DNA of 64,000 bases, taken from Macrostomum lignano. Taxonomy: Eukaryota. A program made the position numbers and the translations under genes. Positions 1-64,000 of this stretch are shown one piece after another. Below the pieces are notes generated by a model that made no database searches, had not been told where the DNA came from, and saw only the letters and a list, made by a program, of their open reading frames with translations. The first letter of the stretch is position 1. Every line of letters starts with the position of its first letter. The stretch covers positions 89,879 to 153,878 of the forward strand of contig NIVC01002639.1 of NCBI GenBank assembly GCA_002269645.1, written 5' to 3'.

Positions 1-2136
1 TACAAATTCAGGTTGCCTTTCCTGGCTCGTCGATTGAGGGCCAGGTGCCAGCCCTCGACTTAATTGTTTGTGCGCTCCCTCTGCCTGTAGACAGATAGTT
101 CGTCCAGACTCCAGATACTGCTTGACAGCCATGTCTGCTCCACGTAGCGACACAGCCACACTAATGCCTCGGAGTTTGCTGAATCCACCAGAGTTCCGAA
201 TGCAGTATAGATATGCGGCGCTGGCAGGTAGATGAGAGCCATCAGCTTCTTGCAAAAAAGCTGTGTCTCCTTATCGGTTGTGTAGGTCGCAGAAAGGCCA
301 AGGTCTTGAATTTTTCGAAAAATGCTCTGTGCGAAGTGAAATGAGCATCCCTGCAGCTGAGTTTCGGGGCAGGTTTGATGCAAAGCCTCCCACATAGCTG
401 CTTCAAAGTCGAGCACAGCTGCCGTGGGTCGAGCTCCTGTCAGCTTGATCAGCCGCTTAAGTACATGAACGTAGTCGTGTTTTGATTTTCCAGACATAAG
501 GATGAAGCACAGAGGTACCTGCTTTTCCTTTCCGTCTTGATGGATAAGACCGTGAACTAAAAATGTACAGGATTGGATTAGTATTTGGTATTAAACGTTT
601 AGTATAGTTGGATTTAGTATTTAGTAGTTTATATCAGTAGTAAGATTTAGTTATATAGATTAGTATTAAAAGATTTAAAGCAAATTAAAAAGTAACTCAC
701 CGGAATAAAGCTGCATAAACGGATTTTTAACAACGTAGAATGTTCCATCCATGAACCATTGATTCATAGTAGTCAGAATCTCCAGTTGCTCATCAGTGGC
801 AAACAACAAATGGCGCTTATGGGTTCTGGCCACGGTGATGTCCGCTTTAAGAAAGTTGGAGGGGAGGGCCAGCTCTTGAAGTTCAAATCGAAGATCATGT
901 GGATGATGAGGCTGGCTTCCTGCGCAATATCGGTTAGCGTTTCTAGCCAGCTGCTCAACTGCTGGAAGATTAGCGCCCTGCTCACCTCGCAGTGCCTGTG
1001 CTATTAGGGCACTTTCAGCAATCTCTGCCGCTGATTCAAATCGGCATCGCTTTGCTTCGTGTTTCACTTCCCATTGAATTTCTCTTTTGAGGCCGCCGGA
1101 CATGTTGGGCTCGCAGATGTGTTGTCAGCTTACGTGAAAAGCGCCATCAATTGTCTCTTTAACCGAGCCGTTACAGGTCAAAGCACCGTTTCGAACCACG
1201 CATTTCCAGTATTTACACCCAGCTTTACCTCCATTTCTTCCCAGAATATAACCACGGGAAGATACAAGCAAATCGCCGCCACGTTCGCTTACGCCCCGCT
1301 TTAGTTGAAACTGCTCTGGCTCCACGTGCATTACTTGAGCAGGAAGAGCTGCCGGTGGCGCGGCGAAAGCTGCTGGTGGATCGGCAAAAGCTGGCAGATT
1401 GGCGAAAGCTGCTGGTGGATCGGCAAAGGCTGCAGGCAGATCGGCGGGAGCTGCTGGTGGCTCGGCGAAAGCTGCTGGTGGATCGGCAAAGGCTGCAGGC
1501 AGATCGGCGGGAGCTGCTGGTGGCTCGGCGAAAGCTGCTGGTGGATCGGCAAAGGCTGCAGGTGGCTCGGCGAAAGCTGCTGGTGGATCGGCAAAGGCTG
1601 CAGGCAGATCGGCAGGAGCTGCTGGTGGCTCGGCGAAAGCTGCTGGTGGATCGGCAAAGGCTGCAGGCAGATCAGCGGGAGCTGCTGGTGGCTCGGCAAA
1701 AGCTGCTGGCGGATCGGCTGAACCCAGATCAGAAAACTGGCTTGTGCCAACCTTACCAGTACCATTGAGCGTCTGCGTCTGTGTGTGAAAAATTTGTTAT
1801 CGCTTTGTTATCACTACGAGATTTACATCAAGCTTAAACTTTGCAGCATGGCCGAAAATATCAACAATTACATGTACCGTAGCATAGCATGTAAACAGTA
1901 ATTAATATATAATAGAATCCTTTATACTACAGTAGCTGCTGCCAGTCTCTTACCTCATTTTTTCCAGTGCACTTTGAGCATTGCCAATTAAAGGAATGTT
2001 CCATCAAAGCATGGTATTCCTTTCGGCTCAAACCAGTGCCGCAAAGACGGTGCTGCCATAGCTGACAAGAATCGCACTGTAAAGCATGCTGCCGATAACT
2101 CACTTCTTTCTGGCATTCAATGCACATGTCAGTCAT
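1..2136 (-). pseudogene. Decayed Mutator-like (MULE) transposase: PHD finger + Ala/Pro repeat linker + FLYWCH-like domain + MULE DDE domain, two introns, runs off the window start
   Basis: Exons 2136-1954, 1778-701 and 556-<1, with GT-AG introns 1779-1953 (phase 0) and 557-700 (phase 1); splicing keeps the frame. Motifs: C4HC3 PHD (CIEC..CDSC..HRLC..CSKC), YWKC..C (FLYWCH-like), WFMDGTF, QLYS|VHG, VLDFEAA, GCSFHFAQ, RTNN*VEGWH. In-frame stops at 1125-1127 (TGA) and 60-62 (TAA). Confidence 0.85.
1355..1720. repeat. ~21-bp coding minisatellite inside the transposase linker (ADPPAAF/AEPPAA repeats)
   Basis: Tandem gctgctggtggatcggcaaaag variants; frame open from 1778 to 1331. Confidence 0.85.
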
Positions 2137-2339
2137 ATTTCAGTAGCGCACACACTATATTGAATGTGTTTTTGTTATAATTATTAAAATGAATCCTTTA
2201 ACACGTTGAATACTGTCATCTTATTGAAATGATGTTCAAAACGATGGCTTTATTAAAACTGTATACAAAAACTTTAGCTGGGGTGGATGCGATGTAATGA
2301 AGAATTGAGTGGTACAAGCAGGCCTAATTTCATTGGTTG

Positions 2340-2424
2340 CCGCAGCAGACGAGTAGGCAAAACGTTGCAAACCAATTCGTCTGCTGAGCAGACGAACTGG
2401 CGGCAGACGAATTGACTGGCACCC
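2340..2424 (-). mobile_element. Candidate left terminus/TIR of the MULE element
   Basis: Four copies of CAGACGA (one inverted) in 85 bp, ~200-290 bp upstream of the transposase ATG; minus strand begins GGGTGCCAGTCAATTCGTC. The partner end is outside the window. Confidence 0.35.
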
Positions 2425-3284
2425 TCGGTATATCGGCCGATACCCCCAAATTTCCAAAGCAATTTTTTTCCTTTTTTCAGTTGCAATTGCAAGTGACTGT
2501 TAAGGAAGAGAAAGGTATCCAAATCGAAAGAATAACAATTAACAAACAAATAGAGTAATTAGGCTTAATATGCACTAGAAATACATTAAGGGGATATGTG
2601 GATCTCAAGCCCTTGCTTTCTGACAACAGCTAACCGATACCCCCAAAAAAAAATCCTGGCTACGCCCCTGATTAGGCCTACAGTACAATATTAGCAAAAA
2701 TTATAATTCAATTTACTATCAATGTTATCAATTTATAGTATCAATTTTATAGTGACAAACAGCATAGTAGGCCTCATTTTCCACATAGGCCAACCAATAA
2801 ATATAATATTAATAAGTCAAATAGATTGGAATCTGATGAGTTTAATAGGCCTAGCCATAGCCCATAGGCCTATTAGTATTGACAGTGTTAGGCACTATTA
2901 ATAAAAATCTTAACTTCCATTAATGGCAAAAGTGTTAGTGTTAAAACAAAAATTCCTCACTTATTAACTCTTAATTTTGTTAAGTTAACTGAAAGTTGAT
3001 TGATAATTGTTAATAATCATTTATCCCTTAAACAATATAAACAACAATAACAAAGTTAATATAGGCCTAGAAAATATTGAAATCTTGCACCTTTTTCCAA
3101 AACAGACTTCATAATGCACTATCTTTGCTTTTCCATCTTTTTAGTAAAATATAGAAGTCATCCAAGTGATTTACAAGCTAAAAAAGTAACACATAATAAT
3201 TTAAAATCTTGTATATAATACTACTTAAAGTAAGCATGTGTTAAAAGAAATGACTTTTTTATTTGAAACTGTCTAAGATAAGAT

Positions 3285-4230
3285 AGTTTTCTTAACACTA
3301 ACTAAGTAAATCCGGTGCCTTAGCCATTGAAAGGCTCTTATGCTACTAGAAATAATTGGGTTCCAGATTGGGTTCCTTGTTGTTGATGTTGTTCCAGATT
3401 GGGAGAGTACAAATATACACAAGGTTTCTAAGTTAGAGAGAGTGACTGTGGCCAACAAGCTAAGCAGGCAACATTAGTCAAGCAAAGGGCAGGCCCTACC
3501 CCCTGCCTTCAGGGTATTAAGCCTACTCCGAGCTCAAATCAAAACCTCCCTAGGGCTAGAAAGGGTTGAGTAAACCATTCAGAAAAGCCTGTGCCTTTTC
3601 CAAGGTTAGAAATGCCAAAAAACTGGTCATGAGACTGCCCCCACGGCCATGGCAACCCAAAAGAGCCTTCCTACCCACTAAACCCCAGGTACTCTTGCTA
3701 GATAGTCTCTTATCTTTGAAGCGGCAGGAAGGCTAATTGCCGGGACTTTTCACCCTTTGCTTTGCCAACCTGCCATTTTTATAAGGCCGTGCCAATAGCC
3801 CCGTTCTGGTCAGACTCAGTCCCGGTTCTGGCACACTTTAGCTTTAATAGAGTCGCTGGCTGTTCGCTCAGAGGACACTCCAAGGGGGACCCTCAGAGCA
3901 TCAATTGGAACAAGTATAGGCCTGCCTTCCTATATAGCTACCGACAGCCCTTCCTGATCAACTATTACCCTCCAACCCAGCCTACTAACTTGTCATAAGC
4001 TTTCAGCCAGGTAGAGAAAAGTGTCACAGGGGTACAAGACAAAACCATGGATAGTTTTTTTAATCTAAATCTAAATCTAAATAGGTGATTCTGGCGTCTC
4101 AGCCATTGAACAGGCTCTTATGCCACTAAAGATAATTTGGGTACCAAATTGGGAGTTTGTACACAAGGTTTCTAAGCTAGAGTGAGAGTGTCTATGGCCA
4201 ACAAGCTGAGCAAGCAGTTTTCTAGGTTCA
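3285..4230 (-). mobile_element. Two tandem, decayed 3' ends of a probable non-LTR retrotransposon
   Basis: ~150-bp direct repeat (3310-3470 vs 4090-4225: agccattgaa.ggctcttatg ... acacaaggtttctaag.tagag ... tggccaacaagct). One copy ends in an (ATTTAG)n tail on the minus strand (4065-4082). Confidence 0.45.
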
Positions 4231-4992
4231 ACAGCCTTATACTAGTAGACAATCCCGCAGGAGCACAATTTCCCATTGCTTCTACTACTTTCCAAAGGTT
4301 GAACTACTATTAGTAATGTAAAAGCAAAACTGCTTATTCTCAACTTTGGGTTACTAAATAAATTCTTCTTGACAAATAGGACTCCAACTGGTAAACACCT
4401 TAGCAAAACTGCTTTGAAAATAGCCCCCCCCCTACTACAATAATGTCAATGTTGCCCAACAGGACCGTATATAATGACTTGATCTATGAGATTTATGTAG
4501 GTCCTCCTTGCACATAGATAAAGGTGAAATGGTTCAATAAAAATCATTTTTTATGATTTTGATTAATTCTTTGTTATTTTTATCTAAACTGACTAGGGCC
4601 TATGATAAAGCTTTTTTAGTATAAGTAATATTTAAATTAATAAGTTAAAATGACAATTATTTTATTTATATATGATAATAATTATGTTTTATTAAATATT
4701 ATATTTTAAAAATATAAATATTATTAACTATACTTATGCTATTAAACTTAGGGCCTAGGCTAAAGAGTTTTATAAAAGTGTTACAGGCCTTTTGGCTCTC
4801 TATGTAAGTCCTACCGTTATGCCACCAAGCTGTGCTAGTGCTCTTCCCTGTACACTGAGAATCCCACCCATTAGCCACCAGCTGTGTAGGGTTACTTTTC
4901 TAATTCCTATTATTGACTGTTCTAAAGCTGCCACCAAAGTTGTTACAAGGGTTATTCCTTCTTATTAATATTGCTGGTTATTACATGCCTTT

Positions 4993-5105
4993 TACTAATA
5001 GCGTATGTACTTCTATTGGTAGCGTATATACTCTTATTGGTAGCATATGTACTTTTATTGGTAGCGTATGTACTTTTACTGGTAGCGTCTATACTTCTAT
5101 TGTAC
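4993..5105. repeat. 21-bp minisatellite (~5 copies)
   Basis: ttggtagcgtatgtactttta variants. Confidence 0.75.
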
Positions 5106-6389
5106 TTTCTGGCCTGAGCAGTCTTTTAGGCACTGTCTATCCTATTCCTATACTCCTCTAAAGATATTATTCTCAGTCCTGAGCGTTCCCGGGATCAGAG
5201 GGTCACAGCGCACTTTGCTGGGTATTCTGCCCTGAGGCAGGTTTCTCAGACTCTGAGTCTGGGTTTCTCTACCCTGTGGTAGGATCTCTGCCTCCTAAAG
5301 GCAATTTCTCAGATCCTAGATCTGGTTGTCTTGTTCTCTGAGAACGGGTTGAACTCTCCCAATCTTGGGGCTTCTGATGCTTTCTAAAATAACTAAGTCA
5401 GTAAGTATCGAGCAATATACTAGAACATTTTTAAGCTTGAAGCCAGCAAAGCACAAGTTGCTCTCCTTCTTATTCGGCTTGTGTATTTATACTCCTCTTG
5501 ATTTGGTCTTTTAAACAAATAAAATTTCATAATATTTAAAATATTTACAATATTACTAATATTATACCTATTAAAACAAAATAGTCTAGTTTCAAATATA
5601 CTACTTTCTAATAAATGAACAATGCTAAAATAAGGCCTACCTCAAAAGGACTATTTAATTAAATATGTTAATTTTTTATTATCAAACATATTAAATGTTG
5701 TCATTGTTTGAATTTATGAGATCTATTAAATCTTAATAATTTTTTAAACACCTATTAGATAAATACTACTCAAATATTAGGTGCTTAGTCTTTTGTATAT
5801 AGACAATTTTGATTTGGTATTATAAAAACAAATCCAAACTCATTTTCAATCAAAGAAAGCTACACTATCATGTAAGTACAATAATTAGAGATAATTGACT
5901 TAATTTTTTATTAAGTCAATTAATTTGCAAAGTAAATTTGTAAAGAGGTTTATGTCATGGTCATGTGATAAGAAACAGTTATAAATCATGACAATTTGAA
6001 ATTATTTTCATTGCTTATTTTGTACAATCCACATAATATGACTGCTTTTTGCATATTGAAGTATATAGGTGTGTGGCCTGTTGTTGTTGGTTTGTCTCAG
6101 GGTGGTCTCGAAGTCCTCTATAGGAGCACTGCCACCAGTGAAGTACAGGCTTCTGCAATGTTGACTGGAGAATGGAGATGGCATGGAGAGTCTCCTGGCA
6201 CAGGTTGGTGACCTCTAGGTGCTGGTTTCTTAGAAACTAGTTCTCGTAGTGTAGGTAGTGCTGCCACCAGCTTCGCAGAGTCGCAGCCTTTGGTGAGGTG
6301 CTAAGCTTGTAGAAGCAAATAAGTAAGAGGAGAGAAAAAAAACTCGCACTTCATGCAGATTTAGCAGTTCTCGCATAGAGGTGCCCACC

Positions 6390-7243
6390 GTCAGCAGTCC
6401 CTGCTGGGCTGGTGCGGGGTGAGAGCAAAAGTGCTAGCTTTGGGCGATCTGAGCTGGCCTGCTAATTGATAGCAAGAGCAATCAGAGGCAGACACGCACA
6501 AAGTCGGGACTCTTGGGAGTTCAAACTCAGACGCAAACTTGGTATACACTCTTGGAAACAGCAGAGAAAGCAGGTTGGCAGGTAGGCTAAATGCTGGAAA
6601 TGCGGAAAGGAGAAAGGAGTCTGGAGCAAGGGCACAGAAAGGCTGAACACGCGGAAAGGCCAAAAGGCTTGTCTGAGCCAAGCCATGAGAGGGGCCGCAT
6701 TTATAGGGAGGATCGATTGCACCATAGCACAAAAGACCCCTGTTGAGAGTCATAAGTGACTCTGTTGCTATTTTTAGCAACAAACAAGCGGGCCCTGCCT
6801 CAGAGGAGGCAAGGGGGTCCAAGCGCATGTGATCTCCCCATAAACACGAGCCCAACATATAATGATGAAATCATTGCACTTTGGACTAAAGAAGGAAGAA
6901 GGCCTTGTCATGTGACTGACTCATATGACAAGGGGAAAAGGCCCACAAGTGAAGGCACTCGTGACTGTGGGACCGGAAAATGGAATGGCACTCCAAATTT
7001 GGAGATGCCAAACAGAGAACAAAACAGAGGCAAGCCAGACCAAGCTGTCTTGGCACTGCAAAAAAAAACAAAACAAAAGGGGGCAAACAAGGACAAATAG
7101 GCAGACAGGCAAACAGGCAGAGGACAGGCCAGAAGACAGGCAAGAGGGACAAGCAACTGCCTAGCAGCAGACAGAAGCCTGGGGCGAGGGTGAGAGCAAC
7201 AGCTGACTAGTGCGGCGCCTAACTAAACTAGCAACTCACTACA
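6390..7243 (-). mobile_element. Possible solo-LTR-like remnant
   Basis: Minus strand starts TGTAGTGAG at 7243 and has a TATA-like CTATAAAT near 6700; no coding homology. A matching end or TSD was not found. Confidence 0.25.
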
Positions 7244-7489
7244 ATATTGTATACATGAATTGTTGCATATCATCTGCAAATGTGCTATGAGATGGTGGCA
7301 TGCATGGCAGGCATGCTACTCATTTGTTAGTAGGTTTATTATTTCAAAAAATATTTATTGAGCCTACTAAAAGTCTGAAAAACTATACAGAACCACTATG
7401 AATCAATTCTTTCATTGATTTCATTGCTTTTTCCACTGGGTGATATGCTAATAAATAATAAACAGGGATAATATAATATTTATTATCAA

Positions 7490-7611
7490 ACACTTTAGAA
7501 ATGCAGAGTTAAGTGTCTTGTTTAAGTGCACAAATTGTTCCAATGGTATTGGTAATCAAAACCTTAACCTTCAAGTCATAAATCTAATACTCTAACTATT
7601 AGGCTATAACC
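7490..7611 (-). mobile_element. Decayed tRNA-derived SINE (head + CORE-like part)
   Basis: Reverse complement ggttatagcctaatagttagagtattagatttatgacttgaagg... aligns with the intact SINE at 39563. Confidence 0.75.
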
Positions 7612-7628
7612 CACTTGAAAAGCTCAAT

Positions 7629-7880
7629 CCATTTGGAACAATTTGTGTCCTTGAGCAAGGCACTTAACTCTGCATTGCTTCAGTTCACCTAGCTGTAAAA
7701 TGGGTACCAACATTGGCTAGGGTAATTGAATTTATATATAGCAACCCTTAGTCCTTAGACTGAATAGCAGTATATAGCCTTAAGAATAAGATGCATTATG
7801 CAATATCTGCAGCTAAGCTATTGGTTGCATATCTGGTCCAATTGGAGTAGGTGCAATCAGGTATTATTCTTATTCTTATA
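7629..7880 (+). mobile_element. Decayed 5'-truncated copy of the same SINE
   Basis: tggaacaatttgtgtccttgagcaaggcacttaactctgcattgcttcagttcacctagctgtaaaatgg ... ggttgcatatctggtccaatt matches 39632-39815. Confidence 0.8.
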
Positions 7881-8832
7881 TAGCAATAAAACAGAAAATA
7901 AGTTCTTTCTTTCTCAACATTTTTCTACTTATCAAAAAAGAAGCAATTCCCTCTAGGCTATCAAGCACAGGTGATATGCTTGCAGCTTATATATTCTGTA
8001 GGTTTGGACTTGGACACAATGGCTCTAAGGTAATTAATTAAAACTGCAAAGGCATGAGGCAGAAAACTTTGTAGTTTGATTTCAAATGTTTGAATAATAT
8101 CAAATTACAATTAGGTATTATCAAGTTTAGCTATATAGACTGCTTATTTTACTTTGATGTTTCATAATTGCATTAATATGAAATATAAGTCGTGAAGTAA
8201 AAAGTACAATGCCCAACTTGATCAATTTTAACTGAAATAAAATATGCTGACTCTATATGCATAGTTTGGTAGGTAGTGATTCAATAGGCTAGAACCTTTA
8301 CATTTTATGTACATTTTAGCATTAAATCTTGTATTAAATAGTTTTTTGCAACTGTCTGATTGATGTATTAGAGCAATTATTTAAAAAACTGATTAAGAAT
8401 TTACAAATTGAAATTGAATTTAAATCTATCTGTTTTGTTTGGGCTGCAGGTTGTGTTGGAGTACATTTATCGATATCAGTAAAAGAAAAAATATGCACCC
8501 AAACCCCAAAGACTAACAAACATCAAGTAAAGAAAATGAATTGTAGCAGTCCACTGCTTAGTGGGTACTCTAGCTCTTGCTCTATGCCTGCTACGTCAAA
8601 GTTAAGATCTAGCGAGACAAAAATAACTTGCTCAGATTAGCACTCCATTCTATTCTTTCCTCGATGATCACACTACCCTGTAGCTTGCTATTCAGATTTC
8701 ACAATTGATCCTTATTTTCTGCTTCAACTTAGCAGAAATATTTTTCAACAGCTACGCTATTTAAGCGCGTCAAATTCTATTCAGTCTACTTTCAGCGGCA
8801 GTAGAAGCATTAAACAACTATTATTGCATTCA

Positions 8833-9067
8833 ATGGCTGAACAAAGACAATCTGAGCAATTGCAATTTGTTAACCGGCTGAATCCGGTCACTGGCGAGAT
8901 GGAGTGGACCCTACTGCCTGTTGATTATGACTATCGCCAAGAGATTGCCTGCTCAGCCTATGGCGACATGCTGCACGATACAGCTAGGAATAAGGCCTAT
9001 TATAATGCCCTGCGTAGAGCGATTGAACGCATGCCTAGGCCTGTCAGAGTGCTGGATATTGGCACTG
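8833..9067 (+). CDS. PRMT7: PRMT7 exon 1
   Basis: ATG GCT GAA ... VLDIGT G|gtgagt. Confidence 0.9.
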
Positions 9068-12000
9068 GTGAGTCTTGGTGAAATACTATTAAATAGAGAG
9101 ATTTAAGAGATTTTTATTGTTATTTCCTTTATTGGCTACTGAATGTACGGTAGTAGTTATTCTAGTAGTTAATGTAGCGCTTTCATACATTTAGCATGTT
9201 TGCTATGGTAGCAACCTTTTTTTCAAGTTAAGTTACGCAACAAAAAAGCAATGAACGACTCAAACGACTGCAATGCAACGGAGAGGCGACTGTTGAGTCT
9301 GGAGCGCATCACGTGGGTTGTAAAATCGTGAGAGTCGCGAAAAAGTCGTCCAAGAGTCGCTGTGTTAGCGCTTAACTTTCTACTGACTCAAGTAGACTAA
9401 ACAGAGTTGTTTCAGGAGTCTTTGACTTCGATAAGTTTAGATTTAGAAGCCCACAAGCTTGTAGGCGTAAACAACTTGCTAATTGGTTCAGCAATAATGT
9501 ACATTGGCCATTCCACTGAAATGTACGTCAGATTTAGGCTGGAACGTACAACCGGGGAAGGCAATAAAATTGGGGCGGGGCAGGGGTGGAGGTTTTTTAT
9601 GGAGTCTGAGGGTTTAAGCTGAGGTGGTAAGAGCCAATAAATGAGCCTTGGCTTTAAAAATACAATAAAATTCTTCAGTTTTAACTTACTACTGAACTGA
9701 AAGTAGCTTACACGCAAATGTGCTTGAGTGGCCCATCCAGTTATTCTAGTATCGCTTTTGACGCTCTAGATAAGACTTTAGACATTCAAAATAAGACTTT
9801 AGACATTCAAAATAAGACTGCATAGGATCGCAAGCAAGGCCAGGCTAGCCACGGCCAGAGCAAGCCCAGTCTTGGCTGCAGGGATGGCTTGGCCATAGAC
9901 TAAAAAATGGAATATCAAAATGAGAATAAGACGCTCAATATGAGACCGGGAGTCTCTCCGACCGCCACGAGGTAGGGATTCAACTCTGCCATGGAGGCGG
10001 AACTCCGCAGCGATCCTAAAGGCGGACGCTCTCTTGATCTTGAGAATTTGAGCGGCAGCTAGGATGGTTGATCCATTGTTTACTGCTTCGATCAGACGCT
10101 GACGGTCTGCTGCAGGAATCGATGGTGCCATCACAGTGAAATCCAAGGGGTCAGATGCAACCCAAGGGGTGAAGAAGGAGAGCTGGCTGAGGGTCAGAGG
10201 GTTAGAGCGATATCTGAAGGCTTTCACATTCAGTCTCATATTGAGCGTCTTATTCTCATTTTGATATTCCATTTTTTAGTCTAAGGCCAAGCCATTCCTG
10301 CAGCCAAGACTGGGCATGCTCTGGCCGTGGCTAGCCTGGCCTTGCTTGCGATCCTATGCAGTCTTATTTTGAATGTCTAAAGTCTTATCTAGAGCGTCAA
10401 AAGCGATATCTGTGCCACAGAGCAAGTTATTAATATAAAAAAGGCTACCCATTTCCCGCTTTCCGGCACTCCTCACCGCAGGCAGCGGCCTGCTCAGCAT
10501 GATGGCCTGTCGCCTTGGCGCAGACACGGTGACCGCCTGCGAAGCCTTCCAACCTGTGGCTGAGTGCGCCAGCCGGGTCCTGGCTGCCAATGGTTTTCTA
10601 TTAAATAATGCCAGCGATAGTAGTAAGCCACCAGGTCGGGGTGTTAGATTGATTTCTAAACGATCAACCGACGTTAATCCGGATACGGATTTAGCGGACG
10701 GTGCATTAGCTAATCTGCTTGTTGCTGAGCTGTTCGACACTGAACTGATTGGTGAAGGCGCTCTGCAGTCTTACCAGGATGCCGCTAAAAGGCTGTTAAC
10801 GCCTAATGCTGTCGTACTGCCATGGGAGGGCCGACTGCGCTGCGTGCTGTTCCAGTCCGACACCTTGGCTAGGTATCACTATTTGCAGGTGAGTGAGGGT
10901 GCCAGCTAGATCCGAGTGACAATCCCAGCTAGATCTGAGTGAGAGTGCCAGCTAGATCTGAGTGAGTGAGAGTCCCAGCTAGATGTGAGTGAGAGTGCCA
11001 GCTAGATCTGTGTGACAGTGCCAGCTAGATCTGTGTGACAGTGCCAGCTAGATGTGAGTGAGGGTGCCAGCTAGATCTGTGTGACAGTCCCAGCTAGATC
11101 TGTGTGACAGTGCCAGCTAGATGTGAGTGAGGGTGCCAGCTAGATCTGTGTGACAGTCCCAGCTAGATCTGAGTGAGTGAGAGTCCCAGCTAGATGTGAG
11201 TGAGGGTGCCAGCTAGATTTGTGTGACAGTCCCAGCTAGATCTGAGTGAGTGAGAGTCCCAGCTAGATGTGAGTGAGGGTGCCAGCTAGATCTGTGTGAC
11301 AGTCCCAGCTAGATCTGAGTGAGTGAGAGTCCCAGCTAGATGTGAGTGAGAGTGCCAGCTAGATCTGTGTGACAGTGCCAGCTAGATCTGTGTGACAGTG
11401 CCAGCTAGATGTGAGTGAGGGTGCCAGCTAGATCTGTGTGACAGTCCCAGCTAGATCTGTGTGACAGTGCCAGCTAGATGTGAGTGAGGGTGCCAGCTAG
11501 ATCTGTGTGACAGTCCCAGCTAGATCTGAGTGAGTGAGAGTCCCAGCTAGATGTGAGTGAGGGTGCCAGCTAGATTTGTGTGACAGTCCCAGCTAGATCT
11601 GAGTGAGTGAGAGTCCCAGCTAGATGTGAGTGAGGGTGCCAGCTAGATCTGTGTGACAGTCCCAGCTAGATCTGAGTGAGTGAGAGTCCCAGCTAGATGT
11701 GAGTGAGGGTGCCAGCTTGATTTGTGTGACAGTGCCAGCTAGATCTGAGTGAGGGTGCCAGCTAGATCTGTGTGACAGTCCCAGCTAGATCTGTGTGACA
11801 GTGCCAGCTAGATGTGAGTGAGGGTGCCAGCTAGATCTGTGTGACAGTCCCAGCTAGATCTGAGTGAGTGAGAGTCCCAGCTAGATGTGAGTGAGGGTGC
11901 CAGCTAGATCTGTGTGAGAGTGTCAGCTAGATGTGAGTGAGAGTGCCAGCTAGATCTGAGTGAGAGTGTCAGCTAGATGTGAGTGAGAGTGCCAGCTAGA

Positions 12001-15000
12001 TCTGAGTGAGGGTGCCAGCTAGATCTGAGTGAGAGTGTCAGCTAGATCTGTGTGAGAGTGCCAGCTAGATCTGAGTGAGAGTGCCAGCTAGATCTGTGTG
12101 AGGGTGCCAGCTAGATCTGAGTGAGAGTGCCAGCTAGATCTGTGTGAGGGTGCCAGCTAAATCTGTCTGAGATTGCACAGGTTCCCAGGTTGAAGTCAGT
12201 AGGTGGGTTGCATCAGTCGAGAAAGCCACATCAAAAGCAAAAATAGCACTAAGCAAATCCAAGTTTTACCTGGCTGTGACTCATAAATATGCTGGATTGA
12301 ACCAACACAATGGCCTATTATTACCGAAAAGAACAGTTGAAAGCAGTTCCCAGAGGCTGGATTAATCAGGGTCTTCTCAAAGGCTGCTTTTGTGCTCTAT
12401 TTTAGCATTGCTACTACCAGGACATCTGCTTCCGGCACAGTGGATTCCCTTAACCGGTTCTGACTGCTCACAAACTGCACCCTCTGCCCCGAACCCCCGG
12501 TTCACTCTATTCATAGATTTGCAGAATCTCCCAGTTGCCTGTCTGCAACAATAATTCATCCATTTTTTAACTTCATAAAAGAATACAAAATTTAGGTTGA
12601 ATGTGGGCGGTTACTAAATTTAGTTACTGTCGGTGCATTTACGATCTTCAGTTTACATTCATAGCTTATTTACAGCCAGAGATGCTCTGCTAACGCAATG
12701 CCCATCACTGACTCCTTACCCCTGACTCTTTATGCCTGACTCTTCACGCGTGACTCTCCTCACCCCTGACTCTCCTCACCCCTGACTCTCCTCACCCCTG
12801 ACTCTCTGTCTTTACCCTGACTCTCCTTACCCCTGACTCTCTGTCTTCACCCTGACTCTCCTTACCCCTGACTCTCCTTACCCCTTGACTCTCCTTACCC
12901 CTGACTCTCTTCACCCTGACTCTCCTTACCCCTGACTCTCCTTACCCCTGACTCTCCTTACCCCTGACTCTCCTTACCCCTGACTCTCCTTACCCCTGAC
13001 TCTCCTTACCCCTGACTCTCCTTACCCCTGACTCTCCTTAGCCCTGACTCTCCTTACCCCTCTCTCCTTACCCCTGACTCTTTATGCCTGACTCTCCTTA
13101 CCCCTGACTCTTCACGCCTGACTCTCCTTACCCCTGACTCTTTATGCCTGACTCTCCTTACCCCTGACTCTTTATGCCTGACTCTCCTTACCCCTGACTC
13201 TTCACGCCTGACTCTCCTTACCCCTGACTCTCCTTACCCCTGACTCTCCTTACCCCTCTCTCCTTACCCCTGACTCTTTATGCCTGACCCTCCTTACCCC
13301 TGACTCTTCACCCCTGACTCTTCATCCCTGACTCTCCTTACCACGCCTGACTCTTCACGCCTGACTCTTCTATCTTCCAGTCGAGTCCGTGGCGCCGCGC
13401 TCCCGGCGCGGACGCCTGCCCAGGTCTCTCGGCGCCCCTGGAGTTGCAGCTGTCGCAGCTGATGCCCGGCCAAGATTTCCAGTTGCTAAGCGAACCATTC
13501 GAAGTTCGCCGCTTCCCGTTCGGTCCGCCTGACTGCCTTGCCAATCTGCCGGAGTCCGGCGATGACGTCATCTCGGTGTCCGTTCCCTGGCTTGAGTCCG
13601 GCTTGGAAACTGCTGATGATGCCGAATTGACAGTGACCGGCTGTTTCCTCTGGTGGGATCTGCTGATGGACCCCTGGCCGGAGGCTGAGCTGCTCAGCAC
13701 GGAGCCGGCCTGGGTAGCGGCTGGCGGAGTGGCCCAGTTCCGCGAGCACTGGATGCAGTCGGTGCACTTCTTCCCGACGGTCAGGCGCCTCTACCGGGAC
13801 CAGCGGGACTCGTTGAAACTGCTGCACTGGCACGACGGTTACAGCAACTATTTTGATTTATTACCTGACTCTGCCGCCTCTCCCGCTCCGCCTGCGGCTC
13901 GGTTCTGCTCCTGCGGCATCCATCAGACTGTTAATAGGGCCAGACTAGCGGAAACTCAAGATCCCAGTTATTCTAGTGGTCATGTAGATTGGATTAAATC
14001 CGTATTGGAACTCTGTCCTACCGATCGGGCTTTAGCAACCGTGGGAGATCTGTGCATCCTGCCGCATCTCCTGGCGTCTGCGGCGATCGACCGTCAGCCG
14101 CTTCTGTGCGTTGAGCCCCGTCGGCGCTGCCGGGAGGCTGTTATTGAATCGAACCAACTGCTGCTGTCATCTGGCAGGATTGTTGCCGAGTTGCCTAAGC
14201 TGGCCGAGCTGATGGATGGGGGCTACGGTGGATTGATTTTATTAGGTGAGTTTTGGCCTCGCCTTGTTAAACTCGTGTCTGTTACCTGTTAGATATGTAA
14301 CTGCTGTCTGTTAGACGTGTCTGTTATCTATTGAACAGGTTTATATTACCTGTTAGACAGACGTCTGTTACCTGTTAGACGGGGGCTGTTATTTGTTAGA
14401 CAGATGTCAGTTACCTGTTAGACAGGTTTCAGTTCAGTTACCTGTTGGACATGTTTCAGTTACCTGTTGCACAGGTTTCAGTTACCTGTTACACAGGTTT
14501 CAGTTACCTGTTGGACATGTTTCAGTTACCTGTTACACAGGTTTCAGTTACCTGTTGGACAGGTTTCAGCTACCTGTTGGACATGTTTCAGCTACCTGTT
14601 GGACAGGTTTCAGTTACCTGTTACACAGGTTTCAGTTACCTGTTACACAGGTTTCAGTTACCTGGTTGACAGGTGTCTGTTACCTGTTAGGTGTCAGTTA
14701 CCTGTTAGACAGGTGTCAGTTATCTGTTAGACAGGTATCTGTTACCTGTTAGACAGGTGTCAGTTACCTGTTAGACATGTCAGTTATCCGTTTGACAAGG
14801 GCTGTTACGTGTTAGACAGGCGTCTGTTAGCTGTTAGACAGGTGTCTATTACCTGTTAGGTGTCTATTACCTGTTAGGTGTCTGTTATGTGTTAGACAGG
14901 TGTGGTGTGTTACAAATACCCGCAGCCGAGCCCAGCTTCGCCTCCAGCCTGCTGCCCTGGGACGACCTGCGCTTCTGGCACTTGGCTGCGGCCGGCTGCC

Positions 15001-15647
15001 CAGCAACCCCGGCGCCGCCCATCAGTATCTATCCCAACGTGTGCCGGATAATGGCTGCCCCAATGCTATTCGACAATTTGCATAAGCTCCGCGCCCCTGT
15101 AGGACCGGACGGTTGCGAAGGCTTCGATCTGTCCGAGTTCGACCGGCTGGCGGAGCCGGCGGCCGAGGCCACCTGGTCGCGGCTGGAATCCCAGCCGTTG
15201 TGGGAATATCCCGGCCAGCTGCTGGCCCAGCCTAAACTGCTGCTGGAGCTGCGCTGGTCCGAACATTTTCTAGGTCGGCATACTACTGATAACAAAGAGT
15301 CTAGTAGTAGTAGTATCCAAAGCGAATTGTGTGAATTTTTTTTCAACAATTCGGCGGCTAACGGTGTCGCCCTGTGGTGCGATTGGTTCGCTGAAGTTGT
15401 TCAACAAGTTGACGCCAACGAGATTAAGAGATTATATCCGGTGTTGTACAGCGGTTTACTTCCGGTTAAGAACCCGGCGCCGGATAGACTGGGTCCCAAC
15501 CATTGGAACAGGTTCAGGCGGCAGGGTGTGTTGATGCTGACGCCTGGCAGGGGGTCCTCACCCATCGCCAAGGACCGCCGGCGGCTGGCGCTCACAGCCA
15601 AGTACGAGTTGGATAGCGCCGAGTTGGCTGTGTCGGTTGCGCCCTGA
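8833..15647 (+). CDS. PRMT7: Protein arginine N-methyltransferase 7 (two tandem PRMT modules), 4 exons, 742 aa
   Basis: Exons 8833-9067, 10482-10888, 13381-14245 and 14926-15647 total 2229 nt, all GT-AG with phases 1/0/1. PRMT7 motifs: YGDMLHD..RN..YY, VLDIGTG|SGLLSMMA, ANLLVAELFDTELIGEGAL, REHWMQ, AEPSFASSLLPW, RLESQPLWEYPG. Confidence 0.93.
9375..9745. repeat. Unclassified interspersed repeat, copy 1 (copy 2 at 40700-41065, mostly inverted)
   Basis: agaagcccacaagcttgtaggcgtaaacaacttgctaattggttca ... ggcaataaaattggggcgg is the reverse complement of 40825-40952; both copies also carry ctactgaactgaaagtag and tgagtggcccatc.agttatt. Confidence 0.7.
9752..10406 (-). mobile_element. Internally deleted Tc1/mariner (IS630-Tc1) element with ~175-bp TIRs, TA flanks and an N-terminal HTH fragment
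   Basis: TIRs 9752-9946 and 10233-10406 (TCGCTTTTGACGCTCTAG...) with TA at 9750-51 and 10407-08. The interior encodes MAPSIPAADRQRLIEAVNNGSTILAAAQILKIKRASAFRIAAEFRLHGRVESLPRGGRR, a paired-like HTH with a GRPR-like motif. Confidence 0.85.
10482..10888 (+). CDS. PRMT7: PRMT7 exon 2 (SAM-binding and double-E loop)
   Basis: ccgcag|GC AGC GGC CTG ... TTG CAG|gtgagt. Confidence 0.92.
10889..12170. repeat. ~23-27-bp minisatellite starting at the PRMT7 intron-2 donor
   Basis: gtgagtgagggtgccagctagat / ctgtgtgacagtcccagctagat variants. Confidence 0.95.
12715..13370. repeat. 16-bp pyrimidine-rich minisatellite ending at the intron-2 acceptor
   Basis: cccctgactctcctta tandem copies. Confidence 0.95.
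13381..14245 (+). CDS. PRMT7: PRMT7 exon 3 (THW-loop region EHW)
   Basis: ttccag|TCG AGT CCG ... TTA G|gtgagt. Confidence 0.88.
14280..14900. repeat. ~22-bp minisatellite filling PRMT7 intron 3
   Basis: gtttcagttacctgttacacag variants. Confidence 0.9.
14926..15647 (+). CDS. PRMT7: PRMT7 exon 4 (second module, stop)
   Basis: ccgcag|CC GAG CCC ... CCC TGA. Confidence 0.88.
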
Positions 15648-15829
15648 GCATCGGCTAATCATTGACAGTCTCAACCTTATTGGTTACTAGCTGTGTAGTT
15701 CGATTGTTTAAAATATACATTACATTGTTTTTGGCATTTTCTATTTGTTTCGACTCTTTATCTGAGTAAAAATTTTTGTTTTTTTACATTTTGTGCTTGG
15801 TTACTGATTAGTGATTAATATGATTGCCG

Positions 15830-16460
15830 AACTGGTTGGCCCAGCAACTGAGGATCTGGGAGGCTGGCCCAGCAACTGAGGATCTGGAGGCTGGCCCAAC
15901 AGCTGAGGATCTGGGAGGCTGGCCCAGCAACTGGGGATCTGGAAGGCTGGCCCAGCAACTGAGGATCTGGGAGGCTGGCCCAGCAACTGAGGATCTGGGA
16001 GGCTGGCCCAGCAACTGAGGATCTGGGAGGCTGGCCCAGCAACTGAGGATCTGGGAGGCTGGCAGCCCAGCAGCGGAGGATCTGGGAGGCTGGTGGCCCA
16101 GCAACTGATAAACAGGATCTGGGAGGCTGGCCCAGCAACTGATGAACTGAGGATCTAGGAGGCTGGCCGAGCAACTGTCACTCTGGGAGGCTGGCCCAGC
16201 AACTGAGAATCTGGGAGGCTGGCCTAGCAACTGGGGATCTGGAAGGCTGGCCCAGCAACTGGAGATCTGGGAGGCTGGCCCAGCAACTGGGGATCTGGGA
16301 GGCTGGCCCAGCAACTGAGGATCTGGGAGGCTGGCCCAGCAACTGAGGATCTGGAGGCTGGCCCAACAGTTGAGGATCTGGGAGGCTGGCCCAGCAACTG
16401 GGGATCTGGGAGGCTGGCCCAGCAACTGAGGATCTGGGAGGCTGGCCCAGCAACTAAGGA
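15830..16460. repeat. 28-bp minisatellite
   Basis: aactgaggatctgggaggctggcccagc tandem copies. Confidence 0.95.
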
Positions 16461-17029
16461 TCTAAAAGCTGGGGTTGGTGCAGGCTTCATAAAAATCAAC
16501 TTAACAAAGTAGCAGCATGTAAACATTGAATAAAGTGCTAGACAATTATATTGCCTCAATATAGATATATATTTTTAGTATGCTAGAAGACTGTTGGCTT
16601 GCCAACTGCGGCGCTTAATAATAGATTTTTTGTTACAAAATGAACAAAAACGTTGACAAATATGCACGGCAGTTAGACTCTGGGTCACTTTGGGCAGGAA
16701 AAATAGAAAATCCATCTTTAGGAAAGCAGAGAAAACGCGATTATGTTTCAATACAAATCTTGACAAATTAGATCAGTTAATTCTATTTTTGCTTCGGAAT
16801 TACATGCATGGGACCGGGCACAGCCATTTTGTGTGAGGGGTATTCGTACCCGCTATTATTGCATTGGGAAAGCTTTTATATAATATAAGTAGATTAACTT
16901 ACTCCAGGAATGAGCTGTGCAGCTGCAGGGTTAACACTACTTAAAAGTATTACTTTTTATGTATTTTTGTGAGACAAAAAGTGCTGCTTCCACGGCTTGA
17001 TTGTTAAACTGTAGTAGATATTCATATTG

Positions 17030-17190
17030 GGCTGGTTACCTTCCCAGATCTTCAGACTATGTAGGTTACCTTCCCAGATCTTCAGACTATGTAGGTTACC
17101 TTCCCAGATCCTCAGACCGGGTTGGTTACCTTCCCAGATCCCCAGACCCTGTTGGTACCTTCACAGATCCTCAGACCGGGTTGTTTACCT
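17030..17190. repeat. 30-bp minisatellite (~5 copies)
   Basis: ggttaccttcccagatcttcagactatgta variants. Confidence 0.85.
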
Positions 17191-18278
17191 TCCAGATTTT
17201 CACACTGGCATTCTCCTAGGCCACTGCATTTTAGCCGTTTACTTGCTAAAGACTGTTTTGTTCCACGATTTTGCAGTATCCACGATTAGCTAGTCTTGTT
17301 GAAAAAGACCCAGCTGCAGATCTCTGTCATAATTGCATAATTACAAGCTAAGAAGCACGTCTCTCGCAGCTGTACTCAGTACCTGGGCCATTAGTCGGTG
17401 TTGGAGTTGCTTGGTGTGGCACACAGAATGAAAACGAAAAGCGAGTTCGGGATTAACACAGATTAGGGCCCGGTGCACAGGTGGAGCGAGGCGTAAATTA
17501 TAGCAGTAAAATACACGCGAATCTGGCGAGAGCGAATGACCAATCAGACTATCGAAGAATAACTATTTTTAAACACGTTAGATAAAACAAAAAAGCTATT
17601 TCGAAAAAAACAAATCGGGAATAAAACAAGATAATTGCTTTGACACACAAGCAGTTGCGTCACAATTGACCAAGACGGGACAAAACTTAACAGCCAAAAC
17701 ACAGCACAACGGATATGCTAGTGTGCAATAGCTGGCTTCTTTGCGCCCGCAGAATGCATAAATTAATTGCCTACGAAATCAAAGCTGACAAGAAAAGTAG
17801 TTCTGACGAGTAATCGGCCTTTGTTGGAACAGGGTTGAGAATATCTAGCTTCACTTTCTGGTTACTCTTTGTCATTTCATATCGTTTATCTAGACACTTG
17901 TACACGCTCGATATTGTCTGGTTGAGGCTCATTGTTTAATCAACCTCCATCGACATATTTCAGATGAGCAATCTATAATAATTCCTTCATCCACGATTTC
18001 AATATGCTTGCTTCTACTTTCGTCTATGGTTAAAACACCGTCAATGGTCTGTGTGGCATTGGTCTGTACTCTCCCCATGCACTTTTTTAGCCACTTTTTT
18101 AGACAATCGTCGAAGCATGGGTTGAATATTATTGGCCGTCTTTAACTGAGCTCTCGACATCTTAAATAACCGTCAATCGTCCGATAGTCGAAATTATAAA
18201 AAAAAATTTGAGCTAGCGAATGTGACTAGCAAGAATGTTTGACGATGAGAAACTTTGAGCTCGGGAAAACCGACTGGC

Positions 18279-18480
18279 CTAGAGTCCTGACGAGCCGTCT
18301 CCATCGGGAAAGCGAACGCCCGATGCTGTTGCGGCCTCGCCAGCATGGGACTGCAGTTTGCTGTGGACTTTCATGTGCCTAGTAATCATGTCTCTCCGAC
18401 AGGCGGAGTAGTTGCACACGCTGCAAATGTACGGCTTCTCACCCGTGTGCGTTCGCATGTGAGTGCTCAGGTGGTCCGAT
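18279..18480 (-). CDS. klu: klu-like exon 2 (end of finger 2, finger 3, stop); absent from the ORF track
   Basis: SDHLSTHMRTHTGEKPYICSVCNYSACRRDMITRHMKVH...GL*. Confidence 0.9.
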
Positions 18481-21400
18481 CTGAAGCGGTTGGAAATGCG
18501 TTTAGGGTTTGCTTTTCATAGCTGCGCGAGTGGGTGTGACTTGAGTTAGTTCATGGCCGAAAGTGCGATATATCATGACCAAAGGTTGCTTTCTTCGTAA
18601 CTTAACTGCGTATCTCTTCTCCAAATTAGATTAAGAGAGAAGCAGTGTTATGTGCCCTGGATTTTTTGACCAGAGCGCAATATGCAATCAAGGACCACTA
18701 GAAGTTACCGTTGTATGCAATGAAGCAAAAATGTTAACGGAAGGGGTTTTAACTGAGGAATGTTTCAGAACAGAAGACTGCCTGGGTTTAAAGAGTGGAA
18801 TGCTATCGATGATTTAAGACAGACTGCATGGGTTTAAAGAGTGGAATGCTATCGATGATTTAAGACAGACTGCATGGGTTTAAAGAGTGGAATGCTATCG
18901 ATGATTTAAGACACAGACTGCATGGGTTTAAAGAGTGGAATGCTATCGATGATTCCAGACACAGACTGCATGGGTTTAAAGAGTGGAATGCTATCGATGA
19001 TTTAAGACACAGACTGCATGGGTTTAAAGAGTGGAATGCTATCGATGATTCCAGACACAGACTGCATGGGTTTAAAGAGTGGAATGCTATCGATGATTCA
19101 AGACACAGACTGCATGGGTTTAAAGAGTGGAATGCTATCGATGATTCCAGACACAGACTGCATGGGTTTAAAGAGTGGAATGCTATCGATGATTCCAGAC
19201 ACAGACTGCATGGGTTTAAAGAGTGGAATGCTATCGATGATTCCAGACACAGACTGCATGGGTTTAAAGAGTGGAATGCTATCGATGATTCCAGACACAG
19301 ACTGCATGGGTTTAAAGAGTGGAATGCTATCGATGATTCCAGACACAGACTGCATGGGTTTAAAGAGTGGAATGCTATCGATGATTTAAGACACAGACTG
19401 CATGGGTTTAAAGAGTGGAATGCTATCGATGATTCAAGACAGACTGCATGGGTTTAAAGAGTGGAATGCTATCGATGATTTAAGACACAGACTGCATGGG
19501 TTTAAAGAGTGGAATGCTATCGATGATTCCAGACACAGACTGCATGGGTTTAAAGAGTGGAATGCTTTCGATGATTCCAGACACAGACTGCATGGGTTTA
19601 AAGAGTGGAATGCTATCGATGATTCCAGACACAGACTGCATGGGTTTAAAGAGTGGAATGCTATCGATGATTTAAGACACAGACTGCATGGGTTTAAAGA
19701 GTGGAATGCTATCGATGATTCAAGACAGACTGCATGGGTTTAAAGAGTGGAATGCTATCGATGATTTAAGACACAGACTGCATGGGTTTAAAGAGTGGAA
19801 TGCTATCGATGATTCCAGACACAGACTGCATGGGTTTAAAGAGTGGAATGCTTTCGATGATTCCAGACACAGACTGCATGGGTTTAAAGAGTGGAATGCT
19901 ATCGATGATTCCAGACACAGACTGCATGGGTTTAAAGAGTGGAATGCTATCGATGATTCCAGACACAGACTGCATGGGTTTAAAGAGTGAAATGCTTTCG
20001 ATGATTCAAGACACAGACTGCATGGGTTTAAAGAGTGGAATGCTATCGATGATTTAAGACACAGACTGCATGGGTTTAAAGAGTGGAATGCTATCGATGA
20101 TTCCAGACACAGACTGCATGGGTTTAAAGAGTGGAATGCTTTCGATGATTCCAGACACAGACTGCATGGGTTTAAAGAGTGGAATGCTATCGATGATTCC
20201 AGACACAGACTGCATGGGTTTAAAGAGTGAAATGCTTTCGATGATTCAAGACAGACTGCATGGGTTTAAAGAGTGGAATGTCATCGATGATTCAAGACAC
20301 AGACTGCATGGGTTAAAGAGTGGAATGCTTTCGATGATTCCAGACACAGACTGCATGGGTTTAAAGAGTGAAATGCTTTCGATGATTCAAGACAGACTGC
20401 ATGGGTTTAAAGAGTGGAATGCTATCGATGATTCAAGACACAGACTGGGTTTAAAGTGTGGAATGTCATCGTCGCCTATCAATGAGAAAGTCAAGTCCTC
20501 TGTACATCCCGCGTGAGCGTCTAACTACACTTACAAAAATAAATTCCAGCTTACAAGCGTGCATGCCTATAGAAGCAGCAGCAGTAGCATTATGTTATGT
20601 CCTGAGCTGCGGAATGATACACTCTCAAGCAGTCCAGGGTGTCGCATGACTTTTGGCAATGTTTACATAAATCGATGATGCGATGCATACATGTAATTTG
20701 GACCTGGGGACAGGACCTGTGTAACGTGAATCCCTATACGATCCTCGTATATTAATATCTCACTAATTCACAAGACTGCTATGCACACAAAATCTTTATA
20801 TCTGGCTATTAGCGATCAATATAAATTTAGCCTTCAACTAAGCTTTGCCAGTGCAAAATAGAATTGGTTGCACTTGCACTGTGCCAGCGACTGTTTATGG
20901 CTGGCCTTCCTATGTATGTATATGCTGAATTTCTCACGGAGTACTATTGAGCTCTGTATACGCAATTGTGTAGCGAAGCCAAACACCAGATTTTACCAAC
21001 TGATCTGAGAATTGCATGCTAGATCTGCGGCAGACTGACCGCGTACGCGGCATGTACACCCGTTGCACACTAATAAATTTGCATATCGCTTCTCTTGATT
21101 CTTTTAGTGAGGATTTTATGACGATAGCTGCAGCTGATACAAATTAATAGCAAATTTTCAATGAGGTGTTCGTGTTAGAGTAATAACTTCGGCACTGACT
21201 AGCTAACTGTAATCAGCTGGTTTCAGGTCTTGAGCTCAAGTGTCAGATTCAATCGACAAGTGTCAGCTTGAATCCGATAGTGTCAGGCTCTGTGTGTCAA
21301 TCATACAATTGTACCCCATATTACTTTCTGCACTATTGAGTACAGACCTAGGCAGCCTAGCTAGACAAATTTGAAAGAATTGACTCGTTGACACTGCAAG

Positions 21401-24400
21401 CGCGGAGCACGGCAAGGTGTCAAATAAGGTTAAAAGCATGTCTTGCTAATGTCTTGATGGTAAGGTGTTTGCTCATCAAATTTACAATGCTCGCTTAGCT
21501 TTATTGCCTTGTGTGTTTTATTTATGCAAATGGCCTTTAATGCCCCAAACCCATTGGCAGAAAGCTCGGAGCTTGACTATTACGAAGTATTAATTATTAC
21601 TATTATTGGGTGGCTAGAGCATTGACGACCCTAAGTCACGATTTTTAACTGGGTAATTGAATAGTCTTTTATCCTCCGGAAATAAGCCGATCAGAAGTAG
21701 ACATCCTTTGGAGAATATAGGCTAGAGGTAAGAATAAAATGGATAATCAAGGATAGAAGGTAGAATGAAATGTAGAATCAAGGGTAGAATGAACTGTAGA
21801 ATCGAGGGTAGAATGAAATGTAGAATCAATGGTAGAATGAACTGTAGAATCGAGGGTAGAATGAACTGTAAAGTCGAGGGTAGAATGAACTGTAGAATCG
21901 AGGGTAGAATGAACTGTAAAGTCGAGGGTAGAATGAAATGTAGAATCAAGGGTAGAATGAACTGTAGAATCGAGGGTAGAATGAAATGTAGAATCAATGG
22001 TAGAATGAACTGTAGAATCGAGGGTAGAATGAACTGTAAAGTCGAGGGTAGAATGAACTGTAGAATCGAGGGTAGAATGAACTGTAGAATAGAGGGTAGA
22101 ATGAAATGTAGAATCCAGAGTAGAATGAACTGTAGAATAGAGGGTAGAATCAATTGTAGAATAGAGGGTAGAATCAACTGTAGAATAGAGGGTAGAATCA
22201 ACTGTAGAATAGAGGGTAGAATCAACTGTAGAATAGAGGGTAGAATCAACTGTAGAATAGAGGGTAGAATCAACTGTAGAATAGAGGGTAGAATCAACTG
22301 TAGAATAGAGGATAGAATCAACTGTAGAAAAGAGGGTAGAATCAACTGTAGAATAGAGGGTAGAATCAACTGTAGAATAGAGGGTAGAATCAACTGTAGA
22401 ATAGAGGGTAGAATCAACTGTAGAATAGAGGGTAGAATCAACTGTAGAAAAGAGGGTAGAATCAACTGTAGAATAGAGGGTAGAATCAACTGTAGAATAG
22501 AGGGTAGAATCAACTGTAGAATAGAGGGTATTGCGGCATGAGTTGCAGTTGCAGGATTTCTCCATCACTCGAATATGCTCAGCAAGTTTCGAGCTGTCAC
22601 TGCAATGATATGTCGCTACTTCAAGACGAAACCTCAATCCGATCATGCGACGCAGATAAAAGTACATTGGAGAGTAGCGTCGAGGGAGGTACGAGAAAGC
22701 GAGAAAAAGCAAAAAAGCTCATCATTTTGTACTTTTCAAACTAAACGATCCTCAGTTCTCTCCCTGTGGCTCAAAGCAGCCCCTCGGTCGGGGAGGGGGA
22801 TGAGGGGGCAGAGTGCCTAGCGAGTGCACTTTCTGATGACGTCAATGTGCCCTGTTGGCGCGAGCAATTTGCGTGAGCAGGAGGCGGCGGAGGTGGGGCG
22901 TGGCAATGGGAAGATTCGCTGTTGAGAGAGTGAGGCACGGAGGTGCTCCCCGGCTCAAAGCTAGGGAAGAGTGCACCACTCGGCAGTTGGCGCGGAGGTG
23001 AGGGAAGCTTCTAGTCCCCGCTCTGTCCCATAAGCCCCCCTCTGCCCGTGGCTGAACTATCATAGCAACTCTCTCCCCGGCAGGTTCTAAATTTAGATAT
23101 CTGGCAACGCAAACCCCCCCCCGTGGCCTGTCAGAGACAGACAAATTGTATTTTGTAGAAGCAGCAAGCAGAGAGCTGGGGAGACAAAAGTTGTGGAAAC
23201 AAAAGAGTTCAGGCCCTGACCGTGACTTGATTGTTGGGGGGGCGGAAAGCATAGGTCGGGTTTAGCCTTGTGTATTAAGCGGTATCTGAGACTCTGAGAG
23301 GTCCCAGTGAACTTTAAAAAGCATTCTGATCCCTGATTTTTGTTTAACAGTAAACGTTGGATTCACTTGCGTTTACTTCTATCGGTGTTAGTAAAACTGC
23401 AGGTAGAATAAGGTCACTGCAATGTCAGATATCAGTGCCAAATAAATTCTTCCATTGTTTCACAACTCAATCGCTCAGTGGCGCACCTGTTGAGCACTCA
23501 ATGCTTCCAATTCAGAATTGTAAATTGTTTTTTGCATGACTGATTTCTGAAAGCTCCAGTTCTCAGTCGAACACTTTCTCCCACTCATGTCTCCCCAGTC
23601 CCACTCTCACCCTCAAAATCCTCACCCTCTATCACCCTCTCACCCTCTATTACCCCTCTCACCCTCTATCACCCTTCTCACTCTCTATCACCCTTCTCAA
23701 ACTCTATCACCCTTCTCACCCTCTATCACCCTTCTCACTCTCTATCAGCCTTCTCAAACTCTATCACCCGTCTCACCCTCTATCACCCTTCTCACCCTCT
23801 ATCACCCTTCTCACCCTCTATCACCCTTCTCACCCTCTATCACCCTTCTCACCCTCTATCACCCTTCTCACCCTCTATCACCCTTCTCACCCTCTATCAA
23901 CATTCTCACCCTCTATTACCCCTCTCACCCTCTATCACCCTTCTCACTCTCTATCAGCCTTCTCAAACTCTATCACCCGTCTCACCCTCTATCACCCTTC
24001 TCACCCTCTATCACCCTTCTCACCCTCTATCACCCTTCTCACCCTCTATCACCCTTCTCACCCTCTATCACCCTTCTCACCCTCTATCACCCGTCTCACC
24101 CTCTATCACCCTTCTCACCCTCTATTACCCCTCTCACCCTCTATCACCCTTCTCACTCTCTATCACCCCTCTCACCCTCTATCACCCTTCTCACCCTCTA
24201 TCACCCCTCTAACCCTCTATCAGCCATCTCTCTATCACCCATCTCACCCTCTATCACCCCTCTCCCCCTCTATCTCCCTCTCAACCTCCACTATGCCTCT
24301 TACCCTCTATCACCCCTCTTACCCTCTATCACCCCTCTTACCCTCTATCACCCCTCTTACCCTCCATCACCCCTCTCACTCTCTATCAGCCCTATCACCC

Positions 24401-24909
24401 TCCGTCATTTCTCTCACCCTTTACCACCCCTCTCAGCCTCTGCATCTTTCTCCTGATAAAACACAACACTCTATCGTTCTGACCACTGACCTTGAGAATG
24501 ACTGCGGGCACAGGTGACACTCGTACGGCCTGGTGTTGCTGTGCAGCCGAACGTGCCTATTGAGCATATCGCTTCGGGTGAAACTGCGCCCGCAGAACTG
24601 GCACAGGTGGCCGCCGCTGCCGGAAGCGGTTGCTGGGGATTTCGACGCAGCAGATGGAGCTCTTGCTGGCTTTTGCTGCCTCCGATGCGGCTGCTGCGGA
24701 GGGAATACAAAATGCGGCGACAATTGCTGCTGCTGCTGCTGCTGCTGTTGTTGTTGCTGCAGTTGCTGCTGCTGCTGCAAGAAGGCCGCATTGTTGGGCG
24801 TCTGCGGTGCGCTCTGGCACATTCGAAATTGCTCCGCAAAAAAGTAAAAATTCGACTGCTGCTGCGTGTGATGTTGCTGCTGCCTCTGGAGCTGGTGCAT
24901 TCTTAGTGC

Positions 24910-24952
<43 letters not shown>

Positions 24953-25620
24953 CCCTCCATCGTGCCGAGACTGAACGGTGACGGCATCGGAGAGAACGGA
25001 TCGGACTCGAAATCAACCGACGGATGACTCGACGAACTATTCGAGCCTAACCGACGCTGGTCCGGCATCGAAGCGGAGCTCGAGTGTCGGATCTGCGGCG
25101 GTACGGCGAGCAGTCCGGAGCCGCTGCCGGCCGCCGCTTGGGCTGACGGTTCCTCCCGACCTGATAAGTAGCGGTCTCGGAGGAGCTTCTTGAAGCCGCC
25201 AGCCTGACCGACAGCGTCCGAGGACGGTTGCTGCTGCTGCGGAGGTGCATGCAGCGGCGGTGGTGGCAGCGGAGGTTGAAAGAATGCCTGCTGCGGCTGC
25301 GGCGGCGGTGGCGGCTGCTGCTGCTGTTCAAGCCTTGCTGCTTCAGCCGATGAGCCACTGCTATTTCTACGCTTCATTCGTTTCTGATAGATTTGGGCTT
25401 GACTCATCTTGTCCAGGAGGCCAGAGAAGTCCCGGTGCGGCTGTTGCTTTTGCTTCGTCATCTCCTGCTCCTGCTGCTTCAGCTGAACCGATTTGCCAGC
25501 AGCTGCCGCCGCCGAGTGATCAAAGTCGAAGTTCAACTGCCGTTTGACTCCGCGGATCAGAGGGGAAATGACGCTGCCGGCCGACTGTGGCGGCTCTGGC
25601 GGGGAAGCCTCGCCAGACAT
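18279..25620 (-). CDS. klu: Klumpfuss-like (EGR/WT1-type) C2H2 zinc-finger transcription factor, 2 coding exons, 443 aa, polyQ-rich N-terminus
   Basis: Exons 25620-24491 and 18480-18279 (phase 2, AG|gtcagt ... ttcag|A). The spliced fingers read CQFCGRSFTRSDMLNRHVRLH-CHLCPQSFSRSDHLSTHMRTHTGEKPY-CSVCNYSACRRDMITRHMKVH; the RSDML / RSDHLSTH / ACRRDMITRH series matches klumpfuss as I recall it. Confidence 0.85.
18775..20455. repeat. 48-bp (46-bp variant) minisatellite, ~35 copies, in the klu intron
   Basis: gacacagactgcatgggtttaaagagtggaatgctatcgatgattcca. Confidence 0.97.
21755..22530. repeat. 24-bp minisatellite
   Basis: tagaatcaactgtagaatagaggg variants. Confidence 0.95.
23600..24435. repeat. 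19-bp CT-rich minisatellite next to the klu donor
   Basis: caccctctatcacccttct. Confidence 0.9.
24491..25620 (-). CDS. klu: klu-like exon 1 (polyQ, zinc finger 1 and half of finger 2)
   Basis: Open frame from ATG 25620; donor gtcagt at 24490. Confidence 0.85.
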
Positions 25621-26339
25621 GCTGTTAGCAGTTAATAACAGCTAATTAGCATAATTTATTACGCTTATAGCCAGAAATTTCAACGCCGCAAGATGCGAAC
25701 AGACAGGCAGTAGAAGACAGCACAGTCCGGATTAATAATTGGCACTGCATGGAGAGCGCATCTATTTAAAAGTTTTTTTCTCTTCTCTACCCAACCAACA
25801 CTCCTTTCTCCATGTCTGTCTCTGTCACCCCCGCTCTGTCCCTCCAGAGCCAACCCGCGAAGCCCCCCCCCAAGGCCCTGGATGTTGGGAACCCCTCCTC
25901 ACCCAAGTATTGCCAGAGACCCTTAGGCAGCCACCACCCCAAACCCGCCTACAGCCGTGGGGTGGTGGGTGGCGGGAAGGGGGGTTGGCCCCGGGTGTGC
26001 GTGGGGGTGTTGGGGTAGAAAATCAGGCATGAACTTTAGTCAGACAGGGTGGGCGGAACGGTCCGGTCAGTCCAGTCCAAGCGCTTAATTGCCGCCTATC
26101 CGCCCACCTATCGCGCGACCCTCGAGAACGAGGTGTCGAATAAAAAATGAGTGTCGGTGAACACTTGATCAACGACAAGGGAAGCTCCGTTGAACATCAT
26201 CGCCCCCCCCCCCTCCTTTCGTTAGGACAAGCCTAGCTCTGACGCACTAAAAAGGTGCCAACTTTTGAGAGCGTTTTTTTATTTCTATACAATACAATCG
26301 TTTGGAGGCGTTAAAAAAACTAGTCTCGATGTAGCGTCA

Positions 26340-26760
26340 TTAGTGGCGCGCACAATTAGTGTCATTGGTGGCGCGCACAATTAGTGTCATTAGTGGCGCG
26401 CACAATTAGTGTCATTGGTGGCGCGCACAATTAGTGTCATTGGTGGCGCGCACAATTAGTGTCATTGGTGGCGCGCAAAATTAGTGTCATTGGTGGTGCG
26501 CACAATTAGTGTCATTGGTGGCGCGCACAATTAGTGTCATTGATGGCGCGCACAATTAGTGTCATTAGTGGCGCGCACAATTAGTGTCATTGGTGGCGCG
26601 CACAATTAGTGTCATTGGTGGCGCGCACAATTAGTGTCATTGGTGGCGCGCACAATTAGTGTCATTGGTGGCGCGCACAATTAGTGTCATTGGTGGCGCG
26701 CACAATTAGTGTCATTGGTGGCGCGCACAATTAGTGTCATTGGTGGTGCCACAAGGTAGT
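26340..26760. repeat. 25-bp CpG-containing minisatellite
   Basis: attagtgtcattggtggcgcgcaca x~16. Confidence 0.95.
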
Positions 26761-27349
26761 GTCATTGGTGGCGCTGCAAAGTAGCGACACAATGGTGGCG
26801 CCACAACGTAGCGACTCAATGATGGCGCCACAACGTAGCGACAATGGTGGCACCAAAAACGGGGAAGCACTACGAATAACAAAAGAATAACTAATAAACA
26901 TTTTCTCCAGAGAAAAGCAATCCGAGGCCCAGAGCATCAGGTGACTTGGGAAGGGCTGCGGACAGTGCGGAGAGCAGGTGGAGGCAACGGCCTTTTTAAC
27001 GTCCTTATAGAGAACGGCCTCGCGTCTCAAGTACTAAATTATGCTAGCTCTTTTTCAGCGGAGGTAGGAAATATAATTGCCCTCCACAACCCCATCATCG
27101 CGGAGATAGGGGGCTTATAATGGAAATAGCAGTATGCCACGCAATCTAACGCTGTACGTTCTCAGCTCACTCTGAGTAGCGAGAGCTGCACTGTAAGAGT
27201 CAAGCCTGTAATATGCTGCTTATTAATTCTTTTTAAAGTAAAGTGGCTTGGCTTATGACTGGCCTGAAAACCAGGATTTAAAAAAATGACTAGGCAAGTG
27301 CAAAACAAAAACTGCAGTGATCAGAAGACGGATGCGAGGCTGTCGCAGG

Positions 27350-27600
27350 TATGTAGTCATAATCATATTACGCTCGTAGTTATAGTCATATGTAGTCATA
27401 GTCATATTATAGTCATATGTAGTCATAGTCATATTATAGTCATATGTAGTCATAGTCATATTATAGTCATATGTAGTCATAGGCATATTATAGTCATATG
27501 TAGTCATAGTCATATTATAGTCATATGTAGTCATAGTCATATTATAGTCATATTATAGTCATATGTAGTCATAGTCATATTATAGTCATATGTAGTCACC
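27350..27600. repeat. 27-bp minisatellite
   Basis: atagtcatatgtagtcatagtcatatt. Confidence 0.9.
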
Positions 27601-27659
27601 CGTAGACACAAAAATATCCAGAAAAAAGCCAGAGAATCAAAAGGTTCAAAATGAATTGA

Positions 27660-28110
27660 GAGTCAGATTGGTCAGAACAATAGCCCGAGAGAGGTCAGGA
27701 AGAGTCGGGAAGAATCGGAGAGGTCACAGAGAGGTCAGGAAAAGTCAGAAAGAGTCAGGGAGGTCAGAGAGAGGTCAGGAAGAGTCAAGAAGAGTCAGAG
27801 AGGTCACAGAGAGGTCAGGAAGAGTCAGGAAGAGAGTCAGAGAAGTCAGAGAGAGGTCAGGAAGAGTCAGGAAGAGTCAGAGAGGTCAGAGAGAGGTCAG
27901 GAAGAGTCAGGAAGAGAGTCAGAGAAGTCAGAGAGAGGTCAGGAAGAGTCAGGAAGAGAGTCAGAGAAGTCAGAGAGAGGTCAGGAAGAGTCAGGAAGAG
28001 AGTCAGAGAGGTCAGAGAGAGGTCAGGAAAAGTCAGACAGAGTCAGAGAGGTCAGAGAGATGTCATGTAGAGTCAGAGAGGTCAGAGAGAGGTCATGTAG
28101 AGCATAAAAG
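27660..28110. repeat. Purine-rich degenerate minisatellite
   Basis: agtcagagaggtcaggaag variants. Confidence 0.85.
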
Positions 28111-28695
28111 TTGAAAAAGAGATCTAAGGAGCAGGCAGTCTAAGGGAGAACAAAAGCAAAGGGACAGAGCATCAAAAGGTGCTTTGCCAGCTGAAGATGC
28201 AGAGCCAGATGGGGAGCCAGATGAAGAGGTCTAGAACGGAGAAACGGATTTGCAGTAAAACTGTAGCCTTCACATGGAAATCTATACAGCTCAGGAAATG
28301 ATTATTTTGCTTCTATTATTAGGGATGGTGCGTCAATAAGAAGCGAACTAGGAGGAGGACTCGTGACGCACATGCCGCATCAGCAGCTGCTAGTGCGACT
28401 TCCGCCTGCTTCTCCTCTCGCACCGCCCAGTCCATTACGAAATTCAAGCTAAGCAAGGGCGAACATCTCGGCGTTTTGCCATCGAATTTCGCTACTCGAG
28501 TTACTTTATTAAACAAAATTTCCAATTTAGATAGTAGGGGGAGTAAGATAAAAACGCTTGGCGCTTAATCCTCACAAATCCTGCGCCCGGGTAGGCTGTG
28601 TCCGGTGACTGCTCAACGCCTACAGCGCTTTCAGCTTGGAAAGAATTATTTTATTCCTTTGCTCTCAGCTTTTCAGTGCAATTTGCAATGCCAGT

Positions 28696-29390
<695 letters not shown>

Positions 29391-29650
29391 TGGCTTGAAC
29401 CGATCCAGGCCGCCAGGAGTTCTTGTGCTGACCTCATTGTCAGCAAAAGTACCGCTGGAGCTGCATCCGCCGCTGGCAACCCGGATGCGCCGCCCCCTTC
29501 CCCCTGGTGCAGGCTCGCATGTATGACGCCAAAGTGCGCAGTCGCTTCTGTGAATGCAATCTCAAAAAAGTGGGACTCCGGGCCAACACTTCCTTCCTTC
29601 CTTCCCGGGCACAGAAGGGGCACCTGAGGTCCATTGTCGCTCAAAAAATG
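29391..29650 (-). mobile_element. Possible 3' end of a non-LTR retrotransposon abutting the (TCTA)n run
   Basis: GC-rich; the minus strand encodes CPFC...SHFF and HSQKRLRTL fragments resembling the C-terminal zinc knuckle of the LOA-like element, then runs into (ATCT)n. Confidence 0.35.
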
Positions 29651-30034
29651 ATGGATTTAAATGAACTTGGAGGATAATCGAGGCCCTTGCAGTTACAGCT
29701 AGGAAAGGTATTTGAGACCAATCACATTGACAGTCTTCTGCTCAAGAAATTTCCCCTCATTACTAATTTTATTGTCGGGCTGTCAGCAGCTCAATACACC
29801 GCGTACTTTTGATCGATCTTTCTTCTTACTACTCAACGATCGTTAACTAAAGCTCCGTTCCCACACGATTTTCTATTTTTGACTAACAAATCTATTTACT
29901 GCTACTTTTACTGAGTAGTGCAATTCAGACATGTTCGTAAGATTATCCACTTTGTTTCCGTCAACAGAGATACGAGCGTAGCCTTACTGACAAGCAGGCG
30001 ACGTTCCTGTCCAACGGATTTATTAATGTCTTAC

Positions 30035-30677
30035 TGGTGATTCTCCTGTCTTACTGGTGATTCTCCTGTCTTACTGGTGATTCTCCTGTCTTACTGGTGA
30101 TTCTCCTGTCTTACTGGTGATTCTCCTGTCTAACTGGTGATTCTCCTGTCTAACTGGTGATTCTCCTGTCTAACTGGTGATTCTCCTGTCTTACTGGTGA
30201 TTCTCCTGTCTTACTGGTGATTCTCCTGTCTTACTGGTGATTCTCCTGTCTCACTGGTGATTCTCCTGTCTTACTGGTGATTCTCCTGTCTTACTGGTGA
30301 TTCTCCTGTCTTACTGGTGATGTTCCTGTCTTACTGGTGATGTTCCTGTCTTACTGGTGAGGTTCCTGTCTTACTGGTGATGTTCCTGTCTTACTGGTGA
30401 TGTTCCTGTCTTACTGGTGATGTTCCTGTCTTACTGGTGATTCTCCTGTCTCACTGGTGATTCTCCTGTCTTACTGGTGATGTTCCTGTCTTACTGGTGA
30501 TTCTCCTGTCTTACTGGTGATGTTCCTGTCTTACTGGTGAGGTTCCTGTCTTACTGGTGAGGTTCCTGTCTTACTGGTGATGTTCCTGTCTTACTGGTGA
30601 GGTTCCTGTCTTACTGGTGAGGTTCCTGTCTTACTGGTGATGTTCCTGTCTTACTGGTGATTCTCCTGTCTCCTGTC
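30035..30677. repeat. 20-bp minisatellite
   Basis: tcttactggtgattctcctg x~32. Confidence 0.97.
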
Positions 30678-31090
30678 TTTGGAGGGATATCAGGGCGGTT
30701 ACTATGGCATCGTTACCTCTAGGGAAAAATCCGCATTGAGGAATTCCAACTTTGCCTCTCCGGTGTCGAGAATGCGGAGCACTTTATCTGTGAATGCCCC
30801 GCCTTTACTCAGGAGAGGCTCACCTACCTCGGCCCAAACCCGGACCTCTCCGACGTTTTTAAGCTCGAGAATGTCTGGCAGCTCCTCCGCTACCTGAGGG
30901 CTGCCGGGCGAGCGACCTTCCACCTCCTGGACTCTCCGGAGGGGGACCGCGCTGCGGACACCGGCACCACCGGATCTCTGCGCGACACCGCAACACCAGC
31001 TGCCCGTGGTCGCCAGTGGTCAGTGGAATGGACGTCAACTCCTTCCCCCGCTGTACCCCAGAGCAAGTTAAGTAAACCCTTAGCTAAGTA
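30678..31090 (+). mobile_element. 5'-truncated 3' fragment of a LOA-like non-LTR retrotransposon (subfamily distinct from the 45950 element)
   Basis: Encodes ENAEHFICECPAFTQERLTYLGPNP, matching EDA*HFVCHCHFFSRDRLRYLGPNP in the full element; shares a 3' UTR motif and a TAAG-type tail. Confidence 0.8.
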
Positions 31091-31834
31091 AAATCTTAAG
31101 AGCGGGCAAATTCTGAATGAAAAATCAGCTAGAAGCGATAGAATTTGTAATCTGAAACTAAATTTCAAATGCGAGCCATGTCTACCAACAGATATTTCAT
31201 ATTTTGTGAGACTAGTTACTGACTCTCGCATTATTAGCTAGTGAGTCACAGTGACAGACCAAGCGGCCAGCAACCCAACATTCGTTGCCAAAATTTGAGG
31301 ACTCGTTGAACTCAAAGCTGGCTGAATCTCTAGCAAGGGCTCCTCAGGTGGTGGTTGAGTCTTGCTGAGCAAATTTTACCGAATCGGCGACTTTCCTTTG
31401 TGTCTTTGAAGTTGCAACCTTCCCGCCCTCGGAGCACCATCTGCAGCTTTTGCTGGCTCAAAGCACCCCTCCCCCCAAATCAATTTGGAGCCAAAAATAT
31501 CAAAGTCTCCGATGCGTGGCTTCCTGAGATTTTCGAAATTTCTGGTAGCACCTGGGCCACGATAATTTCTCTGCGCGCAGAATGTGGCTGCAGCTGTTCG
31601 ACTCGTTTCTGCGTTGGCGGTGCTCCTAAAGGCGGGGCTGCCGAAATGCTGTAGCAGCACTCAGCCAACACAGCGCCTAAACAGCTAGAACTCCTTGTTA
31701 TCGTAGGCGCTGTCAAATGCAGGTTGCTCCATGCTTCAAGGATTTTATGATCCTAGAAAGGAAACCGCAGACGGACATTCTTACGCAACCTGCAAGCTGC
31801 CAGACGGATTCAAAGTGGATGCAGCGTTTCAATC

Positions 31835-32665
31835 TGATCTAGTCAATCTGAGCAATTCCCATTCAGTCCCTAGTCAATCTGAGCAATTCCCATTCAGTCC
31901 CTAGTCAATCTGAGCAATTCCCATTCAGTCCCTAGTCAATCTGAGCAATTCCCATTGAGCCCCTAGTCAATCTAAGCAATTCCCATTGAGCCCCTAGTCA
32001 ATCTGAGCAATTCCCATTGAGCCCCTAGTCAATCTAAGCAATTCCCATTGAGTCCCTAGTCAATCTGAGCAATTCCCATTGAGTCCTAGTCAATCTGAGC
32101 AATTCCCATTCAGTCCCTAGTCAATCTGAGCAATTCCCATTGAGTCCTAGTCAATCTGAGCAATTCCCATTCAGTCCTAGTCAATTTGAGCAATTCCCAT
32201 TCAGTCCCTAGTCAATTTGAGCAATTCCCATTCAGTCCTAGTCAATCTGAGCAATTCCCATTGAGTCCTAGTCAATCTGAGCAATTCCCATTGAGAGTCA
32301 ATCTGAGCAATTCCCATTGAGTCCTAGTCAATCTGAGCAATTCCCATTGAGTCCCTAGTCAATCTGAGCAACTCCCATTGAGTCCCTAGTCAATCTGAGC
32401 AATTCCCATTGAGTCCCTAGTCAATCTGAGCAACTCCCATTGAGTCCCTAGTCAATCTAAGCAATTCCCATTGAGTCCCTAGTCAATCTGAGCAATTCCC
32501 ATTGAGTCCTAGTCAATCTGAGCAATTCCCATTGAGTCCCTAGTCAATCTGAGCAACTCCCATTGAGTCCCTAGTCAATCTGAGCAACTCCCATTGAGTC
32601 CCTAGTCAATCTGAGCAATTCCCATTGAGTCCCTAGTCAATCTGAGCAACTCCCATTGAGTCCCT
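31835..32665. repeat. 31-bp minisatellite
   Basis: ctagtcaatctgagcaattcccattgagtcc x~27. Confidence 0.97.
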
Positions 32666-32756
32666 AATCGAACAGATAAATAAACTGCCTAGTTTGTAAG
32701 CGTTATTAATGCCTACATGATGGGTGATGCCGCAGGGAGAGGGACTTCTGGGCGCA

Positions 32757-32860
32757 GGGGGAGAGAGGGAGAGAGGCAGGGAGAGAGGCAGGGAGAGAGG
32801 CAGGGAGAGAGGCAGGGAGAGAGGCAGGGAGAGAGGCAGGGAGAAAGGCAGGGAGAGAGG
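32757..32860. repeat. 12-bp GA-rich repeat
   Basis: ggcagggagaga. Confidence 0.9.
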
Positions 32861-33019
32861 TATGATGCAGGGAGTGGGCAAGATTGGCGTTGTGCGTTGG
32901 CGGGTGACAGACAATTAAGCGGGCGATATCGATACTGATTACACACCCAATGGTAGTATGGTCTCTAGGAGATGGAAATAATTTTTCTGCTTAAAGCTTT
33001 TTGGTTGCACCTGGGGCAG

Positions 33020-33230
33020 TAGAGAGCGGAGTGCAGTATGGAGTGCAGTAGGGCGTGCAGTAGGGAGTGCAGTAGGGAGTGCAGTAGGGAGTGCAGTAGG
33101 GAGTGCAGTAGGGAGTGCTATAGGCAGTGCAGTATGGAGTGCAGTAGGGAGTGCAGTAGGCAGTGCAGTAGGGAGTGCTATAGGCAGTGCAGTAGGGAGT
33201 GCTATAGGCAGTGCAGTTAGGGGAGTGCTG
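33020..33230. repeat. 12-bp repeat
   Basis: gtgcagtaggga. Confidence 0.9.
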
Positions 33231-33613
33231 CAGGTGTCTGCAATTTAGTCATCATTTGTGTGGCTGCGGAACTGCTGAAATGGCGTAGGTTCTTTGAAGC
33301 CTCAAAGGATGCTGGGGACCCAAAATGGCTGCCTTCAATCATTCATAAATACAGATTGCACCTACAGTTCACGTTTTTCCCTGCAGAGAAAAGCAGAAAA
33401 TCAGAAAGGAGGGACCAGATGGCTGTTGCTTCTTTATAATTGTCTTCAAAAGCAATCTTAGAATTTCTGCACCTGTTTCAGACTATTTTATCCATTTGCA
33501 TGGAATTATCCTATGGAAATTTCTTGTCAATGCTTGTTTATTGGTCTCGGGCCGATGGCCAAAATTGATTCTCTGTGATCCGGTGACGCCCACGATCGAC
33601 GAGAGAGCAACAC

Positions 33614-33620
33614 TATAAAG
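33614..33620 (+). promoter_or_regulatory. Candidate TATA box of the secreted-peptide gene
   Basis: TATAAAG, with Inr-like TCACT at 33651 and a CRE half-site TGACG near 33584; 116 bp upstream of ATG 33730. Confidence 0.45.
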
Positions 33621-33729
33621 CCAGCAGGTCCGCGGGCCCGAGAGAGCTCCTCACTGAGTCACTTGCAGAGTCACCTGCACCAAGTCTCTTCTCCAGCTAT
33701 TGTATTGCAGCGAAAACGAATTAAGGGCA

Positions 33730-34154
33730 ATGTGTCGCGTTATCCGAAAGGCTGTGCTCTGTGCTAGCGTCGTATGGGTTGTAGCCATGGTAACGCAGAC
33801 GCCCGGTGTAGCCGAGTGTTGTAAGTACTCTGATATTCTGTGTGATGACTCTATCGCATTTAAACTACGATTACCTCGAAACATATACTACAGTATTTAA
33901 TGACTGTTATTGATTTATTAATTTTTCTAGCACCTATTCGACTGTCTGATTTTGACGAGGACCAGGAGAAGCCCAGGGTGATAGCCGAGCAGCGCCAGTG
34001 CGCCGTGGAGTGGCTGGTCCGCCACCTGCTGGCCCATCGTGCCAGGCAGGCCGACTGGAGCGAGGACGGCGACGTTGACCCGTCGATGTTCTCAGAGCCG
34101 CCGCGGCGTCATCATCCGCGAGTGAGGCGGCTCTACAGCCGGTTTCGGATCTGA
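33730..34154 (+). CDS. Small secreted protein / neuropeptide-like precursor, 2 exons, 104 aa
   Basis: Exons 33730-33820 and 33931-34154; intron T|gtaagt ... ttttctag|CA, phase 1 at both ends. Product MCRVIRKAVLCASVVWVVAMVTQTPGVAECSPIRLSDFDEDQEKPRVIAEQRQCAVEWLVRHLLAHRARQADWSEDGDVDPSMFSEPPRRHHPRVRRLYSRFRI. Signal-peptide-like N-terminus, RVRR site and GC-rich codons like other exons here. Confidence 0.65.
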
Positions 34155-34159
34155 ATAAA
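34154..34159 (+). terminator. Candidate polyadenylation signal overlapping the stop codon
   Basis: TGAATAAAA. Confidence 0.4.
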
Positions 34160-35875
34160 ACAGCGATCGATGGAGATGATGCAGCCCCATCTCCTATAAT
34201 TGGGCCGTCAGCTACACCATGTGACTTTGGAATTGTTATTTCGTAGCGTAAATTACTGTATATTTATTAGGTATAGGGAAGTCCTGATTGACATCTCCGA
34301 AATATCTACTATCAATATAGTATAGAGCTCGCTTGAAGTGCGCGTCCACTGTTAGCCCCTTACGCTTCGCTAATAAATACAAAGTCCTATTCAAACTTTG
34401 AGAGAAAGCAATATTAATAAAATTAGTTGACAAGAAGATATTTTTTGTCTGCAGCATCAAAAACTTTTGGATTGTTGATAAAATTGTTTTTCTTGCATAA
34501 CCGGCCGCTGATCGGATATAAGTGACTTCATGTAATCAAGTCGGATAAAATGAACGCGTAGCAATGGAAGTCGAAGTTAAAGTTTAAACCAGTGGCAGCT
34601 ATAGATAAATAAAGCCTTGTTATTCGTTATAATAGTAGATATATTTTAGATTTAGTTCGAAAATCATTACTATAATTCGATTAAAGCCGAGGACAGACAG
34701 AAATTGTGCATGCAAGTGTGAGATAGTTAGAATTTGGGGAAATAACGCGTAGCTTTTTAAAGAATATATTTTGTTACTTTTAAAAAGGAAAAACTCGTAA
34801 AATAAAAGTATAAAAAGCTACAATTAACAGTTAAATGTGTGATTTTTATGTTGTCTTCAAAAGCAAAAAAAGCTAAAGCTAGCAGGCCATGCAGCAATAA
34901 AATGTTTTTTTTCTTCAGAATAAGTATATCATTCCTCCTTAACCTAGGACCACTAGCAGTATATCATCACGCTACACTCAAAGATCGTATTTTTTAGGCC
35001 AATTTCCGTAAAAAAACACTGCAGAGGTAAAAAAATCTTTTTTTCTTCACAAATTTTTTTTCATGGAAATCGGCCTTGTCTTGTAATATCTTGTAATATT
35101 TTTCAGATGACTAATTTTTTAAGAAATTCAAAGCATTATATAGCTAAAATCAGATTCAAAGCCACTGAAGGTTGGTTGTTTGCCAAAATCATATGTGGGA
35201 TTTTTATTGTACATGCAGGCTTGTAATAACTAATAAACTACATTCTAAATTTCTTACTTGAATCATAATGCTTCATTTTAGACTACAAAGCAGCTTGTAA
35301 AAATATAATACGCTCGTAGTTACATGTAGCTACATAATATGCACATTAAGAGGCCGTTTCATGCAGATAAATTTAAGACGCTTTATAATTTTTAGAACCA
35401 TTTTGCGAACTACAAAGTTTTCTCAGCTTCCTTATAGCTAAATTGAGAGGTGAATAAGTTACAAAATTTCCTTTTTTACGAATCAAGGCTTCTTAAAAGC
35501 AGCTGTTGAAATCCTGCATAGCCAATGTGATTTCTAATCAAATTAGTAACAGAAATGAGGATTTGTTATACTGCTTTGTTTATTGTTCGGTGATTCTGAA
35601 CCTTTAATAGGGACAAAATTTTAATTGGGATGACGTAATATCGTAACTTCCGACCTGCAGTACAAAGCCTAATTATAATGGTTTCCAGCCAAGCAAATTA
35701 ACAAACTTATACGGATAAAAGGCAAGCACGTTTGATTAACATGGGATTAAAGATCAAATAAGCTGAAATTTTGCTACGAAGAATTTTCTGTTGTTTTTGT
35801 TGTTTCTGTTGACAGTAGTTTCGTTGTCAAGCCCAACTATTATCGGCTTTAAAAAAGCTTCATTATTTTCATTCG

Positions 35876-36019
35876 CTAGGGCTGATCCTCATTTCTTGGT
35901 GCTGCCGGCTGCTCCGGCCTTCGTCTTGGCTCGCCGTCTTCATCATATTCATCAAGAAAGCCGAGATGTTGCTCAGCGGCGGCCTCTTCTACTACTGGAG
36001 CGGCTGGGCCCTGAATCAG
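35876..36019 (-). CDS. ITPR: ITPR-like terminal exon (LIQGPAAP...NEDQP*)
   Basis: ccgcag|CTG ... CCC TAG; phase 0 matches the upstream donor. Confidence 0.65.
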   Translation of the reverse strand: MIQGPAAPVVEEAAAEQHLGFLDEYDEDGEPRRRPEQPAAPRNEDQP

Positions 36020-39000
36020 CTGCGGGCGTTGTGTTGTTGTTTAGCAATCGGTATTTTGAGGGGCAGAAGTTTTAGCGGTTGAGGGGCTAGAAAACTGAGG
36101 CGCCAACGAGTGTACATTCGGGGCAGAAGTTTTAGCGGTTGAGGGGCTAGAAAACTGAGGCGCCAGTGTACATTCGGGGCAGAAGTTTTAGCGGTTGAGG
36201 GGCTAGAAAACTGAGGCGCCAACGTGTGTACATTCGGGGCAGAAGTTTTAGCGGTTGAGAGGCTAGAAAACTGAGGCGCCAACGAGTGTGTACATCGGGG
36301 CAGAGAGGTTAGAAAACAGAGACTTCAACAAACGCCATATTCTAGTAAATGAAATTCGGTTTGAATGGTGGCTAGGAGTACGGTGAAGGAGATAAAGGCC
36401 ATTGCCTCAGAAAACATACATCTTCCTTTGACATGGTCAACTTGTAGTCGTCCTCGCTATTTCTAGAGCTAGTCGCCTGACGATCCTTGGCCTCCTGATT
36501 CAACTGACGATAGGATGCCACCCTGGGAATCGACAGGAAGTTGTCTTCGTCCTCGCAGGAGCTCTCGCGATTGTGCCCGGGAACGCCGGCGCCTCCCATC
36601 ACCCGGCGCTGCCACTTCCTCTGCCTGTTCAGCTCCACCCAGCGTTTGCGCTCCGCCTCCTGAATTAAAGCGCGTGTAGAGGTACGTGTACGTACTTTAT
36701 ACATGTGTGTACTTTTATACTTACGGCTGTGTTTATGTTTAATAGTGTATCGAACAAAAATTCTCACCTCCTTCTTCTGGTGCGACACCAGATTCTTGAC
36801 GTAATGCAACAGTTCGTCAATTTTAGAATCGGTCGAGTCCTCGTCCTTAGCCGACAGGCACAGGGCCCGATTTAGCGGGAAGAAGTCGTACTTTTCCTCC
36901 GCAAGCTGTTATTGTAATGGCGATTGCGTTTTTCTCAAAACACGAGCGATGGTCCTATAATACTTTAAAATCATCTATTGCTATGACGTCAGCTTACCAG
37001 CTTGTAGACGTGCAAATCCAGCGACGTGTAGTCATTTCTAGCTGTGTCCTCCAGGTGAATGAAGAAAAATATATATGCCCACATGTTGTGCTCCTGCCTA
37101 ACGTGATAGTCGAATCCCATTCCGTGATGCTCAAAATCGTAGCTATTTCGCGAGCAGATGAAGCAGTTGTCGCGCATGTCCACCTCGGCTGTCCATTTCA
37201 TGTTGCGCAGCTCGCTAAACGTGTCAACAATGATGCCGAAGATGATGTTGAGGCCGACAGTGGTGATCAGGATGAAGAATGCGATGTGAAATATCGCAAC
37301 TGGTAGAAACGAGTCGAATGAACGCTTTTCACCAGCCGCATCCTCTGGCACGAGATTCTGCGGGGCGGGATGGAGCGAGCTCGTTTAAGCGATCTGGTGA
37401 GGGTTGGTTGAGGTGAGCTGGTGAGGGTTGGTTGGAGTGAGCTGGTGAGGTAAGCTGGTGAGGGTTGGTTGGAGTGAGCTGGTGAGGGTTGGTTGAAGTT
37501 GGCGAGGGTTGGTTGAAGTGAGGTTGATGAGGTGAGCTGGTGAGGGTTGGTTGAGGTGAGCTGGTGAGGGTTGGATAAGGTGGTAAGAACAGATGATGGA
37601 GCTTAATTGAAGAGATATTTAATCACATCGAACAAGTCGCCGATCAGGCCGAAGCGCAGCACGGAGATGAAGCACTGGTGCAGGTCCCGGCAGAACATCA
37701 GGTTGTTTGGTCCCGGGAAGGCGTGTCGGAATTGGGCAAAAGCGATCACGGAGAACAGGTACATGATGGCGATGCCCAGCACGGAGACCCAAATCAATGA
37801 CAGGCCTGGAAGATGTGTAAGGTAAATTTGAATGCCTCATTTTTTACTGGTTGGCTTTCAGACCGCATTTGGAGCATAATATTGTCTCACCGTTCATGGT
37901 GACTGCTTGAATGACACCCTGCAGCAGTTGGTTGTTGTTGACAATGTTCAATAGGTGGAAGGCGAAGAAGTACGGTCGATAAAATGTCCCAGCCAGCGCG
38001 CTAAAGAAGAATATGATGTAGTACAGGGTCGGTATGGAGAACAGGCTGACCGAGAGTTTGTCCCCGTCGCTGTCAGTGTCGCTAAATTCCTCTTCATCCT
38101 CGGTTTTCTTTTGACGCATTCGTCGGAGCCGCTCGAATAGGCCGCGCACGTTCGGAAGCTGGGGATGGTTGGCGACAAAGAAGGCCAGAAGGATGATGAA
38201 CGACAGGACCATCAGTAGAAGTGAGAATGAGTCCATCCAGAGGTGCAGATTTGGATAGTCGTCCTTCCAGCGGGCGGTTTCACTGTTGGTGGTGGCAGCG
38301 GTGGTTAAAGCGAATTAAGAGACAGAGACTTGAGAGACAGATTAGAAACTTAAGAGGCTTTTATTACTTAAGGTTGCTACTTCCTTGAGGCCACTATAGT
38401 TTCCAATGGTTGTTTGTTCCCAGCGGTTGTAAGATGTTGCCAGTTCCTAGACGTTGCCAGTTCCTAGATGTTGCCAGTTCCTAGACGTTGCCAGTTCCTA
38501 GATGTTGCCAGTTCCTAGATGTTGCCAGTTCCTAGATGTTGCCAGTTCCTAGATGTTGCCAGTTCCTAGATGTTGCCTGTTCCTAGATGTTGCCAGTTCC
38601 TAGATGTTGCCAGTTCCTAGATGTTGCCAGTTCCTAGATGTTGCCTGTTCCTAGATGTTGCCAGTTCCTAGATGTTGCCAGTTCCTAGATGTTGCCAGTT
38701 CCTAGATTTTGCCAGTTCCTAGATGTTGCTAGTTTCTAGATGTTGCCAGTTCCTAGATGCTGCCAGTTCCTAGATGTTGCCAGTTCCTAGATGTTGCCAG
38801 TTCCTAGATGTTGCCAGTTCCTAGATGTTGCCAGTTTCTAGATGTTGCCAGTTCCTAGATGTTGCCAGTTCCTAGATGTTGCCTGTTCCTAGATGTTGCC
38901 AGTTCCTAGATGTTGCCAGTTCCTAGATGTTGCCAGTTCCTAGATGTTGCCAGTTCCTAGATTTTGCCAGTTCCTAGATGTTGCTAGTTTCTAGATGTTG

Positions 39001-42000
39001 CCAGTTCCTAGATGCTGCCAGTTCCTAGATGCTGCCAGTTCCTAGATGTTGCTAGTTCCTAGAGCTAGTGAGGCTTAGGCCTACTAAGAAATTGATCCAA
39101 TTTTTTGAAAAACTTACTTTACTTCCAAGGCGGGAATCCAGGGGTGCGGCTTTAGCGTGGTGGGCGTATCAGATGACTCGATGCCGATGAGCATGAGGAT
39201 GTTCAATATGACGGCGGTGAGAGTAGCGCAGTGGTTCCAGATTAGCCAGAATCTTGTCAGCAAGATGGTGAAGGGATTTGAGAGCACTTTCTTCTGGTAC
39301 TGGATGTCCTTCAGTATAGCCTTGGTCCAGTCCATGAAGTCACGAACTTTTGTGCTCGGCGATGTTCGATCAACGTTCCACTTTAACTTCTCTTTGAGTT
39401 CCTCGCGCAGTACGTTCTGTGATTGATAGATAGATGAGTAGGTAGTTGGTGTTGAAAACTTAAAACCCTAAGAGAGACTTGGTTTAAAATCTTAATTCGA
39501 AGGAATAGTTCAAGCGGGCTGGCGTGTTCAACAGCTTCTTTGAACTTCTGCTTGCAAACCTAGGTTGTAGCCTAGTGATTAGAGCGTTGGACTCTCGACT
39601 TGAAGGTCGGGGGTTCGATTCCCGATTACACTGGAACAATTTGTGTCCTTTGAACAAGACACTCAACTCTGCATTGCTTCAGTTCACCCGGCTGTAAAAT
39701 GGTTGCCAGCATTAGCTGGGATAATTGAGGGTGTGTGTGGCGACCCCCCAGTCATTGGACTGGACAGCAATAGCTGCGGCTGAGCTGTCGGTTGCACATC
39801 TGGCCCAATCGGGGGCAGGTTTAATAAATTAATTAAGAACTATTATTGTTATTATGATTATGATTATTATTATTATTATTACTATTACTTGCGAAACAAC
39901 ATGAGGCAACAGCGCAACAGTGCTCGGAATATCCGCTAACCTTATTCTTCACTCGGAAGTGAATCTTCTGCAGGTTGTCATTCTTCAGTATCTCAATTGT
40001 CATCGAGTTCTTCTTGAAGAATTTGAAAGCCTTCTGCTGAAGCTCCGTGATTTGAAGCTCTGAAAAGAGTGTTTTTTATCGAAAAAATGACTAACAGCCA
40101 GTAGTGTACATGCAAAAATGAGTAGTATATATTGTACTAGTATCACAACGAAAAAGTCAAATTAGAGAAATAAACATAACTATACTCATTTTTAACGCAC
40201 AGTATAGCAAAGTTTAATTTGCATAGCAAAATTTGCCAGTATAAAACAATAGAAATAGGCAAAAATATCTGTACACTTCTACTGAATAGTTAAGTGTATA
40301 AGTAGTATATGGATATTCAAATGGTGTAAATGAATTAATTTTTAATTACCCTTTCCAGGAACGAAAAATTCTGAAAAAATCAAATCAGCCATGACAAAAT
40401 GTTAATTATAGAACTGAAAAGTACAATTCAATTTTCCGATTTTTTTTGCAAAAAGTAACCATATTGTAAGTGCAGAGGGCACTTTTTTCAGGCGAAAATA
40501 GTATCATTACCCTTCTTTGCAATGGTCGGGTCGATGTCGTACAGTCGGGCCAGGATGGTGTAAAATGAGAAGCCGACGCTGTACACCGCCTCCCGCAGCT
40601 CTTTGTCCTCTTCCTGTGTGGAATATGCACTTTTACTGATGGATTTGCAGATTCTGAGCCTGGCTTATCTAATCTGCAATCTACTAATGTAATATCTCGT
40701 GTAAACTACTTTTAGTTCAGTAGTAAGTTAAACAGAAGCATTTTAATGTATTTTTATAGCTAATTTATTGGCTCTTAACCCCCAGCCGAAACCCTCCAAC
40801 CGCGCCTTTCCACACTACCCACCGCCCCAATTTTATTGCCTTTCTCGGAATTCCAGCCTAAAGCTGCCATGTACATTTCAGTGGACCTGGCCAATGTACA
40901 TTTTGGTTGAACCAATTAGCAAGTTGTTTACGCCTGCAAGCTTGGGCTTCTAAACTTAACAAAGTCTTTATTTAAAAAAATAGCTTATGTATTCTTCTTT
41001 GCTACTGAACTGAAAGTAGAAAGCTTTGTTTTGCTAAATCATATGCCTGAGTGGCCCATCTAGTTATTTTGTCTAATCTAAAATGGAATATAACGTAATC
41101 TAATATAATAGTCCAATCTAATACAATCTAATCACGCTAATCTAATCTAATATAATCTTATCTAATCTAATCTAATCTAATCTAATCTAATCTAATATAG
41201 TCAATTCTAATGAAATCTAATGCAATTTAACAAAATCTAATCTAATCTAATATAGTCAATTCTAATGAAATCTAATGCAATTTAACAAAATCTAATCTCA
41301 ATCTAATATAGTCCATTCTAATGAAATCTAATGCAATTTAACAAAATCTAATCTCAATCGTTACTAGCCAATGCCAAATCCCTTCTCAAACCCACCACAA
41401 GCCGGTTAAATCCGGTGCTTTTCTTGGAGGACTGCTGAGCCTCGTAGCACTCGGTCATGACCCTGTAGAGCGCTTTCTTGTCCAGCGTGTCCTTGACCTC
41501 CCTAGCGATCACGATCGCTTCAGCCGAGTTCTCCTCAATCAGGGAGATGACCAGGTTGGCGATGGTCTGCCTCAGTTCAACCACCTGTTCTGGCTCGCAG
41601 TTATCGAAGTCCGCGGTTCGCATTATGAAATTAATGTAGTCAATAATCTTGTTGTCATACACTGTGGATCGGTTCTCCTGGTTGCCCTGAAGTTCGTTTA
41701 AGGAATAGTTCGGTGTCATTCCGGTATTTAAACTGACCCTGGAGATACGAAATGGCACTTTTTATCCGAAATGGCACTTTTTATCCGAAATGGCACTTTT
41801 TATCCGAAATGGCACTTTTTATCCGAAATGGCACTTTTTATCCGAAATGGCACTTTTTATCCGAAATGGCACTTTTTATCCGAAATGGCACTTTTTATCC
41901 GAAATGGCACTTTTTATCTGAAATGGCACTTTTTATCCAAAATGGCACTTTTTATCCGAAATGGCACTTTTTATCTGAAATGGCACTTTTTATCCGAAAT

Positions 42001-45000
42001 GGCACTTTTTATCCGAAATGACACTTTTTATCAAAAATGACACTTTCTATCAAAAATGGCACTTTAAGATTCGAAATGGCACTTCTGGATTCGAAATGGC
42101 ACTTCTGGATTCGAAATGGCACTTCTGGATTCGAAATGGCACTTCTGGATTCGAAATGGCACTTCTGGATTCGAAATGGCACTTCTGGATTCGAAATGGC
42201 ACTTCTGGATTCGAAATGGCACTTCTGGATTCGAAATGGCACTTCTGGATTCAAAATGGCACTTCTGGATTCGAAATGGCACTTCTGGATTCGAAATGGC
42301 ACTTCTGGATTCAAAATGGCACTTCTGGATTCGAAATGGCACTTCTGGATTCGAAATGGCACTTCTGGATTCGAAATGGCACTTCTGGATTCGAAATGGC
42401 ACTTCTATATTTGAAGTGGCACTTCTGGATTCGAAATGGCACTTCTGGATTCGAAATGGCACTTCTGGATTCAAAATGGCACTTCTGGATTCGAAATGGC
42501 ACTTCTGGATTCGAAATGGCACTTCTGGATTCGAAATGGCACTTCTGGATTCGAAATGGCACTTCTGGATTCGAAATGGCACTTCTGGATTCGAAATGGC
42601 ACTTCTGGATTCAAAATGGCACTTCTGGATTCGAACTCACGGCGCAGAACTCGTTGACAGTTGAGAACAGCTGGATGAGCAGGTCAATGGTGTCCGCATT
42701 AATATTGGAGTAGGCCACGTTGATGAACTGGGACACTTCGGCCACGATGTTGAAGGACTTGATGTTGTCCGGCTGCTCGCGCAGGTAGTTCTGCAGGCCG
42801 AAGTGCTGCCCGTCGCAGATGCTGGCGAGGACCTTCAGCACCAGAGCGATGTAGCCATCGTCCTTCATTGAGATGGTCTCCTCTGGACTGCCAGACTGCT
42901 GCTGCTGCTGAGCTGCGGCCGGGTCCTGCAATTGGGTGTCGAATATTCGATCGTCTGGTTGCTTAACAACGGTCATGTTTTTTGGGTCGCTTAGCAACGG
43001 CCAATTAGAACCCAATATGTTGCTTAGCAACGGTCATTTATAGTTTCTTGGATTGCTTAGCAACGATCATTTAAAGTTTCTTGAGTTGCTTAGCAACGGT
43101 AATTTAAATTTTCTTAAGTTGCTTAGCAACAATCATTTAGAGTTTCTTGGGATGCTTAGTGACGGCCAATTACAGCCCAGTATGTTGCTTAGCAACGGTC
43201 TCTTGAAGTATCTTGAGTTACTTAGCAACGGTCATTTGGAGTTTCTTTGGTTGCTTAGCAACGGTTCATTTGAGTATATAGCTATGATTTAATCTATTTA
43301 TAGCTACTCTGAGCCCAGTCCAGCAGATCCCAAACCTCGAATTCCTCAGCGTCGTCAACCAGGAGCTCCCGGGTGTCCGCAGCCGCCCGACCGCCCCTGC
43401 CGCCTTCCGCCGAAGTTCCGTTAGCGAAGGCCACCTTCTTCTTGGACTTGGCGCTGTTTTTAGCGCCGGAGCCTGTCGACGCGCCCGAAGGTCCGGCCTG
43501 CTGCGGCGGCTGTGCCGACGATGTCGGCCGTTTTCGCTTCCGGTTTCGACTTTGAATCTGGCTGAGACTGACGCGGCGCTGAGTGTCGGTGCGGAAATGG
43601 CGGTTGCGTTTGCGCGAGGGTTGCGTCAGATCGACGTACTGGGGACAGAGTGGGTCACTAAATCGACGAACTGGGTAAGGTAGTGTCGCTTTATCGACAA
43701 GGAAGGGAAGTGTCGCTTTATCGACAAGGAAGGGAAGTGTAGCTTTATCGACAAGGAAGGGAAGTGTCGCTTTATCGACAAGGAAGGGAAGTGTAGCTTT
43801 ATCGACAAGGAAGGGAAGTGTCGCTTTATCGACAAGGAAGGGAAGTGTCGCTTTATCGACAAGGAAGGCAAGTGTCGCTTTATCGACAAGGAAGGGAAGT
43901 GTCGCTTTATCGACAAGGAAGGGAAGTGTCGCTTTATCGACAAGGAAGGGAAGTGTCGCTTTATCGACAAGGAAGGGAAGTGTCGCTTTATCGACAAGGA
44001 AGGGAAGTGTCGCTTTATCGACAATGATGGGAAGTGTCGCTTTATCGACAAGGAAGGGAAGTGTCGCTTTATCAACAAGGAAGGGAAGTGTCGCTTTATC
44101 AACAAGGAAGGGAAGTGTCGCTTTATCGACAAGGACTTACGATTTATTTTAAGGGGCGTTTTGTATCATATTTTAATGAAACTGACGAAAACTTTATGGT
44201 GGGAAAATGATGGAAGGCAATAAATTAAGTTACTGTGGCAATACAATCATAAATACGAATGATACTCAAAAACTAGGCAGTCTGAACGGACGAACTGCAA
44301 ATAATAAATTCTATGAAACAGAGATTCTAAGAAATCTGCTATTTTTAACGTTGCTGAAAACTGTATTGATTAAATTTCACGGCAGAAAGGTAAGTTAAAT
44401 ACAAATCCAACTATTAAATACGAAAAATAATCGTGGACATATTTATTGCAAAATATTTATGAAAATGCTGTGCGAGCTTTTCGTCTGAAGTGAGGGCGGA
44501 TTCTGATTGGGGTCCTGAAGGGTTGAAGCCTGAAGAGAGGGCGGATTCTGATTGGGGTCCTGAAGGGTTGAAGCCTGAAGTGCGGGCGGATTCTGATTGG
44601 GATCCTGAGGAGTTGAAGCCTGAGGTGAGGGCGGATTCTGATTGGGATCCTGAGGAGTTGAAGCCTGAGGTGAGGGCGGATTCTGATCGGGGTCCTGAAG
44701 GGTTGAAGCCTGAAGTGAGGGCGGATTCTGATTGGGATCCTGAGGAGTCGAAGCCTGAGGTGAGGGCGGATTCTGATTGGGGTTCTGAAGGGTTGAAGCC
44801 TGAAGTGAGGGCGGATTCTGATTGGGATCCTGAGGAGTCGAAGCCTGAAGTGAGGGCGGATTCTGATTGGGGTCCTGAGGAGTCGAAGCCTGAAGTGAGG
44901 GCGGATTCTGATTGGGATCCTGAGGAGTTGAAGCCTGAAGTGAGGGCGGATTCTGATTGGGGTTCTGAAGGGTTGAAGCCTGAAGTGAGGGCGGATTCTG

Positions 45001-48000
45001 ATTGGGGTCCTGAGGAGTCGAAGCCTGAAGTGAGGGCGGATTCTGATTGGGGTCCTGAAGGGTTGAAGCCTGAAGTGAGGGCGGATTCTGATTGGGGTCC
45101 TGAAGGAGTTGAAGCCTGAAGTGAGGGCGGATTCTGATTGGGATCCTGAGGAGTTGAAGCCTGAAGTGCGGGCGGATTCTGATTGGGGTCCTGAAGGGTT
45201 GAAGCCTGAAGTGAGGGCGGATTATGATTGGGATCCTGAGCAGTTGAAGCCTGAGGTGAGGGCGGATTCTGATTGGGGTCCTGAAGGGTTGAAGCCTGAA
45301 GTGAGGGCGGATTCTGATTGGGATCCTGAGGAGTTGAAGCCTGAGGTGAGGGCGGATTCTGATTGGGGTCCTGAAGGGTTGAAGCCTGAAGTGAGGGCGG
45401 ATTATGATTGGGATCCTGAGGAGTTGAAACCTGAGGTGAGGGCGGATTCTGATTGGGATCCTGAGGAGTTGAAGCCTGAGGTGAGGGCGGATTCTGATTG
45501 GGGTTCTGAAGGGTTGAAGCCTGAAGTGAGGGTGGATTCTGATTGGGGTTCTGAAGGGTTGAAGCCTGAAGTGAGGGTGGATTCTGATTGGGGTCCTGAG
45601 GAGTCGAAGCCTGAAGTGAGGGCGGATTCTGATTGGGGTCCTGAAGGGTTGAAGCCTGAAGTGAGGGCGGATTCTGATTGGGGTCCTGAAGGAGTTGAAG
45701 CCTGAAGTGAGGGCGGATTCTGATTGGGGTCCTGAGGAGTTGAAGCCTGAAGTGCGGGCGGATTCTGATTGGGGTCCTGAAGGGTTGAAGCCTGAAGTGA
45801 GGGCGGATTATGATTGGGATCCTGAGGAGTCGAAGCCTGAAGTGAGGGCGGATTCTGATTGGGATCCTGAGGAGTTGAAGCCTGAGGTGAGTGCGGATTC
45901 TGATTGGGGTCCTGAGGAGTCGAAGCCTGAAGTGAGGGCGGATTCTGATCCGAAGAAGGTGCACGCGAAGGTGTATTCAGCACGCCTGTGAAGTATGAGA
46001 CAAACCAGGCCTATGGGCTATGGTCTGCGATGCTTCACGCCTGCCCCTATCTTCAGCAGGTTAAGGCTGGTGGGAGGTCTGCACCCGCTATTTGCCGCTG
46101 GCAGCCGCAGACCCCCCCCCACGCTGTCTCGCAAGTCGACACAGGGGTACCCGTCCCGCGTGTGTTCAAGGCAGACCCTAGGGCTGCTGGACAGACTGGG
46201 CTCCGACGCTGGCGACCCATCCAGTGGCTTCGGCCGAACTTGGGTGTGCGGGTCTGGCTTGCCAGCCTGCAGGCCGTGGTACTGCTTAACGTACCCCCTA
46301 ATGCCTAAGGTGTTTGACCGTGCCGATGGGCTGGAAGGCCGGGGATTGTCCGGTCGCTAGCGGTCCTTTTTCTTTTTCTTCTTTCCTCTTTTCTTTGTGA
46401 CTCAGCTCACTCCTTCCCGCTTTCAGCTATGGCGTCATCCGCCTCTTTTAACCCCGCTGAAGCCGGGGCCCCGGCAACTCCGGCCGGTGACTCTGGCACC
46501 AGCGCCGCTCCACCGGGGGCAGATGGGCTTGCCGCCGGCTCGTCCGGTGACATGCCCGCACGCGCGACCGGGCCCTCCGCGGAGGCCCGACGTGCCCGCA
46601 ACCAACGCCGCAACGAGCGGCGACGACGACTGCGGGATACTACGGGCCGGCCACCGGCGGAGGGGGAACCTAGGGAGGGCGAGGCTGCTGTTGTCCGAAA
46701 GGAGCCACAGCAACCCCTGCCCTCCAGGATACAATTACCTGGTAAACCTGCTACCAGCGCGGCTGGGCCTTCGGGAACCGCCGCCACCAACTACGCCTCA
46801 AAGGTCAAGCTCCAACCGGCGGTCATCGTCTTCGGGGAAGAGAAAGACCTCACGGCCGACGAGCTCGACAGTGCCTGGCGCACCATTGATGCTGCGCTCA
46901 TCGACCAGCTCCTGGAGGGCCGCCCTGTGAGCGTGGTCAAGTCTGCCAAGACCGACGGCTGCATTTTCATCTGGTGCAACTCGGAGGAGAGCAGCCGCAA
47001 TCTACGCGAGCTTCTGCTAAAGCTGAACTGGCCCAATAAGCTCGGCAAGCTCGTCTTCGCCAGCGAGGGCGAGCGACAAAAGACCCAGCGCTTTCGCGTC
47101 TGGATCCCGGCCGGCAGTGCCATTAAGTCCGGAGATCAGCTTAGGCAAATTTTGCTAAAGCTGCACCCCGACCTTGAGGTCAATGGGCTCCTACACCACG
47201 CCACTTCCCGCAAGGAGAAGGGGGCTACGGTGATCCTAGGGCTCTCTGATGACTGGGCTAAGCGCTTGCCGCCTAAGTCCACAATTCATATTGGTCTGAC
47301 TCAGCTGACCATCCTCCGTTGCGAGGAGCGGAAAGCTGATGAAGCCAAGAATGCCAAGGCTTCCGAAACCGGAACTGGGGCCCAGGCTCCTCCGGCAAAG
47401 AAGCTGAGGCAAACGGCCGACCCTATGCCCAGTAAAGCACTTCGCGCTGCTGAAACCGGAAATCGCAATCGCAGACCCGCCAGGAGCACCCGGAGGTCCG
47501 GTCTAATCCAGCGCGCGCTGGACTAGGCCAAGAGCCTCCGGGCGTATAGTGAGCGGGCCCGCGCTTCTTCTCGCGCTCCTCCCCAACAGCCAGAAGGCCA
47601 GGCTGTAAGCGGGGAGGCGCTGACCGACTGGTTCGAGTCTGTGACTCACCAGGAGGCTGGCGCCACCCGTATCGACCTGACCGACGAGGCAGAGGGGACG
47701 GGCAGTGACAGCACCGAAGCACGCAGGGGAGGCGACGGTTACACCGTCCACGCTGGGCTCACGCCCGCGGAGAACTCCACTGCCACCCTAACTGCCGAGG
47801 ACACTGAAACTCCCATGGAGGTCTGCGGGTCAACCACCACTGAAAAGGAGGATGACCTGCTCAACGATTCCCCAACTGCGTGATAATGATCAGCAGCCAG
47901 GGAATCCATTGCTTACAGATTAATCTGCAACACTGCGTCGCAGCCTCGGTCAACCTTATGCGTTACGCCGAGCTCGACACGCCGGGGCTCATCCTCGTCC

Positions 48001-51000
48001 AGGAACCCTGGACTCTCAGAGGTAAGCCTCAAAACGCCCCTGACGGCTAAAACTGTTTTTATACTTACCCTCGCGAGGCCAACCAGCCTCCCAGAGCTTG
48101 CATCTTTGCGACCAAACGCTCAGTGCGTGGCTCAGATCGGACCTGTCTAACAGGGACATTTGCGTCATACAATCCGAGGACCTTCTTCCTGGGAAGACCA
48201 CCCTCATCGCCTCGGTTTACTTACCAGGTGATGCTGCGGTCGTCCCCAGAGCCCTCGCTACGCTGGTAGAGCTTTGCTCTGCCAAAAACTACGAGCTCAT
48301 GGTTGCCGGCGACATCAACGCCCACCACACTCACTGGGGCAGCACTGGCACTAATCAGAGAGGCGAAGACCTCCTAGCTTACGTTGCCTCTACGACCCTC
48401 GAGTTCTGCAACTCTGGGTCTACCCCTACCTTTGACAACGGACGGTGGTCGGAGGTGATCGACGCTACGCTCGCAACGCCCAGACTCTACCAGAGTATTG
48501 GGACGTGGCGGGTGCTTCCAGCGTCCTCACTCTCGGATCACAAGTTCATCTCCTTCAACCTGATGGCCGCGCGTAGCGCAACTCGTGTTACGTGGAGACG
48601 GAACGCCAGAAATACTGATTGGGAAACTTTCGGGCTCGCCCTGAAGGAATTCCATCGGTCTCCTGGCCAACCATCCACGATCACGTCCTGCCAAGAAGCG
48701 GATGAGTGCGCGCGACTGTGTTGACAGAGTTAACCGCCGCTTTTGAGGCGTCCTGCCCTTTAAAAGCCTATAAAGGGAAAAATCCACACCGTGGTGGAAT
48801 CCCGAGCTCGGCAATCTCCGTCGCAGAGCTAAGAGACTCCACCGCAGAGCAACTAAAACTAAGAGCCCAGCGGACCAAACCGCCTATCATGAAGCTATCC
48901 ATGAGTTTAAAAGGCATGTTAGGAATGCAAAAGCTCAAAAATGGCGACAATACTGTGAGGAGCTAGAGGGCTCCCACCTCCAGAATTATTAAAGCGCTTA
49001 CGCTGGACAAAATGTCTAAGTTTTCCTCGGTCAAACGCACCGACGGCACGTCCACGGACAACCCAGGGGAAACGCTTGATGTAATGCTCACTGCGTTTTT
49101 CCCAACGAGCCAGCTAGCCCGACCACTCCGGATCACTCGGAGGGAGGTCACGCGCTGGCTGCCTCTATCATCACGGAGGACCGCATCGTGAGAGCGGCTA
49201 ATTCCTTCAAGCCTTTCAAAGCCCCAGGACCCGATGGCATTGTACCGGCCCTCCTAAGAGAGGCGGTTAAATGCCCAGGCTTCCTGCGTAAACTTTGCAG
49301 CCTTTTTCGGGCGTGCATCACGCTTGGTTATGTCCCACAGGCATGAACCGAGACAAAGGTGATTTGTATCCCTAAGCCAGGCCGCCCAGACTACCATTCT
49401 ATCAAATCCTTCAGACTGATCAGCCTGACCTCCTCCCTGGTCAAGCTGATGGAGAGACTGGTGCTTTGGCGCCTTCTCTCTGTTGAGCTGAAGAACAAAC
49501 CTCTCAGCGAGAACCAGCACGCTTTTCGGGCGGGTCGCTCCACTGAAAGCGCGCTGCACGTCCTGGTCGATAAACTCGAGAAGGCCGTGCTTGGTAATGG
49601 CTTTGCTCTGGGGATCTTCCTGGACATCATTGGCGCCTTCGATAACGTCCTCTTGGAGGCGTTCCGAAGAGCTCTTTGTGAGAGGCAAACGCACTCACAT
49701 CTCACCAGGTGGATCATGTACATGATCAGCCATCGCACGGCCACCGCCAATCTGCTGAGCCACCAGAGGACGGTCCCCGTCTGCAAAGGTAGCCCGCAAG
49801 GTGGGGTGCTGTCTCCAGTTCTCTGGAACATGGTCATCGATGAGCTCCTTCGGGATGCTCGGCCTGACCCCATTCTGAAAATAGGATATGCGGATGATGT
49901 CACCGCGGTGGCATCTGGTCCGTCCCCTGATACCCTCAGGGACCTTCTTCAGAACTTCATCTACGCCGCTGAGCAATGGGCGGATCGCTGTGGTTTAAGG
50001 CTCTCTGAGACTAAGACCGCAGCGATCATGTTCACCAGCAGGACCAAGTGGCAGATTCGGCCGCTCACGCTTTACGGAAGGGAAATCCCCTTCTGCAAGC
50101 AGACTAAATGTCTAGGTATTACCCTGGACCACAGGCTGAACTGGTCACCCCACGTTCAAACAAAAGCCAAGAAGGCCCTCGCAGTCTTCGCGCAACTGCG
50201 CAGGGCTGTCGGCACCACCTGGGGGCTCACCCCCAAGCTCCTCTGGTGGATCTACACTGCAATGGTTAGGCCCGCTATCTCGTATGGCGGCCTGATCTGG
50301 GCTAGCGCCCTGCAGATAAAGACCTGTCTAGAGGCTCTCAGGAGAGCGCAAGGGCGCGCATGTCGCATGATCATGAGCGCCCCTCCGTCTGCTCCTTACG
50401 ATGGCCTCAACGCCTTCCTCAACATTCCTCCGCTGGACATCTTTGTCCACAGGGAAGTGGCTAAGACTGCCCGCCGTCTAACTGACGCTGGCATTCGAAT
50501 CCTGCCTCATAGGGCCATGGCTAAGCGCAAGCTTCTGCCCCACGCCGACCTCTGGCTCAAGGACTTGAGAGACAGCGGCGGGCTCCACGTCCTATCTGAC
50601 GGTGAACCCCGCACTCTCAACCTCTTTCAGCGCTACAAGGTCACCATCCCTTCTAGGGATGTTGCAAATGACCACTGGAATTTTCAGGAGGTCCATTGCT
50701 ACACGGACGGATCCATCAAAGACGGTCGTGCCGGCTTTGGGGTCTCCATCATCATCAACGGCCGCGTCATTGCCACGCATGCCCAGCACACTGGCAGACT
50801 CTCCACGGTCTTCCAGAACGAAGTCCTTGCCATCAGCTCCTGCGCTGCAGAGCTGAATGCCAAGGGCACGAGAGGAGAGACTATTGTCATCCACTCCGAC
50901 AGCCAAGCGGCCTTACAGGCCCTTTGTCACACCACAACGAACTCCCGGACAGTCGCCGACTGCGTCCGGCAGCTCAACCTCCTGGCCAGTAGCAATACTG

Positions 51001-54000
51001 TCAGGCTGAAGTGGATCCCAGGGCACGCAGGGTTTCCGGGGAACGAGCTGGCAGACACCCTCGCCAAGAGGGGCGGCTCTGGCTCTTTCCTTGGCCCTGC
51101 CCCCTGGTCCCTATGCCCTCGACAGTCATCAATCGTCAGATCGATGACTGGGCTGACTCCCTCCACAGAAACAGATGGGCGGGCACCCAAAACTGCCGGC
51201 AATCTCGTGCCGCGGTTCCTTGCCCGTCTCACAGGCTCAGAAACGTTCTTCTGAACCAAAATCGGAAGGATATTCGAGCCCCCGCCGGCCATGGCTACCT
51301 CGCCAGGCACTGCTTCCTCCGAGGTGACCTCGAAAGTGAACTTTGCATTTTTTGCGAGTACGACAATGAAGATGCTTAGCACTTTGTTTGTCACTGCCAT
51401 TTCTTTAGCAGAGATCGGCTACGCTACCTCGGGCCGAACCCGTCCATTGATGAGGTCTGCCAGCCCGACAGCATCCCACGGCTCATCCAGTTCCTTCGGG
51501 CGACTAGACGAGCCAGTTTCTTCCCCACGGAAGATCCCGCTGCAGGACGGACCGGCGGACCACCCTGACCGGCCCCACGCCTCTGCCTGTCTGCGGGCCT
51601 TCAGGGGCTAGCGGAATGGGCGACCCTCGCCTCCCCGCTGTGTCTACGGACCACCCTGCAGCTAAGTAAGTAAGGGGTCCTGAGGAGTTGAAGCCTGAAG
51701 TGAGGGCGGATTCTGATTGGGTTCCTGAGGAGTTGAAGCCTGAAGTTAGGGCGGATTCTGATTGGGATCCTGAGGAGTTGAAGCCTGAAGTGAGGGCGGA
51801 TTCTGATTGGGATCCTGAGGAGTTGAAGCCTGAAGTGAGGGCGGATTCTGATTGGGATCCTGAGGAGTTGAAGCCTGAAGTGAGGGCGGATTCTGATTGG
51901 GATCCTGAGGAGTCGAAGCCTGAAGTGAGGGCGGATTCTGATTGGGGTCCTGAGGAGTCGAAGCCTGAAGTGAGGGCGGATTCTGATTGGGGTCCTGAGG
52001 AGTCGAAGCCTGAAGTGAGGGCGGATTCTGATTGGGATCCTGAGGAGTCGAAGCCTGAAGTGAGGGCGGATTCTGATTGGGGTCCTGAAGGGTTGAAGCC
52101 TGAAGTGAGGGCGGATTCTGATTGGGGTCCTGAAGGGTTGAAGCCTGAAGTGAGGGCGGATTATGATTGGGATCCTGAGCAGTTGAAGCCTGAGGTGAGG
52201 GCGGATTCTGATTGGGATCCTGAAGGGTTGAAGCCTGAAGTGCGGGCGGGATTCCAATAGGTTACAAATACTTTTAGGAAAAGATTATTATGATGTGAAC
52301 AGAAATTGGCAGGCCACTTCGATTGGAATAAATTCAGTGTACATTGCGATAATGAAAAATAAACTTAAATTAAGATACCCAAGTGTGCATGCCGCTGGGA
52401 GACATTTTCTTATCAGCCAGTTAAACGCGGCGCATATTAATAGTAAGCAAACAAAAAGTACACTGATATTGAAATTACACATAGAAAATTAAACTACATA
52501 CTTGTAAAAAGACTGAAGTTAGCACTCGTAGTTCTGTTATGCCCTGATTGGATGGTCGGCGCGGCGAGAGCGAAAAATTATCGCTTGCGTGTTTAAACAA
52601 AAAATTATCCTAATTTTTAGCAACTCTACAGAAATTTATTCCACTCGTATTTTCCCGATACACTACTGAGTTTTCCGATTATAAGTAGAAATATGCTAAT
52701 TTTTATAACTTTCTAAATCTTGAAAGAACATTACGTTCTTTTCTGGCCTCTCTAATTTTAAATTCTAAGAAAGTCCTGACGATTTATGATCGCTGCGTGC
52801 GCAGTGAATACTTGTTGTCGCTGCTCCAGACTCGCGCGCGCTTAAAGTTAATTACATTAAATCAGGGGCTTACCATCAGCTGTCCGCCATGCTAAAAATG
52901 GAATAAGTTGTTGAGATATTTGTCCAGATGCGCGACAGTTTGATAAGCAAAATTTTATGAATGTACGGAAGTCATATGTAACGATTTTTTGTCACCAGAA
53001 CCATAGGCAACAGGAGATAGGCTAGCCAATAAGCAAATAGTTTCATTGTTGGGGCAATCAAATCTTAGGCAATGTTTTCTTTTGTCTTGGTCCAAACAGA
53101 CTCCATAGGGTATCTTACCCTAATGTACGTTCAATCCATATGCACCTAATTTACCTCTCCGTCTCTCCCTTAGACCGATGTACACCCTATTCTTCTCCTC
53201 TATCCCAATTTACACCCTATTCCTTTCCTCTACCCCATTGTACACCCCATTTCTCTCCTCTACCCCATTGTACACCCTATTTCTCTCCTCTACTTCAATG
53301 TATGTACACCATATTCTCCTCCTCTACCCCAATGTATGTACACCCTATTTCTCTCCTCTACCCCAATGTATGTACACCCTATTTCTCTCCTCTACCCCAA
53401 TGTATGTACACCCTATTCTCCTCCTCTACCCCATTGTACACCCTATTTCTCTCCTCTACCCCAATGTATGTACACCCTATTCTCCTCCTCTACCCCATTG
53501 TACACCCTATTCTCCTCCTCTACCCCATTGTACACCCTATTTCTCTCCTCTACCCCAATGCATGTACACCCTATTCTCCTCCTCTACCCCATTGTACACC
53601 ATCCATATACGAAATTTCACAATGTTTTTATAGTAACAGACTGTACAGTTCTACTCAGAAAGCAAAAAGCTAATGGTATGAGTTAATATTTATCTTAAAT
53701 TAGTTATATAAGAAGCATGCATGCGCCGTGCGGTAATCCTGCATCTTTCATGAGCTAAGCCAGTCAAGAATATGCGTAACTACATTGTAGCTGTTGCTAA
53801 CGGGCAAAAAACTAAAATTACAAGCGAAAATGCATTTATGAGTTATTCCAGGATACTTCTTAGCAATTCGCTTACCGTGAGATCGCTGCTTGCCTGCTCA
53901 ATTTTCTGCTCAATTTGGTATTGCCGAATTTGCTGCGGGATTAAAGAAAGAAAATTTAGAAAATTTTATACAATTTTCCTTATTGACAGACATCTAACCC

Positions 54001-57000
54001 CAATGTACACCCAATCAGTCTCTTCTCTAACCCCAATGTACACCAAATCATTCTCTTCTCTAACCCCAATGTACACCCAATCAGTCTCTTCTCTTACCCC
54101 AATGTACACCCAATCAGTCTATTCTCTAACCCCAATGTACACCCAATCAGTCTATTCTCTAACCCCAATGTACACCCAATCAGTTTCTTCTCTAACCCCA
54201 ATGTACACCCAATCCGTCTCTTCTCTAGCCCCAATGTACACCCAATCCGTCACTCTCTAACCCCGATGTGCATTCAATCAGTCTCTAACCCTAGTGCACT
54301 TTGAATTCTAATCGATCAAGTATAGTCTTCTTTTAAGCTAATAAAACATTCTCAGGCTCCAAATATCGCTTCTCCTAGAAACGAATGACTCACCTCCAAG
54401 GCCTTGACTCCGAGGGTCATTGTCGCGCGCAAATTTTCAGCTTGCCCTTTTGCCTCCAGCTCGCGCGCCTTCTGCTGCGAGATTAACAGCCGGCGCTCTT
54501 TGATGTTGGCGGTTGATAACTGCAGCCGATTGCGGACGGCGTAGAAGAACACCTCCTCCTTGGTGTGCAGGAAGTAGTAGAGCATGCTTTTCTGGAAATT
54601 TCAGTGACGAGTTTCCGTCGCTATAGTTGCTGTGCCGTGACTCATAAAAAACTAATGTTTTTCCTATAGTAGTGAAGTTAATAAAATTTAATTAATATTT
54701 TTACATTTTACAAGCAGCATTTTTTTATTTCTACTGCAAGTAGACTAATGCTAAAAATACAGAAAACTTATTTCATTGGTCAGTTGGTCCAGTCAAACGT
54801 GGAGCGGAATTTAATTATTGTACAACGGGAGGATGAACCGCAGAGTAAGAAATTGGGTTGAATGTACATTATCAGGGCTAGAGAGTGGGCTTGAATGTAC
54901 ATCGAGGGAAGGAAAGTATTTCCTTCGATGTACAACAAGTAAGAGATTGTGAGTTAATCGCACGCCAGGGAAAGATGATACAAAAAAACGAAAAAAAGAT
55001 TCTTACCTGAACTTTCTCATTAGCGTGAAACAGCATCATGCCAAGCAGAGACAGAACTTCCTTAGCAACCAGGCTGCTATTCGAGGCCAGATGAGGCAGC
55101 GCGTGCTTCACAATGCCGAATCCGTTTAAAGTATTCTGGATATCTGCTATCGTCCGCAGGCCCCTGAAATGTGTAAAAATAGCTTAGTAGGGGGTTAATT
55201 AGCTCAAAGGTAAGTCTAATGCGATTCACACCACACGAGAGCCAACCCCCAAGGCGCTGAGAGTGTACATGCCTGATGATTAGAAAGTCAGGGCCGCTGT
55301 ACACCCTGTGTGAGCGTGTGTGTACCTGCGTACGGTACCCAGGAGTCAGCAGAATGGTCAGGATTGCCCCAGCGCTGGAACAAGGACTACTCAAGTAGCG
55401 CTGGAACAAGGACTACTCAAGTAGCGCTGGAACAAGGACTACCCAAGTAGCGCTGGAACAAGGACTACTCAAGTAGCGCTGGAACAAGGACTACCCAAGT
55501 AGCGCTGGAACAAGGACTACTCAAGTAGCGCTGGAACAAGGACTACTCAAGTAGCGCTGGAACAAGGACTACTCAAGTAGCGCTGGAACAAGGACTACCC
55601 AAGTAGAAGGTGGGAAACAAGTTTTCTTGGAAAATTTTAGGAGGCATCTTTACCGCTAAAATGCATCACGGAGATAGGAGGTTTTCATTTTTTTACAGCA
55701 AACAAAATTTATTCCTTTCGATAGGAGGCAGTCCCAATGTTCGAAGATCGGTAGAGCTATGAAAAAACCTGCTTCCTAAAATTTTCCCAAGAAACCTACT
55801 TGAGTAGTGCGCAAATATTAGTAAAGTTTTCACCAGCTGCTGCAATGCCAAAATTTCCATAACGAACCCTCGGAATGGAACCCGGAACCCCGGACTCGAT
55901 GGCCTCAAGCCCACAAAAACGGCCTGCATGGTCCTCACTTTTTTACGCGAAACTCCGAGGTTCGAACTTCCCAGTCCTCCGGCAGTTTGCGCTCCTCATT
56001 GTGCATGAAGGCTCGCAGGATTTGCAGGATTCTGATGGTCAGCCGCTCCTGCTCCTGGCGCAGTTTCACCTCGCGACTGTTCGACGCGGCGTTGCTGGCG
56101 ATGCTGGTAGCGCAGATGCTGCATGGGGCGGAAGATTTTGGCGGTTCAACAATTTTTGCCAACTTTTTAAACGCTCTTTCACACTGGAAGCTGTGCCAGT
56201 GCTTACCGCAGTCCATTGACGAGCTGGTTCGCCAACTTGTACCGCTGTTCAGGATGTCGGCTGGCCATGTTCACTAGGCAGCGTACGTGAGATTGAAACT
56301 CCTCATCCAATGGAAGGGCTTCGTCGCTCCCGACTTGCGTGTACTCTGGCGGGAGCGAAAGTTGTCTATAGGGTTAGAATGTACATTGGTCCGCCCTCTT
56401 GGCTAATAGGCCTAGAGTGTACATTGACGCGGGATTTTCTTATCTAAGCCTAGAGTGTACATTGATGGACACGTGATTCTTTTATCTAAGCCCAGAGTGT
56501 ACATTGACGCGGGATTCTCTTATCTAAGCCCAGAGTGTACATTGACGCGGGATTCTCTTATCTAAGCCCAGAGTGTACATTGACGCGGGATTCTCTTATC
56601 TAAGCCCAGAGTGTACATTGACGCGGGATTCTCTTATCTAAGCCCAGAGTGTACATTGACGCGGGATTCTCTTATCTAAGCCCAGAGTGTACATTGACGC
56701 GGGATTCTCTGATCTAAGCCCAGAGTGTACATTGACGCGGGATTCTTCTCTTATCTAAGCCTAGAGTGTACACTGACGCGGGATTCTCTGATCTAAGCCC
56801 AGAGTGTACATTGACGCGGGATTCTTCTCTTATCTAAGCCCAGAGTGTACACTGACGCGGGATTCTCTGATCTAAGCCCAGAGTGTACATTGACGTGGGA
56901 TTCTTCTCTTATCTAAGCCTAGAGTGTACACTGACGCGGGATTCTCTGATCTAAGCCCAGAGTGTACATTGACGCGGGATTCTCTGATCTAAGCCCAGAG

Positions 57001-60000
57001 TGTACATTGACGCGGGATTCTTCTCTTATCTAAGCCTAGAGTGTACACTGACGCGGGATTCTCTGATCTAAGCCCAGAGTGTACATTGACGCGGGATTCT
57101 TCTCTTATCTAAGCCTAGAGTGTACATTGATGGACACGTGATTCTCTTATCTAAACCTAGAGTGGGCATGTGATGTGTTTCACTCTTCTAGACCAAGAGT
57201 GTATTCAGATCGCTTGACTTATCTCTAGGACAAAGCTTAATATAGATCACGTGACCCCATCTCTAACGCCTACTAAAATGTAATTTGAGCAGGCGTAACT
57301 CACCTCGATCAGAGCTAAACTTAAGCTGAGCTCGAACAGTGTTGTGACCTCCCCACAACAGACTGGCATTGACCGCCAGTGTTTTTAATTTGGTGTTGAG
57401 TACAATCTCGTTCTCGTAGTACTCTTTGTTGCCCTGAAAAATGTCATTTAATCCACATAGTATTATTTAATTACCTAAAGCGGATTCATTTACCTTAAAT
57501 ACTCGCGTAGCATGGCAATAATCGACATAAACTTACAGATTTCATCTGAGCAACGGTGTCCTGCAGTTTGACGCCTTTGCCAATATTTTCCACTACCGAC
57601 TCCATCAGCTGTTGGGGAGTAAATTATGAAATGAACCAGTTGACATGGCGACCCAACTGGATTTTAGTGTGTGTCAGAGTAGACTTCAAGGTGCCAGAGT
57701 AGACTTCAGGGTGTCAGAGTAGACTTCAGGGTGTCAGACTAGACTTCAGGGTGTCAGAGTAGACTTAAGGGTGTCAGAGTAGACTTCAAGGTGCCAGAGT
57801 AGACTTCAGGGTGTCAGAGTAGACTTCAGGGTGTCAGAGTAGACTTTAGGGTGTCAGAGTAGACTTCAAGGTGTCAGAATAGACTGCAGGGTGACAGAGT
57901 AGATTTCAGGGTGTCAGAGTAGACTTTGGGGTGTCAGAGTAGACTGCAGGGTGACAGAGTAGATTGCAGGGTGTCAGAGTAGACTTTGGGGTGTCAGAGT
58001 AGACTTCAAGGTGTCAGAATAGACTGCAGGGTGTCAGAGTAGATTGCAGGGTGACAGAGTAGACTATAGGGTGTCAGAGTAGACTGCAGGGTGTCAGAGT
58101 AGATTGCAGGGTGACAGAGTAGACTGCAGGGTGTCAGAGTAGACTTCAAGGTGTCAGAATAGATTTCAGGGTGTCAGAATAGATTGCAGGGAGACAGAGT
58201 AGACTGCAGGGTGTCAGAGTAGACTTCAAGGTGTCAGAATAGATTGCAGGGTGTCAGAGTAGACTGCAGGGTGTCAGAGTAGACTTCAAGGTGTCAGAAT
58301 AGATTGCAGGGTGTCAAAGTAGATTGCAGGGTGACAGAGTAGACTTTAGGGTGTCAGAGTAGACTGACTTCAAGGTGTCAGAATAGATTGCAGGGTTTCA
58401 GAGTAGACTTCAGGGTATCAGAGTAGACTGCAGGGTATCAGAATAGATCGAAGGGTGTCAGAATAGAAGCTATAGCTGAACCCACCGTAGGCGGATGCGA
58501 GCTCTTCTTAATGATGCTGCTGAGGCAGCTGACCATCTGGGTGAGAATGCGGGGCTCCACCACGATGGCTGACAGCTGGGCGCAGAACTCCACCGCTGAA
58601 GCTGTCATTCTATCAAAAATCTCTTTCTCCCGCTGGTAGTCCTTGTCCTCGTCCAGTTCGTAGAAGCGCTGAGCGAAGGCTTGCAAGAAGGGCAGCACCG
58701 CGTCGAACACGTAGTGAAGCGACGAGTGACCTCGGAAATCATCTTCGCGCATCTTCACCACGGCGCTGTGCGCATGATGATTATAATAATAATAATAATA
58801 TTACTAAAAAAAATTTATGTTTGGAAACAATATGTCAAGGTGCCCCAAAATTTCAAGGTGTCCTTAGATGCCAAGGTGCCTCAAGATATCACGGTGCCCA
58901 AAGATGCCAATGTGCCTCAAGATGTCACGGAGCCCCAAGATGTCAAGGTGCTCCAAAATGTCAAGGTGTCCTTAGATGCCACGGTGCCTCAAAATGTCAC
59001 GGTGTCCTTAGATACCAAGGTGCCTCAAGATGTCACGGTGCCCCAAGATGTCAAGGTGCCTCAAGATGTCACGGTGTCCTTAGATACCAAGGTGCCTCAA
59101 GATGTCACGGTGTCCAAAGATGCCAAGGTGCCTCAAGATGTCACGGTGCCCCAAGATGTCAAGGTGTCTCAAGATGTCCCGGAGCCCCAAGATGTCAAGG
59201 TGTCTCAAGATGTCACGGAGCCCCAAGATGCCAAGGTGCCTCAATATGTCACGGTGCCCCAAGATGTCAAGGTAATCCAAGATGTCACTGTGTCCCAATA
59301 TGTCAAGGTTCCTTGTCAATATGTCAATATTCCAGAAAAACTTAAAGAATCAAGTAAGTAGTCTGCTGTCAAAATAAAATCCTTTTGCTCACATCATCAT
59401 TAACTCACTTCTCAAGGTTGAGCTTCAACGGTTTGGTCTCGTCCTCCGCCACTAGTGAAGAGCACAGCGTGCAGGTGTCATGGAGACGCATTCTAAGAAA
59501 TAAAGCACAATCAGGTGAAGCATTTCTATTCAAAGTACTCTTTGGCAGCATTCAAAATACACCGACGACTTATTTACATTTTCGGAAAAGGCTTCTCGCT
59601 CATAAAGTACACAGTGTCCTTTTCCGCATCATCCCGGATCCAATAAGCCAGTCCGAGCAGTTCTCGACTGATGTGATCAATGAGATCCCAGATTTGGCTG
59701 AAATCGGTGCGTGATGCGGGTGTTAATCTGTACTTCTTCCAGAGGGTCGATAAGATCAAGCCAAGATGCACAAAAATGAGCTGCTTACCCGGTGACACTG
59801 AAATGCAGAATGGTGGTAAAGAGTCACTTTCAATTTTTTTCATTTGGTTTAACCCCAATAATGTAAAAATCTCCAATATGGCACTATAGACAACTTAGAC
59901 ACAACAGCACCCCAATTAGACACGACAGCACCCCAATTAGACACGACAGCACCCCAATTAGACACGACAGCACCCCAATTAGATACAACAGCACCCCAAT

Positions 60001-63000
60001 TAGATACAACAGCACCCCAATTAGACACAACAGCACCCCAATTAGACACGACAGCGCCCCAATTAGATACAACAGCACCCCAATTAGATACAACAGCACC
60101 CCAATTAGATACAACAGCACCCCAATTAGATACAACAGCACCCCAATTAGATACAACAGCACCCCAATTAGATAAAACAGCACTCCAATTAGACACGACA
60201 GCACCCCAATAAGACACAACAGCACCCCAATTAGACACAACAGCACCCCAATAAGACACAACAGCACCCCAATTAGATACAACAGCACCCCAATTAGACA
60301 CAATAGCACCCCAATAAGACACAACAGCACCCCAATTAGATACAACAGCACCCCAATTAGACACAACAGCACCCCAATAAGACACGACAGCACCCCAATT
60401 AGATACAACAGCACCCCAATTAGACACAATAGCACCCCAATAAGACACAACAGCACCCCAATTAGACACAACAACGTCTCAGTGAGGCACACCAACCGCA
60501 ATAGAGCATCATTAACCACTGACTCAACCAAATGTCCAACGTGACCAAAGTCAATAATCAGTTACAACATATCAAACTACTCACTTATCGTGCAAAATAT
60601 CAAGCGACCTGGTCTCGCCCGAAACGCTGGCACTTTTCATGTAAGCGTAGAAGAAGTATCTTAGAAACGGCTTCTTCAGATGATTCTCAACATTGGGATC
60701 GTTGAGTATATTGAGAATCTCCTCAGCACTGAGGATGGTCTGGCAGAGCGACTCGATGTAGCGGTTCTCGCCTTCGGCACACGTGGCCAGAAGATCAATA
60801 AAGCTGATCAGGTATTGGCAGTGATCAACTCCTCTGTTACCGTTTAGAACTTCCATTCTGGGTGATTTGGTATTGAAGGCGTGTCATTAGATCTAGTACT
60901 AGTATAAGTTCAGCTCACATTCCTCCCGTGTTGATCAACTTGTTTAAGCGGTAACCATCTTGTCTAACTAACGAAGATGGAGTGCAAACAGGAGTAACAG
61001 GGTAATTTACCTTGTCTAATTATGAATGATTCGCTTGTAAAGAACAGATAACCACATTTTTACTCGCAAATCTTGCTGTGTCCTTCTGGTGTTAGCCACA
61101 GCAAAAGACACCTCTGCTTCACGCCTAGTAGATTAGCATCTCCCCGCTCACCTGTCCTTGGCGCTGCACTGCTCTAAAATGTAAGCCACCCGGCTGTAGT
61201 TCTGCATCACGTACTTCATCACCAGGGTTTGATTGCGTTTCAACGCCAAACCGGTGCCTTCAACTTTGACGATGGCTGACAGCAGTTCCAGGAATTCGGG
61301 CGCTCTTTCCTGGCACTCGGAGACCAGATAGACAATTTTTAGAATCTGCTTTGGTAGCACCTTCAGGCACAGCTCCTGGTTGTTGGCGAACACCTCCTTG
61401 AGAGCCAGGGCCAGTTCCGGCTCGACCATGCGCACCTTCAGCAGGTTGTCCAGATTGTTGAACACCTGAGTTTGAACGTCGTCATAGTGCAAGGTGAGCG
61501 CCCTGAGCAGCTTGACGGCTTTGCGCAGGACGCTGGCGATTTCGGCGGAGTTCTCGGAGAAATTGGCGTCCGTCTCGGTGGCCAAAATGTCGAAGATGAC
61601 TTGGAGAACATCTGGGAGAGGAGAGTGGACAGTTGTACGGAAGTTTGGATGGGCTTTACCGCATCTCCTATCTATCCTCTCTGCCTGTTGTTGTTCAACG
61701 AGGGTGGGAAGCAGTGCTACCCGCGGATCAGGTCTCAAGGCCTGGAGAGAATACCTTATTGGGCGCTACTAACCCAAGCCTTATGGACTAAGACACCGCC
61801 AACCCACAGTGGAATCAGGGACGGTGCAAGGACCGAGTCCACCCAGGCCACCCCCCAACGACAAAACCGAGTGTGCTTTCCAAAGATTTTCAAAGCGGTC
61901 CGAGAGCAGGAATACCCAAAGTCTACGAAAAGAATGCTTTCAGATTGGAGCGAGTCTGGGCAGCTAGTTTACCAAGGGCGAGTCTCCTATCAGGTAAGCC
62001 CCGTACTAAGCCTCCTATAGGGGCTGCGAGCCTCAAGGCTTTTTCACCACCCAGCTCTAATAGATTTGGAGAGCGGAAAGACCCTGTGTGTTTGTACACA
62101 GACACTTCTTCCTAAAAGTATTTAATTAGCAAGTACTGAGTATTAGAAGTAAAAAAAATAGCGGAAAAACGGGAGGGACTTGATTGAAAATCTTTTGGCC
62201 AATATGACAGTTAATACCAATGCTACAGGAGAATCAGAATATGCTACATCATGTCTAGGTTCAAATGCAGCAGAGATTTGCATCCAATGTAGCAGCAAAT
62301 CATTTTGGTTTAGAAAGAAATTTAACTTCAAAGCTAGCATTGACTAACCTCATGAGCGACCTTTAAAAATTTACCAGAAAGGCTTTTGCTACTTCTGTTA
62401 CCATTGGTTTTTTTTAAAGAGTAACCTGTCTGCTGTAAACCATGTGTGTTAGTGTAGGGGTCGGCAACTTCGGCCCACGAAGCCTCTCTATCCGGCCCTC
62501 GGGTCCTTTGAAACTTCACAAAGTCTCTTCTCAGCTCACTTCTCCTCTCTCCTCTTCTCTCCTCTCTCCCTCTCCCCTCTCCCCTCTCCTCTCTCTTTTC
62601 CTCCCAACTCTCCTCTCTTCTCCTCTCTCTGTCCTGCAGTCGTGCGCTATAGATTCTATGCCTGGCCCCTAAGTTAAAGAAGTTTGCCGATCTATTGTGT
62701 GTCTGGGTACGTATCCTTGTGCTTGCGCATGCTCAGAGGTTAGCGGAATGGGGCATGACTCAACATCATCTTCCTCTTTTCATTTCGTCATCAACCGATA
62801 TTTCAAATAGAGAAGTTTGCAAAGTTAGAACCCCCCCCCCGACTCACTGTGGCTGATCATGAGACGCTGGTTCATTGGATGCGGCTCCTCCTCAGCCTTG
62901 GGCAGGTGGCACAGCTCGCACAGTTCGCCTAAAATAGTCTGCATTTTGAGAGCCTGCTCTGCAGTCCATTTGCTTCGGGTCATCATTCTGAGCAGGGGCA

Positions 63001-63757
63001 CCTGTTTGCTCAACTCGCGATGCACTCGACAAGAGTCCGGCGTGATCAGCACCAAGGAGTTGATGGCCTGCTGAAACATGGTGCTCTTGGATGAGTAGAG
63101 CTTGTTGAGCAGTTGGAGCGACAGCTGCACCATATCATCGTACTCGTAGTTTGCCAGATCCTGAAATATTTGGGTGGAAAAACGTCTTTTAGGCAATATA
63201 CCTTGCTAACAGTGCCTTTCCCAAAGTCGCAAATTCTAACAGCGATTAGAGGCTCCCTGCTTCTGCTGTACCGAATTGCTTTTTAACAATGGCCAGCCGA
63301 ATGTTTTTAACGGTATAGTTCCGAGGCTCGCGACGTGCGGCCCAGTCACGTCGTGAGCCTCGGAGTGATATTGACTATATCACTATTTGATTTGAACCGC
63401 TCGATAGAAAGTGTGGAGGCTCTCTACGATTTATGACTCATTACTGTTTAAGGCTGTCTACCGTTGATACTATCATTGTACATTATAAGGCTCTCTACGT
63501 ACTACATGTGTGCTAATGCTTTTAAGTTGCTGCATTTCTTAGCTCGAGTTTTACTTGATACCTTGGGTCTCTAGACATATACTTAAATATTTATTGGGCG
63601 CTAATATTATAGTCATAAAGTCACAATAGTTATTAGTGTACTATTTTAACTCACAATTAAAATCCCCGTGAGGCTGTCAACGTCCAGGAAACGCGACGAT
63701 TCGTCAAACATCGCTCGAAGCTCCTTCTTGATGGCGTTCTGCTTGCTTTTCGCGCTT
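35876..63757 (-). CDS. ITPR: Divergent inositol 1,4,5-trisphosphate receptor-family Ca2+ release channel (RIH, RIH-associated and 6-TM channel domains); 5' part lies beyond the window
   Basis: 27 GT-AG exons with consistent phases give ~1,811 codons. Motifs: CAEGENRYIESLCQ, ICDGQHFGLQNYLREQPDN, GLNIIFGIIVDTFSELR, CFICS..H..EHNMWAY, FFPLNRAL. Gene symbol denotes the family only. Confidence 0.92.
36058..36310. repeat. ~60-bp minisatellite (4 copies)
   Basis: gtgtacattcggggcagaagttttagcggttgaggggctagaaaactgaggcgcc. Confidence 0.9.
36420..36659 (-). CDS. ITPR: ITPR-like exon (C-terminal tail)
   Basis: attcag|GAG ... GAT|gtatgt. Confidence 0.75.
36768..36905 (-). CDS. ITPR: ITPR-like exon (FFPLNRAL, start of C-terminal helix)
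   Basis: taacag|CTT ... GAG|gtgaga. Confidence 0.88.
36998..37357 (-). CDS. ITPR: ITPR-like exon (TM6, C2H2 linker zinc finger)
   Basis: ccgcag|AAT ... CTG|gtaagc. Confidence 0.92.
37395..37580. repeat. ~22-bp GT-rich minisatellite
   Basis: gagctggtgagggttggttgag variants. Confidence 0.85.
37627..37805 (-). CDS. ITPR: ITPR-like exon (TM5, pore helix, GLIGD filter)
   Basis: ttccag|GC ... GAT|gtgatt. Confidence 0.9.
37891..38282 (-). CDS. ITPR: ITPR-like exon (TM2-TM4)
   Basis: caacag|T GAA ... G|gtgaga. Confidence 0.9.
38435..39060. repeat. 17-bp minisatellite
   Basis: tagatgttgccagttcc x~36. Confidence 0.97.
39118..39416 (-). CDS. ITPR: ITPR-like exon (TM1)
   Basis: tcacag|AAC ... AA|gtaagt. 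Confidence 0.88.
39563..39888 (+). mobile_element. tRNA-derived SINE with CORE-like central domain and (ATT)n tail
   Basis: A-box TAGCCTAGTG and B-box GGTTCGATTCC; core tgtgtcctttgaacaagacactcaactc...ctgtaaaatgg resembles the MIR/CORE motif; imperfect flanking duplication cttgcaaac / cttgcgaaac; two more copies at 7490-7880. Confidence 0.85.
39941..40059 (-). CDS. ITPR: ITPR-like exon (SMTIEILKNDNLQKIHF)
   Basis: tttcag|AG ... AAG|gttagc. Confidence 0.88.
40511..40613 (-). CDS. ITPR: ITPR-like exon (VGFSFYTILARL)
   Basis: cacag|GAA ... G|gtaatg. Confidence 0.85.
40700..41065. repeat. Unclassified interspersed repeat, copy 2 (see 9375-9745)
   Basis: Internal inverted pair ctactttagttcagtag (40706) / ctactgaactgaaagtag (41002). 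Confidence 0.7.
41075..41355. repeat. (AATCT)n-derived repeat
   Basis: taatc runs plus a 3x ~55-bp higher-order unit. Confidence 0.85.
41396..41686 (-). CDS. ITPR: ITPR-like exon (GNQENR...)
   Basis: cttcag|GGC ... GTG|gtgggt. Confidence 0.85.
41750..42635. repeat. 19/20-bp minisatellite filling an ITPR intron
   Basis: gaaatggcactttttatcc, then gaaatggcacttctggattc. Confidence 0.97.
42641..42925 (-). CDS. ITPR: ITPR-like exon (RIH-associated domain)
   Basis: ttgcag|GAC ... GCC|gtgagt. Confidence 0.9.
42965..43265. repeat. ~33-bp degenerate minisatellite
   Basis: gcttagcaacggtcattt variants. Confidence 0.8.
43336..43638 (-). CDS. ITPR: ITPR-like exon (basic, low-complexity insert)
   Basis: ccccag|TAC ... 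GAG|gtttgg. Confidence 0.75.
43680..44135. repeat. 27-bp minisatellite
   Basis: gtgtcgctttatcgacaaggaagggaa. Confidence 0.95.
44480..45949. repeat. 45-bp minisatellite, left block (~33 units)
   Basis: gaagcctgaagtgagggcggattctgattgggatcctgaggagtt. Confidence 0.97.
46429..47883 (+). pseudogene. Retrotransposon ORF1 (DUF4780/LOA-ORF1-like), one in-frame TAG at 47524-47526
   Basis: FRVWIP...LHPDL...TVILGL...HIGL pattern; the frame continues after the TAG to TGA 47883, followed by TA ATG of ORF2. Domain identity is from memory. Confidence 0.7.
47886..51568 (+). pseudogene. Retrotransposon ORF2: APE endonuclease, RT, RNase H, C-terminal CCHC-type knuckle; several stops and frameshifts
   Basis: QINLQH..LVQEPW, GDINAHH, SDH (APE); KAPGPDG, QHAFRAG, GSPQGGVLSP, YADD (RT); YTDGS, SDSQAAL, WIPGHAGFPGNELAD (RNase H); CIFC..HFVCHC. 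Confidence 0.92.
51674..52250. repeat. 45-bp minisatellite, right block (~13 units)
   Basis: Same unit and diagnostic variants as 44480-45949. Confidence 0.97.
52874..52891 (-). CDS. ITPR: Candidate 18-nt ITPR-like microexon (HGGQLM)
   Basis: ccatttttag|CATGGCGGACAGCTGATG|gtaagc; phase 0-0. Confidence 0.5.
53175..53610. repeat. ~30-37-bp minisatellite
   Basis: tacaccctatttctctcctctaccccattg variants. Confidence 0.9.
53876..53932 (-). CDS. ITPR: ITPR-like exon (QIRQYQIEQ...)
   Basis: ccgcag|CAA ... ACG|gtaagc. Confidence 0.75.
53995..54290. repeat. 33-bp minisatellite
   Basis: aaccccaatgtacacccaatcagtctcttctct. Confidence 0.92.
54394..54591 (-). CDS. ITPR: ITPR-like exon (KEEVFFYAVRNRL)
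   Basis: ttccag|AAA ... GAG|gtgagt. Confidence 0.88.
55007..55163 (-). CDS. ITPR: ITPR-like exon (MLFHANEKVQ)
   Basis: tttcag|G GGC ... CAG|gtaaga. Confidence 0.85.
55370..55605. repeat. 26-bp minisatellite (9 copies)
   Basis: agtagcgctggaacaaggactactca. Confidence 0.95.
55939..56118 (-). CDS. ITPR: ITPR-like exon (ILQILRAFMHNEE)
   Basis: atgcag|C ATC ... AA|gtgagg. Confidence 0.85.
56207..56345 (-). CDS. ITPR: ITPR-like exon (EALPLDEEFQ)
   Basis: cgccag|AG ... CG|gtaagc. Confidence 0.8.
56410..57170. repeat. 38-41-bp minisatellite
   Basis: agagtgtacattgacgcgggattctcttatctaagccc. Confidence 0.95.
57304..57433 (-). CDS. ITPR: ITPR-like exon (GNKEYYENE...WGGHNTV)
   Basis: tttcag|GGC ... 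G|gtgagt. Confidence 0.8.
57537..57608 (-). CDS. ITPR: ITPR-like exon (LMESVVEN...)
   Basis: caacag|CTG ... TCT|gtaagt. Confidence 0.75.
57670..58460. repeat. 20-bp minisatellite
   Basis: gggtgtcagagtagacttca variants. Confidence 0.95.
58486..58765 (-). CDS. ITPR: ITPR-like exon (LHYVFDAVLPFL)
   Basis: cacag|C GCC ... ACG|gtgggt. Confidence 0.85.
58820..59320. repeat. 18-bp minisatellite
   Basis: ggtgcctcaagatgtcac variants. Confidence 0.92.
59409..59492 (-). CDS. ITPR: ITPR-like exon (MRLHDTCTLC...)
   Basis: cttag|A ATG ... AA|gtgagt; only one frame is open. Confidence 0.7.
59578..59697 (-). CDS. ITPR: ITPR-like exon (QIWDLIDH...)
   Basis: tttcag|C CAA ... AT|gtaaat. Confidence 0.75.
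59890..60475. repeat. 21-bp minisatellite
   Basis: agacacaacagcaccccaatt. Confidence 0.96.
60585..60857 (-). CDS. ITPR: ITPR-like exon (LATCAEGENRYIE)
   Basis: cccag|A ATG ... AA|gtgagt. Confidence 0.9.
61152..61611 (-). CDS. ITPR: ITPR-like exon (RIH domain)
   Basis: cccag|AT GTT ... AG|gtgagc. Confidence 0.9.
62455..62695. mobile_element. hAT (Charlie-like) MITE with internal CT-rich expansion
   Basis: Left end TAGGGGTCGGCAACTTCGGCCC...ATCCGGCCC; right end GGCCCCTAAGTTAAAGAAGTTTGCCGATCTA. These are typical Charlie/MER-type ends. No clean 8-bp TSD. Confidence 0.65.
62848..63160 (-). CDS. ITPR: ITPR-like exon (DLANYEYD...MISH)
   Basis: tttcag|GAT ... A|gtgagt. Confidence 0.88.
63655..63757 (-). 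CDS. ITPR: ITPR-like exon (SAKSKQ...TGILI)
   Basis: ttttag|A ... ATT|gtgagt. Confidence 0.8.
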
Positions 63758-63864
63758 CTAAAAGGTTACAAAAATAAATTTTAAAACTAATTTCAGTACA
63801 GTCGAGAGTGAAGTTCGCTTAGGGAGATTGTGGGTTACGAAGACTTAAGTAGGGAGGTGACGTT

Positions 63865-64000
63865 TTACAAAGACTCCTGAACCTGACGTGTTACAAAGAC
63901 TCTTGAACCTGACGTGTTACAAAGACTCTTAACCTGACGTGTTACAAAGACTCCTGAACGATGATATGCTGCAGACTCTGGAACGCGTGACTTGTTACAA
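63865..64000. repeat. ~26-bp minisatellite at the window end
   Basis: acgtgttacaaagactcctgaacctg variants. Confidence 0.8.

What the first reader, a model, noticed from the sequence alone, without database searches (positions are those of the whole stretch)
36998..37805. Non-canonical IP3R pore: GLIGD filter and very short luminal loop
Seen: TM5-RHAFPGPNNLMF-CRDLHQCFISVLRFGLIGDLFD. Known: canonical IP3Rs have GLRxGGGVGD/GGGIGD and a long luminal loop, and RyRs have GVRAGGGIGD. Here two residues are missing and Leu replaces Gly. TM6 (NIIFGIIVDTFSELR) and the CFIC..H..EHN zinc site are intact, and no stops or frameshifts occur in ~1,800 codons. Inference: a functional member of a divergent IP3R/RyR-like lineage (IP3R-B/RIR-type, lost in vertebrates as I recall) with possibly different selectivity and an unknown ligand. 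The ligand-binding region is outside the window.
Basis: partly seen in the sequence, partly recalled or inferred. Interest (0 to 1): 0.72.

Follow-up and report, generated by a model that had tools for sequence, protein, structure and literature searches.

The report
Divergent IP3-receptor-like channel, flatworm gene
This is an intact, evolutionarily constrained flatworm (Macrostomum lignano) gene for a third kind of IP3-receptor/ryanodine-receptor-like channel, whose ion-selecting loop is shorter than, and unlike, the one shared by all studied family members. The lineage is known but barely studied.

Summary
Minus-strand exons 37805-37627 and 37357-36998 encode S5, a 12-residue loop, a pore helix ending ...VLRFGLI, then GDLFD instead of GGGxGD, followed by an intact S6 gate and Zn finger.

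- **Gene and organism.** The window is Macrostomum lignano, locus BOX15_Mlig033347, annotated only as hypothetical. I built a 26-exon, all GT-AG model of 1,759 codons. Its junctions match the public annotation.
- **Not an error or pseudogene.** A second genomic copy differs by 14 synonymous and 2 non-synonymous codons. The motif G[LV][ILM]GDxx[DE] recurs in nemertean, annelid, gastropod and octopus proteins.
- **Lineage.** Trees place the gene in a metazoan clade (97% bootstrap) inside a holozoan clade with Capsaspora and choanoflagellates (100%). It never groups with canonical IP3R or RyR. This fits the published InsP3R-B lineage.
- **Domains and ligand.** Architecture is IP3R-type. The Ca2+-sensor acidic residues are kept, but the IP3-binding RTTGR motif is lost.
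- **Short loop.** It is not special: RyRs and some IP3R-A-type proteins have it too.
- **Open.** Selectivity and ligand remain untested.

Verdict: a new member of a known but barely studied kind. Moderate interest.

The parts
36372..63757 (-). In-window part of the Macrostomum lignano IP3R-B-like channel gene (BOX15_Mlig033347 family). It has 26 exons, 1,759 codons plus stop, covering roughly the C-terminal two-thirds of the protein. The 5' exons lie beyond position 64000.
   Evidence: All junctions are AG...GT and the frame is open. Every junction shared with PAA56314.1 is identical. Pfam finds RIH, RIH_assoc and Ion_trans.
37627..37805 (-). Exon 22: S5 helix (37797-37729), 12-residue luminal loop RHAFPGPNNLMF (37728-37693), pore helix CRDLHQCFISVLRFGLI (37692-37642) and the filter remnant GDLFD (37641-37627).
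   Evidence: The AF2 secondary structure of orthologue P0001 shows the pore helix ending at ...GLI, then G-D in coil, then a short turn.
37358..37626 (-). Phase-0 intron between the filter and the post-filter linker. It holds a degenerate 24/37/82-bp minisatellite at 37383-37582.
   Evidence: GT at 37626-37625 and AG at 37359-37358. Tandem Repeats Finder.
36998..37357 (-). Exon 23: acidic post-filter linker NLVPEDAAGEKRSFDS (37357-37310), S6 with the conserved gate LNIIFGIIVDTFSELR (37309-37205) and the C2H2 zinc finger CFIC...H...EHN (37165-37085). The N in ARNDYT (37042-37025) is the equivalent of hIP3R3 T2581.
37891..38282 (-). Exon 21: S2 (38230-38165), an acidic cytosolic S2-S3 linker, S3 (38035-37982) and S4 (37981-37922).
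   Evidence: It aligns with the TMD of IP3R3 and RyR.
39118..39416 (-). Exon 20: pre-S1 juxtamembrane region and S1 (39251-39180).
42641..42925 (-). Exon 16: RIH_assoc / ARM3 Ca2+-sensor region. D in SICDGQH (42823-42803) is the equivalent of hIP3R3 E1882. The E in TVNEFCAG is the equivalent of E1946; that motif spans the exon 16/17 junction (42661-42641 plus 41686-41684), with the E itself in exon 16.
   Evidence: Pfam RIH_assoc, E 6.5e-19. Alignment to 6dqj. Residue identities are taken from PMC9522344.
61152..61611 (-). Exon 2: second RIH domain (ARM2).
   Evidence: Pfam RYDR_ITPR, E 8.8e-9. It aligns to IP3R3 residues 1175-1448 but not to RyR.
52874..52891 (-). 18-nt micro-exon encoding HGGQLM, flanked by TTTTTAG| and |GTAAGC.
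   Evidence: It is an exact match to the annotated protein PAA56314.1, which implies the annotation had transcript support.
36372..36905 (-). Exons 24 and 25 (36905-36768 and 36659-36372): C-terminal coiled-coil region, a low-complexity tail and the stop codon.
   Evidence: The junction HQKKE|EAERKR is present in three annotated proteins.

Best explanation
The window carries most of a Macrostomum lignano gene for a large intracellular channel subunit of the IP3R/RyR superfamily. It is neither a canonical IP3 receptor (IP3R-A) nor a ryanodine receptor. It belongs to the third, holozoan-wide lineage described as InsP3R-B.

**Shown here**
- The gene is intact, spliced as annotated and under strong purifying selection.
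- Its cytosolic scaffold is IP3R-type: beta-trefoil/MIR, two RIH domains and RIH_assoc, with no SPRY or RyR repeats.
- It keeps the S6 gate, the C-terminal zinc finger and acidic residues at the two Glu positions of the shared IP3R/RyR Ca2+-activation site. The third position is Thr to Asn.
- In its clade the canonical GGGxGD filter is replaced, with a 2-residue deletion, by G-[LV]-[ILM]-G-D-x-x-[D/E].

**Inferred**
- It assembles as a tetrameric endoplasmic-reticulum cation channel opened by cytosolic Ca2+ together with a ligand that is probably not IP3 bound in the canonical way.
- The pore constriction is made by the Gly-Asp at the C-terminal end of the pore helix plus a second acidic ring three residues later. 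This resembles the Asp-ring filters of TRP channels more than the glycine-rich IP3R/RyR filter.
- Conductance and Ca2+/monovalent selectivity should therefore differ from canonical channels.
For: - **Sequence and splice.**. The junctions are identical to PAA56314.1, including an 18-nt micro-exon.
- **Organism and gene.** The pore is identical to M. lignano PAA56314.1, PAA93573.1, PAA86874.1 and A0A1I8JKV2.
- **Selection.** Exons differ at 17 of 4,773 nt, with 14 synonymous and 2 non-synonymous codons. The blastn blocks spanning the locus, mostly intron, differ by about 2-3%.
- **Domains.** RIH, RIH_assoc and Ion_trans in the window. Full-length relatives add Ins145_P3_rec and MIR and have no RyR-specific domains.
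- **Similarity to solved channels.** Over the whole in-window protein, IP3R3 scores 211 bits in 3 stretches and RyR 113 bits in the TMD only. Over S4-S6 alone, RyR aligns in one piece.
- **Phylogeny.**
  - GLIGD clade: 92-92.5% bootstrap.
  - Metazoan clade: 82% in the pore tree, 97% in the 686-column tree.
  - Holozoan clade with Capsaspora, choanoflagellates and Corallochytrium: 100%.
  - Replicates joining the window to IP3R-A: 0 of 200.
  - Window identity over 587-672 compared columns: 40-47% to spiralian members, 37% to Capsaspora CAOG_04510, 21% to the Schistosoma IP3R-A.
- **Filter conservation.** The motif recurs in flatworm (two M. lignano paralogues), nemertean, annelid, gastropod and cephalopod proteins.
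- **Structure.** AF2 shows the pore helix ending at GLI, then G-D, then a short turn. The best fold matches are IP3R3/IP3R1, then RyR1.
- **Ca2+ site.** E1882 becomes D, E1946 stays E, T2581 becomes N (residues per PMC9522344).
- **IP3 site.** Equivalents of R265, K508 and R511 are kept. T266, T267, G268 and R269 are lost across the whole clade.
Against: - No functional data exist for any GLIGD-type protein. Conduction, selectivity, ER localisation and gating are all inferred.
- The AF2 model is a single chain of an orthologue (pLDDT about 76-81 at the filter), not a tetramer, so pore geometry is not established.
- The trees are neighbour-joining on simple corrected distances. The RyR/B-clade relationship was not resolved, because only RyR pore fragments were available.
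- I could not verify that CAOG_04510 is the CO.InsP3R-B of Alzayady et al.; the paper is not held.
- Three IP3-binding residues that I recall from the mutagenesis literature as essential (R265, K508, R511) are conserved, so IP3 binding is not excluded.
- PMC9522344 notes that Capsaspora IP3Rs appear not to be Ca2+-regulated like the mammalian ones despite conserved sensor residues.
- I did not show that M. lignano itself also has a canonical IP3R and RyR. I showed this only for other flatworms.
Confidence: 0.75

Rival explanations
1. The protein is a pore-altered subunit that no longer releases Ca2+. It could be a monovalent-cation (counter-ion) channel of the ER. It could instead be a non-conducting scaffold or regulatory subunit that keeps the channel fold for other reasons.
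For: The glycine-rich filter that Prole & Taylor tie to high conductance and Ca2+ permeability is absent. Bulky Leu/Ile/Phe residues replace the glycines. Sister groups show very different sequences at the same place (mollusc HHG[IF]V[ED], Saccoglossus GLLESFHE, Capsaspora GLENGLAS), so the filter is evolutionarily labile in this lineage. By my recollection of the Alzayady et al. abstract, CO.InsP3R-B showed no IP3-gated Ca2+ release. The citing paper I could read says only that IP3R-B could not bind IP3.
Against: Within the GLIGD clade the motif G-x-x-G-D-x-x-[D/E] is conserved across four phyla, with two acidic positions suited to cation binding. The S6 gate residues, Zn finger and Ca2+-sensor acidic residues are conserved, and the gene is under purifying selection. 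This is what a gated, conducting channel would show.
Confidence: 0.2
2. It is a decaying duplicate (pseudogene) of a channel gene in a highly duplicated, repeat-rich genome.
For: M. lignano carries several near-identical copies (g1, g2, g5). The L001 copy has a 1-bp deletion in one exon, and all public gene models are truncated. The introns are full of repeats and hold a retrotransposon.
Against: The window copy has 1,759 open codons over 26 canonical splice junctions. Codon changes between copies are 14 synonymous to 2 non-synonymous. An 18-nt micro-exon in the annotation implies transcript support. Orthologues are conserved in other phyla. The single-base deletion in L001 could be a long-read assembly error.
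Confidence: 0.03
3. It is a canonical IP3 receptor, and the odd filter results from mis-assembly or from my, or the reader's, choice of splice site.
For: The filter lies exactly at an exon end, next to a minisatellite-bearing intron.
Against: The same junction occurs in four independent protein predictions and in a second genomic copy. Colinear sequence is found in Lymnaea, Capitella, Octopus and Tubulanus. The whole protein, not just the filter, is only about 21% identical to a flatworm IP3R-A and never groups with it.
Confidence: 0.01
4. It is a truncated or divergent ryanodine receptor.
For: The S4-S6 segment aligns slightly better and without a loop gap to RyR1 (50.9 bits, against 46 for IP3R2). 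The short luminal loop is RyR-like.
Against: The cytosolic regions match only IP3R. Full-length relatives are about 2,500-2,700 aa with no SPRY or RyR-repeat domains. RyR fragments form a separate 100% clade.
Confidence: 0.01

Closest known systems
InsP3R-B lineage (Alzayady et al. 2015, Mol Biol Evol 32:2236; exemplar Capsaspora owczarzaki CO.InsP3R-B)
   Same: IP3R-type domain architecture, with phylogenetic separation from both IP3R-A and RyR. The nearest unicellular relatives are a Capsaspora IP3R homologue (CAOG_04510, 37% identity over 657 columns) and choanoflagellate proteins. The canonical IP3-binding RTTGR motif is lost, consistent with the reported inability of IP3R-B to bind IP3 (PMC9113742). 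Capsaspora CAOG_04510 shares the 2-residue filter deletion.
   Different: The spiralian clade has its own conserved filter, G[LV][ILM]GDxx[DE]. Capsaspora has GLENGLAS, and the choanoflagellate members keep GGGLGE. I could not confirm that CAOG_04510 is the cloned CO.InsP3R-B. I found no description of the filter variant in the searchable literature.
Canonical IP3 receptors (IP3R-A: ITPR1-3, invertebrate Itpr, Schistosoma IP3R)
   Same: Overall architecture: beta-trefoils/MIR, RIH x2, RIH_assoc, 6-TM pore, Zn-finger LNK domain and C-terminal coiled coil. They are the best-scoring solved structures (IP3R3, 211 bits). The S6 gate motif LN(I/L)IFG(I/V)I(V/I)DTF is shared, and the two Glu positions of the Ca2+ sensor stay acidic.
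   Different: The filter is GLI--GDLFD instead of GLRxGGG[VI]GD. The loop is 12 residues, against about 62-100 in vertebrates. Identity to a flatworm IP3R-A is only about 21%. IP3-contact residues T266, T267, G268 and R269 are absent, and the protein is never sister to IP3R-A in trees.
Ryanodine receptors
   Same: A short S5-to-pore-helix loop and an acidic post-filter segment (EDAAGE against EDPAGDE). The S4-S6 alignment is continuous. The Ca2+-activation site and Zn finger are shared.
   Different: No SPRY, RyR-repeat or EF-hand regions. The protein is half the size. The filter lacks GGGIGDE. RyR forms a separate 100% clade.
TRP-channel Asp-ring selectivity filters (for example TRPV1 GMGD, TRPA1 ...GD), recalled from general knowledge
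   Same: Analogy only: a short filter in which a Gly-Asp directly follows the pore helix, which would give a single ring of four carboxylates (AF2 secondary structure).
   Different: There is no homology beyond the general 6-TM tetrameric cation-channel fold. The resemblance is a lead recalled from memory, not a tested relationship.

Membership tests
IP3R/RyR superfamily | RIH (RYDR_ITPR) and RIH_assoc cytosolic domains | tested here: met
   Pfam PF01365, E 8.8e-9, and PF08454, E 6.5e-19, both above their curated cut-offs.
IP3R/RyR superfamily | C-terminal 6-TM pore module with P-helix, the S6 motif ...IFG.I.D.F..LR and a C2H2 zinc finger after S6 | tested here: met
   Ion_trans hit. Alignments to IP3R3 and RyR1/2 at E about 1e-19 to 1e-20 show CFIC...H...EHN conserved. 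Foldseek top hits are IP3R3, IP3R1 and RyR1.
IP3R/RyR superfamily | N-terminal beta-trefoil (Ins145_P3_rec / MIR) region | tested here: met
   This region is outside the window. Exons matching residues 89-851 of the full-length Tubulanus protein lie in the second locus copy at L001:559-7957. Pfam Ins145_P3_rec and MIR are found in the full-length relatives.
Canonical IP3 receptor (IP3R-A) | GGGxGD selectivity filter | tested here: not met
   The window has GLI--GDLFD, with a 2-residue gap in HMMER and MAFFT alignments. The canonical motif is as given in PMC3194816.
Canonical IP3 receptor (IP3R-A) | IP3-coordinating residues R265, T266, T267, G268, R269, R504, K508, R511, Y567, R568, K569 (IP3R1 numbering) | tested here: inconclusive
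   Tested on the second locus copy and on relatives. R265, K508 and R511 are kept, and R504 becomes K. T266, T267, G268 and R269 are replaced by a clade-wide HLR[IV]R...P motif with an insertion. Y567 to S, with R568 and K569 kept, was judged by eye only. The ARM1 motif also matches the generic second RIH repeat, so its conservation is not diagnostic.
Canonical IP3 receptor (IP3R-A) | Groups with bona fide IP3R-A in phylogeny | tested here: not met
   0 of 200 bootstrap replicates. Identity to the Schistosoma IP3R-A is 21%. The named IP3R-A fragments cluster elsewhere in the pore tree.
Ryanodine receptor | SPRY and RyR-repeat domains, about 5,000 aa, GGGIGDE filter | tested here: not met
   No such Pfam hits in the window protein or in the full-length relatives tested (Tubulanus 2,674 aa, Capsaspora 2,564 aa). 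The filter differs. RyR is a separate 100% clade.
InsP3R-B lineage | Monophyly with non-A, non-RyR holozoan IP3R homologues (Capsaspora, choanoflagellates) | tested here: met
   The holozoan clade, including Capsaspora CAOG_04510, Salpingoeca spp. and Corallochytrium, has 100% bootstrap over 686 columns. The metazoan subclade has 97%. Caveat: neighbour-joining only, and the identity of CAOG_04510 with the published CO.InsP3R-B was not verified.
InsP3R-B lineage | No IP3 binding and no IP3-gated Ca2+ release | not testable with these tools
   This is a biochemical property. The sequence shows only partial loss of the binding motif.
InsP3R-B lineage | Present in invertebrates, absent from vertebrates | tested here: inconclusive
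   Named members are flatworm, orthonectid, nemertean, annelid, mollusc and hemichordate. No vertebrate appeared among the names I looked up, but most of the 150 top representatives were not named and absence was not systematically tested.

The most novel reading that the evidence does not exclude
Spiralian InsP3R-B channels have replaced the glycine-rich IP3R/RyR filter with a two-residue-shorter, TRP-like Gly-Asp filter backed by a second acidic ring. On this reading they form a physiologically distinct class of Ca2+-activated intracellular channel, with different conductance and selectivity and a ligand other than IP3. It would be a third intracellular release-channel type operating alongside IP3R and RyR in molluscs, annelids, nemerteans and flatworms. 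Its filter would have been reshaped several times within the lineage (GLIGD, HHG[IF]V[ED], GLLESFHE, GLENGLAS).
Probability: 0.3. Interest if true: 0.75.

Novelty: new member of a known kind. Interest (0 to 1): 0.45.

Why it matters
Textbook accounts say invertebrates have one IP3R and one RyR (for example PMC9113742). This gene shows that a flatworm keeps a third, selected family member. With its relatives, so do octopus, snails, annelids, nemerteans and a hemichordate.

The selectivity filter of this family member differs from the GGGxGD motif held to underlie the high conductance and Ca2+ permeability of canonical IP3Rs and RyRs (PMC3194816). It therefore offers two things:
- a natural experiment on how that filter works;
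- a pointer to an unstudied intracellular channel with an unknown ligand, in animals that include regeneration models (M. lignano supports RNAi and transgenesis, by my recollection; not checked here).

It also shows that the public M. lignano gene models miss the whole N-terminal third of the protein.

Tried and rejected
- I used a profile of returned fragments plus single window exons instead.
- **Frame error.** My first alignment, A1, included one window exon translated out of frame because the exon starts in phase 1. I redid it as A2.
- **First gene model incomplete.** It had 21 exons and 1,591 codons. It missed one upstream exon (63757-63655), a 28-codon exon (59492-59409), a 19-codon exon (53932-53876), the 18-nt micro-exon and an 81-codon linker exon (43578-43336). 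Comparison with L001 and PAA56314.1 corrected it.
- **Alternative acceptor rejected.** An acceptor near 63205 for exon 1 did not fit the spacing in relatives.
- **Key paper not held.** Alzayady et al. 2015 is not in the library. Searches for InsP3R-B, IP3R-B and CAOG_04510 gave only one relevant citing sentence.
- **Word-indexed protein search.** It returned only fragments under about 310 aa. No full-length RyR or vertebrate IP3R was available for the long-alignment tree, so RyR placement relative to the B clade was not resolved.
- **Foldseek.** The single-chain model gave the expected families but poor global superposition (rmsd about 13 Å) and no residue mapping. It adds nothing on filter geometry.
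- **Antisense ORF.** The + strand ORF 36917-37306, opposite exon 23, has no support and was ignored.
- **Short loop.** I dropped it as a distinguishing feature because RyRs, the Schistosoma IP3R and many protist homologues have short loops too.
Full report
**1. Observation**

The stated peptides are encoded on the minus strand.
- Exon 37805-37627 gives ...LSLIWVSVLGIAIMYLFSVIAFAQF (S5), RHAFPGPNNLMF (loop) and CRDLHQCFISVLRFGLIGDLFD, and ends at a GT donor.
- After a 269-nt intron, which contains a minisatellite at 37383-37582, exon 37357-36998 continues. It reads NLVPEDAAGEKRSFDSF..., then S6 (GLNIIFGIIVDTFSELR), then the zinc finger CFICSR...H...EHN.
- HMMER alignments to solved IP3R3 and RyR1 and a 67-sequence MAFFT alignment agree on a two-residue gap: VLRFGLI--GDLFD against IP3R VLSHGLRSGGGVGD and RyR MYVGVRAGGGIGDE.
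- The S6 gate motif and the C-C-H-H zinc site are intact.

**2. Gene model and source**

I chained the minus-strand open stretches with GT-AG rules. I then corrected the model against a second locus copy and public predictions.
- The result is 26 exons between 63757 and 36372, all AG...GT, with 1,759 codons and a stop.
- Every junction shared with GenBank PAA56314.1 is identical.
- That annotation includes an 18-nt micro-exon (52891-52874, HGGQLM) with perfect splice signals. This implies transcript support.
- The exhaustive representative search returned proteins with the window's exact pore sequence. They are Macrostomum lignano BOX15_Mlig033347g5/g1/g2 and A0A1I8JKV2, named only 'hypothetical' or 'RIH_assoc domain-containing'. 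The window is therefore M. lignano.
- A second paralogous locus exists in the same species: A0A1I8FAF2 and A0A1I8FJM8 (named) and A0A1I8I413. A0A1I8FAF2 and A0A1I8I413 carry RFGLIGDLFE.

**3. Is it functional?**

Locus L001 (NIVC01000260.1) is a second copy of the same locus, about 97% identical.
- Across my first 21-exon model the two copies differ at 17 of 4,773 nt (0.36%). The long blastn blocks spanning the locus, mostly intron, differ by about 2-3%.
- There are 14 synonymous and 2 non-synonymous codon changes.
- The pore exons are identical in both copies.
- L001 has a 1-bp deletion in one exon (L001:9828-10139, the counterpart of window 63160-62848), which the window copy lacks. That deletion explains why the public gene model starts there.
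- Together these results rule out assembly error and make a pseudogene unlikely.

**4. What family?**

- **Domains in the window.** Pfam finds RIH, RIH_assoc and Ion_trans.
- **Full-length relatives.** Tubulanus polymorphus XP_074653546.1 (2,674 aa) and Capsaspora CAOG_04510 add Ins145_P3_rec and MIR. They show no SPRY or RyR-repeat domains.
- **Solved structures, whole protein.** IP3R3 scores 211 bits in three stretches (ARM2; ARM3 plus TMD; pore plus CTD). RyR scores 113 bits, in the TMD/CTD only.
- **Solved structures, S4-S6 only.** RyR1 is marginally better and aligns without the loop gap.
- **Size of the family.** A profile of the pore module finds 7,249 representative clusters, 1,028 of them at E<=1e-30. 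The top 150 are all IP3R-sized and align across the pore without a long loop.

**5. Phylogeny**

*Pore-to-CTD tree* (179 columns, 200 bootstraps). It includes named IP3R fragments (fish, barnacle, oyster, myxozoan) and RyR fragments (gecko, moth, nematode).
- RyR: 100%.
- GLIGD clade: 92%.
- GLIGD plus the mollusc 'HHG' group plus Saccoglossus: 82%.
- This grouping lies next to Capsaspora CAOG_04510 and a choanoflagellate group.
- Canonical IP3R-A clusters elsewhere.

*Longer tree* (686 columns, ARM3 to CTD, full-length representatives).

| Grouping | Bootstrap |
|---|---|
| GLIGD clade (Macrostomum, Tubulanus, Octopus, P0035) | 92.5% |
| Metazoan clade, adding Patella and Saccoglossus | 97% |
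| Holozoan clade, adding Capsaspora, Salpingoeca spp. and Corallochytrium | 100% |
| Window joined to the Schistosoma IP3R-A | 0 of 200 replicates |

Window identity is 40-47% to spiralian members, 37% to Capsaspora CAOG_04510, 32% to Salpingoeca and 21% to the Schistosoma IP3R-A.

This is the pattern described for InsP3R-B. [quoted passage not shown] From memory, the Alzayady et al. 2015 abstract also states that InsP3R-B was lost in vertebrates. I could not read the paper.

Limits of this analysis:
- It uses neighbour-joining only.
- RyR is represented only by pore fragments.
- The B-clade/RyR relationship is not resolved.

**6. The filter in context**

- Of 135 representative hits with a pore region, 93 carry a GGxG[DE]-type filter and 42 do not.
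- The two-residue deletion is shared by all metazoan members, by Capsaspora CAOG_04510 and by a few unnamed proteins.
- Choanoflagellates and Corallochytrium keep GGGLGE with an equally short loop.
- Within the GLIGD clade the motif G-[LV]-[ILM]-G-D-x-x-[D/E] is conserved:
  - M. lignano (two paralogues), RFGLIGDLF[DE]
  - Lymnaea and Octopus, RYGLIGDLFE
  - Tubulanus, RYGLIGDLLD
  - Capitella, RYGLLGDYDE
  - several metagenomic or transcriptomic fragments
- Molluscs also have a sister group with HHG[IF]V[ED]. Saccoglossus has GLLESFHE.
- The short S5-P loop is not unusual. RyR1 has about 16 residues, the Schistosoma IP3R about 25 and IP3R-A-like representatives about 17. The long loop is a derived feature of some IP3R-A proteins.

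**7. Structure**

I ran AlphaFold2 on orthologue P0001 (62% identical; S5 to CTD), using a 57-sequence alignment. Mean pLDDT is 75.6, and about 76-81 around the filter. The predicted elements are:
- S5 at residues 2-23;
- a 14-residue loop;
- a pore helix at 38-51, ending ...RYGLI;
- G52-D53 in coil;
- a one-turn helix, LFEN;
- S6 from residue 67.

Foldseek's best matches are IP3R3 and IP3R1, then RyR1. The model is a single chain, so it fixes the secondary structure but not the pore geometry.

**8. Gating and ligand clues**

- **Ca2+-activation site.** This site is shared by IP3R and RyR: hIP3R3 E1882, E1946 and T2581 (PMC9522344). The window has D, E and N at these positions. From my own knowledge, the Thr contributes a backbone carbonyl, so an Asn there may be tolerated.
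- **N-terminal region.** It lies outside the window but is present in L001:559-9920, unannotated. Its similarity to the IP3R1 binding core is weak (E 1e-9), close to that for RyR N-termini (E 1e-7).
- **IP3-contact residues.** In a family alignment the whole holozoan clade has HLR[IV]R...P, with an insertion, where IP3R-A has FLR-T-T-G-R. Equivalents of R265, K508 and R511 remain and R504 becomes K. T266, T267, G268 and R269 are lost.
- **Caveat on ARM1.** The ARM1 basic motif also matches the generic second RIH repeat, so its conservation is not diagnostic.
- Canonical IP3 binding is therefore doubtful, but not excluded.

**9. Mechanism proposed**

*Shown:* an intact, selected, IP3R-architecture channel subunit of the InsP3R-B lineage, with a shortened, glycine-poor filter that is conserved in its clade.

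*Inferred:*
- a tetrameric ER cation channel gated by cytosolic Ca2+ plus an unknown ligand;
- a constriction formed by the Gly-Asp at the pore-helix C-terminus and a second acidic ring three residues on, which aligns with D2550 of IP3R1 and D4899 of RyR1;
- hence altered conductance and selectivity.

The main rival is a channel that has lost Ca2+ permeation, or a non-conducting subunit. Sequence alone cannot exclude it.

**10. Novelty and verdict**

- The lineage is published.
- This gene is an unannotated member: public models are 'hypothetical' and lack the N-terminal third.
- I found no description of the conserved spiralian GLIGD-type filter in the searchable literature.
- I file it as a new member of a known kind, of moderate interest.
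- The more novel reading is a functionally distinct third release channel with a TRP-like filter. It is plausible but untested.

Noticed in passing
window 46318-51251 (+), inside the 9.3-kb intron between exons 52891-52874 and 43578-43336: An apparently intact non-LTR retrotransposon lies antisense to the channel gene. It has an ORF1-like 402-aa ORF, an endonuclease domain (Exo_endo_phos_2), a reverse transcriptase (RVT_1) and RNase H. It is flanked by about 45-bp tandem repeats at roughly 44.4-46.0 kb and 51.6-52.3 kb.
   Followed up: partly
L001:559-9920 (NIVC01000260.1), and L001:9828-10139 against window 63160-62848: The public M. lignano gene models for this locus (1,371-1,696 aa) miss the whole N-terminal third of the protein: the beta-trefoil, MIR and first RIH exons. 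In the L001 copy a 1-bp deletion in one exon breaks the frame exactly where the annotated gene begins. The window copy is intact at that point. Whether the deletion is real or a long-read error is unknown.
   Followed up: partly
window 52874-52891 (-): An 18-nt micro-exon (HGGQLM) with perfect splice signals lies in the variable linker between ARM2 and ARM3. It is followed by a basic, low-complexity 81-codon exon (43578-43336). These linker exons have no counterpart in the IP3R3 alignment.
   Followed up: partly
related proteins P0042 and P0052 against P0047, P0053, P0056 and P0063: The two-residue filter deletion has a patchy distribution. It is present in Metazoa and Capsaspora. It is absent in choanoflagellates and Corallochytrium, which keep GGGLGE. 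This does not fit the species tree. It implies either independent deletions or hidden paralogy with differential loss.
   Followed up: no
M. lignano proteins P0009, P0049 and P0050 (A0A1I8I413, A0A1I8FJM8, A0A1I8FAF2): M. lignano has a second, clearly distinct paralogue of this channel (83 of 109 residues identical for P0009). P0009 and P0050 carry RFGLIGDLFE. P0049 reads RFGFDWRLVRN at the same place, probably a mis-predicted junction. The lineage is therefore duplicated in this species, beyond the near-identical homeologous copies.
   Followed up: partly
window 63-590 (-), 678-1124 (-) and 1930-2139 (-): A MULE transposase domain ORF (E 2e-12) lies next to a PHD-finger ORF and proline/alanine-rich tandem repeats (1128-1800). 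This is probably a Mutator-like DNA transposon remnant.
   Followed up: partly
window 18282-18515 (-) and 24436-25641 (-): C2H2 zinc-finger coding segments. One is a 402-aa open stretch with poly-Q/poly-A tracts. They probably form one multi-exon zinc-finger gene downstream of the channel gene on the same strand.
   Followed up: partly
window-wide, e.g. 38432-39000, 28654-29433, 18863-20265, 21725-22718, 41709-42710, 43679-44220: The window has an extraordinary density of minisatellites with periods of about 12-90 bp. Several sit inside introns of the channel gene, such as a 17-bp unit repeated 33 times at 38432-39000. They generate long spurious ORFs on both strands.
   Followed up: no
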